Source: an uncultured Gammaproteobacteria bacterium
Lineage (GTDB): Bacteria > Patescibacteriota > Microgenomatia > Levybacterales > UBA12049
Assembly: GCA_964507055.1 (NCBI GenBank)
Contig: CAZDOJ010000002.1
Span: 66,716 to 119,202, forward strand
Length of the DNA: 52,487 nt
Direction of reading: 5' to 3'
Shown: positions 1 to 52,487 of the stretch, one piece after another
Numbering within the stretch: the stretch's first letter is position 1
Layout of the letters: the number at the start of each line of letters is the position of its first letter
The notes under the pieces: model-generated
The model's input: the letters and a program-made list of their open reading frames with translations, nothing else
Databases searched by the model: none
What the model was told of the DNA's origin: nothing
Made by a program: the position numbers and the translations under genes

Positions 1-1974
1 ACCACCACTAACAGGAGGAGGGAGTTGTCCACCTTGTGTTGCTGTTGGAGGATTGCCACCAACAGGTGGAGCCGTGGATACAACAGGTGAAGTAACTGGA
101 CTTGTTGTCACACCAGTTGGGTTTGGATTTGTACCTGGTGTTCCACCGCCTGGATCTGGATTAGGATTTCCCGGTGAGCCAATTGGTGGTTCGATTAAAC
201 ATGGTGTTTGAATTCCAATAATTCGTAATATTAATTCAATCAATCTAAAAATAAATTCAAAGAATGCATCTAAGAATCCTTGTGCATTTGTATCATTCTT
301 TACATGGGCTTTATAGTTATCTTGTTGTCCATTTTGATATGACCTATTGAATGACATTTGATTGATAGATCGACACGGAGTAGATCCTCCACCGCCGCCA
401 CCACCAATAGGACCACTTGATATTGTTGGTTGAATTGTCGTTCCAGGGTTTGTCGTTGGTTGCGTATTTGTCGGTGCGATGGTTCCTGGTCCTACGCTAA
501 TTGTTGGTGAAAGGAAGATTGTTGGTGCATTTGATGGTGTAGGAGGACATACATTTCCGGTTCCTGATCCACCACAAACATATGTTGGTGTAACTGTAGT
601 CGGAGCAGTAGTTGTTGGTGTAACTGTTGATGCTCCAACGGCTTTCGCAGCATTAACTCTTCCTTGGGTCCAATATGTTCCTGTTCCATCGATCTTATCA
701 GCAGTCGAGTACAATTTATTTATAATATCGTTAGCCGAGGCATTTGGATTTGCTGCTTTTAGCAATCCGACAACACCAACGACCATCGGGGTTGCCATGG
801 AAGTACCACTTTTATATGCATATTTACTTCCAGGGACAGTCGAAATAATGTTTGATCCAGGGGCTGTAACTTCGACATGTGTTCCGTGATTGGAGAAAGA
901 AGATTTTACATCCTTATTATCTGTTGAACCCACAGTGATAACGCCATCATTTGCACCAGGGTAGGAAGTTTGGTTTTGGGATGTGCAACCATTTGATGAG
1001 AAATTAGTACCACCACAATTACCTGCTGCGGCCACAACGATCGCACCTTTTCCGATTGCGTAGTCAATTGCTGTTTGGTATGTGGTTTTACTTGAGGCCT
1101 GTACAGAACCTAAACTTAAATTAATGACTTGAGCACCTTGATCAGCAGCCCAAGTAATACCTGATGCGATATTTGATGTTGAACCGCTTCCGGAATCATC
1201 CATAACTTTTCCAATAATCAATTGGCAATCAGGACAAGTTCCTGCAACGCCCGCACCATTATTTGTAGACGCAGCAATAATTCCTGCAACGTGTGTTCCA
1301 TGCCCAAAACTGTCCTCAACGGTTGCTGTCGTAAAAAACTTTGAAGCAATGACTTTGCCACTTAGATCAGGATGGTTTGTTTGAATTCCGGTATCAAGGA
1401 TTGCTACTTTTACACCGCTTCCACGTGTTACATCCCACGCAGCTTCTGCTTTGATATCAGCGTTTGCTAAACCTACAACATTCTGAATTGTCTGTCCTGT
1501 ATTCTTCAGTCCGTACTGCAAATTATAATTTGTATCATTTGGGGCATACATTATGTGGTTTGTTGAATCTTGTTCTGCAGATTGTACGTACGGATCACTT
1601 CGAAGCCGTTCCATAATTGTATCTTCTTGACCAGCGGGTACTTTTAATACCTTCATATTAACGCCACCAATTTCATTTATGATACTTGCGTCGTATTGCT
1701 TAAGACGTTCATTTATTTGAGCATCTGTATATTCGGGTTTGAATTGGACAATTATTTGTCCTTCAATTTCCTTGTCAGGAGGAACTGTTGGCCACATATT
1801 TTCAGAAGCTTCCGGGGTGGTAGCCTGAGGTTGTGTTGGGGTTGGTTGGGTAGTTGGTTGGCGTGACTCATTTACATTAAGAAAGAGGAAAGCAATGCTT
1901 GCGAGGAGGACAATACCTATACCAATAATGACAGATTTTCGCGACAACAACTGCTGCAGATTATTATTCTCCAT
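1..1974 (-). CDS. Subtilisin-like serine protease (peptidase S8), N-terminally membrane-anchored/secreted; C-terminus runs off the window
   Basis: Absent from the ORF track because it is open-ended. Own minus-strand translation from the ATG (complement of 1972-1974): MENNNLQQLLSRKSVIIGIGIVLLASIAFLF (TM/signal anchor). The S8 catalytic triad motifs follow: VAILDTGI (Asp), HGTHVAGII (His), SGTSMATPMV (Ser). A Pro/Thr/Gly-rich tail then stays in frame to position 1. Confidence 0.9.
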   Translation of the reverse strand, partial: MENNNLQQLLSRKSVIIGIGIVLLASIAFLFLNVNESRQPTTQPTPTQPQATTPEASENMWPTVPPDKEIEGQIIVQFKPEYTDAQINERLKQYDASIINEIGGVNMKVLKVPAGQEDTIMERLRSDPYVQSAEQDSTNHIMYAPNDTNYNLQYGLKNTGQTIQNVVGLANADIKAEAAWDVTRGSGVKVAILDTGIQTNHPDLSGKVIASKFFTTATVEDSFGHGTHVAGIIAASTNNGAGVAGTCPDCQLIIGKVMDDSGSGSTSNIASGITWAADQGAQVINLSLGSVQASSKTTYQTAIDYAIGKGAIVVAAAGNCGGTNFSSNGCTSQNQTSYPGANDGVITVGSTDNKDVKSSFSNHGTHVEVTAPGSNIISTVPGSKYAYKSGTSMATPMVVGVVGLLKAANPNASANDIINKLYSTADKIDGTGTYWTQGRVNAAKAVGASTVTPTTTAPTTVTPTYVCGGSGTGNVCPPTPSNAPTIFLSPTISVGPGTIAPTNTQPTTNPGTTIQPTISSGPIGGGGGGGSTPCRSINQMSFNRSYQNGQQDNYKAHVKNDTNAQGFLDAFFEFIFRLIELILRIIGIQTPCLIEPPIGSPGNPNPDPGGGTPGTNPNPTGVTTSPVTSPVVSTAPPVGGNPPTATQGGQLPPPVSGG

Positions 1975-2141
1975 ACATTAACAGTAAAGAAATAGGATGA
2001 GGCTGTCAATATAGAGATTGAAGCAGATATTATGAGAGAGTATAGGACTCAAAGAAATAAAAAACTATAAGTTCTCTCTATTTACATAATTACAAACCCA
2101 TGCTATACTACTATAGTCCCTAAAAGGGGCATTTTGTTTTT

Positions 2142-4004
2142 ATGAAAAAGTTTCAAAACATTGCGAAAAAAGTCTGGTCGCTTCGCAAGGACACACTTTA
2201 TCAAAACTCATTATTTATGATGGCAAGTACTGCTATCGTTTCTGCAAGTGGATTTTTCTTTTGGCTTATTGTTGCAAGACTGTATCAAGATGCTCAAGTA
2301 GGTTTAGCAACAGCAATTATCTCCGCAGCTACTTTTATTATGAACATCAGTGTTCTCGGTTTAAACTACAGCATTATCCGTTTCTTAGCAAAAGAGAAAA
2401 AGCCAAATCAACTATTAAGTAATTCGTTTAGTATTATCGCTGCAGCATCTGCAATTGTTTCAGGAGTATTTTTGCTGTTACTCGGTTATCTCTCTCCAAG
2501 TTTGCTTTTTCTTCGTGAAGGTATTGGAGCATGGGCATTCCTTTTGTTTACGATATTAATCTCACTTGATTTTTTTACGGAAAGTATTTTTCTAGCATTG
2601 CGAGCAGGGAAGTACATCTTCATTAAAAATGTAGTTGTTTCAATCAGCAAATTAGTACTTCCAGCAGCATTTATTAGTTTTGGTGCAGTCGGTATTTTCA
2701 TGGGTTGGGCACTTGCCTTATCAACAGCTCTACTTGTAAGTACTTGGGTACTCGTAAAAAAGTTTAATTTTAAATTCAATCCGAAGTTTGTTAAAAACAA
2801 ACTGAAAGACATGTTCCAATTTTCAACGATAAACTTTATAGTAGGACTTTTGGGAATTGCCCCAGGGCTTATCTTGCCACTTATGATTACCAATACAGTT
2901 AATCCAGAAACTGCTGCATACTTTTATGTCTCATACATGATCGCAAATCTTTTATATACAGTACCTTATGCAACAACACAATCATTGTTTGCAGAAGGTT
3001 CATACAATGAAAAGAACTTCTGGTCTAATGTCTTTAAAGCGTTGAAATTTATTGCAATGCTATTAATTCCTGGCATTATCGTCCTAACAATTTTAGGTGG
3101 ATTTGTATTGCAATTCTTTGGAAAGAGTTACTCAGAGGAAGGTGTACGTTTCTTGCAATTACTTGCAGTTGCTGGAATTCCTGTCTCATTAAATTATCTT
3201 GGACTAACGATACTGAATGTTAACAGAAAGATGAAAGCACTCTTCACAATTAATGTCATTGGAACAAGTGTGATTATTGGACTTAGTTACTTATGGAGTA
3301 GTTATGCTTTGACAGGAATTGGTTTTGCATGGCTTGTAGGACATGTGGTAAAGAATGTTCTTTATGCCTTGTATATTGGAGTTATTATGCAAAAGAAAAA
3401 AATTGTGACAGCGTTGATTAATTTCTACATTAAATCAAAGTATATTACTGCTCGTATTCGTTCAGTACAAATAGGTGGTACATTCTCAAATTGGAAAAAG
3501 AATGTGTATATCATGCCAGATTGCAAATTTGAGAATGTACGAAATATGAATTATGGAAAATATATTTTCATCAATCATGATGTAACATTCTCAACTCCTC
3601 ATGGGATGAAAATTGGTAATTTTGTGATGGTTGGTCCACATGTTCTTTTTGCAACAGTACATCATGGATTTGATGATTGGAAATCTCCTATGATCTTTCA
3701 AGATGCATCTGAAAAACAAATTGTTATTGAAGATGATGTCTGGATTGGAGCAAAAGCAACAATTCTTGGGGGAGTAACAATTGGTCAGGGAGCGGTCATT
3801 GCTGCAGGATCTGTTGTCACAAAAGATGTGGAACCATATGCAATTGTTGGTGGAGTTCCGGCAAAACTTATCAGATATCGATTTGATACAAAAACAAAAA
3901 ATAAAGCAAAGAAGTTATCTTTCGAAAAGTTATTAGCTTCTAAAAAGGCTGGTTTGTGGGCATTTATTATGCAGCTCTTTGGCTCTGCCATTGTACTATT
4001 CTAA
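2142..4004 (+). CDS. Fusion protein: multi-TM polysaccharide flippase (MOP/Wzx-like) + C-terminal hexapeptide-repeat (LbH) O-acetyltransferase
   Basis: The first ~415 aa are a run of hydrophobic helices typical of oligosaccharide flippases. The C-terminal ~190 aa carry left-handed beta-helix repeats ([49 protein letters not shown]) typical of maltose/galactoside-type acetyltransferases. There is an extra terminal hydrophobic helix. Confidence 0.7.
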
Positions 4005-4042
4005 TGACATATATTATGATAGTACTGTAACTCTGTCCAACC

Positions 4043-4477
4043 ATGCGAACACTGCAACGAAAAGCATACAATGCTGGATTACTCCAAGGAAAAGCATATC
4101 GAACGCTTAGCATTCATTTAACGTCAACTCTTTCACCATTTGTTTCTGTACCAGAATGGAAATTGCTTGGACAGCTTAAAGAACATGGCAATATGAAGTT
4201 AGCAAAACTTGCAGAACTTTTGAGTGTTGAAGCACCATTGGTTACATCACTTGTAGATAGTCTGGAGAAAAAGAAACTTGTTAAACGAACAAATGATAGG
4301 GAAGATAAAAGAGCAAAAGTTATCGAAGGAACAAAAAAAGGAATTGCATTAGTCGATGAACTCGAACCAAAAGTAAAAGCAGAAATGCGTTCGTTGTTAC
4401 GAGGAGTAGATAAAGATGATTTTGAGGGTTACATGCGAGTGCTCGAAATCATTGTTAAAAATGGCTCTTCCTCTTGA
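4043..4477 (+). CDS. MarR-family winged-helix transcriptional regulator
   Basis: 144 aa. Pattern EWKLLGQLKEHGNMKLAKLAELLSVEAPLVTSLVDSLEKKKLVKRTNDREDKRAKVI matches the MarR wHTH core (DxRD/R wing). Confidence 0.8.
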   Translation: MRTLQRKAYNAGLLQGKAYRTLSIHLTSTLSPFVSVPEWKLLGQLKEHGNMKLAKLAELLSVEAPLVTSLVDSLEKKKLVKRTNDREDKRAKVIEGTKKGIALVDELEPKVKAEMRSLLRGVDKDDFEGYMRVLEIIVKNGSSS

Positions 4478-4518
4478 CTTCGTAAGGCAAATTAACGATA
4501 CTTAAGCACATTTATTTT

Positions 4519-5226
4519 ATGCAACATTATTCAACATTTATTAAAGGATTAACAATCTTTGCTGGAGGCGTTATTGCCTTTTGTTTGGGGATAGCGTCAG
4601 GATATTTGGTATTTCACCCTGATGTTCTTTTCCATGCAACTCAGACACAATCGCAGCAGGTTATAGCTCCGGTTCCATCAACATCCAAACTTGATAAAGC
4701 GGCTGCGTTTCGTCTGAATCTTCAACAGCGTGAACAAGAATATATTGTCCTTCTTTTGCAATTATCGCGTTCAACGTATGATAGTTCCGATGATATCAGT
4801 GCATTAACATTACAAGTTACGGCAAGTGTCAACGAACGATCTGCCTTGTATGGAGTATATTATGGGAAAGATTTAGAAGAAAAATACAAAAAGATCCAGA
4901 CTGAAAATGTCAATGATCTCATCGCTTATACTAACGCAGTAAAAAGAAATAATAAAATTGGTATGGAAAATACTACAAAACAATTGATAACAAATAATGC
5001 TTCTCAATCGGCACTCTTTTCAACAATAAATAAAGATCTTCCATCAAATGGTTTAAATAAGTTGTCAACAGATACTATTATTCTCTTGAAAGAATCAATT
5101 GATGCGTACGCTTCACAAAATTATCCGTTAGCATATAGCAAGCAACGTGAAGCATTTGCACAATCATCCGATATTGCCGCTGCTCATGCAAATGCAATAC
5201 TTGGCAAGTATCCTCAAAAATTCTAA
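4519..5226 (+). CDS. Hypothetical membrane-anchored protein
   Basis: Long ORF with an N-terminal TM helix (LTIFAGGVIAFCLGIASGYLVF). No recognisable catalytic motif. Followed by a strong terminator. Confidence 0.6.
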   Translation: MQHYSTFIKGLTIFAGGVIAFCLGIASGYLVFHPDVLFHATQTQSQQVIAPVPSTSKLDKAAAFRLNLQQREQEYIVLLLQLSRSTYDSSDDISALTLQVTASVNERSALYGVYYGKDLEEKYKKIQTENVNDLIAYTNAVKRNNKIGMENTTKQLITNNASQSALFSTINKDLPSNGLNKLSTDTIILLKESIDAYASQNYPLAYSKQREAFAQSSDIAAAHANAILGKYPQKF

Positions 5227-5228
5227 TA

Positions 5229-5262
5229 AAAAAGATCTCAAATGTACATTTGAGATCTTTTG
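5229..5262. terminator. Bidirectional intrinsic terminator between convergent genes
   Basis: Perfect inverted repeat AAAAGATCTCAAATG-TA-CATTTGAGATCTTTT, with an A-tract on one side and a T-tract on the other. Lies between the stop of 4519..5226 (+) and the stop of 5285..5527 (-). Confidence 0.8.
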
Positions 5263-5284
5263 AAAAATAAGTTCGGATTGTATA

Positions 5285-5527
5285 TTATCGTTTGTTACCC
5301 CTTGCTCTAATAGCATCAGCTCGAATCTGGCGAGCTTCCAATGCAGAGAAAACCGTACCACCTCGTTCTGTTCGTGGCATAGATTCAGGCATAGTGATTC
5401 TTGCTTCTCTTCTTTGAACTGATTCAGCTCCTGTTCGGATTGCACCATCAGCTTCAAGACCACTGCTAGTCATTGCATTTGATGCTCTAAAGTCTACCGC
5501 ATCTTGTGGTGTTCTTCTATCTTCCAT
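5285..5527 (-). CDS. Small hydrophilic hypothetical protein (80 aa)
   Basis: Strong Shine-Dalgarno on the minus strand (GGAGGTGA about 8 nt before the ATG) and a terminator directly downstream. Preferred over the overlapping 5164..5463 ORF for these reasons. Arg/Ala-rich, no TM helix. Confidence 0.6.
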   Translation of the reverse strand: MEDRRTPQDAVDFRASNAMTSSGLEADGAIRTGAESVQRREARITMPESMPRTERGGTVFSALEARQIRADAIRARGNKR

Positions 5528-5648
5528 AAATAATCACCTCCTTACTATTTCGCATTTAAATTTTGCACGAAAAGATGATTATACGTCTGACATTTCGTTG
5601 ACAGAAGAGATTATTGGTCAGCTAAGTTGACAAGATGAGGCTGAGTAA

Positions 5649-6113
5649 CTAGAAGACTTCAACGCGGGTTCCTTGGTCTGCCCAATTGTAGAGCCAATCA
5701 GCTGATGCCAATGGGACATTCACACATCCATGACTTGCACGGACACCAAAATTATTGTGCCAATAAGCACCATGAATTGCATATCCTTGGTAGAAATACA
5801 TAACATGTGGCACATTCTTCACAAGATATTTTCCTGAAGGATAAATGTTTTTATATGGTGATGGACCACGCATATCTTGCATAGGGACTTTTCGATAAAT
5901 TTTGAAACTTCCTTTTACAGTTGGCGTCAAATTCATTCCTGTTGAAACTTTTGTTTGGTGAACGATCTGACCATTTTCCCATGCATAAAGCATTTGTTTG
6001 CCACGATCAACAGTAATGAGTTTTTCCCCGGTTACTATATCGTTTGCGGAGGCATTTGTAGGGAAAACAAAGAAGAGTGCGAGAGTAGCAAGGAAAAGAA
6101 ATACACGCTTCAT
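5649..6113 (-). CDS. L,D-transpeptidase (YkuD domain) with signal peptide
   Basis: N-terminal signal sequence MKRVFLFLATLALFFVFPTNASA. Catalytic motif HGAYWHNNFGVRASHGCVNVP (His...SHGC Cys) typical of the YkuD family. Confidence 0.85.
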   Translation of the reverse strand: MKRVFLFLATLALFFVFPTNASANDIVTGEKLITVDRGKQMLYAWENGQIVHQTKVSTGMNLTPTVKGSFKIYRKVPMQDMRGPSPYKNIYPSGKYLVKNVPHVMYFYQGYAIHGAYWHNNFGVRASHGCVNVPLASADWLYNWADQGTRVEVF

Positions 6114-6179
6114 ACTACTACCGTATCATATACTTTACAGTTTTGTCCATGATCATTTGTTGAGTGATATAATTGAAGT

Positions 6180-6887
6180 ATGGTAAGTGAAATACGCGAT
6201 GCAATTTTACGCGAAAAAGATCCGGAGAAAGGTGTCTTTCTACAACGATTCTTCAAAACAGGGAAAGGTCAATATGGTGAAGGGGATATCTTTTATGGAC
6301 TTACTGTTCCGACTTCTCGCAAGATCGCAAAACATTTTAATGATCTTTCACTGGAAGATATCGAGTTATTACTCACATCAAAAGTGCATGAAGAACGATT
6401 GATTGCCTTATTAATTCTGGTCGAACAATTCAAAAAAAGTGATGATAAAGACGCAAAAATAATTTATGATTTCTATCTAGCTCACACAAAATATATTAAT
6501 AACTGGGATCTTGTCGATTTATCCGCAGATAAAATTGTGGGAGAGTATTTGAAAACTCGAGATCGGGCTATATTGCTCAAGTTAGCGAAATCAGATCTCA
6601 TCTGGGAAAAAAGAATTAGTATGATTGCGACCTTCCAATTTATTAAAGATCTAAAGGAGTATAAAGATACGTTTGCTGTTGCAAATATTTTACTTTTAGA
6701 CAAACAAGATCTCATTCAAAAAGCAGTAGGATGGATGCTTCGTGAAGTAGGCAAAAGAGTTTCTCAAGAAATAGAAGAAGACTTTCTCTTGTCTCGATAT
6801 AAAAAAATGCCAAGAACAATGTTGCGATATTCTATTGAACATTTTTCTCCAGAGAGAAGGAAACAATACCTTCAGGGATTGATTTAA
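6180..6887 (+). CDS. DNA alkylation repair protein (AlkD/AlkC-like HEAT-repeat glycosylase family)
   Basis: 235 aa. Family-typical strings FFKTGKGQYGEGDIFYGLTVPTSRKIAK, NNWDLVD and GWMLREVGK. Confidence 0.7.
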   Translation: MVSEIRDAILREKDPEKGVFLQRFFKTGKGQYGEGDIFYGLTVPTSRKIAKHFNDLSLEDIELLLTSKVHEERLIALLILVEQFKKSDDKDAKIIYDFYLAHTKYINNWDLVDLSADKIVGEYLKTRDRAILLKLAKSDLIWEKRISMIATFQFIKDLKEYKDTFAVANILLLDKQDLIQKAVGWMLREVGKRVSQEIEEDFLLSRYKKMPRTMLRYSIEHFSPERRKQYLQGLI

Positions 6888-6924
6888 TTGACACTACAAT
6901 ACATTTCTTGTTACCCTTATCTTT

Positions 6925-7620
6925 GTGGTTATTATTGGACATAGAGGTGCTAAGAAATATGCACCTGAAAATACATTGTTATCAATCAAAAAAGCAATTG
7001 AACTTGATGTAGATTACATAGAGTTCGATGTACATGCATTGAAGGATGGCTCATTGGTTATCATTCATGATGATACTTTGGAACGAACGACAAATGGAAA
7101 AGGTTATGTTGCAGACAAGACATTAGAAGAAATTAAAAAATTGGATGCTGGGATGGGAGAGCAAATTCCGACATTACAAGAAGTCTTAAATCTTATCGAT
7201 CGCAGAATAAAAGTTATTGTAGAGATTTCAGGTTTTTTGCCAGTCGCATCAAAAGTTGCAGCTGTAATTAAAGAATACGTTGAGGAAAAAGGTTGGCAAT
7301 ATAGTGATTTTATGGTGTCATCATTCAATCATCCAGAGTTGGTTATCCTCAAAGAGAAAATACCTCAAGTAAAAATCGGAGCAAATACTTCTGGTGTGCC
7401 AGTTTCCTATGCAAGATTTGCAGAAGAGATAGGTGCTGATTTCTTAACAACTGAGAATTTTTATCTTACTGATGATGCTTTTGTCAAAGACGCTCATGAT
7501 CGAGGAATTCAGTTTATTCTCTATACAATAAATGATGGAAAGTTACTTGATCGTTATAAAGATTTTGGTATAGACGGAGTAATTAGTGATGCACCAGATA
7601 GAATTAATAGCACTAATTAG
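6925..7620 (+). CDS. Glycerophosphodiester phosphodiesterase (GDPD family)
   Basis: GTG start. N-terminus VIIGHRGAKKYAPENTL ... YIEFDVH ... VIIHDDTLERTTNG is the canonical GDPD motif set. Confidence 0.85.
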   Translation: MVIIGHRGAKKYAPENTLLSIKKAIELDVDYIEFDVHALKDGSLVIIHDDTLERTTNGKGYVADKTLEEIKKLDAGMGEQIPTLQEVLNLIDRRIKVIVEISGFLPVASKVAAVIKEYVEEKGWQYSDFMVSSFNHPELVILKEKIPQVKIGANTSGVPVSYARFAEEIGADFLTTENFYLTDDAFVKDAHDRGIQFILYTINDGKLLDRYKDFGIDGVISDAPDRINSTN

Positions 7621-8585
7621 TCGTGTAAAAAAATAGGGGACAGTTCCGTTGTGTATGTATCAAATAATTTCTTTTGATGTGTACCATCGGCATTCATCAT
7701 ATAAATATCATAATCGCCGTCCTGATCATTAATAAAGATAATTTTATCTCCATACTCACTCCACGATGGGTCTGCGTCATTTCCAGGCAGTGCAGTCATT
7801 TGTACTCTTTCAGTGCCTTCAAGTGAACTCACGTAAATATCATCTGGGTTTTTAGGATCTGTTTTTGAAATGAAAACTATTCTATCAAGTGCTGGATGGA
7901 TCGAAGGATACCAATCTGGAATATTGTTTGAAGTTAACTGTTCAAAGCCAGTACCATCTGTATTTATTTCAGCAATTTCATCAGTCATATCATCGCTATT
8001 GGTTCTAATTACAAAGATAATTTTCTTTCCATCAAGTGTAAAAGTAGGATCCCATTCTTCTGTAGTATTTCTTGTTGGTGTAATATTTCTTGGATTACTG
8101 CCGTCAGCATTCATGATGAAAATATCTCCTTTTTGATCAAACGCAGTTGATTTATATGCGATTTGCGTGCCATCAGGGGAATATGCAGGATCGTAGTCAT
8201 GTGAATTATTCTTTGTCAGTTGTTCGATTGTTCTATCAGCTAAATTCATACGATATATTTCATTATCACCGTCACGATCTGAATAAAAAACAATAAATTT
8301 CCCATCTGGTGAAAGTTGTGGATTCATATCGTTTGCAGGATTTTCTGTAAGATTTGTTTTCTTTTGGGTAGCGAGATCCATCAAGAAAATTTCTTGATTA
8401 CCACTTTGATTCGATACATAAATAATATTTTTGGGTGCTGGAATTTCCGTCGGTTGCGTCTTGGCTCCAAGCGTTTTTTCTTGAGGTACAATATCGCTGT
8501 TAAAGAGTGATTGATACTGTTGAAATGTGAATGCACCACTAATTACAAAAAGGATAATAGTGAAAACTATAAATATTTTTTTCAT
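7617..8585 (-). CDS. TolB-like beta-propeller (PD40/WD40-like repeat) protein with N-terminal anchor
   Basis: Repeated units such as NPANDMNPQLSPDGKFIVFYSDRDGDNEIY, DYDPAYSPDGTQIAYKS and DADPSWSEYGDKIIFINDQDGDYDIYMMNADG. Start placed at the internal MKKIFIVFTIILF (ATG at 8585) rather than the ORF-track start at 8621. Confidence 0.7.
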   Translation of the reverse strand: MKKIFIVFTIILFVISGAFTFQQYQSLFNSDIVPQEKTLGAKTQPTEIPAPKNIIYVSNQSGNQEIFLMDLATQKKTNLTENPANDMNPQLSPDGKFIVFYSDRDGDNEIYRMNLADRTIEQLTKNNSHDYDPAYSPDGTQIAYKSTAFDQKGDIFIMNADGSNPRNITPTRNTTEEWDPTFTLDGKKIIFVIRTNSDDMTDEIAEINTDGTGFEQLTSNNIPDWYPSIHPALDRIVFISKTDPKNPDDIYVSSLEGTERVQMTALPGNDADPSWSEYGDKIIFINDQDGDYDIYMMNADGTHQKKLFDTYTTELSPIFLHD

Positions 8586-8929
8586 AACCGTCAGTATAGC
8601 GAAAAATGAGCAGAAGAGCAACCCCTATAGGATATTTATTAACGAAGAATGATTTGACTGTAGTTACCGATCATTGTGAGTCCAGCAGCTAAAAACATGA
8701 TTCCACTTGCCGTAATAAGTCTTTTCATATATGTTTCTTCTCGTCGTCTAAAATAACTTTCTTTTAAATAAAGTCTTGGTGAAAAGAAGTTTCTTTTTTT
8801 ATATAAGATTATTGAAACTGGATGTGGATTTGCTAATGAGATCATACATATATAATACTGCTTAAATAGTAGAGGATGATGAAAAATTGGTTAGAGATGG
8901 GTAAGAGAGAGCTTGTCTTAACTTACTTT

Positions 8930-9127
8930 TCATTTTGCGTCCACTGGAGTTGGTGTGGGTGTTATTGCCATTGGAATCGGTATTCCTTCATAAACAGTTT
9001 TGGAATTATATATCCCTCCGAAATGATAGCCAATGAAAAATGTAATGAATGGCAAAATAATAAATAGTGCCAAAGCAGCATATTTGGAAAATGTTGTCAC
9101 TGTCGTCATCGATTTTGGTAATGCCAT
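8930..9127 (-). CDS. Small membrane protein (65 aa), hypothetical
   Basis: One clear TM helix (YAALALFIILPFITFFIGYHFGG), same strand as the neighbouring genes. Short, so tentative. Confidence 0.35.
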   Translation of the reverse strand: MALPKSMTTVTTFSKYAALALFIILPFITFFIGYHFGGIYNSKTVYEGIPIPMAITPTPTPVDAK

Positions 9128-9166
9128 AGACTAAGTATTTCGAAAATACAGGAAAAGGTCAAGTAT

Positions 9167-10525
9167 TTAAATATTTTTCAGAAGCATTTTTACCTGTTCG
9201 TAATTTATTACCCAACCATTATGGAGCACACTTCTATAAAGTCTGGTGCGTAATATCTTTCCATCTTTGTCGTATACTTCAGGATAACCCCCGTATTTTT
9301 CGATATTATTCTTATACGATTTGAGATGTTTTTCTGCATCAATCAAAACTTTCGAATCATATTTCGCAAGAAAGAGAAGTGTTTTTATATATTCCATACC
9401 CCAATGACTCCAAATACTTGTTCCCATGTAGGAAGGGGCAAAAATCCTAACGGCTCTATAAAGTTTATCTAGTTGATCGATTGTACTATAGTGAAGAGGG
9501 AAGGGCTGATCAAGTTTGTTTTGTTTAACGTATGAGACCATTTGCAGAAGATATTCACGATCTCGTTTCTCACTAATATTTAGAAATTGTGTTGAGGTAA
9601 CTATAAAACTATCTGCAGAAAAAAGATTTTCTTTCGCAATGTCACCATAGAAGCATCCATCTTTTTTATTCCAAAATGCTTTGATAATTCGTTCTTTCCA
9701 TTGAAGTAGTTCTTTATCTGAAATTACAAATAATTTTAACGAAGCAGCATGTTTAAGGGTTGCCCAAAGGATGACATTATCATAAAAAGAACTCTTTCTT
9801 TTAATGCCATCGCGTGCACTTGAAAGTAATAAATCTTTCTTTATAAGTTTCGTTTCTGGGTCAAGTAAATCATTTTTATATGTACAAAGAAGATTCTCTA
9901 ACGTGTCCTTATACTCCTTAAGGAGTTTGTTGGCAGCTGTCTTTGTTTGCAATTTATGCATTGGTTTTAATTTTGAGGGGAAAATATTCCGGATAAAAGT
10001 ATCATCAATCAGTGCATTTAATGTATAAACAATTGCATGCAACGAATCAGATGGTCGAGCATAAATATTTAATCCAGTAAAGGAATCTTTTGTAAGCGGG
10101 GTAATAGTTGTAAATTCTTTTTTGGCTAAACGGAAAGTTTCAAGATCATGTGCAATTGTCCGCAATGCAATTGATTGTCTTAAATACCAATCGTTTTCAG
10201 AGGATGAAATTCTTGGATCAAGTAGTGCATTAAAAAATACTCCTAAGTTACGAACAAATATTTGATAGAAATGTCCTCCGGTAATTACATATGGATTTTT
10301 TTCGCTGTAACGGATATTGTGAATTTGTTTGATGATCGTACCTTCTTTCCCATGCAGTTTTTTTTCTTCATCAAATGCAGTTGCCCCAATGCGAAGTCCT
10401 GCTCGAATATATGTATGAATTCTATCTTTTGTTTGATAACTAAAGCGAATAGGTGAAGATTGCTTCAGTACTATTTGATTTTTTATTAAACTTGTCTTAA
10501 ATACATTTTGTTGCTGCACGATCAC
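9167..10525 (-). CDS. Hypothetical protein, possibly (alpha/alpha)6-barrel glycoside-hydrolase-like
   Basis: 452-aa ORF. The C-terminal pattern TSIWSHWGMEY ... YGGYPEVYDKDGK ... HNGWV weakly recalls GDE_C/GH15/GH63-type barrels. No firm catalytic motif identified. Confidence 0.3.
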   Translation of the reverse strand: MIVQQQNVFKTSLIKNQIVLKQSSPIRFSYQTKDRIHTYIRAGLRIGATAFDEEKKLHGKEGTIIKQIHNIRYSEKNPYVITGGHFYQIFVRNLGVFFNALLDPRISSSENDWYLRQSIALRTIAHDLETFRLAKKEFTTITPLTKDSFTGLNIYARPSDSLHAIVYTLNALIDDTFIRNIFPSKLKPMHKLQTKTAANKLLKEYKDTLENLLCTYKNDLLDPETKLIKKDLLLSSARDGIKRKSSFYDNVILWATLKHAASLKLFVISDKELLQWKERIIKAFWNKKDGCFYGDIAKENLFSADSFIVTSTQFLNISEKRDREYLLQMVSYVKQNKLDQPFPLHYSTIDQLDKLYRAVRIFAPSYMGTSIWSHWGMEYIKTLLFLAKYDSKVLIDAEKHLKSYKNNIEKYGGYPEVYDKDGKILRTRLYRSVLHNGWVINYEQVKMLLKNI

Positions 10526-10557
10526 ATTATAAAGGAGTGCTATCCAAACACAAGAGT

Positions 10558-11181
10558 TTATTTACGAAGTTCAATTGTTTCAAGCAATGCATCGACTTCT
10601 TTTTCATAACCAAGATTTTGTGGATCGCTTGCTGAATGGGAAATATTAATCGCATTTTTAGATGCTTTATCTTTTTGTAGTATTGTAACTGTAGATTCTC
10701 CTAACCCGCGAGTTTTATAAGTGTATCCAGAGTATCCATTGATGGTGATGCTTTTTTTCGGCTCGATCACTTGCAGCGTGCCATCTGCCGTAGAGTCTTT
10801 GATCTTCTTATCCACCCATTGTTCTAGAGTTTGATTCCCAAGTGCAAAAGGTTCAATGACGACGATTATTCCATCATACATTTCTGTTTGTCCATGTTGT
10901 GTAGCACCTGTTTTGTAGAATCGGACGAATTGTTCATTATTATCAATATCCATTTGCCAGTCATTTGGATACAGTGCAGTAAATACACCATTTGGATCAC
11001 TGTAGCTGTTTCCGCCAGATTTTATCTCTTTCTCCAGTTGTGCCTCAGATTTTTTGGCTGCGGGTGTAGTCATATCTGATGTGGTAGGGGCACTAACGGA
11101 TTTTCGCTGCTGACTCACGTAAAATAGGCCATAACCCACGAGTATTGCTAGCACAATGAGGACGATTATCTTCATTTTCAT
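10558..11181 (-). CDS. Hypothetical membrane-anchored/secreted protein
   Basis: N-terminal TM helix (KIIVLIVLAILVGYGLFYV) followed by a soluble domain. No recognised motif. Confidence 0.55.
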   Translation of the reverse strand: MKMKIIVLIVLAILVGYGLFYVSQQRKSVSAPTTSDMTTPAAKKSEAQLEKEIKSGGNSYSDPNGVFTALYPNDWQMDIDNNEQFVRFYKTGATQHGQTEMYDGIIVVIEPFALGNQTLEQWVDKKIKDSTADGTLQVIEPKKSITINGYSGYTYKTRGLGESTVTILQKDKASKNAINISHSASDPQNLGYEKEVDALLETIELRK

Positions 11182-11238
11182 GTCGGTATATTAATAATTA
11201 TAAACGGAACTGTTGAGAATTTAGTAAGAAAATACAAG

Positions 11239-11574
11239 CTAGATACCAATTTTATAAAGTATATACATCCATAGTTTTTTAAATCCGTGTGAATCTCTCA
11301 TTTGGAAATAGCGTTTTCGTTGTCGGAAATCTTTTGTTCCGGGGAATGGAGGATTTGCCCAGCAGGAAATTATGATAAGTTCATTTTTATAATTCTTCTT
11401 TACAACTACAGTAATAGTCTTTGCATCAATAACTTTCGAATACTCGATGCCGCCATCCTTCCGATTTAGTTTCTTGTGAGGATGAGAAAGTGTATTTGCA
11501 ACAAGTGTTTGAGAAATTTTACGATCTTTTAATCGTTTGCGTGCATGATTTGTCCAAATATACTTTTGACTCAC
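11239..11574 (-). CDS. DUF4258-like (toxin-like) small protein
   Basis: N-terminus YIWTNHARKRLKDRKISQTLVANTL resembles the H-A-x-x-R-x-x-x-R-x-I signature of DUF4258 proteins. No adjacent antitoxin-sized partner. Confidence 0.45.
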   Translation of the reverse strand: MSQKYIWTNHARKRLKDRKISQTLVANTLSHPHKKLNRKDGGIEYSKVIDAKTITVVVKKNYKNELIIISCWANPPFPGTKDFRQRKRYFQMRDSHGFKKLWMYILYKIGI

Positions 11575-11641
11575 TTGGTTTAGTATAACAGCACCATTAA
11601 TACAGATTGTGCAAATGTGGGTCTTGAGCTAATATAAAACT

Positions 11642-12079
11642 ATGAAAGAGATGCAATTCTCACTCGAGATACATGCTAGCAAAGTTAGGGTTTGGGATAC
11701 TCTTTGGCAAGACGAAACATTTCGTGATTGGGCAGGTATCATTGACCCAGGAACATATATGAAGGGTGTCCTGAAAGAAGGCAGTGAAGTAGAGTATATC
11801 TCTGCTGAAAATGGATATGGTGTCACAAGTTTGGTTGAAAAGCTTATTCCAAATGAATTTTTGCTGCTCAGACACAGTGCAGATACGCAGGAGTCCGGAG
11901 CACGAGAGCGTGAAAAAGAGTGGACTGGCGGTGCCGAAAGTTACTCACTAAAAGAAGAAGACGGTATTACAACTTTAACCGTGGCATTTGATGTCCCACC
12001 AGAATTGGAAGAATATTTTAAGGTCCACTATCCAAAAGCTCTAGAGCGAGTTAAAGTATTGGCTGAAAGAAAGAAGTGA
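11642..12079 (+). CDS. SRPBCC / AHSA1 (Activator of Hsp90 ATPase homologue 1-like) domain protein
   Basis: 145 aa. The opening FSLEIHASKVRVWDTLWQDETFRDWAG is typical of the AHSA1/SRPBCC family. Confidence 0.6.
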   Translation: MKEMQFSLEIHASKVRVWDTLWQDETFRDWAGIIDPGTYMKGVLKEGSEVEYISAENGYGVTSLVEKLIPNEFLLLRHSADTQESGAREREKEWTGGAESYSLKEEDGITTLTVAFDVPPELEEYFKVHYPKALERVKVLAERKK

Positions 12080-12138
12080 TTGTCTTCTGAGGTTCTAAAA
12101 CCACCTTGCGAGTTGCATAACCCATTAAGGAATAATGA

Positions 12139-12160
12139 TTGCTGAATCCAAAATCAGCAA
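12139..12160. terminator. Hairpin between convergent genes (probable terminator)
   Basis: TTGCTGA-atccaaaa-TCAGCAA followed by ATATTCTTTT. Lies between the stops of 11642..12079 (+) and 12177..12773 (-). Confidence 0.4.
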
Positions 12161-12176
12161 ATATTCTTTTACAAAC

Positions 12177-12773
12177 TTAAACCAACGTAAGCGGTTCCGA
12201 GGGTTCATATGTTGCAAATATTATGCCAGTTGAAGTAATTTTCCCATCCACCAGCTTAAAACGCTCTGGTTGAGTTCCTTCTGCGAATAGTTTTTTCCCA
12301 GTACCAATAGTGATGGGGAAAGTCCAAAGATGCATTCGATCTACAAGGTTTTCTTCAAGAAGTGTTTGAATAAGATTACTACTACCCCATACCCACAGGT
12401 CAGGACCGTCTGAATTTTTCAGTTTTTTTATCTCTTCTACTACATCTCCTGTAATAAGTTCGGAGTTGTCCCAGGAGAGAGTAGTTGGTTTATGTGAGAC
12501 AACATACTTTTTCGCCTTACTATATGGTTTTCCCCAATGTGGTTCATCTTCATGCTTCGGCCAATATCCGGCAAAAATATCATAGGTTTTTCTTCCAAAG
12601 AGTAAATCAAAAGGTTCGGCTTGAATTCTGTCTGTTATCTTATCTGCTTCTTCATCCCAACCAACCATCCAGCCTCCGTATTTGAATCCCTCGGCAGTAT
12701 CTTCTTTTGAGCCACCCGGAGCCTGCATAACGCCGTCAAGGGTAATCATTGTAGTAGTTATGATTTTTCGCAT
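12177..12773 (-). CDS. Dihydrofolate-reductase-family protein (RibD C-terminal domain type)
   Basis: N-terminus MRKIITTTMITLDGVMQAPGG, plus LLFGRKTYDIFAGYWP and VWGSSNLIQTLLEENLVD, all characteristic of this family. Confidence 0.8.
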   Translation of the reverse strand: MRKIITTTMITLDGVMQAPGGSKEDTAEGFKYGGWMVGWDEEADKITDRIQAEPFDLLFGRKTYDIFAGYWPKHEDEPHWGKPYSKAKKYVVSHKPTTLSWDNSELITGDVVEEIKKLKNSDGPDLWVWGSSNLIQTLLEENLVDRMHLWTFPITIGTGKKLFAEGTQPERFKLVDGKITSTGIIFATYEPSEPLTLV

Positions 12774-12835
12774 ATTAAAATTATATCAAAGATGAAGAGT
12801 TCGATGATAGTACGACCAGAGTATGCAGGCATTAA

Positions 12836-13120
12836 ATAAGCGAACTTCGAACAATTTGGCATGAAATTGAAACCTTTTTGGATTTTTGCAATGAAGCTCC
12901 TGCTTTATTCAAGAGTTCGAAGCCTGCTCTTCAAAGAGAACTTTTGAGATTTGTTGTCTCGAACCTTTATTTGAAGGATAAAAAGTTTGATTTTGAGCTC
13001 AAAATGCCATTCAACATAGTGGCACAATACTCTGAAAGTGAAAACTGGCAGGGGCTCGTAGAAGACGTTAGAACTTTTTACGCACAAAATGGAGATTTTT
13101 ATATTCCTGCCTTTACTTAA
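12836..13120 (+). pseudogene. 3'-terminal remnant of a large serine recombinase (about the last 95 codons only)
   Basis: The reading frame opens just after an in-frame TAA at 12833-12835. IWHEIETFLDFCNEAPALFKSSKPALQRELLRFVVSNLYLKDKKFDFELKMPF...FYAQN aligns by eye with the C-terminus of the intact recombinase at 22038..23660 (KWLELSTKTFNFACYARIRFMKTESLMEKKEILATIGSNFILQDKLLRLTVPKPF...IYAQN). No catalytic N-terminal domain is present. Confidence 0.7.
13079..13090 (+). repeat. Left copy of a 12-bp imperfect direct repeat (TACGCACAAAAT) at the proposed element junction
   Basis: 10/12 identical to TATGCCCAAAAT at 23631-23642. Both copies encode Y-A-Q-N near the end of a recombinase reading frame. 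Confidence 0.55.
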
Positions 13121-14679
13121 TTATCTCTAAAATCTGGCTCAGTAAATTTACCAATAGTATATTTTTTATCTGCTCTGTTTTCAAGCTCTATCTTATAAAT
13201 CGTTCGGAATGTTTCTTTGTTGATGTTTTCATAAACTATTTCCAATATTGGGCTAGCGACAGTTCCTTCTCGAAGACCGGTTCCTTCAAGATTTCCTGTT
13301 ATAACATGATACTTTTCTTGTTCAGATAATGTAGATGCTCTAAATGGCACGACAACTTCGCCAAGTGTAATACTCTTCAAAATAGCCAATCCTTTACCTG
13401 CGTTAGTTAAATCGAAGTCTGCAAAGTATCCATCTGGTCCACTTCTTAAACTGGTGATTGCTGCAGTTACGAGTGGCCGAAGATTAGGATCTTTTACTGA
13501 TGGAGATACTTGCTGTCTCTCCTTTTTAGATATCTTTGGATGCTGAAAACTTTCGGATACAGTATTTTCGACACATTCTTGAAGCAGCCTATTTAAGAAC
13601 TGTTTATTCGGAACATTGTCCATGTCAATTAAATCTTCAGACTTTGAAATTGGTCTATGCAAAGAATCATCTGAAACAGGTCTGTCTTTTAGTAGATTAA
13701 ACATATAATCTTTATCCGTTTTTCTACCTTTATAGTTATTTGCTAGTTCTTCAAATGTACTGAAGCCCAATAATGGGGGAACATGGTCTGTTATGGCACG
13801 TATTAAAGACAAACATGAAAATGCATTAGAATCGAGATAGTTTTTATTTAATTCGCTTATGAGTTTCAACAGTTTTTTATAATTGAAGCCATCTTTTTTT
13901 TGCTTTATAGCCTCTATAATTCCATCTCTTATGTAAAGTGAAATTGGTTCGGTTTCTGTCGGCTTTGAGTCATTAGATGAACTTTTTGCTTTCATCCATC
14001 TAACAAAATAGTGGGCAGATTTTATGTTTTGATAAACTAGATCAACATTACCAAGAATTTCTTTCGCTAAGGATTCATAATATAAAATAGCAGGAGTAAA
14101 AATTCCTTCACTCATGGCTTCGGTATCTCTTGACATGAAAGTTGCCGGTTGGCGTCCCTTTAGGTATTTCGTACCTTCTTCGCCATATTTTAATTTTTTC
14201 TGGTCTTCCAATAGGTTTTCTTTAGAAATTTCTGTCTGCATGTTTTTATCTGTTTTGATAACCAAAGAAGTTTCATCATAAAAATCCTCAACAATATTTA
14301 TAAGAGTTTTATATTCTCTCTGCAATTCATCAATCGAGATAGTGGAGATTTTTTCTAATTCTTTTTTAACATCTTCTGTATCTTTTTCCATCCATTTATT
14401 TGAAAGACCATTAATGCTACCCCATTCAACACTAAACCTGTCTTGGGTAGGAGGTTTTTCAAAATTTCCATAGTACAATTTATGTTGATATCCAAACCAT
14501 GATCCACTCCATGAACTCAGAATTTTAGGTATACTATCATCGAGCTTTTTTGCTTCCACCTGCAATGAATTGAGTACAGGAATTACTTTCTCTTGGAAGG
14601 AGGATAAAGATTTTTCTATTTTTTCAATATTTTCCATAGTTTTATATTTATTATTTCTTGTAATTATCCATTTAGCCAA
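13117..14679 (-). CDS. Orphan 520-aa protein (cargo gene D), function unknown
   Basis: Long uninterrupted ORF in AT-rich DNA, which has a high stop-codon background, so it is likely real. Overlaps the upstream gene by 16 nt; the alternative start MENIEK at 14637 would remove the overlap. N-terminal coiled-coil-like region, no recognised motif. Confidence 0.6.
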   Translation of the reverse strand: MAKWIITRNNKYKTMENIEKIEKSLSSFQEKVIPVLNSLQVEAKKLDDSIPKILSSWSGSWFGYQHKLYYGNFEKPPTQDRFSVEWGSINGLSNKWMEKDTEDVKKELEKISTISIDELQREYKTLINIVEDFYDETSLVIKTDKNMQTEISKENLLEDQKKLKYGEEGTKYLKGRQPATFMSRDTEAMSEGIFTPAILYYESLAKEILGNVDLVYQNIKSAHYFVRWMKAKSSSNDSKPTETEPISLYIRDGIIEAIKQKKDGFNYKKLLKLISELNKNYLDSNAFSCLSLIRAITDHVPPLLGFSTFEELANNYKGRKTDKDYMFNLLKDRPVSDDSLHRPISKSEDLIDMDNVPNKQFLNRLLQECVENTVSESFQHPKISKKERQQVSPSVKDPNLRPLVTAAITSLRSGPDGYFADFDLTNAGKGLAILKSITLGEVVVPFRASTLSEQEKYHVITGNLEGTGLREGTVASPILEIVYENINKETFRTIYKIELENRADKKYTIGKFTEPDFRDN

Positions 14680-15254
14680 GGAGAAAGATGCATATTGGGA
14701 GATATACCCAAGATAATTTCTTTTGGAAAATGATCAGTATTTCCTGTTTCATGGAACTTCATTTGAAATGCCATCCCTCGGTGATTGCCTTCTATAATGG
14801 AATGGTGATCAGTTGCACTTTTTGAAATTATAATAAGCTTTTCTTCAAAGGGATAAGTGCCGATATTATTTTTTATGTCCTCAATAAGTTGAAAGCCAAC
14901 GCCTTGGTCTGGCACATTATTTTTAATTGCAAGAACTGTATCTTTTAAATTTTTTGCTGTACCAAAAGTTTTCTCCCAACCAGTCTCTCTTATTATCAAA
15001 ATATCACCAAATTCTTTTTCATCGACAGATATTCCATACCAGTGAATATCAGACGGTAACTTCTCTAATACGGGAGATCGATACTGCCAAAGTAGATTTT
15101 TGCGGATTCGGTTGTTCTCTTCATTAGTATAATCTTTATCTTTAACGATATTTTCGAACTGTTTTCTTACCGGCTCATAAAAATCTTTATACCATTCGGC
15201 TCTGAGAAACTCCGCTTCAACTTCAACTATTGGAATTGGACGTAAAATTTTCAT
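14664..15254 (-). CDS. Hypothetical protein (cargo gene C) with an EGNHR motif reminiscent of the ParB/Srx-fold (DGQHR/DGQQR-type) families
   Basis: 196 aa. The C-terminal string SIIEGNHRGMAF resembles the [DE]-G-x-[HQ]-R signature of ParB/sulfiredoxin-fold proteins (DndB, DUF262). Single-motif evidence only. Confidence 0.5.
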   Translation of the reverse strand: MKILRPIPIVEVEAEFLRAEWYKDFYEPVRKQFENIVKDKDYTNEENNRIRKNLLWQYRSPVLEKLPSDIHWYGISVDEKEFGDILIIRETGWEKTFGTAKNLKDTVLAIKNNVPDQGVGFQLIEDIKNNIGTYPFEEKLIIISKSATDHHSIIEGNHRGMAFQMKFHETGNTDHFPKEIILGISPNMHLSPWLNG

Positions 15255-15270
15255 ATTTTTTTTACCATCG

Positions 15271-15972
15271 TTATGATGCTAAATATTCTTGGAACAGTCT
15301 TCTCGCATAGTATTTCCCATGCAGGCTTAAAACATGCCTACTGGATAAAATTACAGTTGCATATATCCCGGCCAAAATCCAAGAAAAAGCCACAGCAGTA
15401 AGATTAGGTATCAGCCAAGTAAAAATAATAATATTTACTAACGACATAGCGAGACCAATAAACGCTCCTCCTATCATGTTACGGGCGGCTCCATAGTGTA
15501 TATTGTGTTGCAGCAGCAGCCGTCCGGCTTTTACCTTTTCACGGATCAAAGTGACAGCTTCAACGATCTTTTTTCTTGCAAGTTCTTCATCCCTTTGCTC
15601 GTCAGTCTTTGAAGAAAGTTTTATATTGAAATCCGTCAATACTTGTTTATGCACTTTCTGCTTAAAGTCATCAGAATAAGTTTGATCCTTAAAAAGTAAC
15701 AATTCTGTCGTTGGGAATTTCAACTCGTCTGAAAAATAAAGGTTTTCTAGTATTGCCTTTGAGATAAATCGGTTTATTTCCATTAAGAAGTATATTGCGA
15801 CCGCAGCGACAGAGACATCGCCGATAACCAAAGCGCCTATTTTTGTGACAACATTCGTAACTGTAGCATCCATATAAAAATGGTAAGTCAAAAGAAACGG
15901 CAGAGAAGTTGCGATTGCGGGATATAATCTTGCTTCGCGAGTATATTGATCCAATTTGAGATCGATTTTCAT
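15271..15972 (-). CDS. Four-TM membrane protein (cargo gene B)
   Basis: Start moved to the internal ATG at 15972 (MKIDLKLDQY...), 1 nt after the stop of the upstream gene (TAA-t-ATG). Two N-terminal TM helices (PAIATSLPFLLTYHFYM; IGALVIGDVSVAAVAIYFLM), a charged helical middle and two C-terminal TM helices (GGAFIGLAMSLVNIIIFTWLI; AVAFSWILAGIYATVILS). Confidence 0.6.
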   Translation of the reverse strand: MKIDLKLDQYTREARLYPAIATSLPFLLTYHFYMDATVTNVVTKIGALVIGDVSVAAVAIYFLMEINRFISKAILENLYFSDELKFPTTELLLFKDQTYSDDFKQKVHKQVLTDFNIKLSSKTDEQRDEELARKKIVEAVTLIREKVKAGRLLLQHNIHYGAARNMIGGAFIGLAMSLVNIIIFTWLIPNLTAVAFSWILAGIYATVILSSRHVLSLHGKYYARRLFQEYLAS

Positions 15973-15973
15973 A

Positions 15974-17080
15974 TTATTCTTTCTCCACCTTATCATTAAA
16001 AGGGAGAGGATTTGCTTGACTCCAACCTCTATCCGGAGCATTATGTCTATGATGGATGGGTTGCCCTTTTGTTCCATATACATTGGTTCCTCTTCTGATC
16101 AATGCGTTCACAACTTTCTTGGATGGGTGTTTCGGAGCTTTTAATGCTGCCGATACTTGCGCTTTTTTTGCTTTTATCCGATCAAGAATAGTTTTACCCA
16201 CATTATGCTTACTGCCATGATGCGGGACATGTAGGAAATAAAGGTCGTCTAGCATTATTCCCATACTTTCCGCATAGTCTGCCGCTGCAGTTAGTGCGGG
16301 TATCCCTGCGTCCCCAGTAAAAAGCAGTTTTTTACCATCAATTGTTAATAACAATATAACGCTGGAGTTATTGGCCGGACTGGTTGTCCCAGAATCATCA
16401 AGAGTTTCAGTTGCGGGATCAAGTGTCTCTTCAACCCATTCGATAGCGGCTTCTGCTGCTCCTTCTACTTTTTCAATAAAGTCGGTTATCACTGTTGTGG
16501 TATTTATTCCAAGGGTTTTTTGCATGAGAGCTACAGCTGTCCTGTTCGCTTCGGGTGTGTTGTCATATTCAGCCAATAAGCACTCGTAGTATTCTTTGGT
16601 GGGGCCAAGTACATGTAAGCTCCTGTCTGCATTTGCCATACCCTCAAATGGTTCGTCAATAGGGATCTCCTTTTCAAAAGCAATTTCTTCAAGGTCTCGG
16701 ATATTGTCAAATGATTTTTGTAGCTCCTGCTCAAACTTTTTATTTGGTATCGGTCGTTGAAACAGTTTTTGCATTTCTTTTTCGTGGTCCCAAGGGACAT
16801 GCATGTAAAGATGTTTTACATCAAGTTGTTCCAAAACAACCGTTAGTCCTGAGCTATGGTCAGCGTCTTGATGAGTTACAAACACTGCATCGACAACAGT
16901 TGTTTTATAATGTGCTTTAATATGATCAACAAGTTTTTGGCCGGACTCTTTGGTTCCGCCATCGATGACAATAATGGTCTGTTGAGGGGTAGGATCGGTG
17001 AGATTGCCAAACCGCAGAGCAATTGCGTCTCCGCTTCGTTCACCATCACCAACATGAATGTAATCGATATCAAATCCCAT
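15974..17080 (-). CDS. MBL-fold metallo-hydrolase of the ComEC/Rec2-like type (cargo gene A), putative nuclease
   Basis: IVIDGGTKESG...VDAVFVTHQDADHSSGL (a variant of the HxHxDH metal motif), LLFTGDAG and LHVPHHGSKHN (the vpHHGS string typical of ComEC-type MBL domains). Soluble, no TM helix. Confidence 0.75.
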   Translation of the reverse strand: MGFDIDYIHVGDGERSGDAIALRFGNLTDPTPQQTIIVIDGGTKESGQKLVDHIKAHYKTTVVDAVFVTHQDADHSSGLTVVLEQLDVKHLYMHVPWDHEKEMQKLFQRPIPNKKFEQELQKSFDNIRDLEEIAFEKEIPIDEPFEGMANADRSLHVLGPTKEYYECLLAEYDNTPEANRTAVALMQKTLGINTTTVITDFIEKVEGAAEAAIEWVEETLDPATETLDDSGTTSPANNSSVILLLTIDGKKLLFTGDAGIPALTAAADYAESMGIMLDDLYFLHVPHHGSKHNVGKTILDRIKAKKAQVSAALKAPKHPSKKVVNALIRRGTNVYGTKGQPIHHRHNAPDRGWSQANPLPFNDKVEKE

Positions 17081-17093
17081 ATTTTATTGCCTT

Positions 17094-17122
17094 TTGACAA
17101 ATAGAGGCTACCATGATATACT
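17094..17122 (+). promoter_or_regulatory. Sigma70-type promoter firing rightward toward the XRE/ImmA genes
   Basis: TTGACA (17094-17099), 17-nt spacer, TG-a-TATACT (extended -10, 17114-17122). Confidence 0.6.
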
Positions 17123-17172
17123 TTTGTTTAGTAATAGTAGCTAAAATAAACTATTTGTTGAAAAGTAAACAG

Positions 17173-17202
17173 AGTATAGACCAGCAAACGGAGGTCTGTC
17201 AA
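17173..17202 (-). promoter_or_regulatory. Sigma70-type promoter firing leftward toward the MBL-hydrolase operon
   Basis: On the minus strand: TTGACA (17202-17197), 18-nt spacer, TATACT (17178-17173). Confidence 0.55.
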
Positions 17203-17213
17203 GAGGGGAAAAT

Positions 17214-17552
17214 ATGGATAATCAAAAATTGATTGGTGAAAGAATAAGGAAAGCACGAGGTGAAGCGGGATTAACTCAAGACGAGTTGGGTGAAAAAGTC
17301 GGCTACTCTGGTATGGGAATTTCTTATTTAGAAAAAGGACAAAGGAATATTACTATTGATATGCTTAATAAAATTGTTGAAGCATTAAATATTAATATCC
17401 ATTATTTACTTGAACCTATTGCTGGCAAAGCTCCCATAAATCATAGCGCGTTCTATGGAAGAATTAATGAGAATGAATACAGCGATGAAGATAAAAAGAA
17501 ACTTCATGATTTTGAATTAATTGTAGAAAAAGAGGCGAATAAAAATGATTAG
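17214..17552 (+). CDS. XRE-family helix-turn-helix transcriptional regulator (ImmR/CapH-like position)
   Basis: IGERIRKARGEAGLTQDELGEKVGYSGMGISYLEKGQRNITIDMLNKIVEALNINIHYL is a classical HTH_3 domain. Overlaps the downstream metalloprotease gene by 8 nt. Confidence 0.85.
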   Translation: MDNQKLIGERIRKARGEAGLTQDELGEKVGYSGMGISYLEKGQRNITIDMLNKIVEALNINIHYLLEPIAGKAPINHSAFYGRINENEYSDEDKKKLHDFELIVEKEANKND

Positions 17553-18081
17553 ATCAAAACTCGCACGAGAAAAAGCAAACAACATTTTAAGAATGTACGG
17601 CGTAAAAAAACCTGCAGTAGACGTGCATCTTGTTGCGCAATTATTGGGGTTTAAAATTATTCCTCATGATTTTCCTGAAACAGTCTCTGCAGTTATTAAA
17701 ATTAAGGATGGAGTGAAAGTTATAGGTGTTAATAAAAATCATTCAGAGACAAGACAACGTTTTTCTATCTCACATGAACTTGGACACTATTTGAGTGGAC
17801 ATGACGATTTTAGCCATGAAAAAATGGTTGTAGATAAAGAAAAAAAATATTTAGATCCTCATTATAGAGATGAGCAAGAAGCAGACGAATTTGCTGCTGA
17901 ACTACTTATGCCGGAATTTATGTTAAAAAAGGATATTCTTGAAGATAATTTAGATGCTTCCACGCTAGCAAGAAGATATAATGTTAGTGAGCAGGCAATG
18001 TGGATACAGCTTATAAATTTAGAGTTAACTCCCGGTCAAATAAAAGAACCTCCACGATCCGAACTACCTTTATCTGACTAG
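17545..18081 (+). CDS. ImmA/IrrE-family zinc metallopeptidase (COG2856-like)
   Basis: HExxH motif in ISHELGHYLSGH, with the downstream EQEADEFAAELLMPEFML typical of the ImmA/IrrE family. Translationally coupled to the XRE gene. Confidence 0.85.
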   Translation: MIRSKLAREKANNILRMYGVKKPAVDVHLVAQLLGFKIIPHDFPETVSAVIKIKDGVKVIGVNKNHSETRQRFSISHELGHYLSGHDDFSHEKMVVDKEKKYLDPHYRDEQEADEFAAELLMPEFMLKKDILEDNLDASTLARRYNVSEQAMWIQLINLELTPGQIKEPPRSELPLSD

Positions 18082-18113
18082 ACCTAGTACGTATCCCCAC
18101 ACGTTGTCCACTG

Positions 18114-18133
18114 CAGCCCATAAACATGGGCTG
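18114..18133. terminator. GC-rich hairpin between convergent genes
   Basis: CAGCCCA-taaaca-TGGGCTG immediately after the ImmA stop and before the stop of 18134..18403 (-). No clean U-run. Confidence 0.35.
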
Positions 18134-18355
18134 TTAAAAACCAACTGACTTACGGCCGTTTTTTAGTTTATGAGTCTTTTTAACTAATGAATTCCTTTCT
18201 GCTGGTGTCATTTCAACAACTTGATCAATTATTATATCTACCATAACTTTGAGTTGGTTCTCTAATCGAAGTATATCTTCGTCAGTCATCGTTTCTGCCT
18301 TTTTTCCTAGTAATTGTCTTGCGCGTTTAATACTAACCATAGCTGCTGGATACAT
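18134..18355 (-). CDS. Small helical hypothetical protein (73 aa from the internal ATG; the ORF track extends it to 18403)
   Basis: The start at 18355 (MYPAAMVSIKRARQLLGKKAETMTDEDILRLENQL...) avoids a 40-nt overlap with the upstream gene. No motif recognised. Confidence 0.4.
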   Translation of the reverse strand: MYPAAMVSIKRARQLLGKKAETMTDEDILRLENQLKVMVDIIIDQVVEMTPAERNSLVKKTHKLKNGRKSVGF

Positions 18356-18363
18356 TAAATTAA

Positions 18364-19143
18364 TCAACTTTCCTTTATATTTTCTGGATGCTCTTTTGCC
18401 CATGTATCAAATAATGCAGCCATATCATGTACTTCAATAACTCCCTTTTTAGTTTTTACAGAGTCATTTATCCAGCAAAATATAGTATCAATTTTTATTT
18501 TATTATCTCTGGTTTGTAATTCGGAAGATTTATAGCAGCTACTAATATGATGGCTTTTACGAATTTCAGTATTAACTGTATTTTTAATAAAAATAAAATT
18601 TGAGGTAAGTATTTTGTCTGGCTGTTTACTTAGTAACTGTAGCCATAAGTCTAACATGTTTTGCATTAATGGTTTTATATAAGAGAGCAATGTCGAACTT
18701 TGAGTAATATATAGTTCCTTGTTTAATAATATGTTTGTAGAATTAGTAAAATTTCTCCAGCGTATAAATTCTTGTTTAGATTCTGAGAGTTGAGCATATA
18801 TTTCTAAAAGCTTATTGCTATATGGAAGTGGTTTTATAAGGTTAAATTCTACAATCTTTTCTATAACAATAGTTCGAGGAGGATAGTGAGGAACATGAAT
18901 ACCTTTATCATCGGTTAAGTTTTTTTCGTAGGATCGTTCAATTTGTGAAATATTATTTAAATTTATCCATAGTTCATGTATTAACATCCTTTCAATTTCC
19001 GTTTTATTACTTTTATTATTTGAGGATTCAATTATTCGTCCTGCCCAAATACTGAAAGGAATTGCGAAAACAATACCTACTGTAGTTAATACGCCTTGGT
19101 TGTTATTTAGAATTTCTGAGATATTCATATTTGGACATACCAT
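18364..19143 (-). CDS. Hypothetical protein with one N-terminal TM helix (259 aa)
   Basis: Long ORF in very AT-rich DNA (spot count 18% GC on one line). TM helix GVLTTVGIVFAIPFSIWAG. No recognised domain. Confidence 0.55.
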   Translation of the reverse strand: MVCPNMNISEILNNNQGVLTTVGIVFAIPFSIWAGRIIESSNNKSNKTEIERMLIHELWINLNNISQIERSYEKNLTDDKGIHVPHYPPRTIVIEKIVEFNLIKPLPYSNKLLEIYAQLSESKQEFIRWRNFTNSTNILLNKELYITQSSTLLSYIKPLMQNMLDLWLQLLSKQPDKILTSNFIFIKNTVNTEIRKSHHISSCYKSSELQTRDNKIKIDTIFCWINDSVKTKKGVIEVHDMAALFDTWAKEHPENIKES

Positions 19144-19416
19144 AGAGATAGACAGAGTTTAAGCCTTTTTTGATCGTAAATCAATAATTCTATTGAGTTT
19201 TACACACCTGTATGTGGAGCCACAGGATAGCTTTAAAGGCATGTGTTGTATTTCTTGATACAATTCTTCTGAAGAATAATAATTGAAATAAAATGTCTGT
19301 TTAATCCTGAGGCTATCTCTGGCTAAGATTTTTGTATTTTACCGACACATTTAGGCATGTAAAATATTGTCGCATAGTGATCGGATGAGAACAAAAAATA
19401 AAGAGATTACTTAAAC

Positions 19417-20121
19417 TTAGTTTACAATCAGTTTTGCATTCAATTCTTGATCTAAGTAATCAAGAATAACGCCATCCTTGCTTCTTGGAACTGCAAAGGT
19501 AACTGTACTTTCATAATTTCCTGCGTGCTCTGCAACTCCAACTATAGTAAACGTTCTTGTTTCTCCAGGAAGAATTTTCATAAGATCATTATTCCATACA
19601 AAATCATTTGGCAATGCTTCAGGATTAACTCCACCACTCATAACGCTTGTAACCTTAAATCCATTTTTTATGAAATCATCGTCTGCAAATCTAATGTGAA
19701 ACATGTCTACAGATTTTGTTTCATCGTTATTTGTAACAGTAAATGTAATTACTACCTTTTCTCCTTGAGAAGCAACACTTGGTTCAACTTTACCATCAAT
19801 GGTAAGGTTGGTTGATTGTTCATAAGCAGAATTTGAGACCTCAGAAGTGTTTGAAGCAGATTGCTCGGAATTACTTTGTCCATTTACCACTATGGTAACA
19901 ATAAATAGCACGAGGAAAAGTAGGGCTTTATATTTATTTGACAGAGCAAAATTCCATTTGCTCCTTACTTCATTCCAAAAAGGAGGGAAGATAATCAATC
20001 CTAATGATATACCTAAAGTGCCTATTACTGGATTTGAAAACAGCTTGAAAAATCCCCATAAAAGGAAAATTGTACCAAATGTCCACCCCAAAATAGTACT
20101 AGCATTTAATTTATTTTTCAT
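19417..20121 (-). CDS. Membrane protein with a C-terminal beta-sandwich-like domain (CARDB/DUF11-like pattern), hypothetical
   Basis: Three N-terminal TM helices, then EKVVITFTVTNNDETKSVDMFHIRF ... PGETRTFTIVGVAEHAGNYESTVTFAV, an alternating beta-strand pattern typical of adhesin-like Ig folds. Confidence 0.5.
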   Translation of the reverse strand: MKNKLNASTILGWTFGTIFLLWGFFKLFSNPVIGTLGISLGLIIFPPFWNEVRSKWNFALSNKYKALLFLVLFIVTIVVNGQSNSEQSASNTSEVSNSAYEQSTNLTIDGKVEPSVASQGEKVVITFTVTNNDETKSVDMFHIRFADDDFIKNGFKVTSVMSGGVNPEALPNDFVWNNDLMKILPGETRTFTIVGVAEHAGNYESTVTFAVPRSKDGVILDYLDQELNAKLIVN

Positions 20122-20245
20122 AAGTGTATCCTCATATATTCACTATAGGTTGAAATTGATTATAGATTACTATATCAATAAAATCAAGTACTAATTCTAC
20201 TAGTTGTGCGTATTACTAAAAGTAGATATTTGTTACAAATTTAAT

Positions 20246-20470
20246 ATGTTAAGCAGAACAAAATATACTGAAATCGTAGGCAATAATATCCGTGAAGTCC
20301 GAAAAAGAAAAGGGCTTAGCCAGGACGAACTCGCTGCGAAATGCGGATTTTATCGGACATATATTAATTTAGTAGAAACTGCTAAAAGAAGTCCGTCAGG
20401 ATACTCACTATACAGGATTGCAAAAGGACTAGGAGTGCAAGTAGATGAACTTTTCCCAACAACAGTATAA
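20246..20470 (+). CDS. XRE-family HTH regulator (74 aa from the ATG at 20246)
   Basis: VGNNIREVRKRKGLSQDELAAKCGFYRTYINLVETAKRSPSGYSLYRIAKGLGVQVDELF is a classical HTH_3 domain. The ORF-track TTG start at 20204 is probably too far upstream. Confidence 0.8.
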   Translation: MLSRTKYTEIVGNNIREVRKRKGLSQDELAAKCGFYRTYINLVETAKRSPSGYSLYRIAKGLGVQVDELFPTTV

Positions 20471-20663
20471 AAACCTCACATAATCTCCAATAAGCAAAGT
20501 TACATATCATTCAATGCGCTAGCACCAATTTAGCCTTAAAAGTAGAAAAAGCGATAGCGGTTATAATTTCGTCGAGAAATTTTAGGATTATTTCAAGGCT
20601 ATTTTTCTCTTCACCTATTAAATTCGCCAAAATACCGTTTTCCACATAACATAGATAAAACAT

Positions 20664-20716
20664 GGTTGGGGATAAAACCGGGCTTTTTGGTTCCCCAACC
20701 AAGCCCGGTTTTTTGT
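20664..20716 (+). terminator. Interlocked inverted repeats; the distal pair is a terminator-like hairpin with an A-tract and a T-tract
   Basis: A=GGTTGGGGA (20664-20672) pairs with TCCCCAACC (20692-20700). B=AAACCGGGCTT (20675-20685) pairs with AAGCCCGGTTT (20701-20711), followed by TTTTG. Confidence 0.5.
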
Positions 20717-20723
20717 GGAAAAT

Positions 20724-20894
20724 ATGCTATCGAAGAGAGCAATCAATGATTTCAAAGTGATCTATAAAAAGGAGTTTGGAGTAGAAATATCAGATCAAGA
20801 AGCACAAGAGCAGGGAGAAAAACTTTTGCGCTTATTCAAAATAATTTACAAGCCAATTCCCAAAGAGTGGATTGAACACAAGAATAGAAAATAA
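20724..20894 (+). CDS. Small hypothetical protein (56 aa), below the ORF-track cutoff
   Basis: Own translation: MLSKRAINDFKVIYKKEFGVEISDQEAQEQGEKLLRLFKIIYKPIPKEWIEHKNRK. Starts right after the terminator-like structure, on the same strand as the downstream element genes. Confidence 0.4.
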   Translation: MLSKRAINDFKVIYKKEFGVEISDQEAQEQGEKLLRLFKIIYKPIPKEWIEHKNRK

Positions 20895-21045
20895 TATAAC
20901 TTGAGAAGTTCGGCTGAAAAAAATGTAAATTAGATAGCCTTAAATATATAAGACAGATATCTATATATGAATAATTTATTTATCTAATTAATATTATGAA
21001 CGAATTTTAAATCTCGATAGAGATCAAATAGGAGGAGAAAGATAA

Positions 21046-21225
21046 ATGGTTAAGGATAATAATTTCAAAACAATCGTTTTAATAAAACCACAATATATAC
21101 CAATTCGATGTCCTGTATGTAAAGGGTTTGGGACAGTTAATTTTGGTAAATCTCCGTGTAAAGCGTGTGAAAAGCTTGGATACTTAAAAATTCCACCTGA
21201 AAAAGATTCTTATGGAGGAGAATGA
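21046..21225 (+). CDS. Small zinc-ribbon protein (59 aa, CxxC...CxxC), below the ORF-track cutoff
   Basis: Strong SD (AGGAGGAG 7-8 nt upstream). MVKDNNFKTIVLIKPQYIPIRCPVCKGFGTVNFGKSPCKACEKLGYLKIPPEKDSYGGE. The stop overlaps the next start as ATGA (21222-21225). Confidence 0.6.
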   Translation: MVKDNNFKTIVLIKPQYIPIRCPVCKGFGTVNFGKSPCKACEKLGYLKIPPEKDSYGGE

Positions 21226-21947
21226 AGGATAAATATTTTTTCAAATTATTCATTAATAATGAACAATTGGATTATTTAAGATCTGATCCTCTATTATTTG
21301 CTGTACTGATAGAATGCGCACGAAGAGCAAGGCGTGTGAAAGATACTTCACCAGAAGGGCTTGAACAAAAAGAGTTTTTTTTATCTAGAACAGAATTTGC
21401 TAAATTTGGGTTACGTGCGAGTCAACAAGGGCTTATAGATCGTCGCATGAAAGAACTTGTTAAACTTGGATATATCCAAGATACGTACAAACGCATAGGC
21501 AAAGGAATAGGCAACGAAAGATCAAAGGTTTGGCTCTTTAATTCAAACAATACAATAATGCCACTTTTTGAGTCAGACATCAAAATAGACAGCGGATCAG
21601 ACGTTATAGAAGCACAGAACAATCTTGGTGCGAGCAGTAAAGTAGATAGGAAAGAGAAAAGAGAAGATGAGAAAGAGAGACTATGCTTCTCGTCTCTCAC
21701 TCCTTGTGATGACGATTGTATCTTAGAAATCGCAATGACGAGACTTGCATATAAAAAAGATGTTAAAGCTATACGTATTGAATTACAGGAAGATATTAAA
21801 AAATTTCCAAATAAATATAAAACTTTCCATGAATCACTCAGTAGAAGGGTAAGGTATAAACTTGTAAAAAGTTATATTCATTTTGCATATGCAGATTACA
21901 GAGTGAAATTAGATAGAGAATATAGAAAAAGTAATAGGCATAAATAA
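21222..21947 (+). CDS. Hypothetical element protein, possibly winged-helix DNA-binding (replication/regulation)
   Basis: 241 aa. The N-terminal region LFAVLIECARRARR...EFFLSRTEFAKFGLRASQQGLIDRRMKELVKLGYIQ looks like a wHTH. Translationally coupled to the zinc-ribbon ORF. Confidence 0.35.
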   Translation: MKDKYFFKLFINNEQLDYLRSDPLLFAVLIECARRARRVKDTSPEGLEQKEFFLSRTEFAKFGLRASQQGLIDRRMKELVKLGYIQDTYKRIGKGIGNERSKVWLFNSNNTIMPLFESDIKIDSGSDVIEAQNNLGASSKVDRKEKREDEKERLCFSSLTPCDDDCILEIAMTRLAYKKDVKAIRIELQEDIKKFPNKYKTFHESLSRRVRYKLVKSYIHFAYADYRVKLDREYRKSNRHK

Positions 21948-22037
21948 TATTGTTCAAAGTGTTTAAGAACTCAAATTTTTAGCCTTGAAAACAACTTGTA
22001 GCACTATATAATGCTAATAATCCCAAATTGACGAATT

Positions 22038-23660
22038 ATGTATATACCACAAGACTTAAAAAATATAACTTTTGATATTTATAAACGCCGAAGTAGCGAC
22101 GATGCAGATCATCAAGTTGCTTCTCTGGAGTCCCAGCATGAAGTATTAATAAATCTAGTTAAGGATAATAAGATCAAAATAGGCCAAATTGTTGAGGAAT
22201 CTATGTCTGCAAAGCAACCTGGAAGGCCGGTATTTAATGAAGAAATACGAAGAATTGAGCTTGGAGAAATCCAGGGACTTATTATTTGGGATTTATCTCG
22301 CGCCTCTCGTAATCCTGTGGATAGTGGTACGTTAAGCTGGTTGCTGCAAAAAGAAAAATTAAAAGCAATTATTACTCCTCACAAAATATATTTGCCCGAA
22401 GATAATGTTCTACTTCTAAATGTAGAATTTGGTATGGCAAATCAATATTTGCGAGATCTATCAAGAAACGTGAAGCGAGGTATGCAGAACAAGCTTAATA
22501 ATGGCTGGAGACCGGGAATTGTTCCTGAGGGCTATTCACATGATTTAGTGTCCGAACGAGGTAAAAAGGAAATTCTAACAGATTCTGTGCGGTTTCCTCT
22601 AATTCGTAGAGCTTGGGATTTACTTTTAACTGGAAATTACACAGTTCAGCAGATTTTGAGGATCATGAATCATGATTGGGGGTATCGTACAAATAGGCAT
22701 AGAAGCTTAGGAGGAAAGGAATTAGGAAAATCATCTATATATACCATATTTACAAATACATTCTATTATGGAGAGTTTGAATATCCTTTAAATAGTGGGA
22801 AATGGTATGAAGGTAAGCACGAAAAGATGATAACGAAAGCTGAATATGATAAAGCTCAGACAATACTTGGAGCACGAGGCAAACCGAGACCAAAAAGGAA
22901 GGAATTTGCTTTTACTGGAATGATACGATGTGGTGAATGTAATGCAATGGTTACAGCTGAAGAAAAGATAAATAGATTTGGATCAAGATATACATATTAT
23001 CACTGTACTAAACGTGTAAATAAGAAATGCGGTCAACGATCAATAGAGCTTGATGACTTTGAAGAACAAGTTGATTTTCTTCTTTCACGAATTGAAATAC
23101 CGGAATCATTCAAAGATTGGGCTATAAAGTATCTTAATGAACTACATGATAAAGAGTCAAAAGATCAAGATGTGATAGTAACGAGTGTGGATACAGCTTG
23201 CAAAAACTGTTTGACCAAAATAAACAATCTCATAAAATTGAAAATATCTCCTATGAATGAGGATGGCTCTTTGTTATCAGATGAAGATTTTGAACGACAA
23301 ATGAAACCTTTGAAACAAGAAAAGAAGAGTTTGGAGAGTAATAGACAGAACTTAGGAGAACGTGCAGATAAATGGCTTGAGCTATCGACTAAGACCTTTA
23401 ATTTTGCTTGTTATGCACGAATTCGATTTATGAAGACTGAATCACTTATGGAGAAGAAAGAGATATTGGCGACAATCGGTTCGAACTTTATTCTACAAGA
23501 CAAATTATTGCGACTTACCGTGCCAAAACCGTTTATTGCTATTCAAAAAGCGAAGGATAAGGTAGATGAATTAATTGCTAGGTTCGAACCCGAAGAAAAG
23601 ACTGATGTGTCAAGCCAAATGATGTACATATATGCCCAAAATTCGTCATTGCAGGGGTAG
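22038..23660 (+). CDS. Large serine recombinase/integrase
   Basis: Resolvase-type N-terminus YKRRSSDDADHQVASLESQ (catalytic Ser), a recombinase domain, the zinc ribbon CGECNAMVTAEEK...YYHCTKRVNKKCGQRS and a coiled-coil C-terminal region. The last 9 nt overlap tRNA-Trp. Confidence 0.9.
   Translation: MYIPQDLKNITFDIYKRRSSDDADHQVASLESQHEVLINLVKDNKIKIGQIVEESMSAKQPGRPVFNEEIRRIELGEIQGLIIWDLSRASRNPVDSGTLSWLLQKEKLKAIITPHKIYLPEDNVLLLNVEFGMANQYLRDLSRNVKRGMQNKLNNGWRPGIVPEGYSHDLVSERGKKEILTDSVRFPLIRRAWDLLLTGNYTVQQILRIMNHDWGYRTNRHRSLGGKELGKSSIYTIFTNTFYYGEFEYPLNSGKWYEGKHEKMITKAEYDKAQTILGARGKPRPKRKEFAFTGMIRCGECNAMVTAEEKINRFGSRYTYYHCTKRVNKKCGQRSIELDDFEEQVDFLLSRIEIPESFKDWAIKYLNELHDKESKDQDVIVTSVDTACKNCLTKINNLIKLKISPMNEDGSLLSDEDFERQMKPLKQEKKSLESNRQNLGERADKWLELSTKTFNFACYARIRFMKTESLMEKKEILATIGSNFILQDKLLRLTVPKPFIAIQKAKDKVDELIARFEPEEKTDVSSQMMYIYAQNSSLQG
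23631..23642 (+). repeat. Right copy of the 12-bp imperfect direct repeat (TATGCCCAAAAT)
   Basis: 10/12 identical to 13079-13090. Encodes Y-A-Q-N of the intact recombinase. The two reading frames diverge completely after this point. Confidence 0.55.
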
Positions 23661-23722
23661 AGGGAATCGAACCCCCAGTCGCGGTTTTGGAGACCGCTGG
23701 TTTACCGTTAACCGATACCCCT
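23652..23722 (-). tRNA. trnW: tRNA-Trp (anticodon CCA)
   Basis: Hand-folded cloverleaf: AGGGGTA-TC-GGTT-AACGGTA-AACC-A-GCGGT-CTCCAAA-ACCGC-GACT-GGGGG-TTCGATT-CCCTC-TACCCCT-G. 71 nt, CCA not encoded. Confidence 0.9.
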
Positions 23723-23826
23723 AGGTTATAAGTTTATTTCCTAAACTTAAAGTAAAGTCTATTTTAGCTCATTATGGCTAAATTCTCTAGTATAGAATTT
23801 CTTTCCGAAGATGCTATACTTACATT

Positions 23827-24393
23827 ATGGATAACCCACAAGTGCCTACAGGAGACATTATCATGCCTGACGATAATAGGGCAAATGAACTAAAAGAAGC
23901 GTTTAATAAGAAAGTTATTGAATTAGATAGTTTGCAAATTCGAGGTCAACTCGCAAACCTTGAAGAACCTCTCGATAAAGCTGACATTCCAGTTATTTCT
24001 TTCGGACTTATTGCCGAGTTACAAGATACTGTAGCTAATTGGCCAAAGAGAAAAGAAATGACTTTTGAAGGTAAGACCTATCGCACATATAGTACTGCTT
24101 TGGTTAACTTGGAAGGGGATTCGAAGCTATTGTTCACTGAGGTCCAGCTCATGTATCACACACCTGAAGATAAATATCCATATGGTGCGAGCCTAACAGA
24201 AACAAAACCTGATGAGAATGGTTCTCTTCATGAAAGACATTTTTCAGCAAAGTTTTACTCTGAGTCTGGTGCAGAAATTCAATACGTAGAATATCCATAC
24301 CGCCAAAAGGAAAATGGAAAGCCTGTTATTAATACAAAAGCAATTGTGGTTGTAGCACGAAGATTAATTCAACAATTGCCTCGTTCGGGATAA
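23827..24393 (+). CDS. Hypothetical protein (188 aa)
   Basis: Clean ORF between tRNA-Trp and rpmG. No recognised motif. Confidence 0.5.
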   Translation: MDNPQVPTGDIIMPDDNRANELKEAFNKKVIELDSLQIRGQLANLEEPLDKADIPVISFGLIAELQDTVANWPKRKEMTFEGKTYRTYSTALVNLEGDSKLLFTEVQLMYHTPEDKYPYGASLTETKPDENGSLHERHFSAKFYSESGAEIQYVEYPYRQKENGKPVINTKAIVVVARRLIQQLPRSG

Positions 24394-24430
24394 GATTCGT
24401 TTAAGAGAACTCAAAGAAGAAAAAAGGGGA

Positions 24431-24607
24431 CTACTTAAGTTTAGGATTTTCTTTGTGTTCAGTTACTTTTCTACAGAATTTACAGAATTTGTTTAACAAC
24501 AACTTTTCTGGAGTTTCCATTTTGTTTTTTTGCGTGATGTAGTTGCGGTTTTTGCAAACCTGACATACAAGTCCTAATTTGATACGGTGTTCGCCCTTTT
24601 TAGCCAT
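24431..24607 (-). CDS. rpmG: 50S ribosomal protein L33 (zinc-binding type)
   Basis: Below the ORF-track cutoff. Own translation: MAKKGEHRIKLGLVCQVCKNRNYITQKNKMETPEKLLLNKFCKFCRKVTEHKENPKLK, with CxxC...CxxC and the NYxTxKNK core of L33. Confidence 0.9.
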   Translation of the reverse strand: MAKKGEHRIKLGLVCQVCKNRNYITQKNKMETPEKLLLNKFCKFCRKVTEHKENPKLK

Positions 24608-24676
24608 ACGAGTGATTATACACTATTTGCGGCAGGTTTGGAAGAGCCTTTGATAAATTCATCAAAGGTTATTCTG

Positions 24677-24748
<72 letters not shown>

Positions 24749-24811
24749 ACGTTTTAACGCGATTGAACTATTGTAGCAAATTTTTTTGAGTGTGTCTTAC
24801 GGATTTTGGGG

Positions 24812-24840
24812 TTGCCCAAGCAAAGAAGGTCTGATAAAAT
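24812..24840 (+). promoter_or_regulatory. Candidate promoter for the tRNA-Thr/tRNA-Tyr pair
   Basis: TTGCCC (24812-24817), 17-nt spacer, TAAAAT (24835-24840), about 17 nt upstream of the tRNA 5' end. Confidence 0.4.
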
Positions 24841-24856
24841 TGCATTTGTGGCACAA

Positions 24857-24928
24857 GCCTTCTTAGCTCAGCGGTAGAGCAGCTGTTTTGTAAACAGCAG
24901 GTCGTCGGTCCGAATCCGACAGAAGGCT
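24857..24928 (+). tRNA. trnT: tRNA-Thr (anticodon TGT)
   Basis: Cloverleaf: GCCTTCT-TA-GCTC-AGCGGTA-GAGC-A-GCTGT-TTTGTAA-ACAGC-AGGTC-GTCGG-TCCGAAT-CCGAC-AGAAGGC-T. 72 nt. Confidence 0.9.
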
Positions 24929-24942
24929 CACAGTCACAATAT

Positions 24943-25026
24943 GCTGGATTGGCGGAGTAGTCAATCGCACCTCGCTGTAGACGAGGCGGCCTTCGGCCTA
25001 CGGGAGTGCAAATCTCTCATCCAGCA
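24943..25026 (+). tRNA. trnY: tRNA-Tyr (anticodon GTA), class II with long variable arm
   Basis: GCTGGAT-TG-GCG-GAGTAGTCAAT-CGC-A-CCTCG-CTGTAGA-CGAGG-CGGCCTTCGGCCTAC-GGGAG-TGCAAAT-CTCTC-ATCCAGC-A. 84 nt. Confidence 0.9.
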
Positions 25027-25591
25027 CTAAGTCTTCCTTTTTTAACTCCATTAAATAAGCCAAATCTTTCTCTTCAGGAATTTTTGCTGTCCGTACATAT
25101 GTAAATCCAACTTTCTCGTAGGTTCTAATTGCCCGTTTATTCTCTGGCTCAGGATCGATGATGCACATTGTGATATCTAGTTCTTGAAATACGATTTGAT
25201 GAAGAAAAGCCTGAATCATCAATGTCCCAAAACCTTTTCCAATAAAATCAGGCTCTCCAACAAATAGATCAATGCCAGCGATGCCATCCGCATAACCTGT
25301 AGCGTCACGAAATTCTTTCCAATCCTTAGGGTAGTATTTTTGGATATAACCCACAGGTTTTCCTGTATAGTGCACGATAAAACCGTATGTAGGCTCTTTC
25401 AGCTGTTCGAAATCGTATCGTTTAGAAACTTCTTCAAGTGTGTTTATTTCGTCTTTGTCGTACCATTTATGAACATGAGGGAGATTAAGCCATTTTGTTA
25501 TTAATACATAATCTTCCGCCTGTAAAGACGTAAAAGTAATTTGTTCCGGATCAAACATGTGGGAGAAAAAAGAATCACAACCGTTCTTCAA
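24998..25591 (-). CDS. GNAT-family N-acetyltransferase (aminoglycoside-acetyltransferase-like / Acetyltransf_8 pattern)
   Basis: ITKWLNLPHVHKWY ... IAGIDLFVGEPDFIGKGFGTLMI ... DPEPENKRAIRTYEKVGF is the GNAT acetyl-CoA-binding pattern. The last 29 nt are antisense to tRNA-Tyr. Confidence 0.75.
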   Translation of the reverse strand: MKNGCDSFFSHMFDPEQITFTSLQAEDYVLITKWLNLPHVHKWYDKDEINTLEEVSKRYDFEQLKEPTYGFIVHYTGKPVGYIQKYYPKDWKEFRDATGYADGIAGIDLFVGEPDFIGKGFGTLMIQAFLHQIVFQELDITMCIIDPEPENKRAIRTYEKVGFTYVRTAKIPEEKDLAYLMELKKEDLVLDERFALP

Positions 25592-25894
25592 AAATTGTGA
25601 TGAAAGATAAGTTCATTGCTCTTAGATATGGGACTGGTTGTTGTTTTCCCCGAGAACACATAGTTAGGAAGGCTGTCTGTTTACCCACAGGCAAACATAG
25701 AATCTACCTCGTTTCTCGCTATTGCTAGCGAAATACCTCAGGAATTATGAAATTGTGAAGAAAAATTATGCAACCAATTCCAATATCAAAGAGCATGCAT
25801 AGTATATTTCCGCCTGTGAAAAATGTCAATACAACTAAGTACTATATATGAGGCTGGACGCATAAGAATACCGTAATAGAGAAGAGTACGTTAC

Positions 25895-26551
25895 TTAGAA
25901 GCCGAGGAATGAGCGTGAATACGTAATAAGCGTGAAAATAACACTTGATAATGAGAATCCTCCAATTGGGAAGAAGAAAAGAGCAATCAAGACAAACATA
26001 CCAAGCCCACTATTACCAAAGGCAAGATAACTTGCTGCAGCTTTATCCGGAAGAAGTAAGGCAAAAAGTTTGGAGCCATCCAGTGGAGGAATAGGTAGAA
26101 GATTAAGAATAGCCAACAGAAGATTCCAATTGATTGCTGTCGTAAGGATGAATCCGAGAATGCCACTGTTTGCTACTTCACTAAAACTCATTTCAGGAAA
26201 GAGTGAATGCGTGACTGCACTTGCTATGATTGCGAGTAGGACGTTTGTCATTGGTCCAGCTAATGATACAAGTGCAAGATCTTTCATCCCATCACGGAGA
26301 TTGAATGGATCGACAGGGACAGGTTTTGCTCCACCAAAGATAAATGTCCCAGCAGAACCTAAATATGTTAGCAAAGGAATGAGAATACTCATGAATGGGT
26401 CAATATGTGGAACAGGGTTTAACGTAATTCTGCCTAAAATCTTTGCAGTAGGATCTCCCAAGCGATATGCAATATATCCATGAGCAATTTCATGCATGAT
26501 TGAAGAATAGATCAGTATAGCGATACTAATAACAGGTAATAACAATTCCAT
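25895..26551 (-). CDS. Site-2 protease family (peptidase M50) membrane metalloprotease
   Basis: HEIAHG (HExxH) in the first TM region and LLPIPPLDGSKL later. Polytopic membrane protein. Confidence 0.85.
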   Translation of the reverse strand: MELLLPVISIAILIYSSIMHEIAHGYIAYRLGDPTAKILGRITLNPVPHIDPFMSILIPLLTYLGSAGTFIFGGAKPVPVDPFNLRDGMKDLALVSLAGPMTNVLLAIIASAVTHSLFPEMSFSEVANSGILGFILTTAINWNLLLAILNLLPIPPLDGSKLFALLLPDKAAASYLAFGNSGLGMFVLIALFFFPIGGFSLSSVIFTLITYSRSFLGF

Positions 26552-26638
26552 AGTTTTAAATGATTGGACAGTGACGTGAAGCGTCTAAAATTATTATAGT
26601 CTTGAGTTCAGTCTGAGTATATGATATCATATCATCCT

Positions 26639-26884
26639 ATGGCAATGAAATGCATGAACTGCGGCAAAGGTGTAATGTACGGACACAACGTGTCTCATTC
26701 AAAACGTCGCACTCGAAAAATCTTTAAACCAAACCTACATAGTGCTCGAATCCAAACAACAACTGGATTTGTTCGATTGAAGCTTTGCACAAAATGTCTT
26801 CGAACCATCAAGAAAGTACAACTTTCAGAACCTGTTGCGACTGCAACAGATCCAGCTACAGAAGCTCCTCAGGCTACAGTATAA
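26639..26884 (+). CDS. rpmB: 50S ribosomal protein L28 with a C-terminal extension
   Basis: MAMKCMNCGKGVMYGHNVSHSKRRTRKIFKPNLHSARI matches the L28 core (xCxxxGK...G..vSHs..rt.R.f.PNL). Start taken at the ATG at 26639. Confidence 0.85.
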   Translation: MAMKCMNCGKGVMYGHNVSHSKRRTRKIFKPNLHSARIQTTTGFVRLKLCTKCLRTIKKVQLSEPVATATDPATEAPQATV

Positions 26885-26935
26885 GTTTAGAAGAGATCTC
26901 CTATATCGCTTGTTGCTACACTCGTTGATTCCGTA

Positions 26936-28348
26936 TTATTTAATTTGTTCTAATGATTCTGCGGTTGGAAGGGGAATGAGTTGTGATTCTAAAAGTGCTT
27001 TATCTGCGTCGTTCTTCTGAGCTGCTAATAAATCTTCTTTATGAGAATGTAACAATTTTTGTATTTCACCCAAACGAGTAGTAATTTCTTCTTTATGTAA
27101 CCCTTCATATTCAGTAACTGCTGCCTGAAATTGATCATTGGATAATAAGTTATCTATTGCTAAAATTTGTCCTGGAAGTTGTGTATATACGTTATGTAAA
27201 TCATTCTTTACAAGAGTAATTTGATCATAATCTTTCTCTTCTACAGCTTTATGAAGGCGTCCTAATCTCGCTGCAGGCCCATAAAATTGATTTAGTTCCA
27301 TATTGAGTGCTCCAGTTATAAATGTTAAGACATCAACACTATGTCCATTTGCATCCGTAAAAGGCTCGTTTGCATGTTCATGAATATGTTGTGCCAGATG
27401 TGTTACTTTAATTGCCATATGCTTCTTGTGCTGGGATTCAACAATTTCTGTTGCATCGGAGTCGGTATTAAATAGGGTTGGTATAGAATTAAGAATATCG
27501 TCAGTATGACCAGGATTAAAAAGAATAAAATCAGGAGATTTTTTATAAGTTTCGGTAGAATTACTACTGAATTGGATTTCAGAAAGATCCTTTACTAAGT
27601 GGGTATCTATCCTAGAATCTTCAATAAATGGTTTATTGGTCTCGTCTCCAACAAAGTCTTCAATTAACATTTTTTGTGTAGCTAATCTGTCTTCCAATTT
27701 CCCTCGTAAAGTCACAAGATGTGAGGCTCGAGTATCTGCCCTTTCATGATCTCTTTTAGGTTCTTTTGCAAACTCCATTTTATATTCTGCTTCAGCTTCA
27801 AGGAAATCTTCATTGTGTAATAATTTGTTAACCGCGAGGAGTTGTCCCGGATGTTGTATAATGCTCTCCTTGAGGGCTCCTAAAAATACATCTCTTTGAC
27901 GCGTAAGCTCCTCAATTCTTTCTTGATCATCTGTAGTGGTAATTTTCGTTTCTATTTGATGGATTCTTTCTAATCGTGTTTGTGGATCGTAGAATTCACC
28001 TAACTGCCCATCAATAAGTGTAAGTACATCTACTATAAAATGATCTGGTTGTACGGGAGAAACATAGAGAAATTTCCCAAGCTCGTCAATATTTACAGCT
28101 ATTGATTCATTAGTTGCTTCTCCATTGCCTTCAGTTCTTTCGGGATTTGGAATTGGCTGTACGACACCATTTTCTAATAGGGCATGTGAAACATCTCCTT
28201 TATGTGTTTGGGTAAGTGATCTTGCCGGGCGTAATACGAAATAATCAGGAGAAGCAAGAAATCCTTCTAAATCCCGCGGCAGGGACTTTTCCATCTTAAA
28301 ATCTCTTTGTTCTTTTGGTGGGACTGGACCGCCTGTTTCTGTCGACAT
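26936..28348 (-). CDS. Hypothetical protein built from two ~200-aa internal repeats
   Basis: Paired segments: SPDYFVLRPARS / SPDFILFNPGHT; VDVLTLIDGQLGEFYDPQTRLERIHQIE / VDVLTFITGALNMELNQFYGPAARLGRLHKAVE; HPGQLLAVNKLLHNEDFLEAEAEY / LPGQILAIDNLLSNDQFQAAVTEY. Confidence 0.55.
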   Translation of the reverse strand: MSTETGGPVPPKEQRDFKMEKSLPRDLEGFLASPDYFVLRPARSLTQTHKGDVSHALLENGVVQPIPNPERTEGNGEATNESIAVNIDELGKFLYVSPVQPDHFIVDVLTLIDGQLGEFYDPQTRLERIHQIETKITTTDDQERIEELTRQRDVFLGALKESIIQHPGQLLAVNKLLHNEDFLEAEAEYKMEFAKEPKRDHERADTRASHLVTLRGKLEDRLATQKMLIEDFVGDETNKPFIEDSRIDTHLVKDLSEIQFSSNSTETYKKSPDFILFNPGHTDDILNSIPTLFNTDSDATEIVESQHKKHMAIKVTHLAQHIHEHANEPFTDANGHSVDVLTFITGALNMELNQFYGPAARLGRLHKAVEEKDYDQITLVKNDLHNVYTQLPGQILAIDNLLSNDQFQAAVTEYEGLHKEEITTRLGEIQKLLHSHKEDLLAAQKNDADKALLESQLIPLPTAESLEQIK

Positions 28349-28394
28349 AATAGGTATATTATAAGATAACTATGCAACAGGAGCAAATTTTAGG

Positions 28395-29249
28395 CTACAT
28401 GGTAGAGTAGAGTGGTTCAATTATCTTTCTTAACTCAGGATATCCATTGAGAAAATCTTTGAGAGAAACAACTTGTTTGCCTTCCACTTGAATCTGCTTT
28501 TCAGGAAGGAATTTTATTCGTAGTTCTTTACCATTTACTGCTACTATAGACCAAACATTTGGCCATGGATAATACGCTCGTACCATTTGATCAAAGATCT
28601 GAGGATCTATTTGCTTTTTTAAATCAATATAGCCATCTTGTTTTTCCAACATCTTTGTATAGGTTGCTGCTGAATCATCCTGCTTTTCTGGTTTTAATTC
28701 ACCACTGATGTATCGCCCAATAACACTTGGAATAACAATTGCACTTTGTTTGAACATGCTTTGCAACAGCCATTCAGAGGTGTCAGTATCAGAGAACTTG
28801 AAAGGTATCGTTTGCAACAATGGACCGTGATCCATTTGTTCGTCCATAAGTATAAAAGAAACGCCTGAATGTCTTTCACCATCTTTTAATGCTGTTTGAA
28901 TTGGTGTAGAACCTCGATATTTGGGCAAGAGGGAAGGATGGATATTAATTGCACCATGCTTTGGCAGATCAAGTATCGCTTGTGGGATTATTTTACCGTA
29001 AGCTGCGACTACAAAAAGATCAGCACTTAGTTCCTTTATATCTTCAGTGATGCTTTTGAGAGATTCTGGTTGGAATACTTTAATACCATGTTCTTCTGCT
29101 CGAACTTTGATAGGAGATGGGGTTAGAATTTGCTTTCTCCCAACTTTTTTATCAGGTGCGGTTATAACAGCAACAATCTCAAAATGATTCTGCAACGATT
29201 CAAGGATAGGAGCGACAAAGTCTGGTGTACCAAAGAAGATTATTTTCAT
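28395..29249 (-). CDS. fmt: Methionyl-tRNA formyltransferase
   Basis: MKIIFFGTPDFVAPILESL ... NIHPSLLPKYRGSTPIQ, the canonical Fmt motifs. Start set at the ATG at 29249 (7 nt after the def stop) rather than 29276. Confidence 0.9.
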   Translation of the reverse strand: MKIIFFGTPDFVAPILESLQNHFEIVAVITAPDKKVGRKQILTPSPIKVRAEEHGIKVFQPESLKSITEDIKELSADLFVVAAYGKIIPQAILDLPKHGAINIHPSLLPKYRGSTPIQTALKDGERHSGVSFILMDEQMDHGPLLQTIPFKFSDTDTSEWLLQSMFKQSAIVIPSVIGRYISGELKPEKQDDSAATYTKMLEKQDGYIDLKKQIDPQIFDQMVRAYYPWPNVWSIVAVNGKELRIKFLPEKQIQVEGKQVVSLKDFLNGYPELRKIIEPLYSTM

Positions 29250-29256
29250 GGCTCGA

Positions 29257-29823
29257 TTATATCTCAATTTCTTCAAACTCTATTTCTCCTTTTTTATTCT
29301 TTATAGAATGATAGAGTGGATTTTTTTGCTCAAGAACGCGTTTGGGAAAGAGGATCCCTTGTAGATGATCATATTCATGTTGAATAATTGTTGCGAGAAA
29401 GCCAGTAAATTTTTTCTTATGTTTGTCGCCATGTTCGTCCATGTAACTCAACGTAACTTCGCTTCTGCGTTTTACAACACCCCAAACATCATGTAGTGAC
29501 AAACATCCTTCAAGTTGCACGCCATGTTTTTTCTCATTTTCTTTTTCTTCTTGAGTCTTTTCAACATCATGGAATGCAACAATTTCAGGATTTATAAAAG
29601 TGAGTAATGGTGCACTCGGATGATCTTTAATAATAAAAATCTGTAATGACTTTCCGACTTGTGGTGCAGCAAGACCAACACCTTCTGGATCCTTTGCGTT
29701 ATTTAATGTCACTTCCATATCAGTAAGAAGTTTTTTAATGTATTTATCTATTTTTTCAACAGGCTTTGCTTTATCTGATAAAACCTGTTCTGGTGCTTGT
29801 ACGATTTTCATAGGGTTACACAA
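29257..29823 (-). CDS. def: Peptide deformylase
   Basis: The three PDF motifs: GVGLAAPQVG, EGCLSL and HEYDHLQG. An extra charged segment of ~12 aa (EKTQEEKENEKKHG) precedes EGCLS. Confidence 0.9.
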   Translation of the reverse strand: MCNPMKIVQAPEQVLSDKAKPVEKIDKYIKKLLTDMEVTLNNAKDPEGVGLAAPQVGKSLQIFIIKDHPSAPLLTFINPEIVAFHDVEKTQEEKENEKKHGVQLEGCLSLHDVWGVVKRRSEVTLSYMDEHGDKHKKKFTGFLATIIQHEYDHLQGILFPKRVLEQKNPLYHSIKNKKGEIEFEEIEI

Positions 29824-29853
29824 GAGGTATATTATACACTAAAATCATTGCTT

Positions 29854-32085
29854 TTAGCTTTGTTGCCAATCTTTAAGAGTTTTTTTGACTTCCTGGTCAG
29901 TTGGATCGAGCTTCTCGAGGATAAATGTATAGGTATCAACGGCTTTTTTCTGCATCTCAGGATTAACGATTTTCTCGTTCTGATCAATTGCCATTTGGTG
30001 GTAGAACAAACCTAATGCGACATATGCATCTTTGTAATTTGGTTTTAATTTAATAGTCTCTTCGAGTATCGAAACTGCTTTTTTGAGATCTCCAGTTTGG
30101 CCATATAAAATACCTTGGTTGTATGCAATTTTCGCATCTGTAGGAGCTAATTCCTTTGCTTTATTAATTGCGTTAAGTGCTTGAAGCATATATTGCTGTG
30201 AATTAGCTTGGTCTGTTGTGGATAATGTATAGAACATTCTCACACGGTTTTTCCAATACACAACATTGTTAGGGTGATTCGTTACAACTTCCGTATTAAG
30301 ATCTATTGAATTCTTCGCAAGTTGTGCAGCATTTGTTGCATCGCCTTGTGCATATAATCCTGCTGCAATTGCAGCAAGATTTATTGAGAGCTCATCTTTA
30401 AATACTGGCTCATCAGGTTTTGTTTCAACGGCTTGAATCAATTGTGGATATGCTTGCTGGAAGTTACCAGTTTTATCCAAGTTAGAACCCAAAGCATATG
30501 CTACATCTGCTTGACTAAATATCATAAGTCCAATGACTTGCCAACCAGCGATGATTGCAAATACCAGTACGAGTGTCCATTGGAATGGATTAACAGTCTG
30601 GACGTGATGTTTTCCATTCGTATGTTCTTCTCCAAAATTGAACTGCAGAGCATGATTTTCTTTAAGTAGATCTCCAAGTATTAATACCAAAGCAGGAATA
30701 ATGAAGAGATAGAGATTCATTATGACTACGGAAAATCCGAAGAAATTGGTTATGAGGATTGTGATAAAGCTTGTTAAAAGAGCGATAATAATAAGCTGAT
30801 GGACAACAGACTCTGTAATTACACCATGTTTTTCCTCCGGAGTCCTTCTGTGCGTGATAAGGACATGTCTTAGGACAGTAAATATAAATAAACCGATAAT
30901 GACAAGATATGTCCCTAGACCAAAGAGTCCAGTAGTAGTTAAGTAATTGAGGTATTCATTGTGTGCCTTATTGTATAAGTAATCCCATTCAGACGTCATA
31001 TTATGTCCAGCAGGCTTGAATTTGTAATATGCGAAGGCAAATGTCTCTACACCAGTTCCAAATACTGGACTACTTTTCCATGCATCCAAAGCACCTTGCC
31101 AGACAAAGAGTCTGATATCTCCAGAATCAGTAATGCCGCTTCCAGGGACCGGCGTAGCTGGGGCTCCTGATGGAGTGGTCTCTTCAGAAACCACTGGTTG
31201 ACTCGTTAGGGAAGGTAATGTGAATTTGGTCAATGGACCAAGCGGACTTCCCAGTAAGAAACTACTGATAATAAATACTGCATTAAATAGTACAAAAGCA
31301 CGTATGAAATTCTGCTTTGGGAAAAGATTCTTGTAAAAAAGGATTGCCCAGAAGAAAGCATTAGCAGCCCAGAATGCAATGAATCCTGCACGTGTATTTG
31401 CAAAGATTAAGTTAAGGTAGAAAAAGACTGCGAGACCAATAAAAATCCACACCTTTGCACTTGTTTGTTTCAATGCATATGCCATAGAAATCGGTATAAG
31501 CAGTGCTAAATATGCTGCGAACCATGCTGGTTGTCCGAGTGTTGAGAATGTACGTACAGTTGGTTGGAATGCTTCGGTCCAGCATGTAGTATCCATTTTT
31601 CCTTGCATCAAAAGACATGTTGGATCTGCACCAAAATGTGCTGGGAATCCCCAGAGTGCAGTAATAAAACCTGAAGCCAATGTTACCTTTAGTAAATTGA
31701 AAACATGCTTTAGTTTGAAATTTGTAACAAATGCATAGTAGAGTACTATATATGTAAGTGTCGAGAGTAATCCTCCGTTGAATCGTGAATAATAACCCCA
31801 CCATGAAACATGCTGATCGAGACTAATTACTGTCGAAATGATCTGCGAAAGCAGAAAAAGCATAATTGGGATATCGAATGGAGTCCGTTGAATAAATATC
31901 TTCTTCTCAAAAACCATCTTGGACGCCCATGCAGCGACAATAATTGCGGTAAAACTAAATGTCAGCCACATTTTATTAAATTCGAAGAGTTCGGAAGTTG
32001 CACCTGAAAAAACTAACGGTACGAGGAAGAATATTATATAAAATGAATATTCAATTATTCTGGTGCAGTATTTTGCTAATTTCAT
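29854..32085 (-). CDS. O-antigen ligase-like (Wzy_C) polytopic membrane protein fused to C-terminal TPR repeats
   Basis: About 12 TM helices with the pattern AHNEYLNYLTTTGLFGL typical of O-antigen-ligase-family loops. The C-terminal ~200 aa have TPR-like periodicity (AYNQGILYGQTGDLKKAVSILEETIKLKPNYKDAYVALGLFY). Confidence 0.65.
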   Translation of the reverse strand: MKLAKYCTRIIEYSFYIIFFLVPLVFSGATSELFEFNKMWLTFSFTAIIVAAWASKMVFEKKIFIQRTPFDIPIMLFLLSQIISTVISLDQHVSWWGYYSRFNGGLLSTLTYIVLYYAFVTNFKLKHVFNLLKVTLASGFITALWGFPAHFGADPTCLLMQGKMDTTCWTEAFQPTVRTFSTLGQPAWFAAYLALLIPISMAYALKQTSAKVWIFIGLAVFFYLNLIFANTRAGFIAFWAANAFFWAILFYKNLFPKQNFIRAFVLFNAVFIISSFLLGSPLGPLTKFTLPSLTSQPVVSEETTPSGAPATPVPGSGITDSGDIRLFVWQGALDAWKSSPVFGTGVETFAFAYYKFKPAGHNMTSEWDYLYNKAHNEYLNYLTTTGLFGLGTYLVIIGLFIFTVLRHVLITHRRTPEEKHGVITESVVHQLIIIALLTSFITILITNFFGFSVVIMNLYLFIIPALVLILGDLLKENHALQFNFGEEHTNGKHHVQTVNPFQWTLVLVFAIIAGWQVIGLMIFSQADVAYALGSNLDKTGNFQQAYPQLIQAVETKPDEPVFKDELSINLAAIAAGLYAQGDATNAAQLAKNSIDLNTEVVTNHPNNVVYWKNRVRMFYTLSTTDQANSQQYMLQALNAINKAKELAPTDAKIAYNQGILYGQTGDLKKAVSILEETIKLKPNYKDAYVALGLFYHQMAIDQNEKIVNPEMQKKAVDTYTFILEKLDPTDQEVKKTLKDWQQS

Positions 32086-32207
32086 GAATTATGCCCAAAA
32101 GAGAACTTAGTTTAAATGCTATCATATTGGCAAAACATGAGCAAGCTGGTAGAATGAGTGGGCATCTAGTTTCGCGTTCTGCCGCACGGTTTTTAGCAAC
32201 AGCACCT

Positions 32208-33326
32208 ATGAATAACTTCATCAATAAATTCTTCAGTATGTTCTCACATGATATTGGCATTGATTTGGGTACAGCAAATACTTTGGTTTTCGTAAAGAAT
32301 AAAGGAATTGTTATCCGCGAACCCTCCGTTGTCGCACGCCATAAAAAGACCAAGCGTATTTTGGCGATTGGTACCGATGCAAAGAAAATGCTTGGTAAAA
32401 CTCCAGCATCGATTATCACAATACGTCCATTACGTGGAGGTGTCATCTCAGATTTTGATGCGACAGAAGCGATGATATCTCATTACATCAAGCAGGTTCA
32501 CGAAATGGGGAGTACATTACCGCGATTGTTGGCCAGACCAAAAGTTGTCATAGGGATCCCTTCATCGGTTACTGAAGTCGAGCGGAGAGCGGTTTGGGAA
32601 GCCGCACTGAGTGCTGGTGCACGTGAAGCATATCTTATTGAAGAGCCAATGGCAGCAGCTATTGGTGAAGGCATCAAAATTTTCCAATCGAAAGGTGCAA
32701 TGGTAGTTGATATTGGTGGAGGAACAACAGAAATTGCTGTTATTTCACTTGGAGGAATTGTTGTTGGACGTTCATTAAAACTTGCAGGTGATGATATGGA
32801 TCAAGCAATACTGCATTATATTCGTCTTAAGCATGGTTTACTTCTTGGGGAAAGAACTGCCGAAGATATCAAATTAAAAATTGGTAGTGCATATGATAAA
32901 CGTGCAAAAAGGAAAGGGGAAAAGGCGAAAGAAAAAGATGTAGAAAAGAAAGAAGAAGAAATTAAAGAGAAAATGATGATTGTTCGAGGACGTGATATTG
33001 AGACCGGTTTACCAAAGAGTTTGCGTATTACTGAGTCAGAAGTTCGTGAAGCTCTTACTCCAATTTTTACACAAATTGTCCAGGGTGTTGCTGATGTTCT
33101 TGAAGAAACTCCACCGGAGTTACTACCAGACATTTTGGAACAGGGAATTTTGTTAACCGGTGGCGGAGCAAAGATTGCAGGTTTGGATCATCTTTTGGTT
33201 GAACAAATCCACATGCCAGTTGTTGTTTCAAATGATTCACTTACTTCTGTTGTTCGAGGGACAGGAAAAGTTCTCGAACACGATGAGCTTCTCGAACGAG
33301 TCAAAGTTATTGGTGGATTAAAATAA
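32208..33326 (+). CDS. mreB: Rod-shape-determining actin homologue MreB
   Basis: DIGIDLGTANTLVF, EPMAAAIG, VVDIGGGTTEIAV and LTGGGAKIAGLD are the actin-fold motifs. Start set at MNNFINKFF (32208); the ORF-track start at 32091 is probably an upstream extension. Confidence 0.95.
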   Translation: MNNFINKFFSMFSHDIGIDLGTANTLVFVKNKGIVIREPSVVARHKKTKRILAIGTDAKKMLGKTPASIITIRPLRGGVISDFDATEAMISHYIKQVHEMGSTLPRLLARPKVVIGIPSSVTEVERRAVWEAALSAGAREAYLIEEPMAAAIGEGIKIFQSKGAMVVDIGGGTTEIAVISLGGIVVGRSLKLAGDDMDQAILHYIRLKHGLLLGERTAEDIKLKIGSAYDKRAKRKGEKAKEKDVEKKEEEIKEKMMIVRGRDIETGLPKSLRITESEVREALTPIFTQIVQGVADVLEETPPELLPDILEQGILLTGGGAKIAGLDHLLVEQIHMPVVVSNDSLTSVVRGTGKVLEHDELLERVKVIGGLK

Positions 33327-33375
33327 TCCCTATATATTGATTTTGATCAACCTTAAGAGATATAATTAGCCTGCT

Positions 33376-34284
33376 ATGACAGAACGTACAGGCCAATCAC
33401 CTGCAGAATCAGGTAACAGAATAAAACATTTAGAAGCTGTAAGTGCCAAACTTACTCCTACTCGAAGAAAAATAGTTCAGGATTTGATAACAAAGCCATG
33501 GTTCCAAGATACGGATCCAAGATTGCAACTAGAGCTCGCAACACTCCCCCAAGAAGGTAAAGAAAATCATGACGGATTTTTGCGAGATATGGCAAATAGA
33601 CCAGATGAGATAGGTGGAGTTACAGTGAAAAAACTAGATTCTTTAGCACGAGGAAACTTCGCTCTTATTCCAAAATTTGGTGTAAAAAATTCAAAAGGTG
33701 ATGAATTTACCTATGAATATGTGAGTTGGAGATATGGCCCCGAATCCGGAGCAAAAGGAATTGTTTTTGTAGAAGATGCAGAAAAAAAACTCAGTCATTT
33801 TATTGTCTTAAGAGGAGACAAATTTGCTACTGGTGGTCCAGCATGGGACAGTGTGGGAGGATTTGCAGATTTAAATACAGGTGATTCAGCAGGCAAACAA
33901 GTGACAACTATGCTTGGTCGTATCGAAACTGAAATTAAAGAAGAATTAGGAGCACCGGAAATTAAAATTAAAGAGGTTTACGATCTTGGAAATATTCTCC
34001 CCGATGCGGGAATGACCAATAATAATCCTGATCTTTTTGCAGCAATTATCGATGGTTCTGAAGCGAAAAAAGTTTCAACAGATATTCATGCTGATAATCC
34101 CGATGCCTTTGAGTTACGTGCTGGTGGAGTTGTTATCCCAATCGGACAGTTGCCTGAGGTGGTTAAAATGAATAACGATGCCTTTTTTCTTTCTGCTGTT
34201 TCACGATCTTTAGCACATGGTGTTATTAAATGGCCAGATGTTGATGCTACTCCAGTTCCATATAGAATGGCAAAAGCGAGTTAA
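33376..34284 (+). CDS. Hypothetical protein with a degenerate Nudix-like box
   Basis: GGFADLNTGDSAGKQVTTMLGRIETEIKEELGAPE resembles GX5EX7REUXEEXGU, with Thr in place of the Arg. Otherwise unrecognised. Confidence 0.3.
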   Translation: MTERTGQSPAESGNRIKHLEAVSAKLTPTRRKIVQDLITKPWFQDTDPRLQLELATLPQEGKENHDGFLRDMANRPDEIGGVTVKKLDSLARGNFALIPKFGVKNSKGDEFTYEYVSWRYGPESGAKGIVFVEDAEKKLSHFIVLRGDKFATGGPAWDSVGGFADLNTGDSAGKQVTTMLGRIETEIKEELGAPEIKIKEVYDLGNILPDAGMTNNNPDLFAAIIDGSEAKKVSTDIHADNPDAFELRAGGVVIPIGQLPEVVKMNNDAFFLSAVSRSLAHGVIKWPDVDATPVPYRMAKAS

Positions 34285-34428
34285 GAGTTCTTTTTCGATT
34301 TTCAAATTACATTATCCGGTCATCTCTTAATCTTATCTATTGTATTTAAGCCAATCAGCTATAATACTAGCAAACACTAACGTATCTTTATGGTTGCCTC
34401 TTGAGGTCAAAACTACTACAATACCCCT

Positions 34429-35187
34429 ATGAAGCGAGCTAAGACAATCTTTCCGATTTTTTTTCTTTTATTGGCTCTTTCATTTTTCATTCTTCTCTTT
34501 GTCCAAAATCCTCTCCAACAGCCTCTTCAATCAATAACACTTCCAATACAGAAATGGGTTTTTACAACATATGAAAATGTCCCAATTGTAAATCCTACTA
34601 ATGAATCTCAATTACAAGAAGAGAATAATAAACTGCGTCAAGAATTAGCAGAAACAGCAGAATTAAAACGTGACAATAAAGCATTGCGTGATCAATTCCA
34701 GACGACGAATCCTGCACCTCGAAGTTTACTTCCAGCAACTGTTATTGGTGTTAAAGATGGCACGATACTTATTGATAAAGGCGAGAGCGATAATGTCAAA
34801 ATTGGACATATTGTTGTTTTGAAAGACAATTTACTTGGAAAAATTTCCAAAGTTTCACTACATGTATCTGTTGTTACGCTTATTATCCATCCTGATACTT
34901 CTTTCACAGCTGAAACTTCCAAAACAACAGCAATTGGTGTTATCAAAGCAAACGTAGGAGAAGGAATTACATTGGAAAATGTCGTTCTGTCAGATAAGTT
35001 AGAAAAGGATGATTTAGTGAAAACCAAAGGGGATGTTGATGAAAAAGGTGGAGGATTTCCACCAAATCTTATTGTTGGAAAGATAATCTCTGTCAACAAA
35101 CAAGCAAGTAGTTTATTCCAAGTTGCTCAAGTAAGAAGTCTCGTAGATTTTAATAAAATACGTATGGTTTTTGTTGTTGTTAATTAA
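34429..35187 (+). CDS. mreC: Rod-shape-determining protein MreC
   Basis: N-terminal TM helix, coiled-coil (LQEENNKLRQELAETAELKRDNKALRDQ), then a beta-rich domain. Sits between mreB and mreD/PBP2. Confidence 0.8.
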   Translation: MKRAKTIFPIFFLLLALSFFILLFVQNPLQQPLQSITLPIQKWVFTTYENVPIVNPTNESQLQEENNKLRQELAETAELKRDNKALRDQFQTTNPAPRSLLPATVIGVKDGTILIDKGESDNVKIGHIVVLKDNLLGKISKVSLHVSVVTLIIHPDTSFTAETSKTTAIGVIKANVGEGITLENVVLSDKLEKDDLVKTKGDVDEKGGGFPPNLIVGKIISVNKQASSLFQVAQVRSLVDFNKIRMVFVVVN

Positions 35188-35193
35188 TGGCTT

Positions 35194-35631
35194 ATGTTTG
35201 CTATCTTACTCGTATTATTAATTATTGCAGTTATCGTTGAGGGGAGCATTATTTCTATTCCTCTGACACTTATCACACTTTTGTGTATAACGATCATTAG
35301 ACGTGATACATCTGTTTTTATCGTAGCTTTTCTTGCAGGAATTTTCCTTGATATTTTTGCTCTACGACAAATCGGTGGGACAAGTATTTTCTTTATAACT
35401 TTTGTTTTTCTTATTTTGCTGTATCAACGCAAATATGAGATTTATTCATACCCATTTGTACTTGCTGGATCATTTATCGGAGCGACACTCTTTTTATCTG
35501 TCTTTAGATATGCTAATGTACTACCGCAGGCGGGAATAAGTGTCATCGTCGCATTTTTCCTCTTTGCCTGCATCCGGTTGTTTGCTAAGTATCAAGATAG
35601 CAGACCAACAACACTACATTATCATTCATAA
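35194..35631 (+). CDS. mreD: Rod-shape-determining protein MreD (small polytopic membrane protein)
   Basis: 145 aa with 4-5 TM helices, located between mreC and PBP2. Confidence 0.6.
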   Translation: MFAILLVLLIIAVIVEGSIISIPLTLITLLCITIIRRDTSVFIVAFLAGIFLDIFALRQIGGTSIFFITFVFLILLYQRKYEIYSYPFVLAGSFIGATLFLSVFRYANVLPQAGISVIVAFFLFACIRLFAKYQDSRPTTLHYHS

Positions 35632-35634
35632 TCT

Positions 35635-37443
35635 ATGAAACACGGATTTGCATTTGGTGACCACATAAAAACAGAGAAATTAAAAAAGCGGAAGTATGAT
35701 GAAAATCCGAAACCGTTAACAATCCGATGGTATATGTTTCCTGTCGCAATGGTTATTGTAGGGGGGACATTACTTTTTAATTTATTCTTTGTACAGATAA
35801 TTCAAGGAGATTATTATCAAAAACTATCTGATTCTAATCGTATTCGTACGCAAACCATTCACGCACCTCGCGGAGTGATCTTTGACAGAAATGGCAATCC
35901 GCTTGTCTACAACACACCAGGTTTTCGGCTAAGTAAAAATTGTGTTCCTGAATCAGATAAAGAATGTGAAACTTCCCATATCAGTCAAGAACAAGCACTT
36001 AAAATCTTAGCAAAAGGAACTCAGGGACTTGAAGTTGATTCATTGCGTGAGTACCGATACAAAGAAGCGACAAGTCATATCCTCGGATATATCGGTCCAA
36101 TCTCAGAAGAGGAATTAAAAAGTGATGAATATTCAGGGTATCTTGGAAATGATTGGGTGGGGAAAAGCGGTATAGAAAAACAATATGAGCAACAATTGCG
36201 TGGGGTTGATGGTAAACAATTGGTTGAAGTTGATGCACTCGGCAAATCTGTCCGATCTCTTGGTCAAACCGATCCAATTCCGGGTCAGGACATAACATTA
36301 ACGATTGATATGAAAGTCCAAGAGGCCGCATATAAAGCTGCGAAAGATGTAAAAAAAGGTGCGATTGTCGTTTCAAAACCTGATGGTGAAATCCTGGCAA
36401 TGGTTTCCAAGCCTTCCTTTGATCCAAATTTATTTACTTTGGATGATTCGTATAAAGCATCAACAGAAAGTGGCTATACAACGGTTTCTTCATTACTCAC
36501 AGATGGTGAAAATCAACCGCTTCTTAACAGACCTGTCGAAGGTGTGTATCCTCCAGCATCCACATTTAAGATTATCACTTCGGCTGCAGGACTTGAGAAT
36601 AAAGTCATTGATAAGGATTTCCGCATGAAAGATACTGGTGTTCTGACGATCGGTGAATTCTCTTACGCCAATTGGTATTTCACACAATATGGGAAAACAG
36701 AACCTGGTGAGATGGATGTGCAAGTCGCGTTAGCTCGTTCAAATGATATTTTTTATTACAAACTAGCTGAGATGGTTACTATTGAAAAGCTTGCAGATAT
36801 GGCCAAACAATTTGGTGTCGGGCGACAGTTAGGGATTGATCTAGGTGGGGAAGTAAAAGGAGTTTTGCCAACAAAAGATTGGAAGCAGAAAAATATTGGA
36901 GAGAGTTGGTATTTGGGTGATACGTATCACTATGGAATTGGACAAGGTTTCCTGCTAGCAACGCCATTGCAGGTCAATACATGGGCACAGATCATTGCTA
37001 ATGGTGGGACGTTATATCAACCAAGATTTCTCAAAAATGGTACTTCCAATGCTTTAGGTCAAGACTTTTTATCTGATGAAACAGTTAATCTGATTCGTGG
37101 TGGTATGGTTAAAAGTTGTTCAGAAGGAGGCGTTGCATATCCACTGTATAACTATACGGTTAAAAATCCTGATCTAAAGATTGATGGCAAGAACTATTTG
37201 GAAGCCAAAGTCGCTTCAGGATCTGCTGAGAAAAATGACTATCGTACGATTCCAGTTGCTTGTAAAACTGGAACAGGCCAACACGGCGGAGAAGAAACTT
37301 TACCTCATGCATGGATTACTTTATTCGCTCCTGCGTATAACCCTGAAGTTGTCGTAACTGTTTTAGTTGATTCTGGTGGAGAAGGTTCAAGTGTTGCTGC
37401 ACCAATTGCCAAACAGGTTCTTGATGCGTATTTTCAAAAGTAA
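35635..37443 (+). CDS. mrdA: Penicillin-binding protein 2 (class B transpeptidase)
   Basis: N-terminal TM helix and the PBP dimerisation-domain pattern. Catalytic motifs STFK (PPASTFKIITS), SxN (ARSNDIFY) and KTGT (CKTGTGQ). Confidence 0.9.
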   Translation: MKHGFAFGDHIKTEKLKKRKYDENPKPLTIRWYMFPVAMVIVGGTLLFNLFFVQIIQGDYYQKLSDSNRIRTQTIHAPRGVIFDRNGNPLVYNTPGFRLSKNCVPESDKECETSHISQEQALKILAKGTQGLEVDSLREYRYKEATSHILGYIGPISEEELKSDEYSGYLGNDWVGKSGIEKQYEQQLRGVDGKQLVEVDALGKSVRSLGQTDPIPGQDITLTIDMKVQEAAYKAAKDVKKGAIVVSKPDGEILAMVSKPSFDPNLFTLDDSYKASTESGYTTVSSLLTDGENQPLLNRPVEGVYPPASTFKIITSAAGLENKVIDKDFRMKDTGVLTIGEFSYANWYFTQYGKTEPGEMDVQVALARSNDIFYYKLAEMVTIEKLADMAKQFGVGRQLGIDLGGEVKGVLPTKDWKQKNIGESWYLGDTYHYGIGQGFLLATPLQVNTWAQIIANGGTLYQPRFLKNGTSNALGQDFLSDETVNLIRGGMVKSCSEGGVAYPLYNYTVKNPDLKIDGKNYLEAKVASGSAEKNDYRTIPVACKTGTGQHGGEETLPHAWITLFAPAYNPEVVVTVLVDSGGEGSSVAAPIAKQVLDAYFQK

Positions 37444-37447
37444 CACG

Positions 37448-37687
37448 TTATGCAGGTTGGTCTGGTAGATCAGGTGAGAAATGCTCAAAAATTGTAATAG
37501 GTATAGTGTTTCGAATAAGTTCTAACTTTGGAGGCAATCCTTGTTGTTCAAAGGGTATGTGGAGTACTTGTCGGCCGTGCATATTCAGTGCTTCATCTGG
37601 CGTAATTTCACGAATTATTCTTTTAGCAGCAAAATTGACATGAATAACGGTTCTATCTGTCTGAGGTAAACGTCCTGATTCTGTCAT
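37448..37687 (-). CDS. Hypothetical small protein (79 aa)
   Basis: ORF only. Tandem with 37694..38044 on the same strand. Confidence 0.35.
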   Translation of the reverse strand: MTESGRLPQTDRTVIHVNFAAKRIIREITPDEALNMHGRQVLHIPFEQQGLPPKLELIRNTIPITIFEHFSPDLPDQPA

Positions 37688-37693
37688 TAGTTA

Positions 37694-38044
37694 CTATCTT
37701 TGTTGCTTTAACCATTCATCATAAACGTCTTCATCGTATTGATTTTGTTCTGGTTGCTGCGGAACTGGTTTCGCTTCTTCAGCTCTTTGTGCTTGTATTT
37801 GTTTAAGTCGTTCTTCAAGAGAGCCAATTGCAACTTTATTTTCTTCTTGGTTTACTTGAGGTAGATGCGTTGAGTTATCAAGCTTTACAACAGCATGAAT
37901 ATCTCCCTCCGGAATTTCCTCTCCTTCGCCATGTTGTTTTTGTGCTCGTCCTCGAGCTAAATCATGCCATGATCTCCCTTGTTGTGCTTCTTGTTTGGTG
38001 ACGTTCAGTACGGAATGATTATTTACTTGGTATTTACTTGCCAT
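37694..38044 (-). CDS. Hypothetical hydrophilic protein (116 aa)
   Basis: ORF only. Charged, Gln/Glu-rich C-terminal half. Confidence 0.4.
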   Translation of the reverse strand: MASKYQVNNHSVLNVTKQEAQQGRSWHDLARGRAQKQHGEGEEIPEGDIHAVVKLDNSTHLPQVNQEENKVAIGSLEERLKQIQAQRAEEAKPVPQQPEQNQYDEDVYDEWLKQQR

Positions 38045-38116
38045 AAGGTTATTGTAGCAAATCTTCTTAAGGGATACTATTTACAAATATATACTATTTA
38101 TATTATACATAAGTAT

Positions 38117-39208
38117 ATGAAAGAAAGATTTTATTGGTTGGGATTTTCGTTTTTCCATGGCATCGGTCCTGTAAAATTTCAACTGTTACTTGAAACATTT
38201 TGGAACGCAGAAAATGCATGGAATGCTACGGAATTAGAACTGCTTCATAGTGGCATTGGACAAAAGGTAACGAAAGATTTTTTGGAGTTTCGAAAGAAGT
38301 TTGATCTCGAAAGATATGCAGAGCGGCTTGCAAAAAATAATGTTTCTTATATAACGCTTCATGAACAATCGTATCCTTCGTTGCTTGCACGAAGTATAAA
38401 TCCACCTTTTGTTCTTTATACTAAAGGGGATAAAGAACTTTTAGTACACTCCGATAAACCATTCATAGCAGTCGTTGGGACACGGAAAGTAACAGACTAC
38501 GGAAGAAAAATCACAGAAACACTTGCCGCGGATATCTCCTCAGCAGGATGTGTTATCGTCTCTGGTTTGGCAATGGGTGTAGATGCTATTGCTCATGCCT
38601 CAACGGTTTCCTCAGGTGGCAAAACAATTGCAGTGCTTGGTTGTGGCGTAGATTGTTGTACTCCAAAAGAAAACCAACGATTATATGAAGCTATTATTGC
38701 AAGTGGTGGCATCATTGTGTCGGAAGCACCATTAGGACAACTCTCTTTTAAAGGGTCATTCCCATCACGAAATAGGATTATTGCAGGATTAAGCCATGGA
38801 GTAGTTGTCACAGAAGGTGCAGAGGATAGTGGGAGTTTGATTACGGCAAATGATGCATTGAAGAACGAACGAAAAGTTTTTGCTGTTCCTGGACCTATTG
38901 ATTCCACAGTTTCCAAAGGTCCTAATACACTTATCAGTAGAGGAGCAAGGATCGTTACATCCGCTCAAGATATCCTGGACGAATTTTCGGTTGCATCATT
39001 GATACAAAGAAATGTGAAAGTATTTGTAGGTGAATCTCCTGAAGAACAGGCAGTGCTTGATTTACTTAAAATAGAGAATTTAGGTTTTGATGAACTTCTT
39101 AAGCGAACTGGTTTTGTCTCTCCATCTTTAGGAATAACCCTATCTCTTATGGAGATGAAAGGTATGATTCGCACATTGGATACTGGAGTGTTCTGTTTAG
39201 CCTCGTAA
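38117..39208 (+). CDS. dprA: DNA-processing protein DprA (Smf)
   Basis: IAVVGTRKVTDYGRK, VSGLAMGVDAIAH and the Rossmann-like core, plus a C-terminal wHTH-like tail. Start set at the ATG at 38117 (MKERFYWLGF); the upstream part of the ORF-track entry overlaps the divergent gene. Confidence 0.9.
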   Translation: MKERFYWLGFSFFHGIGPVKFQLLLETFWNAENAWNATELELLHSGIGQKVTKDFLEFRKKFDLERYAERLAKNNVSYITLHEQSYPSLLARSINPPFVLYTKGDKELLVHSDKPFIAVVGTRKVTDYGRKITETLAADISSAGCVIVSGLAMGVDAIAHASTVSSGGKTIAVLGCGVDCCTPKENQRLYEAIIASGGIIVSEAPLGQLSFKGSFPSRNRIIAGLSHGVVVTEGAEDSGSLITANDALKNERKVFAVPGPIDSTVSKGPNTLISRGARIVTSAQDILDEFSVASLIQRNVKVFVGESPEEQAVLDLLKIENLGFDELLKRTGFVSPSLGITLSLMEMKGMIRTLDTGVFCLAS

Positions 39209-39211
39209 GTC

Positions 39212-39240
39212 TTGTTGAGATGACTAAAATATGGTATTAT
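39212..39240 (+). promoter_or_regulatory. Candidate promoter with extended -10
   Basis: TTGTTG (39212-39217), 17-nt spacer, TG-g-TATTAT (39232-39240). Confidence 0.45.
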
Positions 39241-39246
39241 AAGACT

Positions 39247-39413
39247 AATCAAGAGTGATGGCTATGGAGAATTGGCTCCTATAACCCATCCAGCAACCGA
39301 GTCTAAGATTACGGTGCTACACCCAACCCGAAGGGAAGGATTTGTCCGGAGAACTTATTCGAAGGAAAATTTTTTTTGTTTTAAACTCCCTCAATAGGGA
39401 GTTTTTTTGTTTT
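39247..39413 (+). promoter_or_regulatory. Structured ~165-nt leader RNA (riboswitch/attenuator candidate, class not identified)
   Basis: Nested hairpin GATGG-CTAT-GGAG-aattgg-CTCC-TATAAC-CCATC (about 39257-39290), small hairpin GGTG-cta-CACC, repeated CGAAGG(G/A)AA units, a T8 run (39370-39377) and a canonical terminator ending 4 nt before the ATG. Confidence 0.45.
39383..39410 (+). terminator. Intrinsic terminator inside the leader, immediately upstream of the start codon at 39414
   Basis: AAACTCCCT-caat-AGGGAGTTT followed by TTTTGTTTT. 9-bp stem, 4-nt loop. Confidence 0.75.
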
Positions 39414-40931
39414 ATGACTGAACGATATAGACCATCACGAAATGCAACATTACAGGAACATTTAGGATCTCCTAACGGAGAGCGTTATGCTGTGAGTGCA
39501 GGTCATCATTGCACAGATAAATTATTACCAAGTGGAGATGCTGAAACAAGAAAATATGTTGAAGAATATTATGCATCCCGAGGTTTGCATTGGTTAAAAC
39601 CCGCAGCTGAACATAGATCTGGCGAGAAAAGAACGAGAACAGGATTAATTGTCGCAACATCAAATCAAGATGTAAGCGATGCTGTTGCTGGACAGATTGA
39701 TTATTTACGAGAACTTAGTGGACAACCCTTGGAATCATTTAGCCCTGCTGATATTCAAAGAACTGTTGATGAAGGTGCGAGAACACTCGTTACACCTTAT
39801 CTAAATCCAACTTCTCAGGAGAAGTTTTTGCAAGATCTAGGCACTGAAATTTTTGGGTTGCCTGGGATGATGACAGATGCACTCAATAATAAAGCAGAAT
39901 CGCATGCTCTTGTAGAAGAATTTGGTTCTGATATTTTTAAAGTTGTAGAACATAGTGTTGTTGAATCACATGAAATTGGTAGAGTAGGAAATCAATTCCT
40001 TATGGAGATAGTCGATGATTACCAAGAGAAAGGCTTGCTTGATGCATATCATAAAGCAGATTCGATTGGACTGGTTCTTAGAGCTGCTGATTCAGATGGC
40101 GGATACGGCAATTGTATTGTTCGGCTTGTTGGGGATATCTGGACAGTTGATGCGTTTCCTGATGAGCAGTTTTCCAGTTCGCATGAGGCGTTATCTAAAG
40201 CCGAAGATTTCTTTGGGAAAATGAATACCTCTGTTGAATCAAGAATTCTTATGAGTCGACTCATCGATGAAGAAGAAGCACCAGGATTAAGTGTGGTCGT
40301 TTCAAATGGACATGTTATGTCCCTTGATTGGAATGGACAGATTAAAGATCGAGACGCATCTTGTGTCGGTACGAGTAGGTATATTCCAAAAAACGAACAT
40401 TGCGAAGCATTGTATGAAGAATTCAAAGACAGTATTGTAGAGCAATATGGTGAATTTCTACAATTTGTCGCAGATAAACAAGGAATTTCATTTAATGACA
40501 TTCGGGCAATTACCAATGTAGATTTGATGATGCCTTCGCCATTAGAAGTAGAGTATCAGAGATTAAGTGGTCAAAAGCCTCATCCACTTATTGCTGAATT
40601 TAATGGACGTTTGACTGAATATACTGATGCAGTTATTGGAGGAGCTCATTTCAATGAAGAAGAGCACACACCTCAAGGACTTATTAATACTGTCGATGGG
40701 GGAGTTCATACATATCTTCGTTATTCAACGCAAGGTGCTGATACAAGAGATGTTCGAGCTGCTTTGGGAGAAGTATATAAAGATACTGAAGTACGGAATG
40801 ATGGATTGGTAGTAGTTCGTGTGGCTCCTGAATTACCACATACAGATATGGGAATTATTATTTATGGAAATAAAGACAAGGGACTTCAAACACTGAATAA
40901 AACGATAACAAAAGTTTCTGGAGTTAAATAA
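39414..40931 (+). CDS. ATP-grasp-like enzyme (hypothetical)
   Basis: Pattern by eye: NNKAESHALVEEFG (like the DK...l...G entry to the central domain), LRAADSDGGYGNCIV (KP..g.gg.G-like strand), NVDLMM and IAEFNGRLT (E-x-N Mg-binding-like). Start set at MTERY (39414) because the upstream ORF-track extension runs through the terminator. No SD visible. Confidence 0.45.
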   Translation: MTERYRPSRNATLQEHLGSPNGERYAVSAGHHCTDKLLPSGDAETRKYVEEYYASRGLHWLKPAAEHRSGEKRTRTGLIVATSNQDVSDAVAGQIDYLRELSGQPLESFSPADIQRTVDEGARTLVTPYLNPTSQEKFLQDLGTEIFGLPGMMTDALNNKAESHALVEEFGSDIFKVVEHSVVESHEIGRVGNQFLMEIVDDYQEKGLLDAYHKADSIGLVLRAADSDGGYGNCIVRLVGDIWTVDAFPDEQFSSSHEALSKAEDFFGKMNTSVESRILMSRLIDEEEAPGLSVVVSNGHVMSLDWNGQIKDRDASCVGTSRYIPKNEHCEALYEEFKDSIVEQYGEFLQFVADKQGISFNDIRAITNVDLMMPSPLEVEYQRLSGQKPHPLIAEFNGRLTEYTDAVIGGAHFNEEEHTPQGLINTVDGGVHTYLRYSTQGADTRDVRAALGEVYKDTEVRNDGLVVVRVAPELPHTDMGIIIYGNKDKGLQTLNKTITKVSGVK

Positions 40932-41927
40932 TTATTTACTATACATGTGCACCCAATCCACTTCCATCTTTGCTGGACTCACTGGTGTTTGTCCCGTTAA
41001 ATTATCTAATTGAATTGTCTGGTGCATCGAAACATTTGGATTGGATCCATTACCACCTGTTTCATAAATCTGTTGTCCATCAACGAATCCCTTGAACCCA
41101 GTTGCTGTCCATTCGAATCCATACACATGCCATTGGCTTACATCAACATTGTGCGTTGTATGATAGCAATTTGCTGAGGGATTTCCCACACAATGGAGGA
41201 AGACTCCCATACCTTCGCCAATATCACTCTCAAAGTAATCCAGTTCACCATCTGCCCAAACATCGGTATCCGGCCAAAGAATGAGCACAGGATGAGGAGC
41301 AGATCCACCAGAGCCTGTAGAATATGCACGCATTTTTACTTCCCAGAATCCGTATTTTTGGGCGAAATTGGATGTCATACCACATGTTGCTCCGTCCGTA
41401 TTTTGCGTTTGTACGAGTATGCCACCTCCAACGGTGCATTGTTCTTGTTTTCGTCCAGCACCAACTACTGTATCTCCACCACCACCATTGTATGCAGACC
41501 AACCACTGGGAATAGTTGTACCGTTAAAATCTTCACACTTTGTCAGTCGGTATCCTGTGAGAGGAGCAGTAGGTGAACTTGCCGAGCTTTCGCAAGTGGG
41601 TGTGGTTGTATCTCCACTTTGTGTTGGAGGCATTGACGTTGTTGGTGAAGGTCTTTTCGTAGGAATCGGAGTTGGTAATCCAGTTACCCCTCCGAAAGTT
41701 TGTAGCTGTAAATTAGGTTTTGCAGTCTCACCATCATGCGGGATAATGGTAACGATTGCTTGATCGAGATTCTTGACGCTTTGTTCAGGTAATCCTGATC
41801 CTGCAAGAAGGAATCCAATGACTACAGCCCCTGTTAATATCACAAGGTACAGAACACTTGTTCCCGCATAGCCTTTTTGAAGAGGTTTTCCCCTTGGGTT
41901 CTTTGTAGATTTTTTTCTTGCTGGCAT
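40932..41927 (-). CDS. Membrane-anchored glycoside hydrolase family 16-like (concanavalin-like beta-glucanase fold)
   Basis: N-terminal TM helix, a Pro/Thr linker, then GELDYFESD, which matches the GH16 E-x-D-x-x-E catalytic signature. Spot count about 45% GC. Confidence 0.5.
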   Translation of the reverse strand: MPARKKSTKNPRGKPLQKGYAGTSVLYLVILTGAVVIGFLLAGSGLPEQSVKNLDQAIVTIIPHDGETAKPNLQLQTFGGVTGLPTPIPTKRPSPTTSMPPTQSGDTTTPTCESSASSPTAPLTGYRLTKCEDFNGTTIPSGWSAYNGGGGDTVVGAGRKQEQCTVGGGILVQTQNTDGATCGMTSNFAQKYGFWEVKMRAYSTGSGGSAPHPVLILWPDTDVWADGELDYFESDIGEGMGVFLHCVGNPSANCYHTTHNVDVSQWHVYGFEWTATGFKGFVDGQQIYETGGNGSNPNVSMHQTIQLDNLTGQTPVSPAKMEVDWVHMYSK

Positions 41928-42074
41928 GGAGATATAACTATACTATTTATAATAGAGGAAACGCTTGCAGTGGTCAATTTAAAGAGAAAAAATTGCTTTT
42001 CCACTTGACAGTATATGTATAATGTAGATTAGAATAGGTTCTTGCAGACAGATATTTGCAAGCAGAAAAACAAT

Positions 42075-44171
42075 ATGAAAAATTTAGTAATCGTTGAATC
42101 ACCAACAAAAGCCAAGACAATAAGCAAATTCCTTGGAAAAGATTATGACATCAAATTTTCAATGGGGCACATCATGGATTTGCCGAAAAGTAAGCTCGGA
42201 ATCGATGTCGAAAACGGATTTGCTCCACAATATGAAATGATTGCTGATAAGAAAAAACTTATCAGTGAATTGCGTGCTGCTGCAAAAGGTGCTGATGCGG
42301 TTATTCTCGCAACCGACCCTGACCGTGAAGGTGAAGCCATTTCAGCGAATATTCAAGAGATGCTTAGTGAAGGAAAAAATAAAATTGCCAAAGATAAATT
42401 TAGTCGTATTGTTTTTCATGAAATTACTGAAACTGCTATCAAAGAAGCTTTAGGCCATCCTCGTAAAGTAGATACAAATCTTGTTGATGCCCAAACAGCT
42501 CGTCGTGTTTTGGATCGGTTGGTGGGATATCAAATTTCTCCAGTTCTTTGGAAAAAAGTCCGAAGAGGACTTTCTGCTGGTCGCGTTCAAAGTGTTGCAT
42601 TACGTTTATTAGTTGAACGCGAGCGGGAAATTGGAACTTTCTCTAAACAAAATTACTGGACACTGCATACGATTCTCGAAAAGAAAGACGAAACAAAAAA
42701 ACCTACAGAATTTGAACTTATCGAAGTAAACGGTCAACGTATTGAGAAAAAAGAGACATTTTCTTTATATGATGGCGATTACACCGTTACCAAAACAACT
42801 GTTGATACACAACTAAAAGCTGATGCAATTGTTGCTGATTTGACGACTTCTTCGTATACCGTTGCTGATGTAAATCAGCGAGAAATGAAGCGTAGTCCAT
42901 ATCCACCATTTACAACATCTACCCTTCAGCAGGAAGCGTCTCGTCGATTTGGATTTTCAGGAAAACGTACAATGAGCCTTGCGCAAAAGCTCTATGAAGA
43001 GGGTGTCATTACATATCATAGAACTGATTCTGTCACACTTTCTCCGCAAGCCATTAGTCAAATGCGTGCATTCATTGAAAAGGAACATGGTGTGAAATAT
43101 GTTTCAAAGGAACCACGTACATACACTGCAAAACAGAAGTTAGCACAAGAAGCACATGAAGGTATCCGTCCAACGAAAGTTTCAGTACAGTTCACTGAAG
43201 TCGCACAGGGAATAGGGCCAGATTATGCCAAATTGTATGATCTGATCTGGCGTCGTGCTGTCGCCTCACAAATGGCAGATGCGTTGATCGAATCAACCAC
43301 CGTGTATGTTGATGCAAAGGGAAGTAGTGCGTATCGTTTGAAAGCTTCTGGTTCTGTCCTTGCTTTTGATGGATTCCTGAAACTAAATCCTCAAGCATTG
43401 AAAGATACCGTGTTACCAAGTTTCATTGTTAATGAATCGTTGAATCTTCAAGACGCACGAGCAGATCAGCATGAAACAATGCCACCGCCGCGATACAATG
43501 ATGCATCTTTAATCGGAACACTTGAAGAAAAAGGGATTGGTCGTCCATCAACCTATGCATCAATTATTTCAACTATTATTGATCGTGGGTACGTCGAGCG
43601 TGTAGAAAAACGATTTGAGCCAACACCTGTTGGAATTGCTGTCACGGATTTCCTGGTTAAAAACTTCTCTACAATTGATGACGTCCCTTTTACTGCTGCG
43701 ATGGAAGATGAACTTGATGGAATTGCGAGTGGTTCAAAGAATTGGACTGCGATGATGAAAGACTTTTACACTCCATTTGAAAAGAAGATTGCTGAAGTTC
43801 AAGATGCGGAGCGTGTCAAGATTGCGACCGAAGAGACTGGCGAAAAATGCCCAACATGCGGCGAGCCTTTAGTGGTTCGTTTTGGCAAGTTTGGGAAATT
43901 CCTTTCTTGCAGTACTTTTCCTGAATGTAAATTTACCAAGCCCTTTGTTGAAGAAACAGACATACTTTGTCCAAAAGACGGTGGTAAAGTGATTGTTAAG
44001 AAAACACGAAAGGGACGTAAATTCTACGGTTGCTCAAATTATCCAAATTGTGATTTTGCAGCGTGGAAGTTAGAAGACATTAAAACAGTTGGTGCCGGGT
44101 TACCGCAAAAGAAAACTCCAGCAAAGAAAGCTCCAGCAAAAAAGGCTACCAAGAAATCTGCGACTGCGTAA
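42075..44171 (+). CDS. topA: DNA topoisomerase I
   Basis: Toprim N-terminus MKNLVIVESPTKAKTISKFLG, DPDREGE, the active-site region ITYHRTDS (Tyr) and C-terminal Cys4 zinc ribbons (CPTCGEPL...C..FPEC; CPKDGG...CSNYPNC) plus a Lys-rich tail. Confidence 0.95.
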   Translation: MKNLVIVESPTKAKTISKFLGKDYDIKFSMGHIMDLPKSKLGIDVENGFAPQYEMIADKKKLISELRAAAKGADAVILATDPDREGEAISANIQEMLSEGKNKIAKDKFSRIVFHEITETAIKEALGHPRKVDTNLVDAQTARRVLDRLVGYQISPVLWKKVRRGLSAGRVQSVALRLLVEREREIGTFSKQNYWTLHTILEKKDETKKPTEFELIEVNGQRIEKKETFSLYDGDYTVTKTTVDTQLKADAIVADLTTSSYTVADVNQREMKRSPYPPFTTSTLQQEASRRFGFSGKRTMSLAQKLYEEGVITYHRTDSVTLSPQAISQMRAFIEKEHGVKYVSKEPRTYTAKQKLAQEAHEGIRPTKVSVQFTEVAQGIGPDYAKLYDLIWRRAVASQMADALIESTTVYVDAKGSSAYRLKASGSVLAFDGFLKLNPQALKDTVLPSFIVNESLNLQDARADQHETMPPPRYNDASLIGTLEEKGIGRPSTYASIISTIIDRGYVERVEKRFEPTPVGIAVTDFLVKNFSTIDDVPFTAAMEDELDGIASGSKNWTAMMKDFYTPFEKKIAEVQDAERVKIATEETGEKCPTCGEPLVVRFGKFGKFLSCSTFPECKFTKPFVEETDILCPKDGGKVIVKKTRKGRKFYGCSNYPNCDFAAWKLEDIKTVGAGLPQKKTPAKKAPAKKATKKSATA

Positions 44172-44172
44172 G

Positions 44173-44889
44173 TTATTTACTGAATTGAAAACTCGACCCC
44201 ACTTGATCAATGCGTTCATCCATACCGACTGAAGTGATTTCAACGATGGTTGTGGTATCCGCTTGGCGATAGAAAAAGATATGCGGTGAGGACATCGTCC
44301 TTGTTGTCGCACCTTGGCACCCGCTTTGTCTCCAATATGAAACTTTTAGACCTTCATCTCCTTGAGCATTTGTGAACTTCTCACTTTGTGCTGGATCGTC
44401 TTCATAACATGAGTTGATAAGCGATCCTATCTCTGCAATTTTGGCGAGAGGAAATGCTTTGTAATAATCCGAAACTGTTCCCGCAGCTACACTAATGGAT
44501 GTATCCTGTACGCTAAAAATAGCACCTTCAGAAATGCCTTCGATAAGCGGCCGAGGAGTTGATTCCTGATTTATCGAAAAGTTCATTTCTTGTGGATACT
44601 TTAGACTAAATTTATACTTTGCATTTGTATACTCTTTCCAATTGCCGGTAAAATCTCTCGTGGGAAATGCCTGCGACTCAGAGGGTTTTGCAGCTGGAGA
44701 TTCATTATCTACTTCTATACTATTTGGTGTCATTAATGGTGTAACGAAAAGTACAGCCAATATGATGAAAATAAGTGCGATAAGAATATAAATCCAATTA
44801 AATTTCTTCGGTGGCAATGGAGTTTGGTTTAATGGTATTTGATTAGGTCTCGTTTCAGGTGGAATAGGTGTTTGATTTATACTGTCCAT
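44173..44889 (-). CDS. Hypothetical membrane-anchored extracytoplasmic protein
   Basis: Pro-rich N-terminus, one TM helix (WIYILIALIFIILAVLFV), then a soluble domain. Confidence 0.55.
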   Translation of the reverse strand: MDSINQTPIPPETRPNQIPLNQTPLPPKKFNWIYILIALIFIILAVLFVTPLMTPNSIEVDNESPAAKPSESQAFPTRDFTGNWKEYTNAKYKFSLKYPQEMNFSINQESTPRPLIEGISEGAIFSVQDTSISVAAGTVSDYYKAFPLAKIAEIGSLINSCYEDDPAQSEKFTNAQGDEGLKVSYWRQSGCQGATTRTMSSPHIFFYRQADTTTIVEITSVGMDERIDQVGSSFQFSK

Positions 44890-44890
44890 A

Positions 44891-45493
44891 TTATTTTAAG
44901 ATGTTCTCGTTCGTGAATTTAAATAATGGTTGATTTGTATCTATCTCGTATTTGCAACTTGGTACGTCTTCTTTTGTCCCTTTATCAGTGTAAAAAAGAT
45001 ACAAAATTTCTTGCCCGTCGCTAGCTGTTGGGCATGTTCCTGTAAATGGTTTTGATTTCAGTGCTGTAAAGTCTGTAGTTGCAATTAATCTCTTGAACTC
45101 ATTTACCTGTTCTTTCGTTATTTTTTTACTTTCTTTATCATCAATTTTGATCACACCATCTTCATAAACATTTATAGAAGTGGAACATACTTTTCCAGTT
45201 TGGCACAATCCTCCTTGTTGTGTGATGGAAGCGAGGATTGGGACATATTGATCGACTGGTGCAGTTGGCTTTGGTGTTGGTGTAAGAAGCGAAATTTGAG
45301 GATCGCCTTGTTGCAACATCGTTACAGCAAGAAATTCTATGACAATGACTGCAATAATACCGATACCAAATCCTTTCCAGTTAAGTTTTCGTTTTTGCGT
45401 GGGAGGTGGGGTTTGTGATGAATTATTTGCAGAAGAAGATGGAGTTTCTTCGTTAAGATTTGGTGTACCTAGAGGTTTATCATTATTCTCCAT
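44891..45493 (-). CDS. Hypothetical membrane-anchored extracytoplasmic protein
   Basis: Start at MENNDKPLG (45493), 2 nt after the upstream stop. One TM helix (GIGIIAVIVIEFLAVTML), then a Cys-containing soluble domain. Confidence 0.55.
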   Translation of the reverse strand: MENNDKPLGTPNLNEETPSSSANNSSQTPPPTQKRKLNWKGFGIGIIAVIVIEFLAVTMLQQGDPQISLLTPTPKPTAPVDQYVPILASITQQGGLCQTGKVCSTSINVYEDGVIKIDDKESKKITKEQVNEFKRLIATTDFTALKSKPFTGTCPTASDGQEILYLFYTDKGTKEDVPSCKYEIDTNQPLFKFTNENILK

Positions 45494-45495
45494 AG

Positions 45496-45930
45496 CTATT
45501 GTCCAGGACATTTAAATTCGCATTGTGGTCCTGATCTCCCAACCCAAGATCCATCAGGGCATTGCATAGCTTCTTGTGTGCAAAGCGTCACTGCTTCCGT
45601 TGGTGAGACAGCTGGTGCCTGGGTAGAAATTGGCATTGTTGGGATCGCTGTTGATTTTGTCGGTGCAACCTTTGTTGGTTCAATTGATACTGGTGTTTCA
45701 GTTACTTCTGGCTCCACACTTTCCTCAATTGTTGGTTGCGGCATGATATCCGTTTCTTTATTTAATGCTTCGATTTCTCTATGAAGGAAAAAAATCCCAG
45801 CACCAACTAATATAAGAATGAGGCCAGTCATGAGCCATACCTTGAAAGGATTCTGTGATTTTGTCGGTTGCTTGCCAATCTTTTGATAATGTGTCAGTGG
45901 AAGCAGTGGGTCACGTACAGCTTTTGCCAT
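45496..45930 (-). CDS. Hypothetical membrane-anchored protein with a Cys-rich C-terminal knot
   Basis: TM helix (WLMTGLILILVGAGIFFL), a Pro/Thr/Glu linker and the C-terminus CTQEAMQCPDGSWVGRSGPQCEFKCPGQ. Confidence 0.5.
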   Translation of the reverse strand: MAKAVRDPLLPLTHYQKIGKQPTKSQNPFKVWLMTGLILILVGAGIFFLHREIEALNKETDIMPQPTIEESVEPEVTETPVSIEPTKVAPTKSTAIPTMPISTQAPAVSPTEAVTLCTQEAMQCPDGSWVGRSGPQCEFKCPGQ

Positions 45931-45956
45931 ATATTTAGTATTTCAAATGCTACGTG

Positions 45957-46919
45957 CTAAGTCAATAAAATTGCTTTTATTTTAGCTTTAATTCGCGATT
46001 TGAGTGTTATCGCGATACCTATAAATACGAGTGTTGCTCCCAAAATAAATCCACCAGTTAATTGTTCGCCAAGGAGCCATAATGCCCACAAGAATGTTGC
46101 TATTGGTTGCAGATACAGCGTCATTGAAGCAAATGTCGGAGAGCTATGTTTTATTGCATATTGATAAAGCAAATACCAGACATTTGTTCCGAGAACAGCG
46201 ACAAAGAGCAATCCATAGATTGATGATGCTGAAACATTATTCCACCAATTAGGGTGAAGCTGTATCTCAGGGATTGCCATAAAGAATGAAACAAGTGTTG
46301 TGAGGAAAATGAATAAGGCAGTTAATTGTAATGGTGAATATCTTCTTTGAAATGGCTTGGAGAGAACTGTATATACTGAAACACTTGCCGCGGAAATAAA
46401 GACCAAAATATTTCCCATAATATCTCCACTAAATGGTGCATTATTGGTGATCACGGGCAGTAAGATAATAAGTATCGATCCTATAAATCCAACAATCAGT
46501 CCTGTCCATTTATCAAAATTAAATCGTTCAGCAAGAAAAAGATATGAAAGCAATGCCACAATAAGAGGTGAGACGACAAAGAGCATACTCGCAATTGATG
46601 CTGTCGTTAAAGCAAGTCCGATTGGAAAAATCACTGAATTTATACATAAGAACAATGAAAAAAGAATGACCTTATATGATTTTTTGGTTAATCGGGGCTT
46701 TGTCGCAATAAAGAAGGGGAGTATACACAATGAAGCGATGAGAAATCGGATAAACGTAAACGAAAGAGGTGGAATTTCTTCCATTGCCATTTTTGATAGC
46801 ACCGGACATGCTCCACCAATGATTGTGATAAGAAGTAATATCGCTGCTGCTTTTCTTCGAGGACTGGATAATTTTAACAAAACATTCTCAATTCTACACC
46901 TGAAAATTGATGAGGACAA
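45957..46919 (-). CDS. EamA/DMT-superfamily transporter
   Basis: About 10 TM helices arranged as two EamA-like halves (PVLSKMAMEEIPPLSFTFIRFLIASL...). Confidence 0.75.
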   Translation of the reverse strand: MSSSIFRCRIENVLLKLSSPRRKAAAILLLITIIGGACPVLSKMAMEEIPPLSFTFIRFLIASLCILPFFIATKPRLTKKSYKVILFSLFLCINSVIFPIGLALTTASIASMLFVVSPLIVALLSYLFLAERFNFDKWTGLIVGFIGSILIILLPVITNNAPFSGDIMGNILVFISAASVSVYTVLSKPFQRRYSPLQLTALFIFLTTLVSFFMAIPEIQLHPNWWNNVSASSIYGLLFVAVLGTNVWYLLYQYAIKHSSPTFASMTLYLQPIATFLWALWLLGEQLTGGFILGATLVFIGIAITLKSRIKAKIKAILLT

Positions 46920-46941
46920 CCGCTATCTTGTGGAGAAAAGC

Positions 46942-47385
46942 TTATAAAGATAATTCTTGTTTTGGACTATCAGGGAAACTTACCGTATCGATAATTGTCA
47001 TATGTTTTGGTTTCAACAGATAGTAGGCAGGATTATTCTTATTAACAGCAAGTGCTGCTGCCAAACGCTCTTTACTAATGCCAAATCTCTTGCCATATAC
47101 TTCATCAGCTTTCATTGTTTCATCACCTTGTAACTCAAATGCTTCCCCTTGGAAGTGTATGCATTGTTTTAAATCGGGGTCAATGAGAATTGCTGCAGAT
47201 GTATTTTTATTATCACGAAGATCTTGTGAATGTTGAGAATTTCTTGATGATACCCAGTACAAATTAAGTTCATTATCAAAAGCAAAGTGTACAGAACAAA
47301 TTCTCGGTGTATTATCTTTTGAGGTTGCAAATTGCATGACTTGCTTTTGAGCAATATAATCTAGTGCGAGTTTCTTCAAATCCAT
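46942..47385 (-). CDS. Pyridoxamine 5'-phosphate oxidase-family (FMN-binding split-barrel) protein
   Basis: From MDLKKLALDYIAQKQVMQFATSKDNTPRICSVHFAFDNELNLYWVSSRNSQHSQDL, the typical PNPOx-like pattern. The ORF-track start at 47466 is probably too far upstream. Confidence 0.6.
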   Translation of the reverse strand: MDLKKLALDYIAQKQVMQFATSKDNTPRICSVHFAFDNELNLYWVSSRNSQHSQDLRDNKNTSAAILIDPDLKQCIHFQGEAFELQGDETMKADEVYGKRFGISKERLAAALAVNKNNPAYYLLKPKHMTIIDTVSFPDSPKQELSL

Positions 47386-47450
47386 ACCGAAATTATATGC
47401 TTCTAGTGTATGGTTTTCAATATGGAATGAAGCTGTAGTATAATACCTGT

Positions 47451-48002
47451 ATGAAATTAGACGCAAAGAAACTTCGGCTAAGTGAATTTGATCCGGAGGT
47501 ATTTAAAAAAATCAAAAGAAATCCGGTCTACATTATTCTTGATGATGTTTGGGATACATACAACATCGGATCTGTTTTCCGTCTTGCAGATGCTGTTGCT
47601 GTTGAGAAAGTATATCTTTGTGCTGGGACAGAAACACCACCAAATCACAGAATTAAAAAAGCATCTATCAATACGACAGAATGGGTGCCATGGGAATATT
47701 GTAAGACTGCAAAGGATGCTATAGTAAAGCTCAGAAAAGAGGTCCCTGGAATTCAAATTATCTCTGTAGAATTAAATGAGAAGAGCGTTCCTTATGATGA
47801 AATTCCGTATACGTTTCCTGTTGCTTTGATCGTAGGACATGAGACAACTGGAGTGACCCAAGAAGCGATGGATGCGTCCGATTATATTGCAGAAATGCCA
47901 ATGTGGGGAATTAACATCAGCATGAATGTCATGGTTTCTTTGGGCATTATGCTCTTCAAAGTAATGGACTACAAGAAGCACGGACCTATTACAAAAAGTT
48001 AA
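47451..48002 (+). CDS. TrmH/SpoU-family RNA 2'-O-methyltransferase
   Basis: PVYIILDDVWDTYNIGSVFRLADAVAVEKVYL ... LIVGHETTGV ... IPMWGINISMNVMVSLGIMLF, the SPOUT knot motifs. Confidence 0.7.
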   Translation: MKLDAKKLRLSEFDPEVFKKIKRNPVYIILDDVWDTYNIGSVFRLADAVAVEKVYLCAGTETPPNHRIKKASINTTEWVPWEYCKTAKDAIVKLRKEVPGIQIISVELNEKSVPYDEIPYTFPVALIVGHETTGVTQEAMDASDYIAEMPMWGINISMNVMVSLGIMLFKVMDYKKHGPITKS

Positions 48003-48025
48003 TTTTCCTCTGCTACAATCTCTTC

Positions 48026-48586
48026 ATGAACAAACAAAAAGCTCTCAATGTCGTCAATGATGAAATCATCAAATGTAAAATTTGTCCTGTAGGGAAAAGT
48101 GGAAAACCTGTAGTTGGGGCTGGCAGTCCTGATGCCTTGATTGCTTTTATTGGTGAGGCACCTGGCAAACAAGAGGCAATCATTGGTGAACCATTTATCG
48201 GAAGGTCAGGGAAACTTTTGAGGGAATTAATTCGAGAAATTGGTTTAGGCGAAAAAGATATTTATATCACTAGTCCAGTGAAGTATTTACCAGATCGAGG
48301 GACCCCGACTTCAGAAGATATTGCACATGGTCGAATGCATCTGATGAAACAATTAGAAATTATTAACCCAAAGTTCGTTGTCCTTCTTGGTCGTGTCGCT
48401 GCAGAAGGGGTTCTCCAAAAGAAAGTTTTTGTCGCAAAAGAACATGGGGAAGTAATTGCTGAACAAGATGGCATCAAATATTTTCTCACAGTACATCCTG
48501 CTGCTGCATTGCGATTTTCAGTAAAATACAAACCTCTTTTGCAAGAAGATTTTAAGAAAATTCAAAAACTCCTCCAGGAAGCCTAA
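48026..48586 (+). CDS. Uracil-DNA glycosylase, family 4
   Basis: FIGEAPGKQEAIIGEPFIGRSGKLL (GEAPG..E...G.PF.G.sG) and the C-terminal HPAAALR motif. Confidence 0.85.
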   Translation: MNKQKALNVVNDEIIKCKICPVGKSGKPVVGAGSPDALIAFIGEAPGKQEAIIGEPFIGRSGKLLRELIREIGLGEKDIYITSPVKYLPDRGTPTSEDIAHGRMHLMKQLEIINPKFVVLLGRVAAEGVLQKKVFVAKEHGEVIAEQDGIKYFLTVHPAAALRFSVKYKPLLQEDFKKIQKLLQEA

Positions 48587-48627
48587 TTTTGCTTGCAATA
48601 GCAATATCGTTGGCATATTATAGAAGT

Positions 48628-49401
48628 ATGCATGCACTGTGGACTGGATCGCTTAGTTTTGGTTTGATAAATATCCCGGTTACTCTTTATTCTGCATCGA
48701 AAGAACGTGCCCTCGATTTCACTATGCTTCATCGAGATGACCTTGGGCCGATCTCCTATAAGAAGGTTTGTAAGAAAAATGGTGAAGAAGTTTCGCATGA
48801 TCAAATTGTAAAAGGGTTTGAATATAAAGAAGGGGAATATATCATCCTTGATGATGAAGACTTTAAGCGAGCTGCGGAAGAACGATCAGACACAATTGAT
48901 ATTGAATCATTCGTCCTTGCGGAAGAAATAGATCCTAAATACTATGAGAAACCTTATTATCTTGAACCTGGTAAAGGTGCTGACAAAGCCTATGTTTTAC
49001 TTCGAGAAGCATTGGCTCAAGAAAAGCGAGTTGCAGTTGCACGAATGGTTTTTCGCCAGAAGGAAGATCTTGTGATTGTCCGAGCAGATGATGAAATCTT
49101 ACTTATCAATCAATTGCGTTTTCAAGATGAAATTCGAGATACAAAAGAATTAAAGATCCCAACCAAAGTAAATCTTTCCCGTAACGAAATAGCGATGGGA
49201 ATTGAATTGATTGAAAAAATGCACGATACATTTAAACCAGAAAAATATCATGATACATATGTTGAAAAATTAGAAAAACTTATTAAAGCAAAAGCTAAAG
49301 GAGAGAAGTTCAAACCGCTTCCAAAGATTACAAAACATGCAGAACCTACAGATCTTATAGCACAACTCCGTGCAAGTCTTGAACGCACCAAAACACACTA
49401 G
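48628..49401 (+). CDS. ku: Ku protein (NHEJ DNA-end-binding)
   Basis: MHALWTGSLSFGLINIPVTLYSA is the signature bacterial Ku N-terminus. Lys-rich C-terminal tail. Confidence 0.9.
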   Translation: MHALWTGSLSFGLINIPVTLYSASKERALDFTMLHRDDLGPISYKKVCKKNGEEVSHDQIVKGFEYKEGEYIILDDEDFKRAAEERSDTIDIESFVLAEEIDPKYYEKPYYLEPGKGADKAYVLLREALAQEKRVAVARMVFRQKEDLVIVRADDEILLINQLRFQDEIRDTKELKIPTKVNLSRNEIAMGIELIEKMHDTFKPEKYHDTYVEKLEKLIKAKAKGEKFKPLPKITKHAEPTDLIAQLRASLERTKTH

Positions 49402-49409
49402 CAAGTTTC

Positions 49410-51755
49410 ATGACCCTCTCAAAATACCATCAGAAGCGAAGTTTCGCTAAAACGCCTGAGCCGAAAGGTTCATCAAAACCTGCAAAGAAAAAAGTGCTTC
49501 GGTTTGTTGTGCAGGAACATCATGCTTCTCGTTTGCACTATGATTTCCGTCTCGAAATGGAAGGAGTTCTGAAAAGTTGGGCTGTTCCAAAAGGTCCATC
49601 AATGGATCCCCAAGACAAACCTTTGGCAGTACAAGTGGAAGATCATCCCTATGAATATCGCAAATTTCATGGGGTTATTCCTAAAGGGAATTATGGTGCG
49701 GGGACTGTGGAGATATGGGATGAAGGAACATATTCTTCTTTACAAAACGGGAAAAATCAGGAAGAGATTTTACTTGAGGGATTAAAGAAAGGGGATTTGA
49801 AGTTTCGTTTGTACGGTAAAAAATTGCATGGAGCATTTGCATTAGTCCAAATTAAAAAAGATCCAAAGAATTGGTTACTTATAAAAAAGGATGATGCCAA
49901 AGAAGAAAAAAAAGAAGTTATTGCTGCTGAGAAATCTCCAATGCTACATGATATTGCACCAATGCTTGCGACCATTGGTGCTACTGCATTTAATGATCCG
50001 GAATGGATTTATGAATTGAAATGGGATGGATATAGAGCAATTGCTGAAGTGGAAAAAAAACATGTGAAATTGTATTCACGTAATCAGCAAGATTTTACAA
50101 ATCGATATAAATCTATTGTCCATGAATTAGAGAAGCTTCCCTTAAGTGCTGTGTTAGATGGGGAAGTGGTTGCAGTTGATAAAGATGGTAAACCACAATT
50201 TCAGTTACTACAAGGATATACTGAGAATACACGGTTGATTTATTATGTTTTTGATTTACTTTATTTAGACGGATATGATACACGCAAATTATCATTGATT
50301 GAACGAAAGACTTTATTAAAAGATTTTCTCCCAGTAAGTGAGCATATAAAGTTTAGTGAACACATCGATACCTATGGAACAGAACTTTATGCGGTTGCAA
50401 AAAAAAGAGGAATTGAAGGGATTATGGCGAAGAAGAAAGCAGGTACATATACATCCTCTCGAAATGGTGATTGGCAAAAAATCAAACACATAAATATGCA
50501 AGAAGCAGTTATCTGTGGATATACTGAGCCAAGTGGTTTACGAAAAGAATTTGGTGCGTTGATCCTGGGCGTTTATTCTCATGGAGAATTACAATATGTT
50601 GGACACACTGGATCTGGATTTGATTCGAAGAAATTAGAATCGATTATTGCCAAACTGAAACCATTAGTACGTACCACTTCTCCCTTTTCACGAACTCCCA
50701 AAACAAATACTCCCGCGACTTGGGTGACACCCAAATATGTATGCCAGGTAAAGTTTACAGAATGGACAACTGATGGTATGATGCGTCATCCAATCTTTCT
50801 TGGACTGCGTGAGGATAAAAAGGCAGAAAATGTGGTCAGGGAAATGCCAGAGAAGACCAATGTTGATACTAAAGTGGCGTTGAGTAATTTGACGAAAGTT
50901 TATTGGCCAGAAGAAGGATATACCAAAGGAGATTTGATCCAATACTATGATCGAATTGCTGATTATATACTGCCGTATCTCAAGGATCGTCCGCAGTCTC
51001 TGAATCGTCACCCTGAAGGCATTCATGGAGAAAGCTTCTATCATAAAGATCTGCATAATCTTCCAGATTGGCTTAAAACCGTTCCAATTTATTCTGACTC
51101 AAATGAAAAATATCTCAATTGGCTTATATGTAATGATCGAGAAACACTTCTTTATATGGCAAATCTCGGTTGTATCGAAATAAACCCGTGGAGTTCTCGT
51201 CATCAAAATAAAGACCACCCTGATTATCTTATTATTGATCTGGATCCCAATGGTGTCGAGTTTACCGAAGTAATAAAGGTTGCAAAGCAAGTGAAGGAAA
51301 TTATGGATGCAGCCGAAATTGAAGGGTTTCTTAAAACATCTGGCAAAACAGGTTTACATATTTTAATCCCACTTGGTGCGAAGTATACTTTTGAACAAAC
51401 ACGGCAATTTGCGGAGCTTCTTGCGAGAAAAGTTTCCTCAGATTTACCTAAAACAACAAGTGTCGTTCGCGATCCTAAGAAACGTGAGAAGAAGATTTAT
51501 ATCGATTTTCTCCAGAATAGACAAGGCCAGACATTAGCTGCACCATATTCGTTGCGTCCAGTCAGATTTGCATGCGTTTCTACCCCTTTACACTGGGAAG
51601 AATTAACAATAGATTTGCGTCCTACGGACTTTACGATGAAGAACATTTTTAGAAAATTAGGTAAGGTTGGCGACATTTGGGAGCCATTGTGTAAACATAA
51701 AGGCATCGATATGCTCAAAAGCCTTGATATATTAACAAAATTGCCTACCTCATAG
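49410..51755 (+). CDS. ligD: Multidomain ATP-dependent DNA ligase LigD (phosphoesterase - ligase - polymerase/primase)
   Basis: PE domain FVVQEHHASRLHYDFRLE, ligase motif I ELKWDGYRA (adenylated Lys) and a C-terminal primase-polymerase domain (LYMANLGCIEINPW ... KTSGKTGLHILIPL). Confidence 0.9.
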   Translation: MTLSKYHQKRSFAKTPEPKGSSKPAKKKVLRFVVQEHHASRLHYDFRLEMEGVLKSWAVPKGPSMDPQDKPLAVQVEDHPYEYRKFHGVIPKGNYGAGTVEIWDEGTYSSLQNGKNQEEILLEGLKKGDLKFRLYGKKLHGAFALVQIKKDPKNWLLIKKDDAKEEKKEVIAAEKSPMLHDIAPMLATIGATAFNDPEWIYELKWDGYRAIAEVEKKHVKLYSRNQQDFTNRYKSIVHELEKLPLSAVLDGEVVAVDKDGKPQFQLLQGYTENTRLIYYVFDLLYLDGYDTRKLSLIERKTLLKDFLPVSEHIKFSEHIDTYGTELYAVAKKRGIEGIMAKKKAGTYTSSRNGDWQKIKHINMQEAVICGYTEPSGLRKEFGALILGVYSHGELQYVGHTGSGFDSKKLESIIAKLKPLVRTTSPFSRTPKTNTPATWVTPKYVCQVKFTEWTTDGMMRHPIFLGLREDKKAENVVREMPEKTNVDTKVALSNLTKVYWPEEGYTKGDLIQYYDRIADYILPYLKDRPQSLNRHPEGIHGESFYHKDLHNLPDWLKTVPIYSDSNEKYLNWLICNDRETLLYMANLGCIEINPWSSRHQNKDHPDYLIIDLDPNGVEFTEVIKVAKQVKEIMDAAEIEGFLKTSGKTGLHILIPLGAKYTFEQTRQFAELLARKVSSDLPKTTSVVRDPKKREKKIYIDFLQNRQGQTLAAPYSLRPVRFACVSTPLHWEELTIDLRPTDFTMKNIFRKLGKVGDIWEPLCKHKGIDMLKSLDILTKLPTS

Positions 51756-51778
51756 TTGTTGCACAACAATAATCAAAG

Positions 51779-51806
51779 CTTGACACAAGGCTAAAATCGG
51801 TTATAA
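51779..51806 (+). promoter_or_regulatory. Consensus sigma70 promoter of the rRNA operon
   Basis: TTGACA (51779-51784), 16-nt spacer, TATAAT (51801-51806), about 310 nt upstream of the 16S. Confidence 0.75.
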
Positions 51807-51831
51807 TGATTAGACAGTATGTGAAGTTCAG

Positions 51832-51874
51832 CCCGAAATATACGAGGATACCTCGCTTTCGGCGGGGTTTTTTT
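51832..51874 (+). promoter_or_regulatory. Two-tier hairpin followed by a G4T7 tract in the rRNA leader (boxB-like or terminator-like)
   Basis: CCGAAA/TTTCGG (51832-37 / 51857-62) enclosing CGAGG-ata-CCTCG (51843-55), then CGGGGTTTTTTT. Confidence 0.45.
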
Positions 51875-51902
51875 GTCTTTAGGACCAAAAATGCAACATA
51901 CA

Positions 51903-51914
51903 GATCTTTAACAA
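51903..51914 (+). promoter_or_regulatory. boxA-like antitermination element
   Basis: GATCTTTAACAA compared with the bacterial rrn boxA consensus GCTCTTTAACAA (11/12 by eye). Confidence 0.5.
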
Positions 51915-52114
51915 CTCAAATTCACAACGAAACATATACGCAATCCCATCCACTGGGACTTTGTTTCGTTCATCAAGCACTATATCAGTAAGGTGATGGT
52001 GCTTGATAATCAAGATGTGGTAGGAATTTTTTTCAGGTTATTCCATAAAAAGAAACCTGAATCCGGATGAAGTAACATTTATTTTGCAGCAATGCAAACA
52101 GAGATCAACTTCAT

Positions 52115-52487
<373 letters not shown>

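Follow-up and report, generated by a model that had tools for sequence, protein, structure and literature searches.

Three apparently unrelated mobile modules side by side in a Patescibacteria-like genome: a conserved hydrolase/membrane-protein pair with its own putative regulators and two stand-alone genes

The window (the whole 52,487-nucleotide stretch of DNA that we analyzed) carries four minus-strand genes, termed A to D, between 13.1 and 17.1 kb. Comparison with related loci suggests that this region consists of three unrelated mobile modules lying side by side: genes A and B with a divergent pair of XRE and M78 genes, gene C, and gene D. The A-B pair with its XRE/M78 genes (15271-18081) would then be the only multi-gene unit of the stretch. 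We favor, with moderate confidence, a joint reading in which the three modules are stacked and A-B encodes a DNase that is coupled to the membrane and switched on by DNA damage. The features discussed below are the following.

12878-13120, plus strand: possible remnant of a serine recombinase gene (C-terminal part), convergent with D; weak evidence
13117-14637, minus strand: gene D, 506 aa from ATG 14637; putative stand-alone modular protein, independent cargo
14664-15254, minus strand: gene C, 196 aa; putative stand-alone ParB/Srx-like protein with an invariant GxHR (EGNHR), independent cargo
15271-15972, minus strand: gene B, 233 aa; 2+2 transmembrane (TM) protein with a cytoplasmic helical core of ~98 aa, conserved MBL partner
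15974-17080, minus strand: gene A, 368 aa; cytoplasmic ComEC-type MBL-fold hydrolase of the PDC-M48B family, predicted metal-dependent DNase
17081-17213: control region of 133 bp with face-to-face promoters and imperfect inverted repeats (putative function)
17214-17552, plus strand: XRE-type HTH repressor, CapH/ImmR-like, 112 aa
17545-18081, plus strand: M78 (ImmA/IrrE/CapP-like) zinc peptidase, 178 aa
22038-23660, plus strand: large serine recombinase, 540 aa (Pfam Resolvase, Recombinase, and Zn_ribbon_recom)
23651-23722, minus strand: tRNA-Trp, overlapped by the 3' end of the large serine recombinase gene

An ORF check of the window recovered all four minus-strand ORFs (4/4), and since each has many conserved homologues, A to D can be considered real genes. 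The genes, motifs, and tight packing described in the initial annotation are present in the sequence. The stop codon of A and the start codon of B read TAA-t-ATG (15976-15970), leaving a 1-nt gap, and 16 nt separate B from C. The 16-nt overlap previously assigned to C and D exists only if D begins at TTG 14679 (13117-14679, 520 aa). As the database copy of D has 506 aa and most full-length homologues (504 to 506 aa) align from MENIEK, with 6 to 8 extra N-terminal residues in a few and 42 in one, ATG 14637 is the likely start, which replaces the overlap with a 26-nt gap. A decrease in GC content from A to D had also been noted, and its direction was correct but its size was milder than spot counts indicated (whole-gene values of 42.4%, 38.0%, 34.3%, and 33.5%). 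GC3 is 34-36% in A and B and 25-27% in C and D.

It had been proposed that the four genes form one immune or abortive-infection system, or else two fused two-gene modules, A-B and C-D. We fetched 51 related loci to evaluate co-occurrence: C and D accompanied neither A nor B in any of them, nor each other, with a small number of informative independent contexts (about 6 in the case of C and 5 in that of D). This lack of co-occurrence and the GC3 step indicate that C and D are independent of A-B and of each other. A nuclease/membrane-effector system in which A, B, C, and D act together would fit their shared orientation, their tight spacing (1, 16, and 26 nt), and the presence of one strong upstream promoter. 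Moreover, since no minus-strand terminator was predicted between A and D, all four genes may be cotranscribed at this locus, with possible local functional coupling. However, L049 and L022 carry A-B and its regulators without C and D, L028 carries A-B with a related recombinase, and C and D are each found alone in unrelated contexts. Comparative genomics thus largely refutes the four-gene reading, which we regard as most improbable. A C-D module fares no better, as the two genes were never together in the other fetched loci, whereas the fallback idea of A-B as a module of its own is strongly supported by the genomic comparisons.

We then analyzed the A-B pair. B has two hydrophobic blocks (residues ~16-66 and 165-212) flanking a charged core of ~98 aa, with a positive-inside charge pattern. 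Searches of Pfam, PADLOC, NCBIfam, and PHROG assigned it to no family, and none of its 58 homologues is annotated, while its central domain is highly conserved (GRLLLQHNIEYG). A relative of B directly adjoins an MBL gene of A's kind in 20 of 23 unique loci from about nine phyla, including Patescibacteria, Bacteroidota, Cloacimonadota, Zixibacteria, Gammaproteobacteria, and Desulfobulbaceae, as well as an Actinomycetota plasmid and a Thermoplasmatales MAG. PDC-M48B models were the best match for 9 of 10 sampled partner or neighboring MBLs, the tenth being an extra 6A-MBL-type MBL in L011. The two genes come in either order (MBL-B or B-MBL), and many loci carry a cleavable repressor, either LexA/S24 (flanking the pair in L010, L013, L026, and L038) or XRE plus an M78 peptidase. 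The pair lies beside a HaeII restriction-modification system plus Vsr in L013 and beside a bona fide 6A-MBL system in L011 (381 bits for a cutoff of 220); it also occurs at a P2 accessory locus, on plasmids with toxin-antitoxin genes, and in L028 with a recombinase 38% identical to that of the window.

The sequence of A contains the motifs THQDADH, GDAG, and VPHHGSKHN, and the key residues D74/H75, G256/D257, and H287/H288/G289 are invariant across 13 related MBLs. No hydrophobic segment was found in A, in agreement with its annotation as a ComEC-type MBL devoid of a channel domain. A matched PADLOC PDC-M48B over its full length (6.4e-90) and, with lower significance, PADLOC LmuA (7e-31), RTasMBL (3e-22), and the Avs1a MBL model (5e-19), TIGR00361 (1.1e-13), Pfam Lactamase_B (1.3e-11), and the ComEC PDB chains 9ic4 and 30bt (~1e-5). 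DNases include the MBL domains of ComEC as well as the defense MBLs HamM and CanC (PMC8579336; PMC12799240), and we predict that A is a metal-dependent DNase. The earlier statement that the gene combination matches no named system does not hold for A, as PDC-M48 consists of an MBL plus a multi-TM protein; this system is a computational candidate only, and its canonical TM protein differs from B.

The XRE/ImmA pair and the consensus promoter facing it were both located as annotated. The XRE and M78 genes share 8 nt; the XRE product matched Pfam HTH_3 (9.7e-14) and PADLOC capH (6.3e-12), and the M78 protein matched Pfam Peptidase_M78 (1.2e-22) and PADLOC capP (2.5e-29, covering only profile positions 5-156 of 242). 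L022 (47% identity) and L049 each have an M78 homologue next to their B-MBL pair, and the divergent arrangement, XRE plus M78 facing MBL plus TM, recurs in L049 and, with gene order swapped, in L022. On these comparisons, the conserved unit appears to be the complete 15271-18081 arrangement, and the XRE/M78 pair, whose membership was overlooked by the initial annotation, appears to travel with A-B. Between the two gene pairs, the control region contains five imperfect inverted repeats (I1 to I5), a minus-strand promoter for A-B (TTGACA-18-TATACT, 17202-17173), and an opposing plus-strand promoter for XRE/M78 (17094-17122). Both promoters match 11 of 12 consensus positions, the total of promoter-like sites in the region being equal to chance expectation and the A-B call relying on position and quality. 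CapP/CapH provides a mechanism of repressor cleavage (bioRxiv 10.64898/2026.05.16.725639), and the M78 peptidase would likewise cleave the XRE repressor, placing A-B under a control suggestive of induction by damage.

We propose that in the resting state XRE would repress the face-to-face promoters. DNA damage or single-stranded DNA (ssDNA) arising from infection or from the induction of a mobile element would activate the M78 peptidase, which would cleave XRE as in CapH/CapP, ImmR/ImmA, and DdrO/IrrE and thereby allow A and B to be made; their translation is probably coupled, since the genes are 1 nt apart. B, with its N terminus, central domain, and C terminus predicted to be cytoplasmic, would recruit or gate the DNase A at the inner membrane, where A could destroy foreign DNA as it enters or replicates or, in an abortive outcome, the DNA of the host. 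The lytic and excision functions of mobile elements are likewise typically under SOS-type control, which counts against the immunity reading.

Two other functions of A-B must be weighed. The pair may belong to the life cycle or competition of a mobile element instead of to immunity: an SOS response acting through LexA- or ImmA-type control would switch on the TM protein and the nuclease, and upon induction of the element the two would break down the DNA of the host or of competitors, help in lysis or release, or keep out superinfecting relatives. Regulators of the ImmR/ImmA and LexA types do control prophage and ICE induction, and the pair adjoins serine recombinases and is found on a P2-like phage, plasmids, and an IMG/VR contig. 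In the P2-like phage, however, it occupies a nonessential accessory position after the replication gene, outside any lysis or replication module; it also resides on 5- to 10-kb plasmids that have no induction cycle and beside RM and 6A-MBL systems, and the PADLOC family was derived from embedding inside known defense systems. We consider this function unlikely. Still less probable, in our view, is an addiction pair that stabilizes the element without phage sensing, the nuclease toxin being checked by, or acting with, the membrane protein. The tight coupling of two genes and their presence on small plasmids beside CcdAB and BrnTA would suit such a pair, but the order of the genes switches freely, dedicated cleavable repressors are unusual among toxin-antitoxin pairs, and the strong conservation of the B central domain makes it resemble a partner or sensor more than a labile antitoxin. 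The inducible, membrane-coupled DNase remains our preferred reading of A-B.

D has three parts (AF2 model, pLDDT 82): residues 1-221 form an N-terminal helical domain, residues 238-357 a second, middle helical domain that contains LIRAIxDHIPP, and residues 390-505 a C-terminal beta-sandwich. Homologues with 68-80% identity occupy unrelated contexts: next to DpnI and PemK at one locus, embedded after an SNF2/PLD helicase and an Eco57I-type enzyme, or beside SIR2 and a DUF4011 helicase. D thus appears to be a stand-alone member of a family found in defense islands. Elsewhere, its N-terminal domain is fused to REase_DpnII-MboI or to a CAP12/Pycsar TIR effector, and these domain swaps suggest that the middle domain and the beta-sandwich of D are in the effector position; the middle domain may be HEPN-like (R-x4-H).

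C combines a distinct helical N-terminal half (EFLxxEWY) with a hydrophobic strand followed by [DE]GxHR. Its core motif is EGNHR, with G156, H158, and R159 invariant in 54 diverse homologues, of which none matched Pfam ParBc, DndB, or DUF262. The top Foldseek matches of its AF2 model (pLDDT 89.7) were ParB, Noc, KorB, SbnI, SerK, and Srx together with viral ParB/Srx/DndB-like proteins (E 0.02-1, individually nonsignificant), and its profile aligned on the DGvHR motif of SbnI (E 0.095, also nonsignificant by itself). These concordant matches agree with the annotated resemblance to ParB/Srx proteins, and we propose that C is a stand-alone ParB/Srx-like member of a large family (736 clusters) that Pfam does not cover and that it probably binds or hydrolyzes a nucleotide. 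Its neighbors differ from locus to locus. C could serve its serine-recombinase element as a maintenance or regulatory factor, an NTP-dependent DNA-binding or switch protein of the ParB/Srx type, and have no role in defense. This would accord with the ParB/Noc/KorB fold similarity and with the finding of homologues on three serine-recombinase elements that have backbone genes in common with the window (o59, XRE88, and the recombinase in L002; o89 in L004). However, distant relatives adjoin or are fused with envelope-polysaccharide enzymes or come after a 1,077-aa unknown protein, C carries no HTH or other recognized DNA-binding domain, and the family is absent from IMG/VR, so that we hold such a role to be possible but somewhat doubtful.

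The description of A to D as mobile, defense-flavored cargo beside the serine recombinase at 22038-23660 was borne out. This large recombinase abuts tRNA-Trp and probably marks the end of the island on which the 13.1- to 17.1-kb stretch lies. Related recombinases adjoin a D homologue in L007 (36%) and C homologues in L002 and L004. The 12878-13120 segment resembles the C terminus (434-509 of 528) of the L004 serine recombinase (tblastn E 0.003, 26% identity), and the arrangement of D followed by an opposed recombinase is intact in L007.

Among known systems, the A-B unit appears closest to PDC-M48, a PADLOC phage defense candidate defined by guilt-by-embedding (cassette FAM_01875>>FAM_00178; Payne et al. 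2024, bioRxiv 10.1101/2024.01.29.577857). A full-text literature search for "PDC-M48" found no paper, so that, with embedding as its only basis, no member has a phenotype. Both are carried by phages, plasmids, and islands and place an MBL of the same family next to a small protein with several TM segments. PDC-M48A, however, is a ~165-aa 4-TM neighbor of this MBL in a P2-like phage and a 5.5-kb Citrobacter plasmid, and B (233 aa, 2+2 TM, ~98-aa cytoplasmic core) has no detectable homology to it (hhalign probability 0.8%) and no match to PDC-M48A models. Furthermore, PDC-M48 genes are convergent, whereas A and B are codirectional, probably translationally coupled, and bring their own XRE/M78 pair. 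We thus view the unit as a putative PDC-M48 variant with a nonhomologous TM partner.

A shares the ComEC-like MBL DNase fold with the pro-nuclease MBLs HamM and CanC and those of AVAST, Lamassu, and DRT (PMC12799240) but scores far below the NCBIfam cutoffs (68 bits versus 420 for Avs1a). In its subfamily, the NNSS strand is preceded by an additional acidic insertion of ~55 aa that is missing from short MBLs, and the partner of A is a membrane protein in place of the trypsin-like or caspase protease of nuclease-protease pairs. The similarity of A to the C-terminal nuclease domain of ComEC/Rec2 (PMC8579336; PDB 9ic4 and 30bt) extends over the metal-binding motifs and the MBL domain's C-terminal half; A differs in lacking the competence channel, the OB/DUF4131 domain, and TM segments, and in being cytoplasmic, mobile, and sporadically distributed. 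The regulators resemble CapH/CapP, ImmR/ImmA, and DdrO/IrrE in that an HTH gene overlaps an M78 gene and diverges from the regulated operon. The C-terminal GAF-like domain of CapP forms half of an ssDNA groove (bioRxiv 10.64898/2026.05.16.725639); given its limited coverage of the capP profile, the short M78 protein of the window probably lacks this domain, and ssDNA sensing might therefore not carry over. C shares with the ParB/Srx superfamily (ParB, Noc, KorB, SbnI, SerK, sulfiredoxin, and DndB-like DGQHR proteins) the hydrophobic strand with [DE]GxHR, the fold matches, and the alignment on vIDGvHR of SbnI, and is set apart by its EFLxxEWY half and the lack of an HTH. Finally, the membrane-localized defenses SNIPE (bioRxiv 10.1101/2025.11.03.685801) and Kiwa (reviewed in PMC13276650) are unrelated to A-B in sequence and offer a functional analogy only, that of a nuclease or DNA-binding effector coupled to the inner membrane at the site of phage DNA entry; SNIPE acts as one constitutive nuclease bound to the membrane, whereas the A-B unit comprises two proteins and is apparently inducible.

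The four tightly packed, co-directional minus-strand genes of the initial annotation are all present in the ORF listing, next to a divergent pair of regulatory genes:

15974-17080, minus strand: gene A, ComEC-type MBL hydrolase, 368 aa
ATG 15972 to 15271, minus strand: gene B, 2+2 TM protein, 233 aa
14664-15254, minus strand: gene C, ParB/Srx-like protein, 196 aa
13117-14679 if a TTG start is used, minus strand: gene D, modular protein
17214-17552, plus strand: XRE gene
17545-18081, plus strand: M78 gene

We conclude that the finding is real but was mis-parsed. The conserved system, by our reading, is an XRE and M78 pair facing an MBL and a TM gene (15271-18081), a predicted variant of the PADLOC phage defense candidate PDC-M48, whereas C and D, from two uncharacterized families, are separate cargo.

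The A stop and the B start read TAA-t-ATG at 15976-15970, the two genes being 1 nt apart, and the gap between B and C measures 16 nt, both as originally described. The reported 16-nt overlap of C and D holds only with the TTG start; the ATG at 14637, which leaves a 26-nt gap, is more likely since the database copy of D has 506 aa and most full-length homologues (504 to 506 aa) align from MENIEK, extra N-terminal residues being found in a few of them (6 to 8) and in one (42). The GC gradient along the four genes exists but is milder than spot counts had indicated (A, 42.4%; B, 38.0%; C, 34.3%; D, 33.5%), and GC3 values are 34 to 36% in A and B and 25 to 27% in C and D. All motifs quoted for A and C were found in the sequence.

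We then looked into the co-occurrence of the four genes in 51 loci (given L numbers below) fetched via relatives of A, B, C, or D. A and B were found together 7 times by tblastn, and more often with HMMs. By tblastn, neither C nor D was ever together with A or B in these loci, nor C with D; C and D contribute a modest number of informative independent contexts, about 6 and 5, respectively. The proposed single four-gene system is thus not borne out, and neither is a C-D two-gene module. No minus-strand terminator was found across A-D, so cotranscription is possible in this organism. Tight co-directional packing on a mobile island is, by itself, no sign of one system here, and we hold the modular parsing of the locus to be very probable.

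The 58 homologues of B are all unannotated, and the family has no match in Pfam, PADLOC, NCBIfam, or PHROGs, so that current tools do not call B loci. Readings of B as SLATT or MotP-like yielded only sub-threshold noise (DUF2207_C, 0.022; MotP, 0.0022). A genome scan with the B-family alignment returned 19 loci from many phyla, and the neighbors of B homologues carry HxHxDH, GDA, and HHG motifs. In an HMM survey of ORFs, 20 of 23 unique loci had a co-directional MBL immediately beside B, whichever of the two came first, which strongly supports the separate A-B module that had been offered as an alternative. The exceptions are informative, not contradictory, for this adjacency: a 745-aa E1/ThiF-like protein is encoded between the MBL and B in L030, the MBL is 2.8 kb from B in L031, and the contig ends just after B in L034. 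Nine of ten MBLs sampled from B loci best matched sub-models of PDC-M48B, the MBL of PDC-M48; the tenth, an extra upstream MBL in L011, is of the 6A-MBL type. An A-type MBL also lies beside a B homologue on an Acinetobacter plasmid (E 1e-18; the pair is WP_163078287 and WP_163078284) and beside a 2+2 TM protein, which the B profile detects at 5e-9, on a Rhodococcus plasmid. We propose that B is the partner of the MBL. The K+R counts along B (N terminus, 4; loop, 0; central core, 18; loop, 0; C terminus, 3) follow a positive-inside pattern, which would make the conserved central domain (GRLLLQHNIEYGxARN) and the tail (YAxxLFQEYL) cytoplasmic, on the same side as A.

Residues 3 to 366 of A aligned with positions 5 to 356 of the 357 positions of PDC-M48B (PADLOC PDLC04676; 6.4e-90), with weaker PADLOC matches to MBL models labeled LmuA and RTasMBL (DRT) and to the Avs1a MBL. 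The PADLOC check that the initial annotation had proposed was positive for A, by its match to a candidate system, but not for B and C. In NCBIfam, A gave only sub-threshold matches, to Avs1a, to ComEC/Rec2 (TIGR00361, 50 bits versus a cut-off of 190, with an alignment limited to the last ~100 residues), and to 6A-MBL (NF058524, 36.7 bits versus a cut-off of 220), and in Pfam this 368-aa protein matched Lactamase_B only. We found in A no hydrophobic or TM segment, no signal-like N terminus, and no polytopic competence channel domain. The only solved relatives that sequence searches found are ComEC MBL domains, and metal-dependent DNase activity resides in the MBL domain of ComEC (PMC8579336). 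When 13 related MBLs were aligned, the metal ligands D40, H70, D74, H75, D257, H287, and H288 showed no or almost no variation, and the A subfamily aligns with an acidic insertion of about 55 aa (about residues 170 to 225) relative to short MBLs. A scan of genome contigs with A alone gave no matches. An assignment of A as a phage tail protein (phrog_7043; RefSeq label for P2_4E6b gp43) was rejected, as the match is to the MBL domain of a misnamed accessory gene. This gene (L015, 423-1508; NC_049389.1 gp43) encodes a P2-like PDC-M48B-type MBL, labeled "tail protein" in RefSeq and PHROGs, and looks misannotated.

Full-length A relatives (31 to 38% identity) occur on plasmids and in P2-like phages. 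In a P2-like phage, where the pair is gp43 and gp42, and in a Citrobacter plasmid of 5.5 kb, the gene convergent with and adjoining the MBL encodes an ~165-aa 4-TM protein matching PDC-M48A, the TM partner of the candidate (6e-49 and 4e-44, respectively), so PDC-M48 is an MBL plus a small multi-TM protein. It originates from the guilt-by-embedding screen of Payne et al. as the cassette FAM_01875>>FAM_00178, "assign as candidate," and, as far as the text of that study shows, is not among the systems validated (bioRxiv 10.1101/2024.01.29.577857). A search of the indexed literature for PDC-M48 by name found no paper mentioning it. B had no match in PADLOC even at E 10, and the reading of B as a diverged PDC-M48A was rejected by hhalign of the B family against M48A (probability, 0.8%).

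The 133-bp interval between A and the XRE gene (17081-17213) contains two predicted, near-consensus sigma-70-type promoters face to face, each 11-of-12, so that an overlap of about 35 nt is expected between the A-B and XRE-M78 transcripts at their 5' ends. Both -35 boxes are overlapped by imperfect inverted repeats of this interval, which are possible operators. The assignments of the regulator pair, described earlier as XRE/ImmA, to XRE and M78 are solid in Pfam, and the pair matched capH (6.3e-12) and capP (2.5e-29) in PADLOC. With an 8-nt overlap between them and an orientation divergent from A, the two genes have a CapH/CapP-like arrangement. As the 178-aa M78 protein covers the capP profile only at positions 5 to 156 of 242 (PADLOC), it probably lacks the C-terminal GAF-like domain of CapP and IrrE, which constitutes half of the ssDNA-binding groove in these proteins (bioRxiv 10.64898/2026.05.16.725639). 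An arrangement identical to that of the window, with M78 and XRE on one side and, divergent from them, an A-type MBL and then B, was found in an IMG/VR contig (L049), and a patescibacterial locus (L022) has an XRE/M78 unit with the order B-MBL (46% identity for B and 47% for M78). In four other loci (L010, L013, L026, and L038), LexA/S24-type repressors are directly upstream of the MBL-B pair. We propose that the XRE/M78 pair is part of the A-B unit, and the recurrent linkage to cleavable repressors suggests that A-B expression is triggered by damage or ssDNA. The element has a regulator of its own, since a second XRE gene (20204-20470) belongs to the recombinase backbone common to other elements.

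We then examined the settings of A-B loci. Relatives of the pair are located beside a HaeII restriction-modification system and Vsr in L013, and in L028 (Zixibacteria) an A-type MBL and B are followed by a serine recombinase 38% identical to that of the window. Plasmid copies adjoin CcdAB or BrnTA, and the P2-like phage MBL sits with its PDC-M48A 4-TM gene in an accessory region after the replication gene. In a Bacteroidales MAG (L011), the B-MBL pair is 1 kb from the MBL of a bona fide 6A-MBL system (381 bits; cut-off, 220) and an E2-CBASS gene. These settings are mobile and defense-island-like and do not resemble a housekeeping competence locus. In L011 (3820-7643), and also in L012 and L032, the 6A-MBL MBL (NF058524) and E2-CBASS are directly upstream of the B-family gene and a second MBL, and in L030 the MBL, the E1/ThiF-like protein, and B form a single cluster; such clusters raise the possibility that B-family TM proteins serve ubiquitin-like 6A-MBL-type systems as accessories, too.

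The gene for a 540-aa large serine recombinase (22038-23722 region, plus strand) lies 5 kb from the control region. It shares 10 nt at its 3' end with tRNA-Trp (23651-23722, minus strand), which likely marks the integration site. A further three tRNA genes lie beyond it, at 24676-25027. We rejected a repeat of the tRNA-Trp end as the left border of the island, since no direct copy of at least 11 nt was found near 12.8 to 13.1 kb. An 80-aa ORF convergent on D (12878-13120, plus strand) weakly resembles the C terminus of a large serine recombinase (tblastn E 0.003, L004) and may be a remnant of a second recombinase element; L007 has an intact recombinase in the same convergent position after its D homologue. 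Small backbone genes of the island (18134-18403, 20204-20470, and 20715-20894) are common to other Patescibacteria serine-recombinase elements carrying a C homologue, with identities of 38% for o89 (L004) and of 48% for XRE88 and 54% for o59 (L001 and L002). Just outside the island, a gene at 11239-11574 (minus strand) encodes a 111-aa DUF4258 protein with a weak PBECR3 (barnase/EndoU/RelE-like) match, which may be toxin-like.

Only 10 homologues of C were retrieved by word-index search, and a profile search of 1.84 billion representatives yielded 736 clusters, mostly stand-alone proteins of ~200 aa; the metagenome scan used a 10-sequence alignment. The family is absent from IMG/VR. C itself had no match in Pfam, PADLOC, NCBIfam, or PHROGs, 54 family members matched neither ParBc, DndB, DUF262, nor any other Pfam family, and PDB profile searches gave nothing significant. 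Within the motif IIEGNHR, G156, H158, and R159 are invariant in 54 diverse relatives, and ilEGNHR of the family profile aligned on the vIDGvHR motif of SbnI (E 0.095); C thus shares with the ParB/Srx superfamily a [DE]GxHR phosphate-binding-type motif after a beta-strand. Foldseek searches with the AF2 model (pLDDT 89.7) gave E values of 0.02 to 3 and TM-scores of 0.2 to 0.35. Among the 21 best-ranked PDB matches, 19 were ParB, Noc, KorB, SbnI, SerK, or Srx, individually weak though strikingly uniform, and the PDB matches included free serine kinase, Pfu-392566, and sulfiredoxin. Many named matches in BFVD were ParB/Srx or DNA-sulfur-modification-associated (DndB-like) proteins. The neighbors of C homologues vary: a membrane-anchored SNase (L002), a 326-aa protein with HEPN-like RSNIVH (L004), no co-directional gene (L041), a GT-C-like glycosyltransferase (L047), and a 1077-aa uncharacterized protein (L048). 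Three contexts are serine-recombinase elements with backbone genes in common with the window. Since neighbors differ by locus and the motif and the weak fold matches point to ParB/Srx, we conclude that C is an independent gene of a ParB/Srx-like family. Two distant relatives (proteins P0150 and P0180) are fused to the C terminus of Wzx-type polysaccharide flippases (Polysacc_synt_3), and the stand-alone member in L047 (68-2253) follows the glycosyltransferase, a 511-aa multi-TM protein; these cases hint that some members of the family may have a role related to the envelope.

Full-length homologues of D (68 to 80% identity) were found in Nomurabacteria, Shapirobacteria, and other metagenomic contigs, all without A, B, and C, and the family is absent from IMG/VR. 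Their contexts include DpnI and PemK, SIR2 and a DUF4011 helicase, or a serine recombinase, and a relative with the C-terminal 280 aa of D is embedded directly after an SNF2/PLD helicase and an Eco57I-type enzyme. Proteins ending in REase_DpnII-MboI or in a CAP12/Pycsar TIR domain have the N-terminal 225 aa in common with D, and in PADLOC these ends resemble Aga_Helical-REase and PDC-S35, respectively. Residues 225 to 503 are common to 389-aa proteins with a different N terminus, and residues 210 to 360 alone to still other proteins. The D model (pLDDT 82) has two helical domains, a long N-terminal one and a middle one, and ends in a beta-sandwich; Foldseek matched only this last part, as generic Ig-like (ApaG, TRAP, Asf1), and nothing for the two helical domains. 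The LIRAIxDHIPP motif of the middle domain is conserved in 27 relatives, one with N for H, and fits the HEPN R-x4-H pattern; Pfam and PDB profile searches gave no significant match. Overall, D looks to be a modular protein encoded by a single gene, from a defense-island-associated family and with a putative effector part. RibD_C as a conserved neighbor was rejected: although L005 and L006 also have it beside D, its orientation is not the same and the two RibD_C proteins share no BLAST similarity. Unannotated neighbors of C, D, and B homologues with HEPN-like motifs occur at L004 4658-6371, L009 7507-8529, and L010 7667-8692, with R-x4-H in three (RNALEH, RSNIVH, RGGLVH) and only GNLVHP, without the arginine, in one; they had no match in Pfam, PADLOC, or NCBIfam.

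As to function, we lean toward an immune role for A-B. Family knowledge and the analogy with SNIPE and Kiwa suggest, as the likeliest mechanism, that A would be a damage-induced DNase anchored or gated at the membrane by B; we put this specific mechanism forward tentatively, as possible rather than probable. A more doubtful extension would make the XRE/M78-controlled MBL-B unit an immune system widespread among bacteria and extending to at least one archaeal MAG, in which B positions or gates the DNase at DNA entry, with SNIPE-like self/non-self discrimination and a damage switch, the island adding two defense genes, the ParB/Srx-like C and the modular D, whose effector may be HEPN-like. If A-B is immune, PDC-M48, a predicted candidate, would gain a phenotype and a mechanism, the ComEC-like nuclease chassis of Hachiman, AVAST, Lamassu, and canu would be controllable by a membrane partner instead of a protease, and SNIPE would be joined by a second example of membrane-coupled nuclease immunity. 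The C family, with its 736 clusters, and the D family, with its REase/TIR effector swaps, are worth annotating. The locus also documents a defense island in a genome of the CPR/Patescibacteria; the immune repertoire of this group is, to our knowledge, poorly described.

Compared with known systems, A differs from ComEC/Rec2 in having no channel domain and an MBL score below the family cut-off, and from the 6A-MBL system, whose genuine member in L011 scores 381 bits on NF058524 versus 36.7 for A. The defense MBLs HamM and CanC are DNases activated by a partner protease that removes gating insertions (PMC12799240). In the nuclease-protease pairs (HamM, Avs1a, LmuA, CanC), the MBL adjoins a trypsin-like or caspase protease, whereas A adjoins the TM protein B; neither protease type was found by Pfam or PADLOC among A-D and the regulators, the neighbors of A being B, XRE, and M78. 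Two gating insertions block the active site in those MBLs, and the alignment of A shows one subfamily-specific acidic insertion. The window resembles CapH/CapP in encoding an HTH repressor and an M78 peptidase together beside the putatively regulated operon. It resembles PDC-M48 in that an MBL gene is directly adjacent to a small multi-TM gene, both here and in most B-family loci, and differs from it in that the TM partner, B, has no detectable homology to canonical PDC-M48A and the unit has its own damage-type regulator.

Follow-up and report, generated by a model that had tools for sequence, protein, structure and literature searches.

A 10,603-bp integrative element lies in the window (the whole stretch of 52,487 nucleotides analysed here) at the 3'-terminal edge of a tRNA-Trp gene, where it was probably inserted by the large serine recombinase (LSR) that it encodes, with attP located within the last codons of the recombinase gene itself.

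Boundaries of the element at tRNA-Trp

The boundaries of the element lie at two copies of a 7-bp core, GCAGGGG, one at 13048-13054 (attL) and the other at 23651-23657 (attR). The insert is therefore 10,603 bp long and spans positions 13048-23650 or, equivalently, 13055-23657. When the unmodified window was compared by BLAST with a related locus, L165, the matches ended at 13053 in the left core and resumed at 23651 in the right one, overlapping on GCAGGG. In silico deletion of 13055-23657 turned them into a single ungapped match across the junction (181/220 identities, 82%; E 7e-61). L165, a contig of no more than 613 nt, belongs to another organism (82% identity). This relative has the arrangement before insertion, with a homologue (P0121, 75% identical) of an older recombinase relic ending ...ENWQG* directly at tRNA-Trp. 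In the window, this relic of an LSR gene (12857-13047, plus strand) was recognised by hhalign with the family alignment (probability 92%, E 6.5e-7). It constitutes the left arm of attL and retains only ca. 64 C-terminal codons, with an internal gap of ca. 27 aa. The target site was a hybrid, made up of a P-type arm from the relic and the arm provided by the tRNA. Another relative, L146, has no integrase but shares the right flank of the window (M50 peptidase, tRNA-Thr/Tyr/Thr, L33 and an identical tRNA-Trp). Its homology to the window starts exactly at GCAGGGG for both junction types, at the left core for its tails and at the right core for its tRNA-Trp junction.

The tRNA-Trp(cca) detected by ARAGORN (23651-23722, minus strand) is intact. 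The right core covers one nucleotide 3' of its discriminator, the discriminator and acceptor positions 72-68, and its T-loop box (plus-strand reading TCGAAC) occupies 23667-23672. Other att pairs of the family narrow the crossover to the first 4 nt of the core, and the central dinucleotide is most likely the AG at 13050-13051, i.e., tRNA positions 72-71. We found no direct repeat longer than the core flanking the element, and a displaced tRNA fragment of at least 15 bp is absent from its far end, where only 7 bp of tRNA-Trp recur.

Between these ends, a four-ORF cargo operon (13117-17080, minus strand) codes for proteins of 520, 196, 270 and 368 aa, the last of which has a metallo-beta-lactamase fold (Pfam Lactamase_B, E 1.3e-11; PADLOC PDC-M48B, E 6.4e-90, and LmuA, E 7e-31). 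The three neighbouring ORFs gave no match in searches that included Pfam and PADLOC, and only the B component of the candidate defence system PDC-M48 was matched. Divergent from the operon is a CapH/CapP-like pair (17214-18081, plus strand), made up of an HTH regulator (112 aa; Pfam HTH_3, PADLOC capH, E 6e-12) and an M78 peptidase (178 aa; Pfam Peptidase_M78, PADLOC capP, E 2.5e-29). Three ORFs of 89, 259 and 234 aa (18134-20121, minus strand) had no significant family match in Pfam or PADLOC. The module next to the integrase (20204-21947, plus strand) contains an HTH regulator (88 aa, with HTH matches), a 59-aa ORF also present in the circular relative L005 and in L088, and a 241-aa ORF. No recombination directionality factor was identified among the ORFs of the element.

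The recombinase and its displaced tail

The LSR gene (22038-23660, plus strand) codes, in its integrated form, for 540 aa. Its Resolvase domain (Pfam, E 4.7e-14, residues 14-156) carries the catalytic R17 and S19, invariant in an alignment of 50 sequences, and is followed by the Recombinase domain (PF07508, E 1.2e-7) and a zinc beta-ribbon (Zn_ribbon_recom, PF13408, E 3.8e-9), the architecture of LSRs. There are 3,519 homologues at E <= 1e-10. The last 10 nt of the gene overlap tRNA-Trp, and its stop codon, TAG, falls within the acceptor stem. At the other end of the element, directly after the left core, a 21-codon tail, LVEDVRTFYAQNGDFYIPAFT, plus a stop codon (13055-13120, plus strand) makes up the P' arm, with a T-loop-like box, GTTAGAAC, at 13067-13074. 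The free-form homologues P0010 and P0004 align collinearly with this tail, which is also conserved in three tails of L146. In that locus, integrase-less modules that each start with a tail lie three in a row at tRNA-Trp.

Since the crossover is at GCAGGGG, the free enzyme is predicted to end ...YAQNSSLQG-LVEDVRTFYAQNGDFYIPAFT, with 561 aa. The rebuilt ORF is collinear with P0010 and P0004, which are 70% identical. The contig of P0010 (L005), a free-form relative, lacks a tRNA and is circular, as judged from its 30-nt terminal overlap. It is at the core that free and integrated forms part, i.e., the crossover lies within the integrase coding sequence and integration alters the gene. Another pair, L163 (free form) and L164 (beside a tRNA-like sequence), is one enzyme in two states: there is one mismatch over the last ca. 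125 nt up to CCTGCGGGG, and then the sequences diverge. All seven contigs encoding the LSR of the window have it in the integrated state, and there is no direct sign of mobility of this copy.

The events would be as follows. The element's own LSR would catalyse insertion at the 3' end of tRNA-Trp by a crossover within GCAGGGG, between the attP in the last codons of its gene and the tRNA, which would stay intact. Integration would cost the recombinase its last 21 codons, the new stop being the TAG inside the acceptor stem, and the lost tail would land 10.6 kb away at attL, fused in frame with the older relic that formerly abutted the tRNA. Excision would restore the 561-aa enzyme. The right half-sites share one box, the tRNA T-loop (TCGAAC) in B' and its V-R-T-encoded mimic in P', 5 bp further out. 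Loss of the tail may alter LSR activity; that the tail works as a state-dependent switch we propose as a possibility somewhat short of an even chance.

Several of these features had been anticipated by the initial annotation, which placed the crossover inside the 3' end of the recombinase ORF, had integration and excision exchange the C-terminal residues of the enzyme and had the incoming element recombine with what an earlier, related element had left behind at tRNA-Trp. The displaced tail, the circular relative and the relic joined straight to tRNA-Trp in L165 support this. It located the exchange, nevertheless, in a 12-bp repeat, TACGCACAAAAT (13079-13090, plus strand) and TATGCCCAAAAT (23631-23642, plus strand), from which the circle would encode a recombinase ending YAQNGDFYIPAFT. 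The two 12-mers are real: they are 10/12 identical, lie 10,552 bp apart and read Tyr-Ala-Gln-Asn near the C-termini of serine recombinase frames, the left one in the truncated frame of the relic and the right one in the intact gene, and, as described, 27 bp separate the left copy from the end of the last cargo ORF (13117-14679, minus strand). The divergence described after them also exists, but the sequences are just as unrelated before them. When pairs of 120-nt stretches were shuffled, 35% contained a match of 10/12 or better, as did 40% of random window pairs, and each 12-mer has 8 to 14 further matches of this quality elsewhere in the window. In the family alignment, moreover, the YAQN of the intact gene, a conserved family motif 9-20 nt to the left of the core in the P arm, is matched by YSES in the relic, whereas the YAQN of the relic comes ca. 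13 residues later, inside the tail and past DVRT. The repeat was rejected as a meaningful att site, being a chance-level match between non-homologous positions. A different insertion boundary in related genomes, which the annotation itself had named as evidence against it, is what the relatives have: homology to the L146 tails extends 31 nt to the left of the left 12-mer, up to GCAGGGG, and the relic-tRNA join of L165 is at GCAGGG, with no YAQN at all. Relative to the 12-mers, the true junctions are displaced outwards, by 31 bp on the left and by 9 bp on the right. In addition, the 544-aa product of such a crossover would lack the conserved DVRT motif, which every free-form homologue has. L165 and L146 refute this crossover, and we give it next to no credence. 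Neither of the predicted free-form proteins was found in a collection of 15 billion sequences.

Recombinase genes ending at tRNA 3' ends

We surveyed 80 related genome loci. In 43 of them, the recombinase ORF runs into the 3' end of an opposite-strand tRNA predicted by ARAGORN and terminates there, in ca. 15-20 more it ends in a tRNA-like sequence, and ca. 10 are free forms with the full tail, one of them on a circular contig. Recombinase genes ending at tRNA 3' ends are thus a family-wide pattern, seen mostly in Patescibacteria. Eight other attL/attR pairs have only a short core (5-13 bp) that always includes the discriminator and positions 72-71. The V-R-T codons of the tail are nearly always GTT-(C/A)GA-ACN, even in genomes of 54-59% GC, and spell a T-loop-like box, GTTMGAAC. 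In all pairs, the distance between core and box is 5 bp greater for T(C/A)GAAC in P' than for the T-loop in B', the spacing expected for attP versus attB half-sites of LSRs. The zinc-ribbon domain would be the part of the enzyme that reads this box. By our own inspection, the left half-sites have no dyad symmetry or matching motif relative to the right ones.

It could be argued that the overlap of attP and ORF is mere compaction of sites and that the tail, with no protein function, is conserved purely as a DNA-level att constraint. The fixation of the V-R-T codons at synonymous positions fits this idea, as do the C-termini of the integrated forms, which are arbitrary read-through into tRNAs. 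However, peptide motifs are conserved 40-75 nt past the core ([FY]Y[IV]PxF in short tails, AAALIYAHF[KR]KEF in long ones), beyond a typical half-site of ca. 25 bp, and we regard compaction alone as rather unlikely. Relic and tail might also be the single, never recombined 3' end of an older recombinase gene, with no element boundary at 13048. The frame is unbroken through the core and chromosomal free-form genes are known elsewhere (e.g., L009, 3066-4703), but a crossover at equivalent codons of two related genes is expected to leave the frame unbroken as well. The relic homologue of L165 stops at the core and runs into tRNA-Trp with no tail, and in DNA comparisons the tail most resembles that of P0010, which is related to the intact gene (70% identity) rather than to the relic, so this explanation is very improbable.

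The hybrid target is what speaks for an arrival beside the relic by a route other than the LSR, such as recombination, homologous or illegitimate, or acquisition as part of a larger composite island. The directionality of canonical LSRs should disfavour a cross between attP and an attR-like site, and this counts against insertion by the LSR. Nevertheless, only 7 bp are shared at the junction, with unrelated arms, too little for homologous recombination. The junction is at the exact position used by the eight other att pairs of the family, and comparable tandem arrangements recur in L009, L071, L047, L073 and L146. We consider such a route improbable, and insertion by the LSR of the element remains our preferred reading. 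More speculatively, and with the odds against it, the whole clade may be a general system of integration at tRNA 3' ends, in Patescibacteria and some other phyla, that reads the universal T-loop box of tRNA genes, uses a D-V-R-T-coded mimic of it as attP arm and swaps the tail as a state switch, with the tail-led, integrase-less modules perhaps being cassettes mobilised in trans. If so, these modules would amount to integron-like arrays anchored on tRNA genes.

Comparison with known integration systems

We found no published description of serine recombinases like these in the literature. A 2014 publication stated that serine integrases were not known to use tRNA genes as targets (PMC4383910). 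The choice of tRNA genes as targets has hitherto been regarded as belonging to tyrosine integrases; here, serine integrases of a large clade appear to make it, with the attachment site embedded in their own reading frame. Read-through into tRNA genes explains many odd "...RGWDSNPR" C-termini of annotated recombinases, and the pattern provides an easy way of finding the ends of mobile elements in Patescibacteria genomes, whose annotation is otherwise difficult. Natural serine integrases with a highly conserved tRNA attB may interest genome engineers, and in the element, an enzyme whose C-terminal end varies with the integration state becomes accessible to testing.

The canonical phage LSRs (phiC31, Bxb1, A118/LI and TP901-1) share with the enzyme of the window the Resolvase/Recombinase/zinc-ribbon architecture, short att sites and a small common core, here of 7 bp, without long direct repeats. 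In contrast, they integrate at attB sites within protein-coding genes or between genes, and their attP lies outside the integrase ORF. Recombination by LSRs is unidirectional, attP with attB, and excision requires a directionality factor; attP half-sites are longer than attB half-sites. Each half-site of canonical LSRs has an inner RD motif and an outer ZD motif (PMC12286644). Islander-type islands resemble the element in their insertion at the 3' end of a tRNA that is preserved, in an integrase that adjoins the tRNA and in tandem accretion, but they are defined by an intact tRNA at one end and a displaced tRNA fragment at the other, which the 7 bp of the element do not provide, and their recombinase is a tyrosine one.

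Further parallels in behaviour come from tyrosine integrases. In the Myxococcus phage Mx8, attP is in the integrase coding sequence and integration generates a recombinant gene with a new 3' end and altered enzyme behaviour (PMC6070905, citing Tojo 1996 and Magrini 1999). The likeness extends to the attP inside the integrase gene and the new 3' end, which in the element, with its 7-bp shared core, is merely a stop codon in the tRNA. SSV-type integrases target tRNA genes. In these "suicidal" enzymes of archaeal viruses and plasmids, the site is inside the integrase ORF and the gene is disrupted on integration (PMC7253208, PMC8371274). They are archaeal tyrosine recombinases whose gene is split into two large parts, whereas the element removes only 21 codons and leaves catalytic and DNA-binding domains intact. 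With nothing but serine recombinase domains, the enzyme works like the Mx8 and SSV-type integrases yet is no member of their group. In the integration-dependent immunity of the mycobacteriophages BPs and Brujita, attP is also in a coding sequence and integration removes a C-terminal segment and changes the behaviour of the protein, but what is truncated in those phages is the repressor gene, their integrase being a tyrosine one, while here it is the gene of the recombinase itself.

Boundaries of the element at tRNA-Trp

The initial annotation had drawn a crossover through two 12-mers, TACGCACAAAAT (13079-13090) and TATGCCCAAAAT (23631-23642), and both are found there, with an identity of 10/12 and, once the reading frames are translated, each coding for Tyr-Ala-Gln-Asn. 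The right copy does lie within an intact gene (22038-23660), which codes for a large serine recombinase (LSR) of 540 aa comprising Resolvase, Recombinase and Zn_ribbon_recom domains and has its stop codon within tRNA-Trp(cca) (23651-23722, minus strand). The left copy was assigned to a recombinase remnant, and the short frame is a real relic (12857-13047; hhalign probability 92%, E = 6.5e-7), its frame end, LVEDVRTFYAQNGDFYIPAFT, being a tail of the free-form type. As a repeat, the pair does not exceed chance: a match of at least 10/12 was present in 35% of shuffled pairs of 120-nt windows and in 40% of real pairs drawn at random, and comparison of the flanks of the two 12-mers revealed no similarity on either side. 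When the relic was aligned against 26 family C-termini and against a 50-sequence profile, the YAQN of the intact gene had YSES as its partner in the relic, which has a YAQN of its own about 13 residues further on, past a conserved D-[DE]-V-R-T motif. Judged by these alignments, the two YAQN are at non-homologous positions.

Relatives L165 and L146, both contigs with a tRNA-Trp, put the boundary at GCAGGGG instead. A homologue search with the relic recovered P0121 (75% identical, ending ...LYSKNENWQG*), and on its contig, L165, the relic homologue passes straight into tRNA-Trp. Against L165, the left match of the intact window stops at 13053 and the right match begins at 23651, the overlap being GCAGGG; after in silico removal of 13055-23657, the two are collinear over the junction in a single ungapped match (181/220 identities, E = 7e-61). 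L146 has no integrase and shares the right flank of the window (M50 peptidase, tRNA-Thr/Tyr/Thr, ribosomal protein L33 and an identical tRNA-Trp), and its homology with the window attR begins at GCAGGGG. Its tail copies are homologous to the window for ca. 60 nt rightwards from GCAG(G/A)GG, including TACGCACAAAAT, and unrelated further left. Taken together, the L165 collinearity and the L146 homology starts define, by sequence comparison, an element of 10,603 bp that has GCAGGGG at either end (13048-13054 and 23651-23657), with relic-core-tRNA-Trp as the reconstructed site before insertion. The predicted junctions, both synthetic joins, are ...CCCAAAATTCGTCATTGCAGGGGCTCGTAGAAGACGTTAGAAC... for attP (element ends) and ...GAAAGTGAAAACTGGCAGGGGTAGAGGGAATCGAACC... 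for the empty site.

The flanks of the element held no longer direct repeat and no displaced tRNA-Trp fragment, and neither a six-frame motif scan nor nhmmer with a tail profile found a second tail or older attL to its left in the window. The contigs carrying the LSR of the window (P0001) are all in the integrated state, and its closest integrated relative is P0002 (83% identity). The start of one public contig with the same element, L002, coincides exactly with the relic's left edge (window about 12839), which suggests an assembly break there, from strain variation or a repeat.

Two forms of the recombinase

A protein of 561 aa results when 23657 is joined to 13055 in silico; its C-terminus is ...YAQNSSLQGLVEDVRTFYAQNGDFYIPAFT, and it lines up residue by residue with P0010 (...YAKNPTLLKTVDDVRTFYAQLSPSQQYYIPTFA), a free-form homologue. 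The 544-aa product of the 12-mer junction would be without DVRT; exact look-ups found neither protein in a collection of 15 billion sequences. The contig of P0010, L005 (11,142 nt), has a 30-nt terminal overlap and is therefore circular, has no tRNA and encodes, beside P0010, an AAA_25 helicase-like protein and a primase-like (DnaG-type) zinc-ribbon protein; it probably represents a related element in an episomal state. The core of L005 (TTGCTG) matches tRNA-Gln, not tRNA-Trp. A free (L163) and an integrated (L164) locus carry nearly the same gene, their last ca. 125 nt having one mismatch up to CCTGCGGGG, where they diverge. In L164, about 560 bp separate two tandem LSR genes of the same strand (851-2722 and 3285-4913), of which the first ends in tRNA-like sequence.

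The homologues are mostly from Patescibacteria and have two kinds of C-terminus past the motif Y[AS][QK]NPxLL. The read-through form has a short end, e.g., ...LRRGWDSNPR, which is the antisense translation of the tRNA acceptor stem and T-arm, and the free form has a tail such as ...D[DE]VRT[WF]x(6-8)[FY]Y[IV]PxF. We surveyed 80 loci from genome contigs, with tRNAs called by ARAGORN. The reading frame ended within the 3' end of a called opposite-strand tRNA (Asn, Trp, Gln, His, Gly, Ser, Leu, Ile or Ala) in 43 of them and in uncalled acceptor/T-arm-like sequence in about 15-20, while about 10 had the free-form tail. At six integrated loci (L020, L032, L044, L047, L060 and L077), the tail is found at the other end of the element, 6-10 kb off. 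Recombinase genes at L022, L026, L045, L046, L064, L073 (about 11570-11700) and others enter a clear acceptor stem and T-arm without an ARAGORN call; beyond the T-arm these sequences look atypical, and they may be tRNA genes that are broken, unusual or interrupted by introns. Viral contigs carry mostly distant relatives (23-36% identity), several of which end at tRNA-like sequence at contig ends and are uninformative for the locus of the window.

Probable crossover point and repeated use of the site

In the att pairs, the shared block always covers positions 71 and 72 and the discriminator, plus the nucleotide 3' to the latter, and in three of them it stops exactly at position 71. The dinucleotide at positions 72-71 is AG on the plus strand of the window (13050-13051 and 23653-23654), and we infer that it is the central dinucleotide, as the sole non-palindromic candidate fitting all the att pairs together with tail C of L146 (GA|AGGGG). 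GC is unlikely in this role, being palindromic and at odds with the same tail C. With AG as the center, TCGAAC (T-loop) comes after 12 inner bases in the tRNA arm, and the tail arm (tail, 13055-13120) has a related box, T(A/C)GAAC, coded by V-R-T and 5 bp further out; in the window this counterpart is GTTAGAAC. A 5-bp offset between attP and attB half-sites was reportedly described by Rutherford and Van Duyne in 2013. The V-R-T codons are nearly always GTT-(C/A)GA-ACN, also in genomes of 54-59% GC, and this fixity indicates a constraint at the DNA level. In a published analysis of half-sites, the RD domain is given the inner 12 bases and the ZD domain the segment outside them (PMC12286644). 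No dyad symmetry was seen between left and right half-sites; therefore, the T-loop-box model draws on the right arms only. From locus to locus, the left arms show no conservation, and recognition thus seems to be mainly via the tRNA arm.

Repeated accretion at tRNA-Trp, also proposed in the initial annotation, is backed by the relic beside the tRNA, its homologue in L165 and the arrays of two or three tails elsewhere (L047, L073 and L146), all of which support repeated use of one tRNA site. In the tandem cases L009 and L071, the tail of the following element forms a fusion with the recombinase or relic that lies upstream. The target of the window's element would then have had a left arm derived from an older element. 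To our knowledge, recombination between attP and an attR-like site is not expected of canonical LSRs. The three tail copies of L146 (9487-15690, on the minus strand with respect to the locus) lie in a row by tRNA-Trp, at 15627, 11829 and 10460, without an integrase. Each leads a block of 1-4 kb whose genes are unrelated, and their left arms, about 20 nt long and A-rich, loosely resemble one another. These blocks may be decayed elements or cassettes mobilized in trans.

Cargo, tail loss and known systems

The cargo (13117-18081) looks like a candidate antiphage defense module: the last gene of its four-gene operon encodes a metallo-beta-lactamase-fold protein (PADLOC PDC-M48B match, E = 6.4e-90; also LmuA-like), and a divergent CapH/CapP-like pair (HTH regulator and M78 peptidase) adjoins the operon. 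The other three operon ORFs encode unknown proteins, and comparison with related elements indicated that the cargo is not common to them. The left flank (9167-12773) is an accessory-type run of two unknown ORFs, a DUF4258 toxin-like ORF, an SRPBCC/AHSA1-like ORF and a RibD_C reductase. It may consist of older island DNA from the same tRNA locus, and it yielded no att-like site. The right flank (23827-25027) is host core, with a 188-aa ORF, a ribosomal protein L33 homologue (24431-24607), tRNA-Thr(ggt), tRNA-Thr(tgt) and tRNA-Tyr, and is syntenic with L138, L145 and L146.

Integration strips the recombinase of its C-terminal tail. The overlap of reading frame and att site might be mere compaction of the site. 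The lost tail has peptide motifs past any plausible half-site (FYIPxF in short tails, AAALIYAHF[KR]KEF in long ones), which favors an integration-state-dependent switch of the enzyme as in Mx8 (PMC6070905), a reading that we consider possible rather than probable. Our literature search retrieved no account of serine integrases that act at the 3' end of tRNA genes and have attP within the ORF. According to the Islander paper, targeting of tRNA genes by serine integrases was not known (PMC4383910), Durrant et al. (2022) do not mention tRNA, and for tycheposons LSRs are given in a minority of the elements, without details. The closest analogues of the window's element are of the Mx8 and SSV type, both of them tyrosine-recombinase systems.
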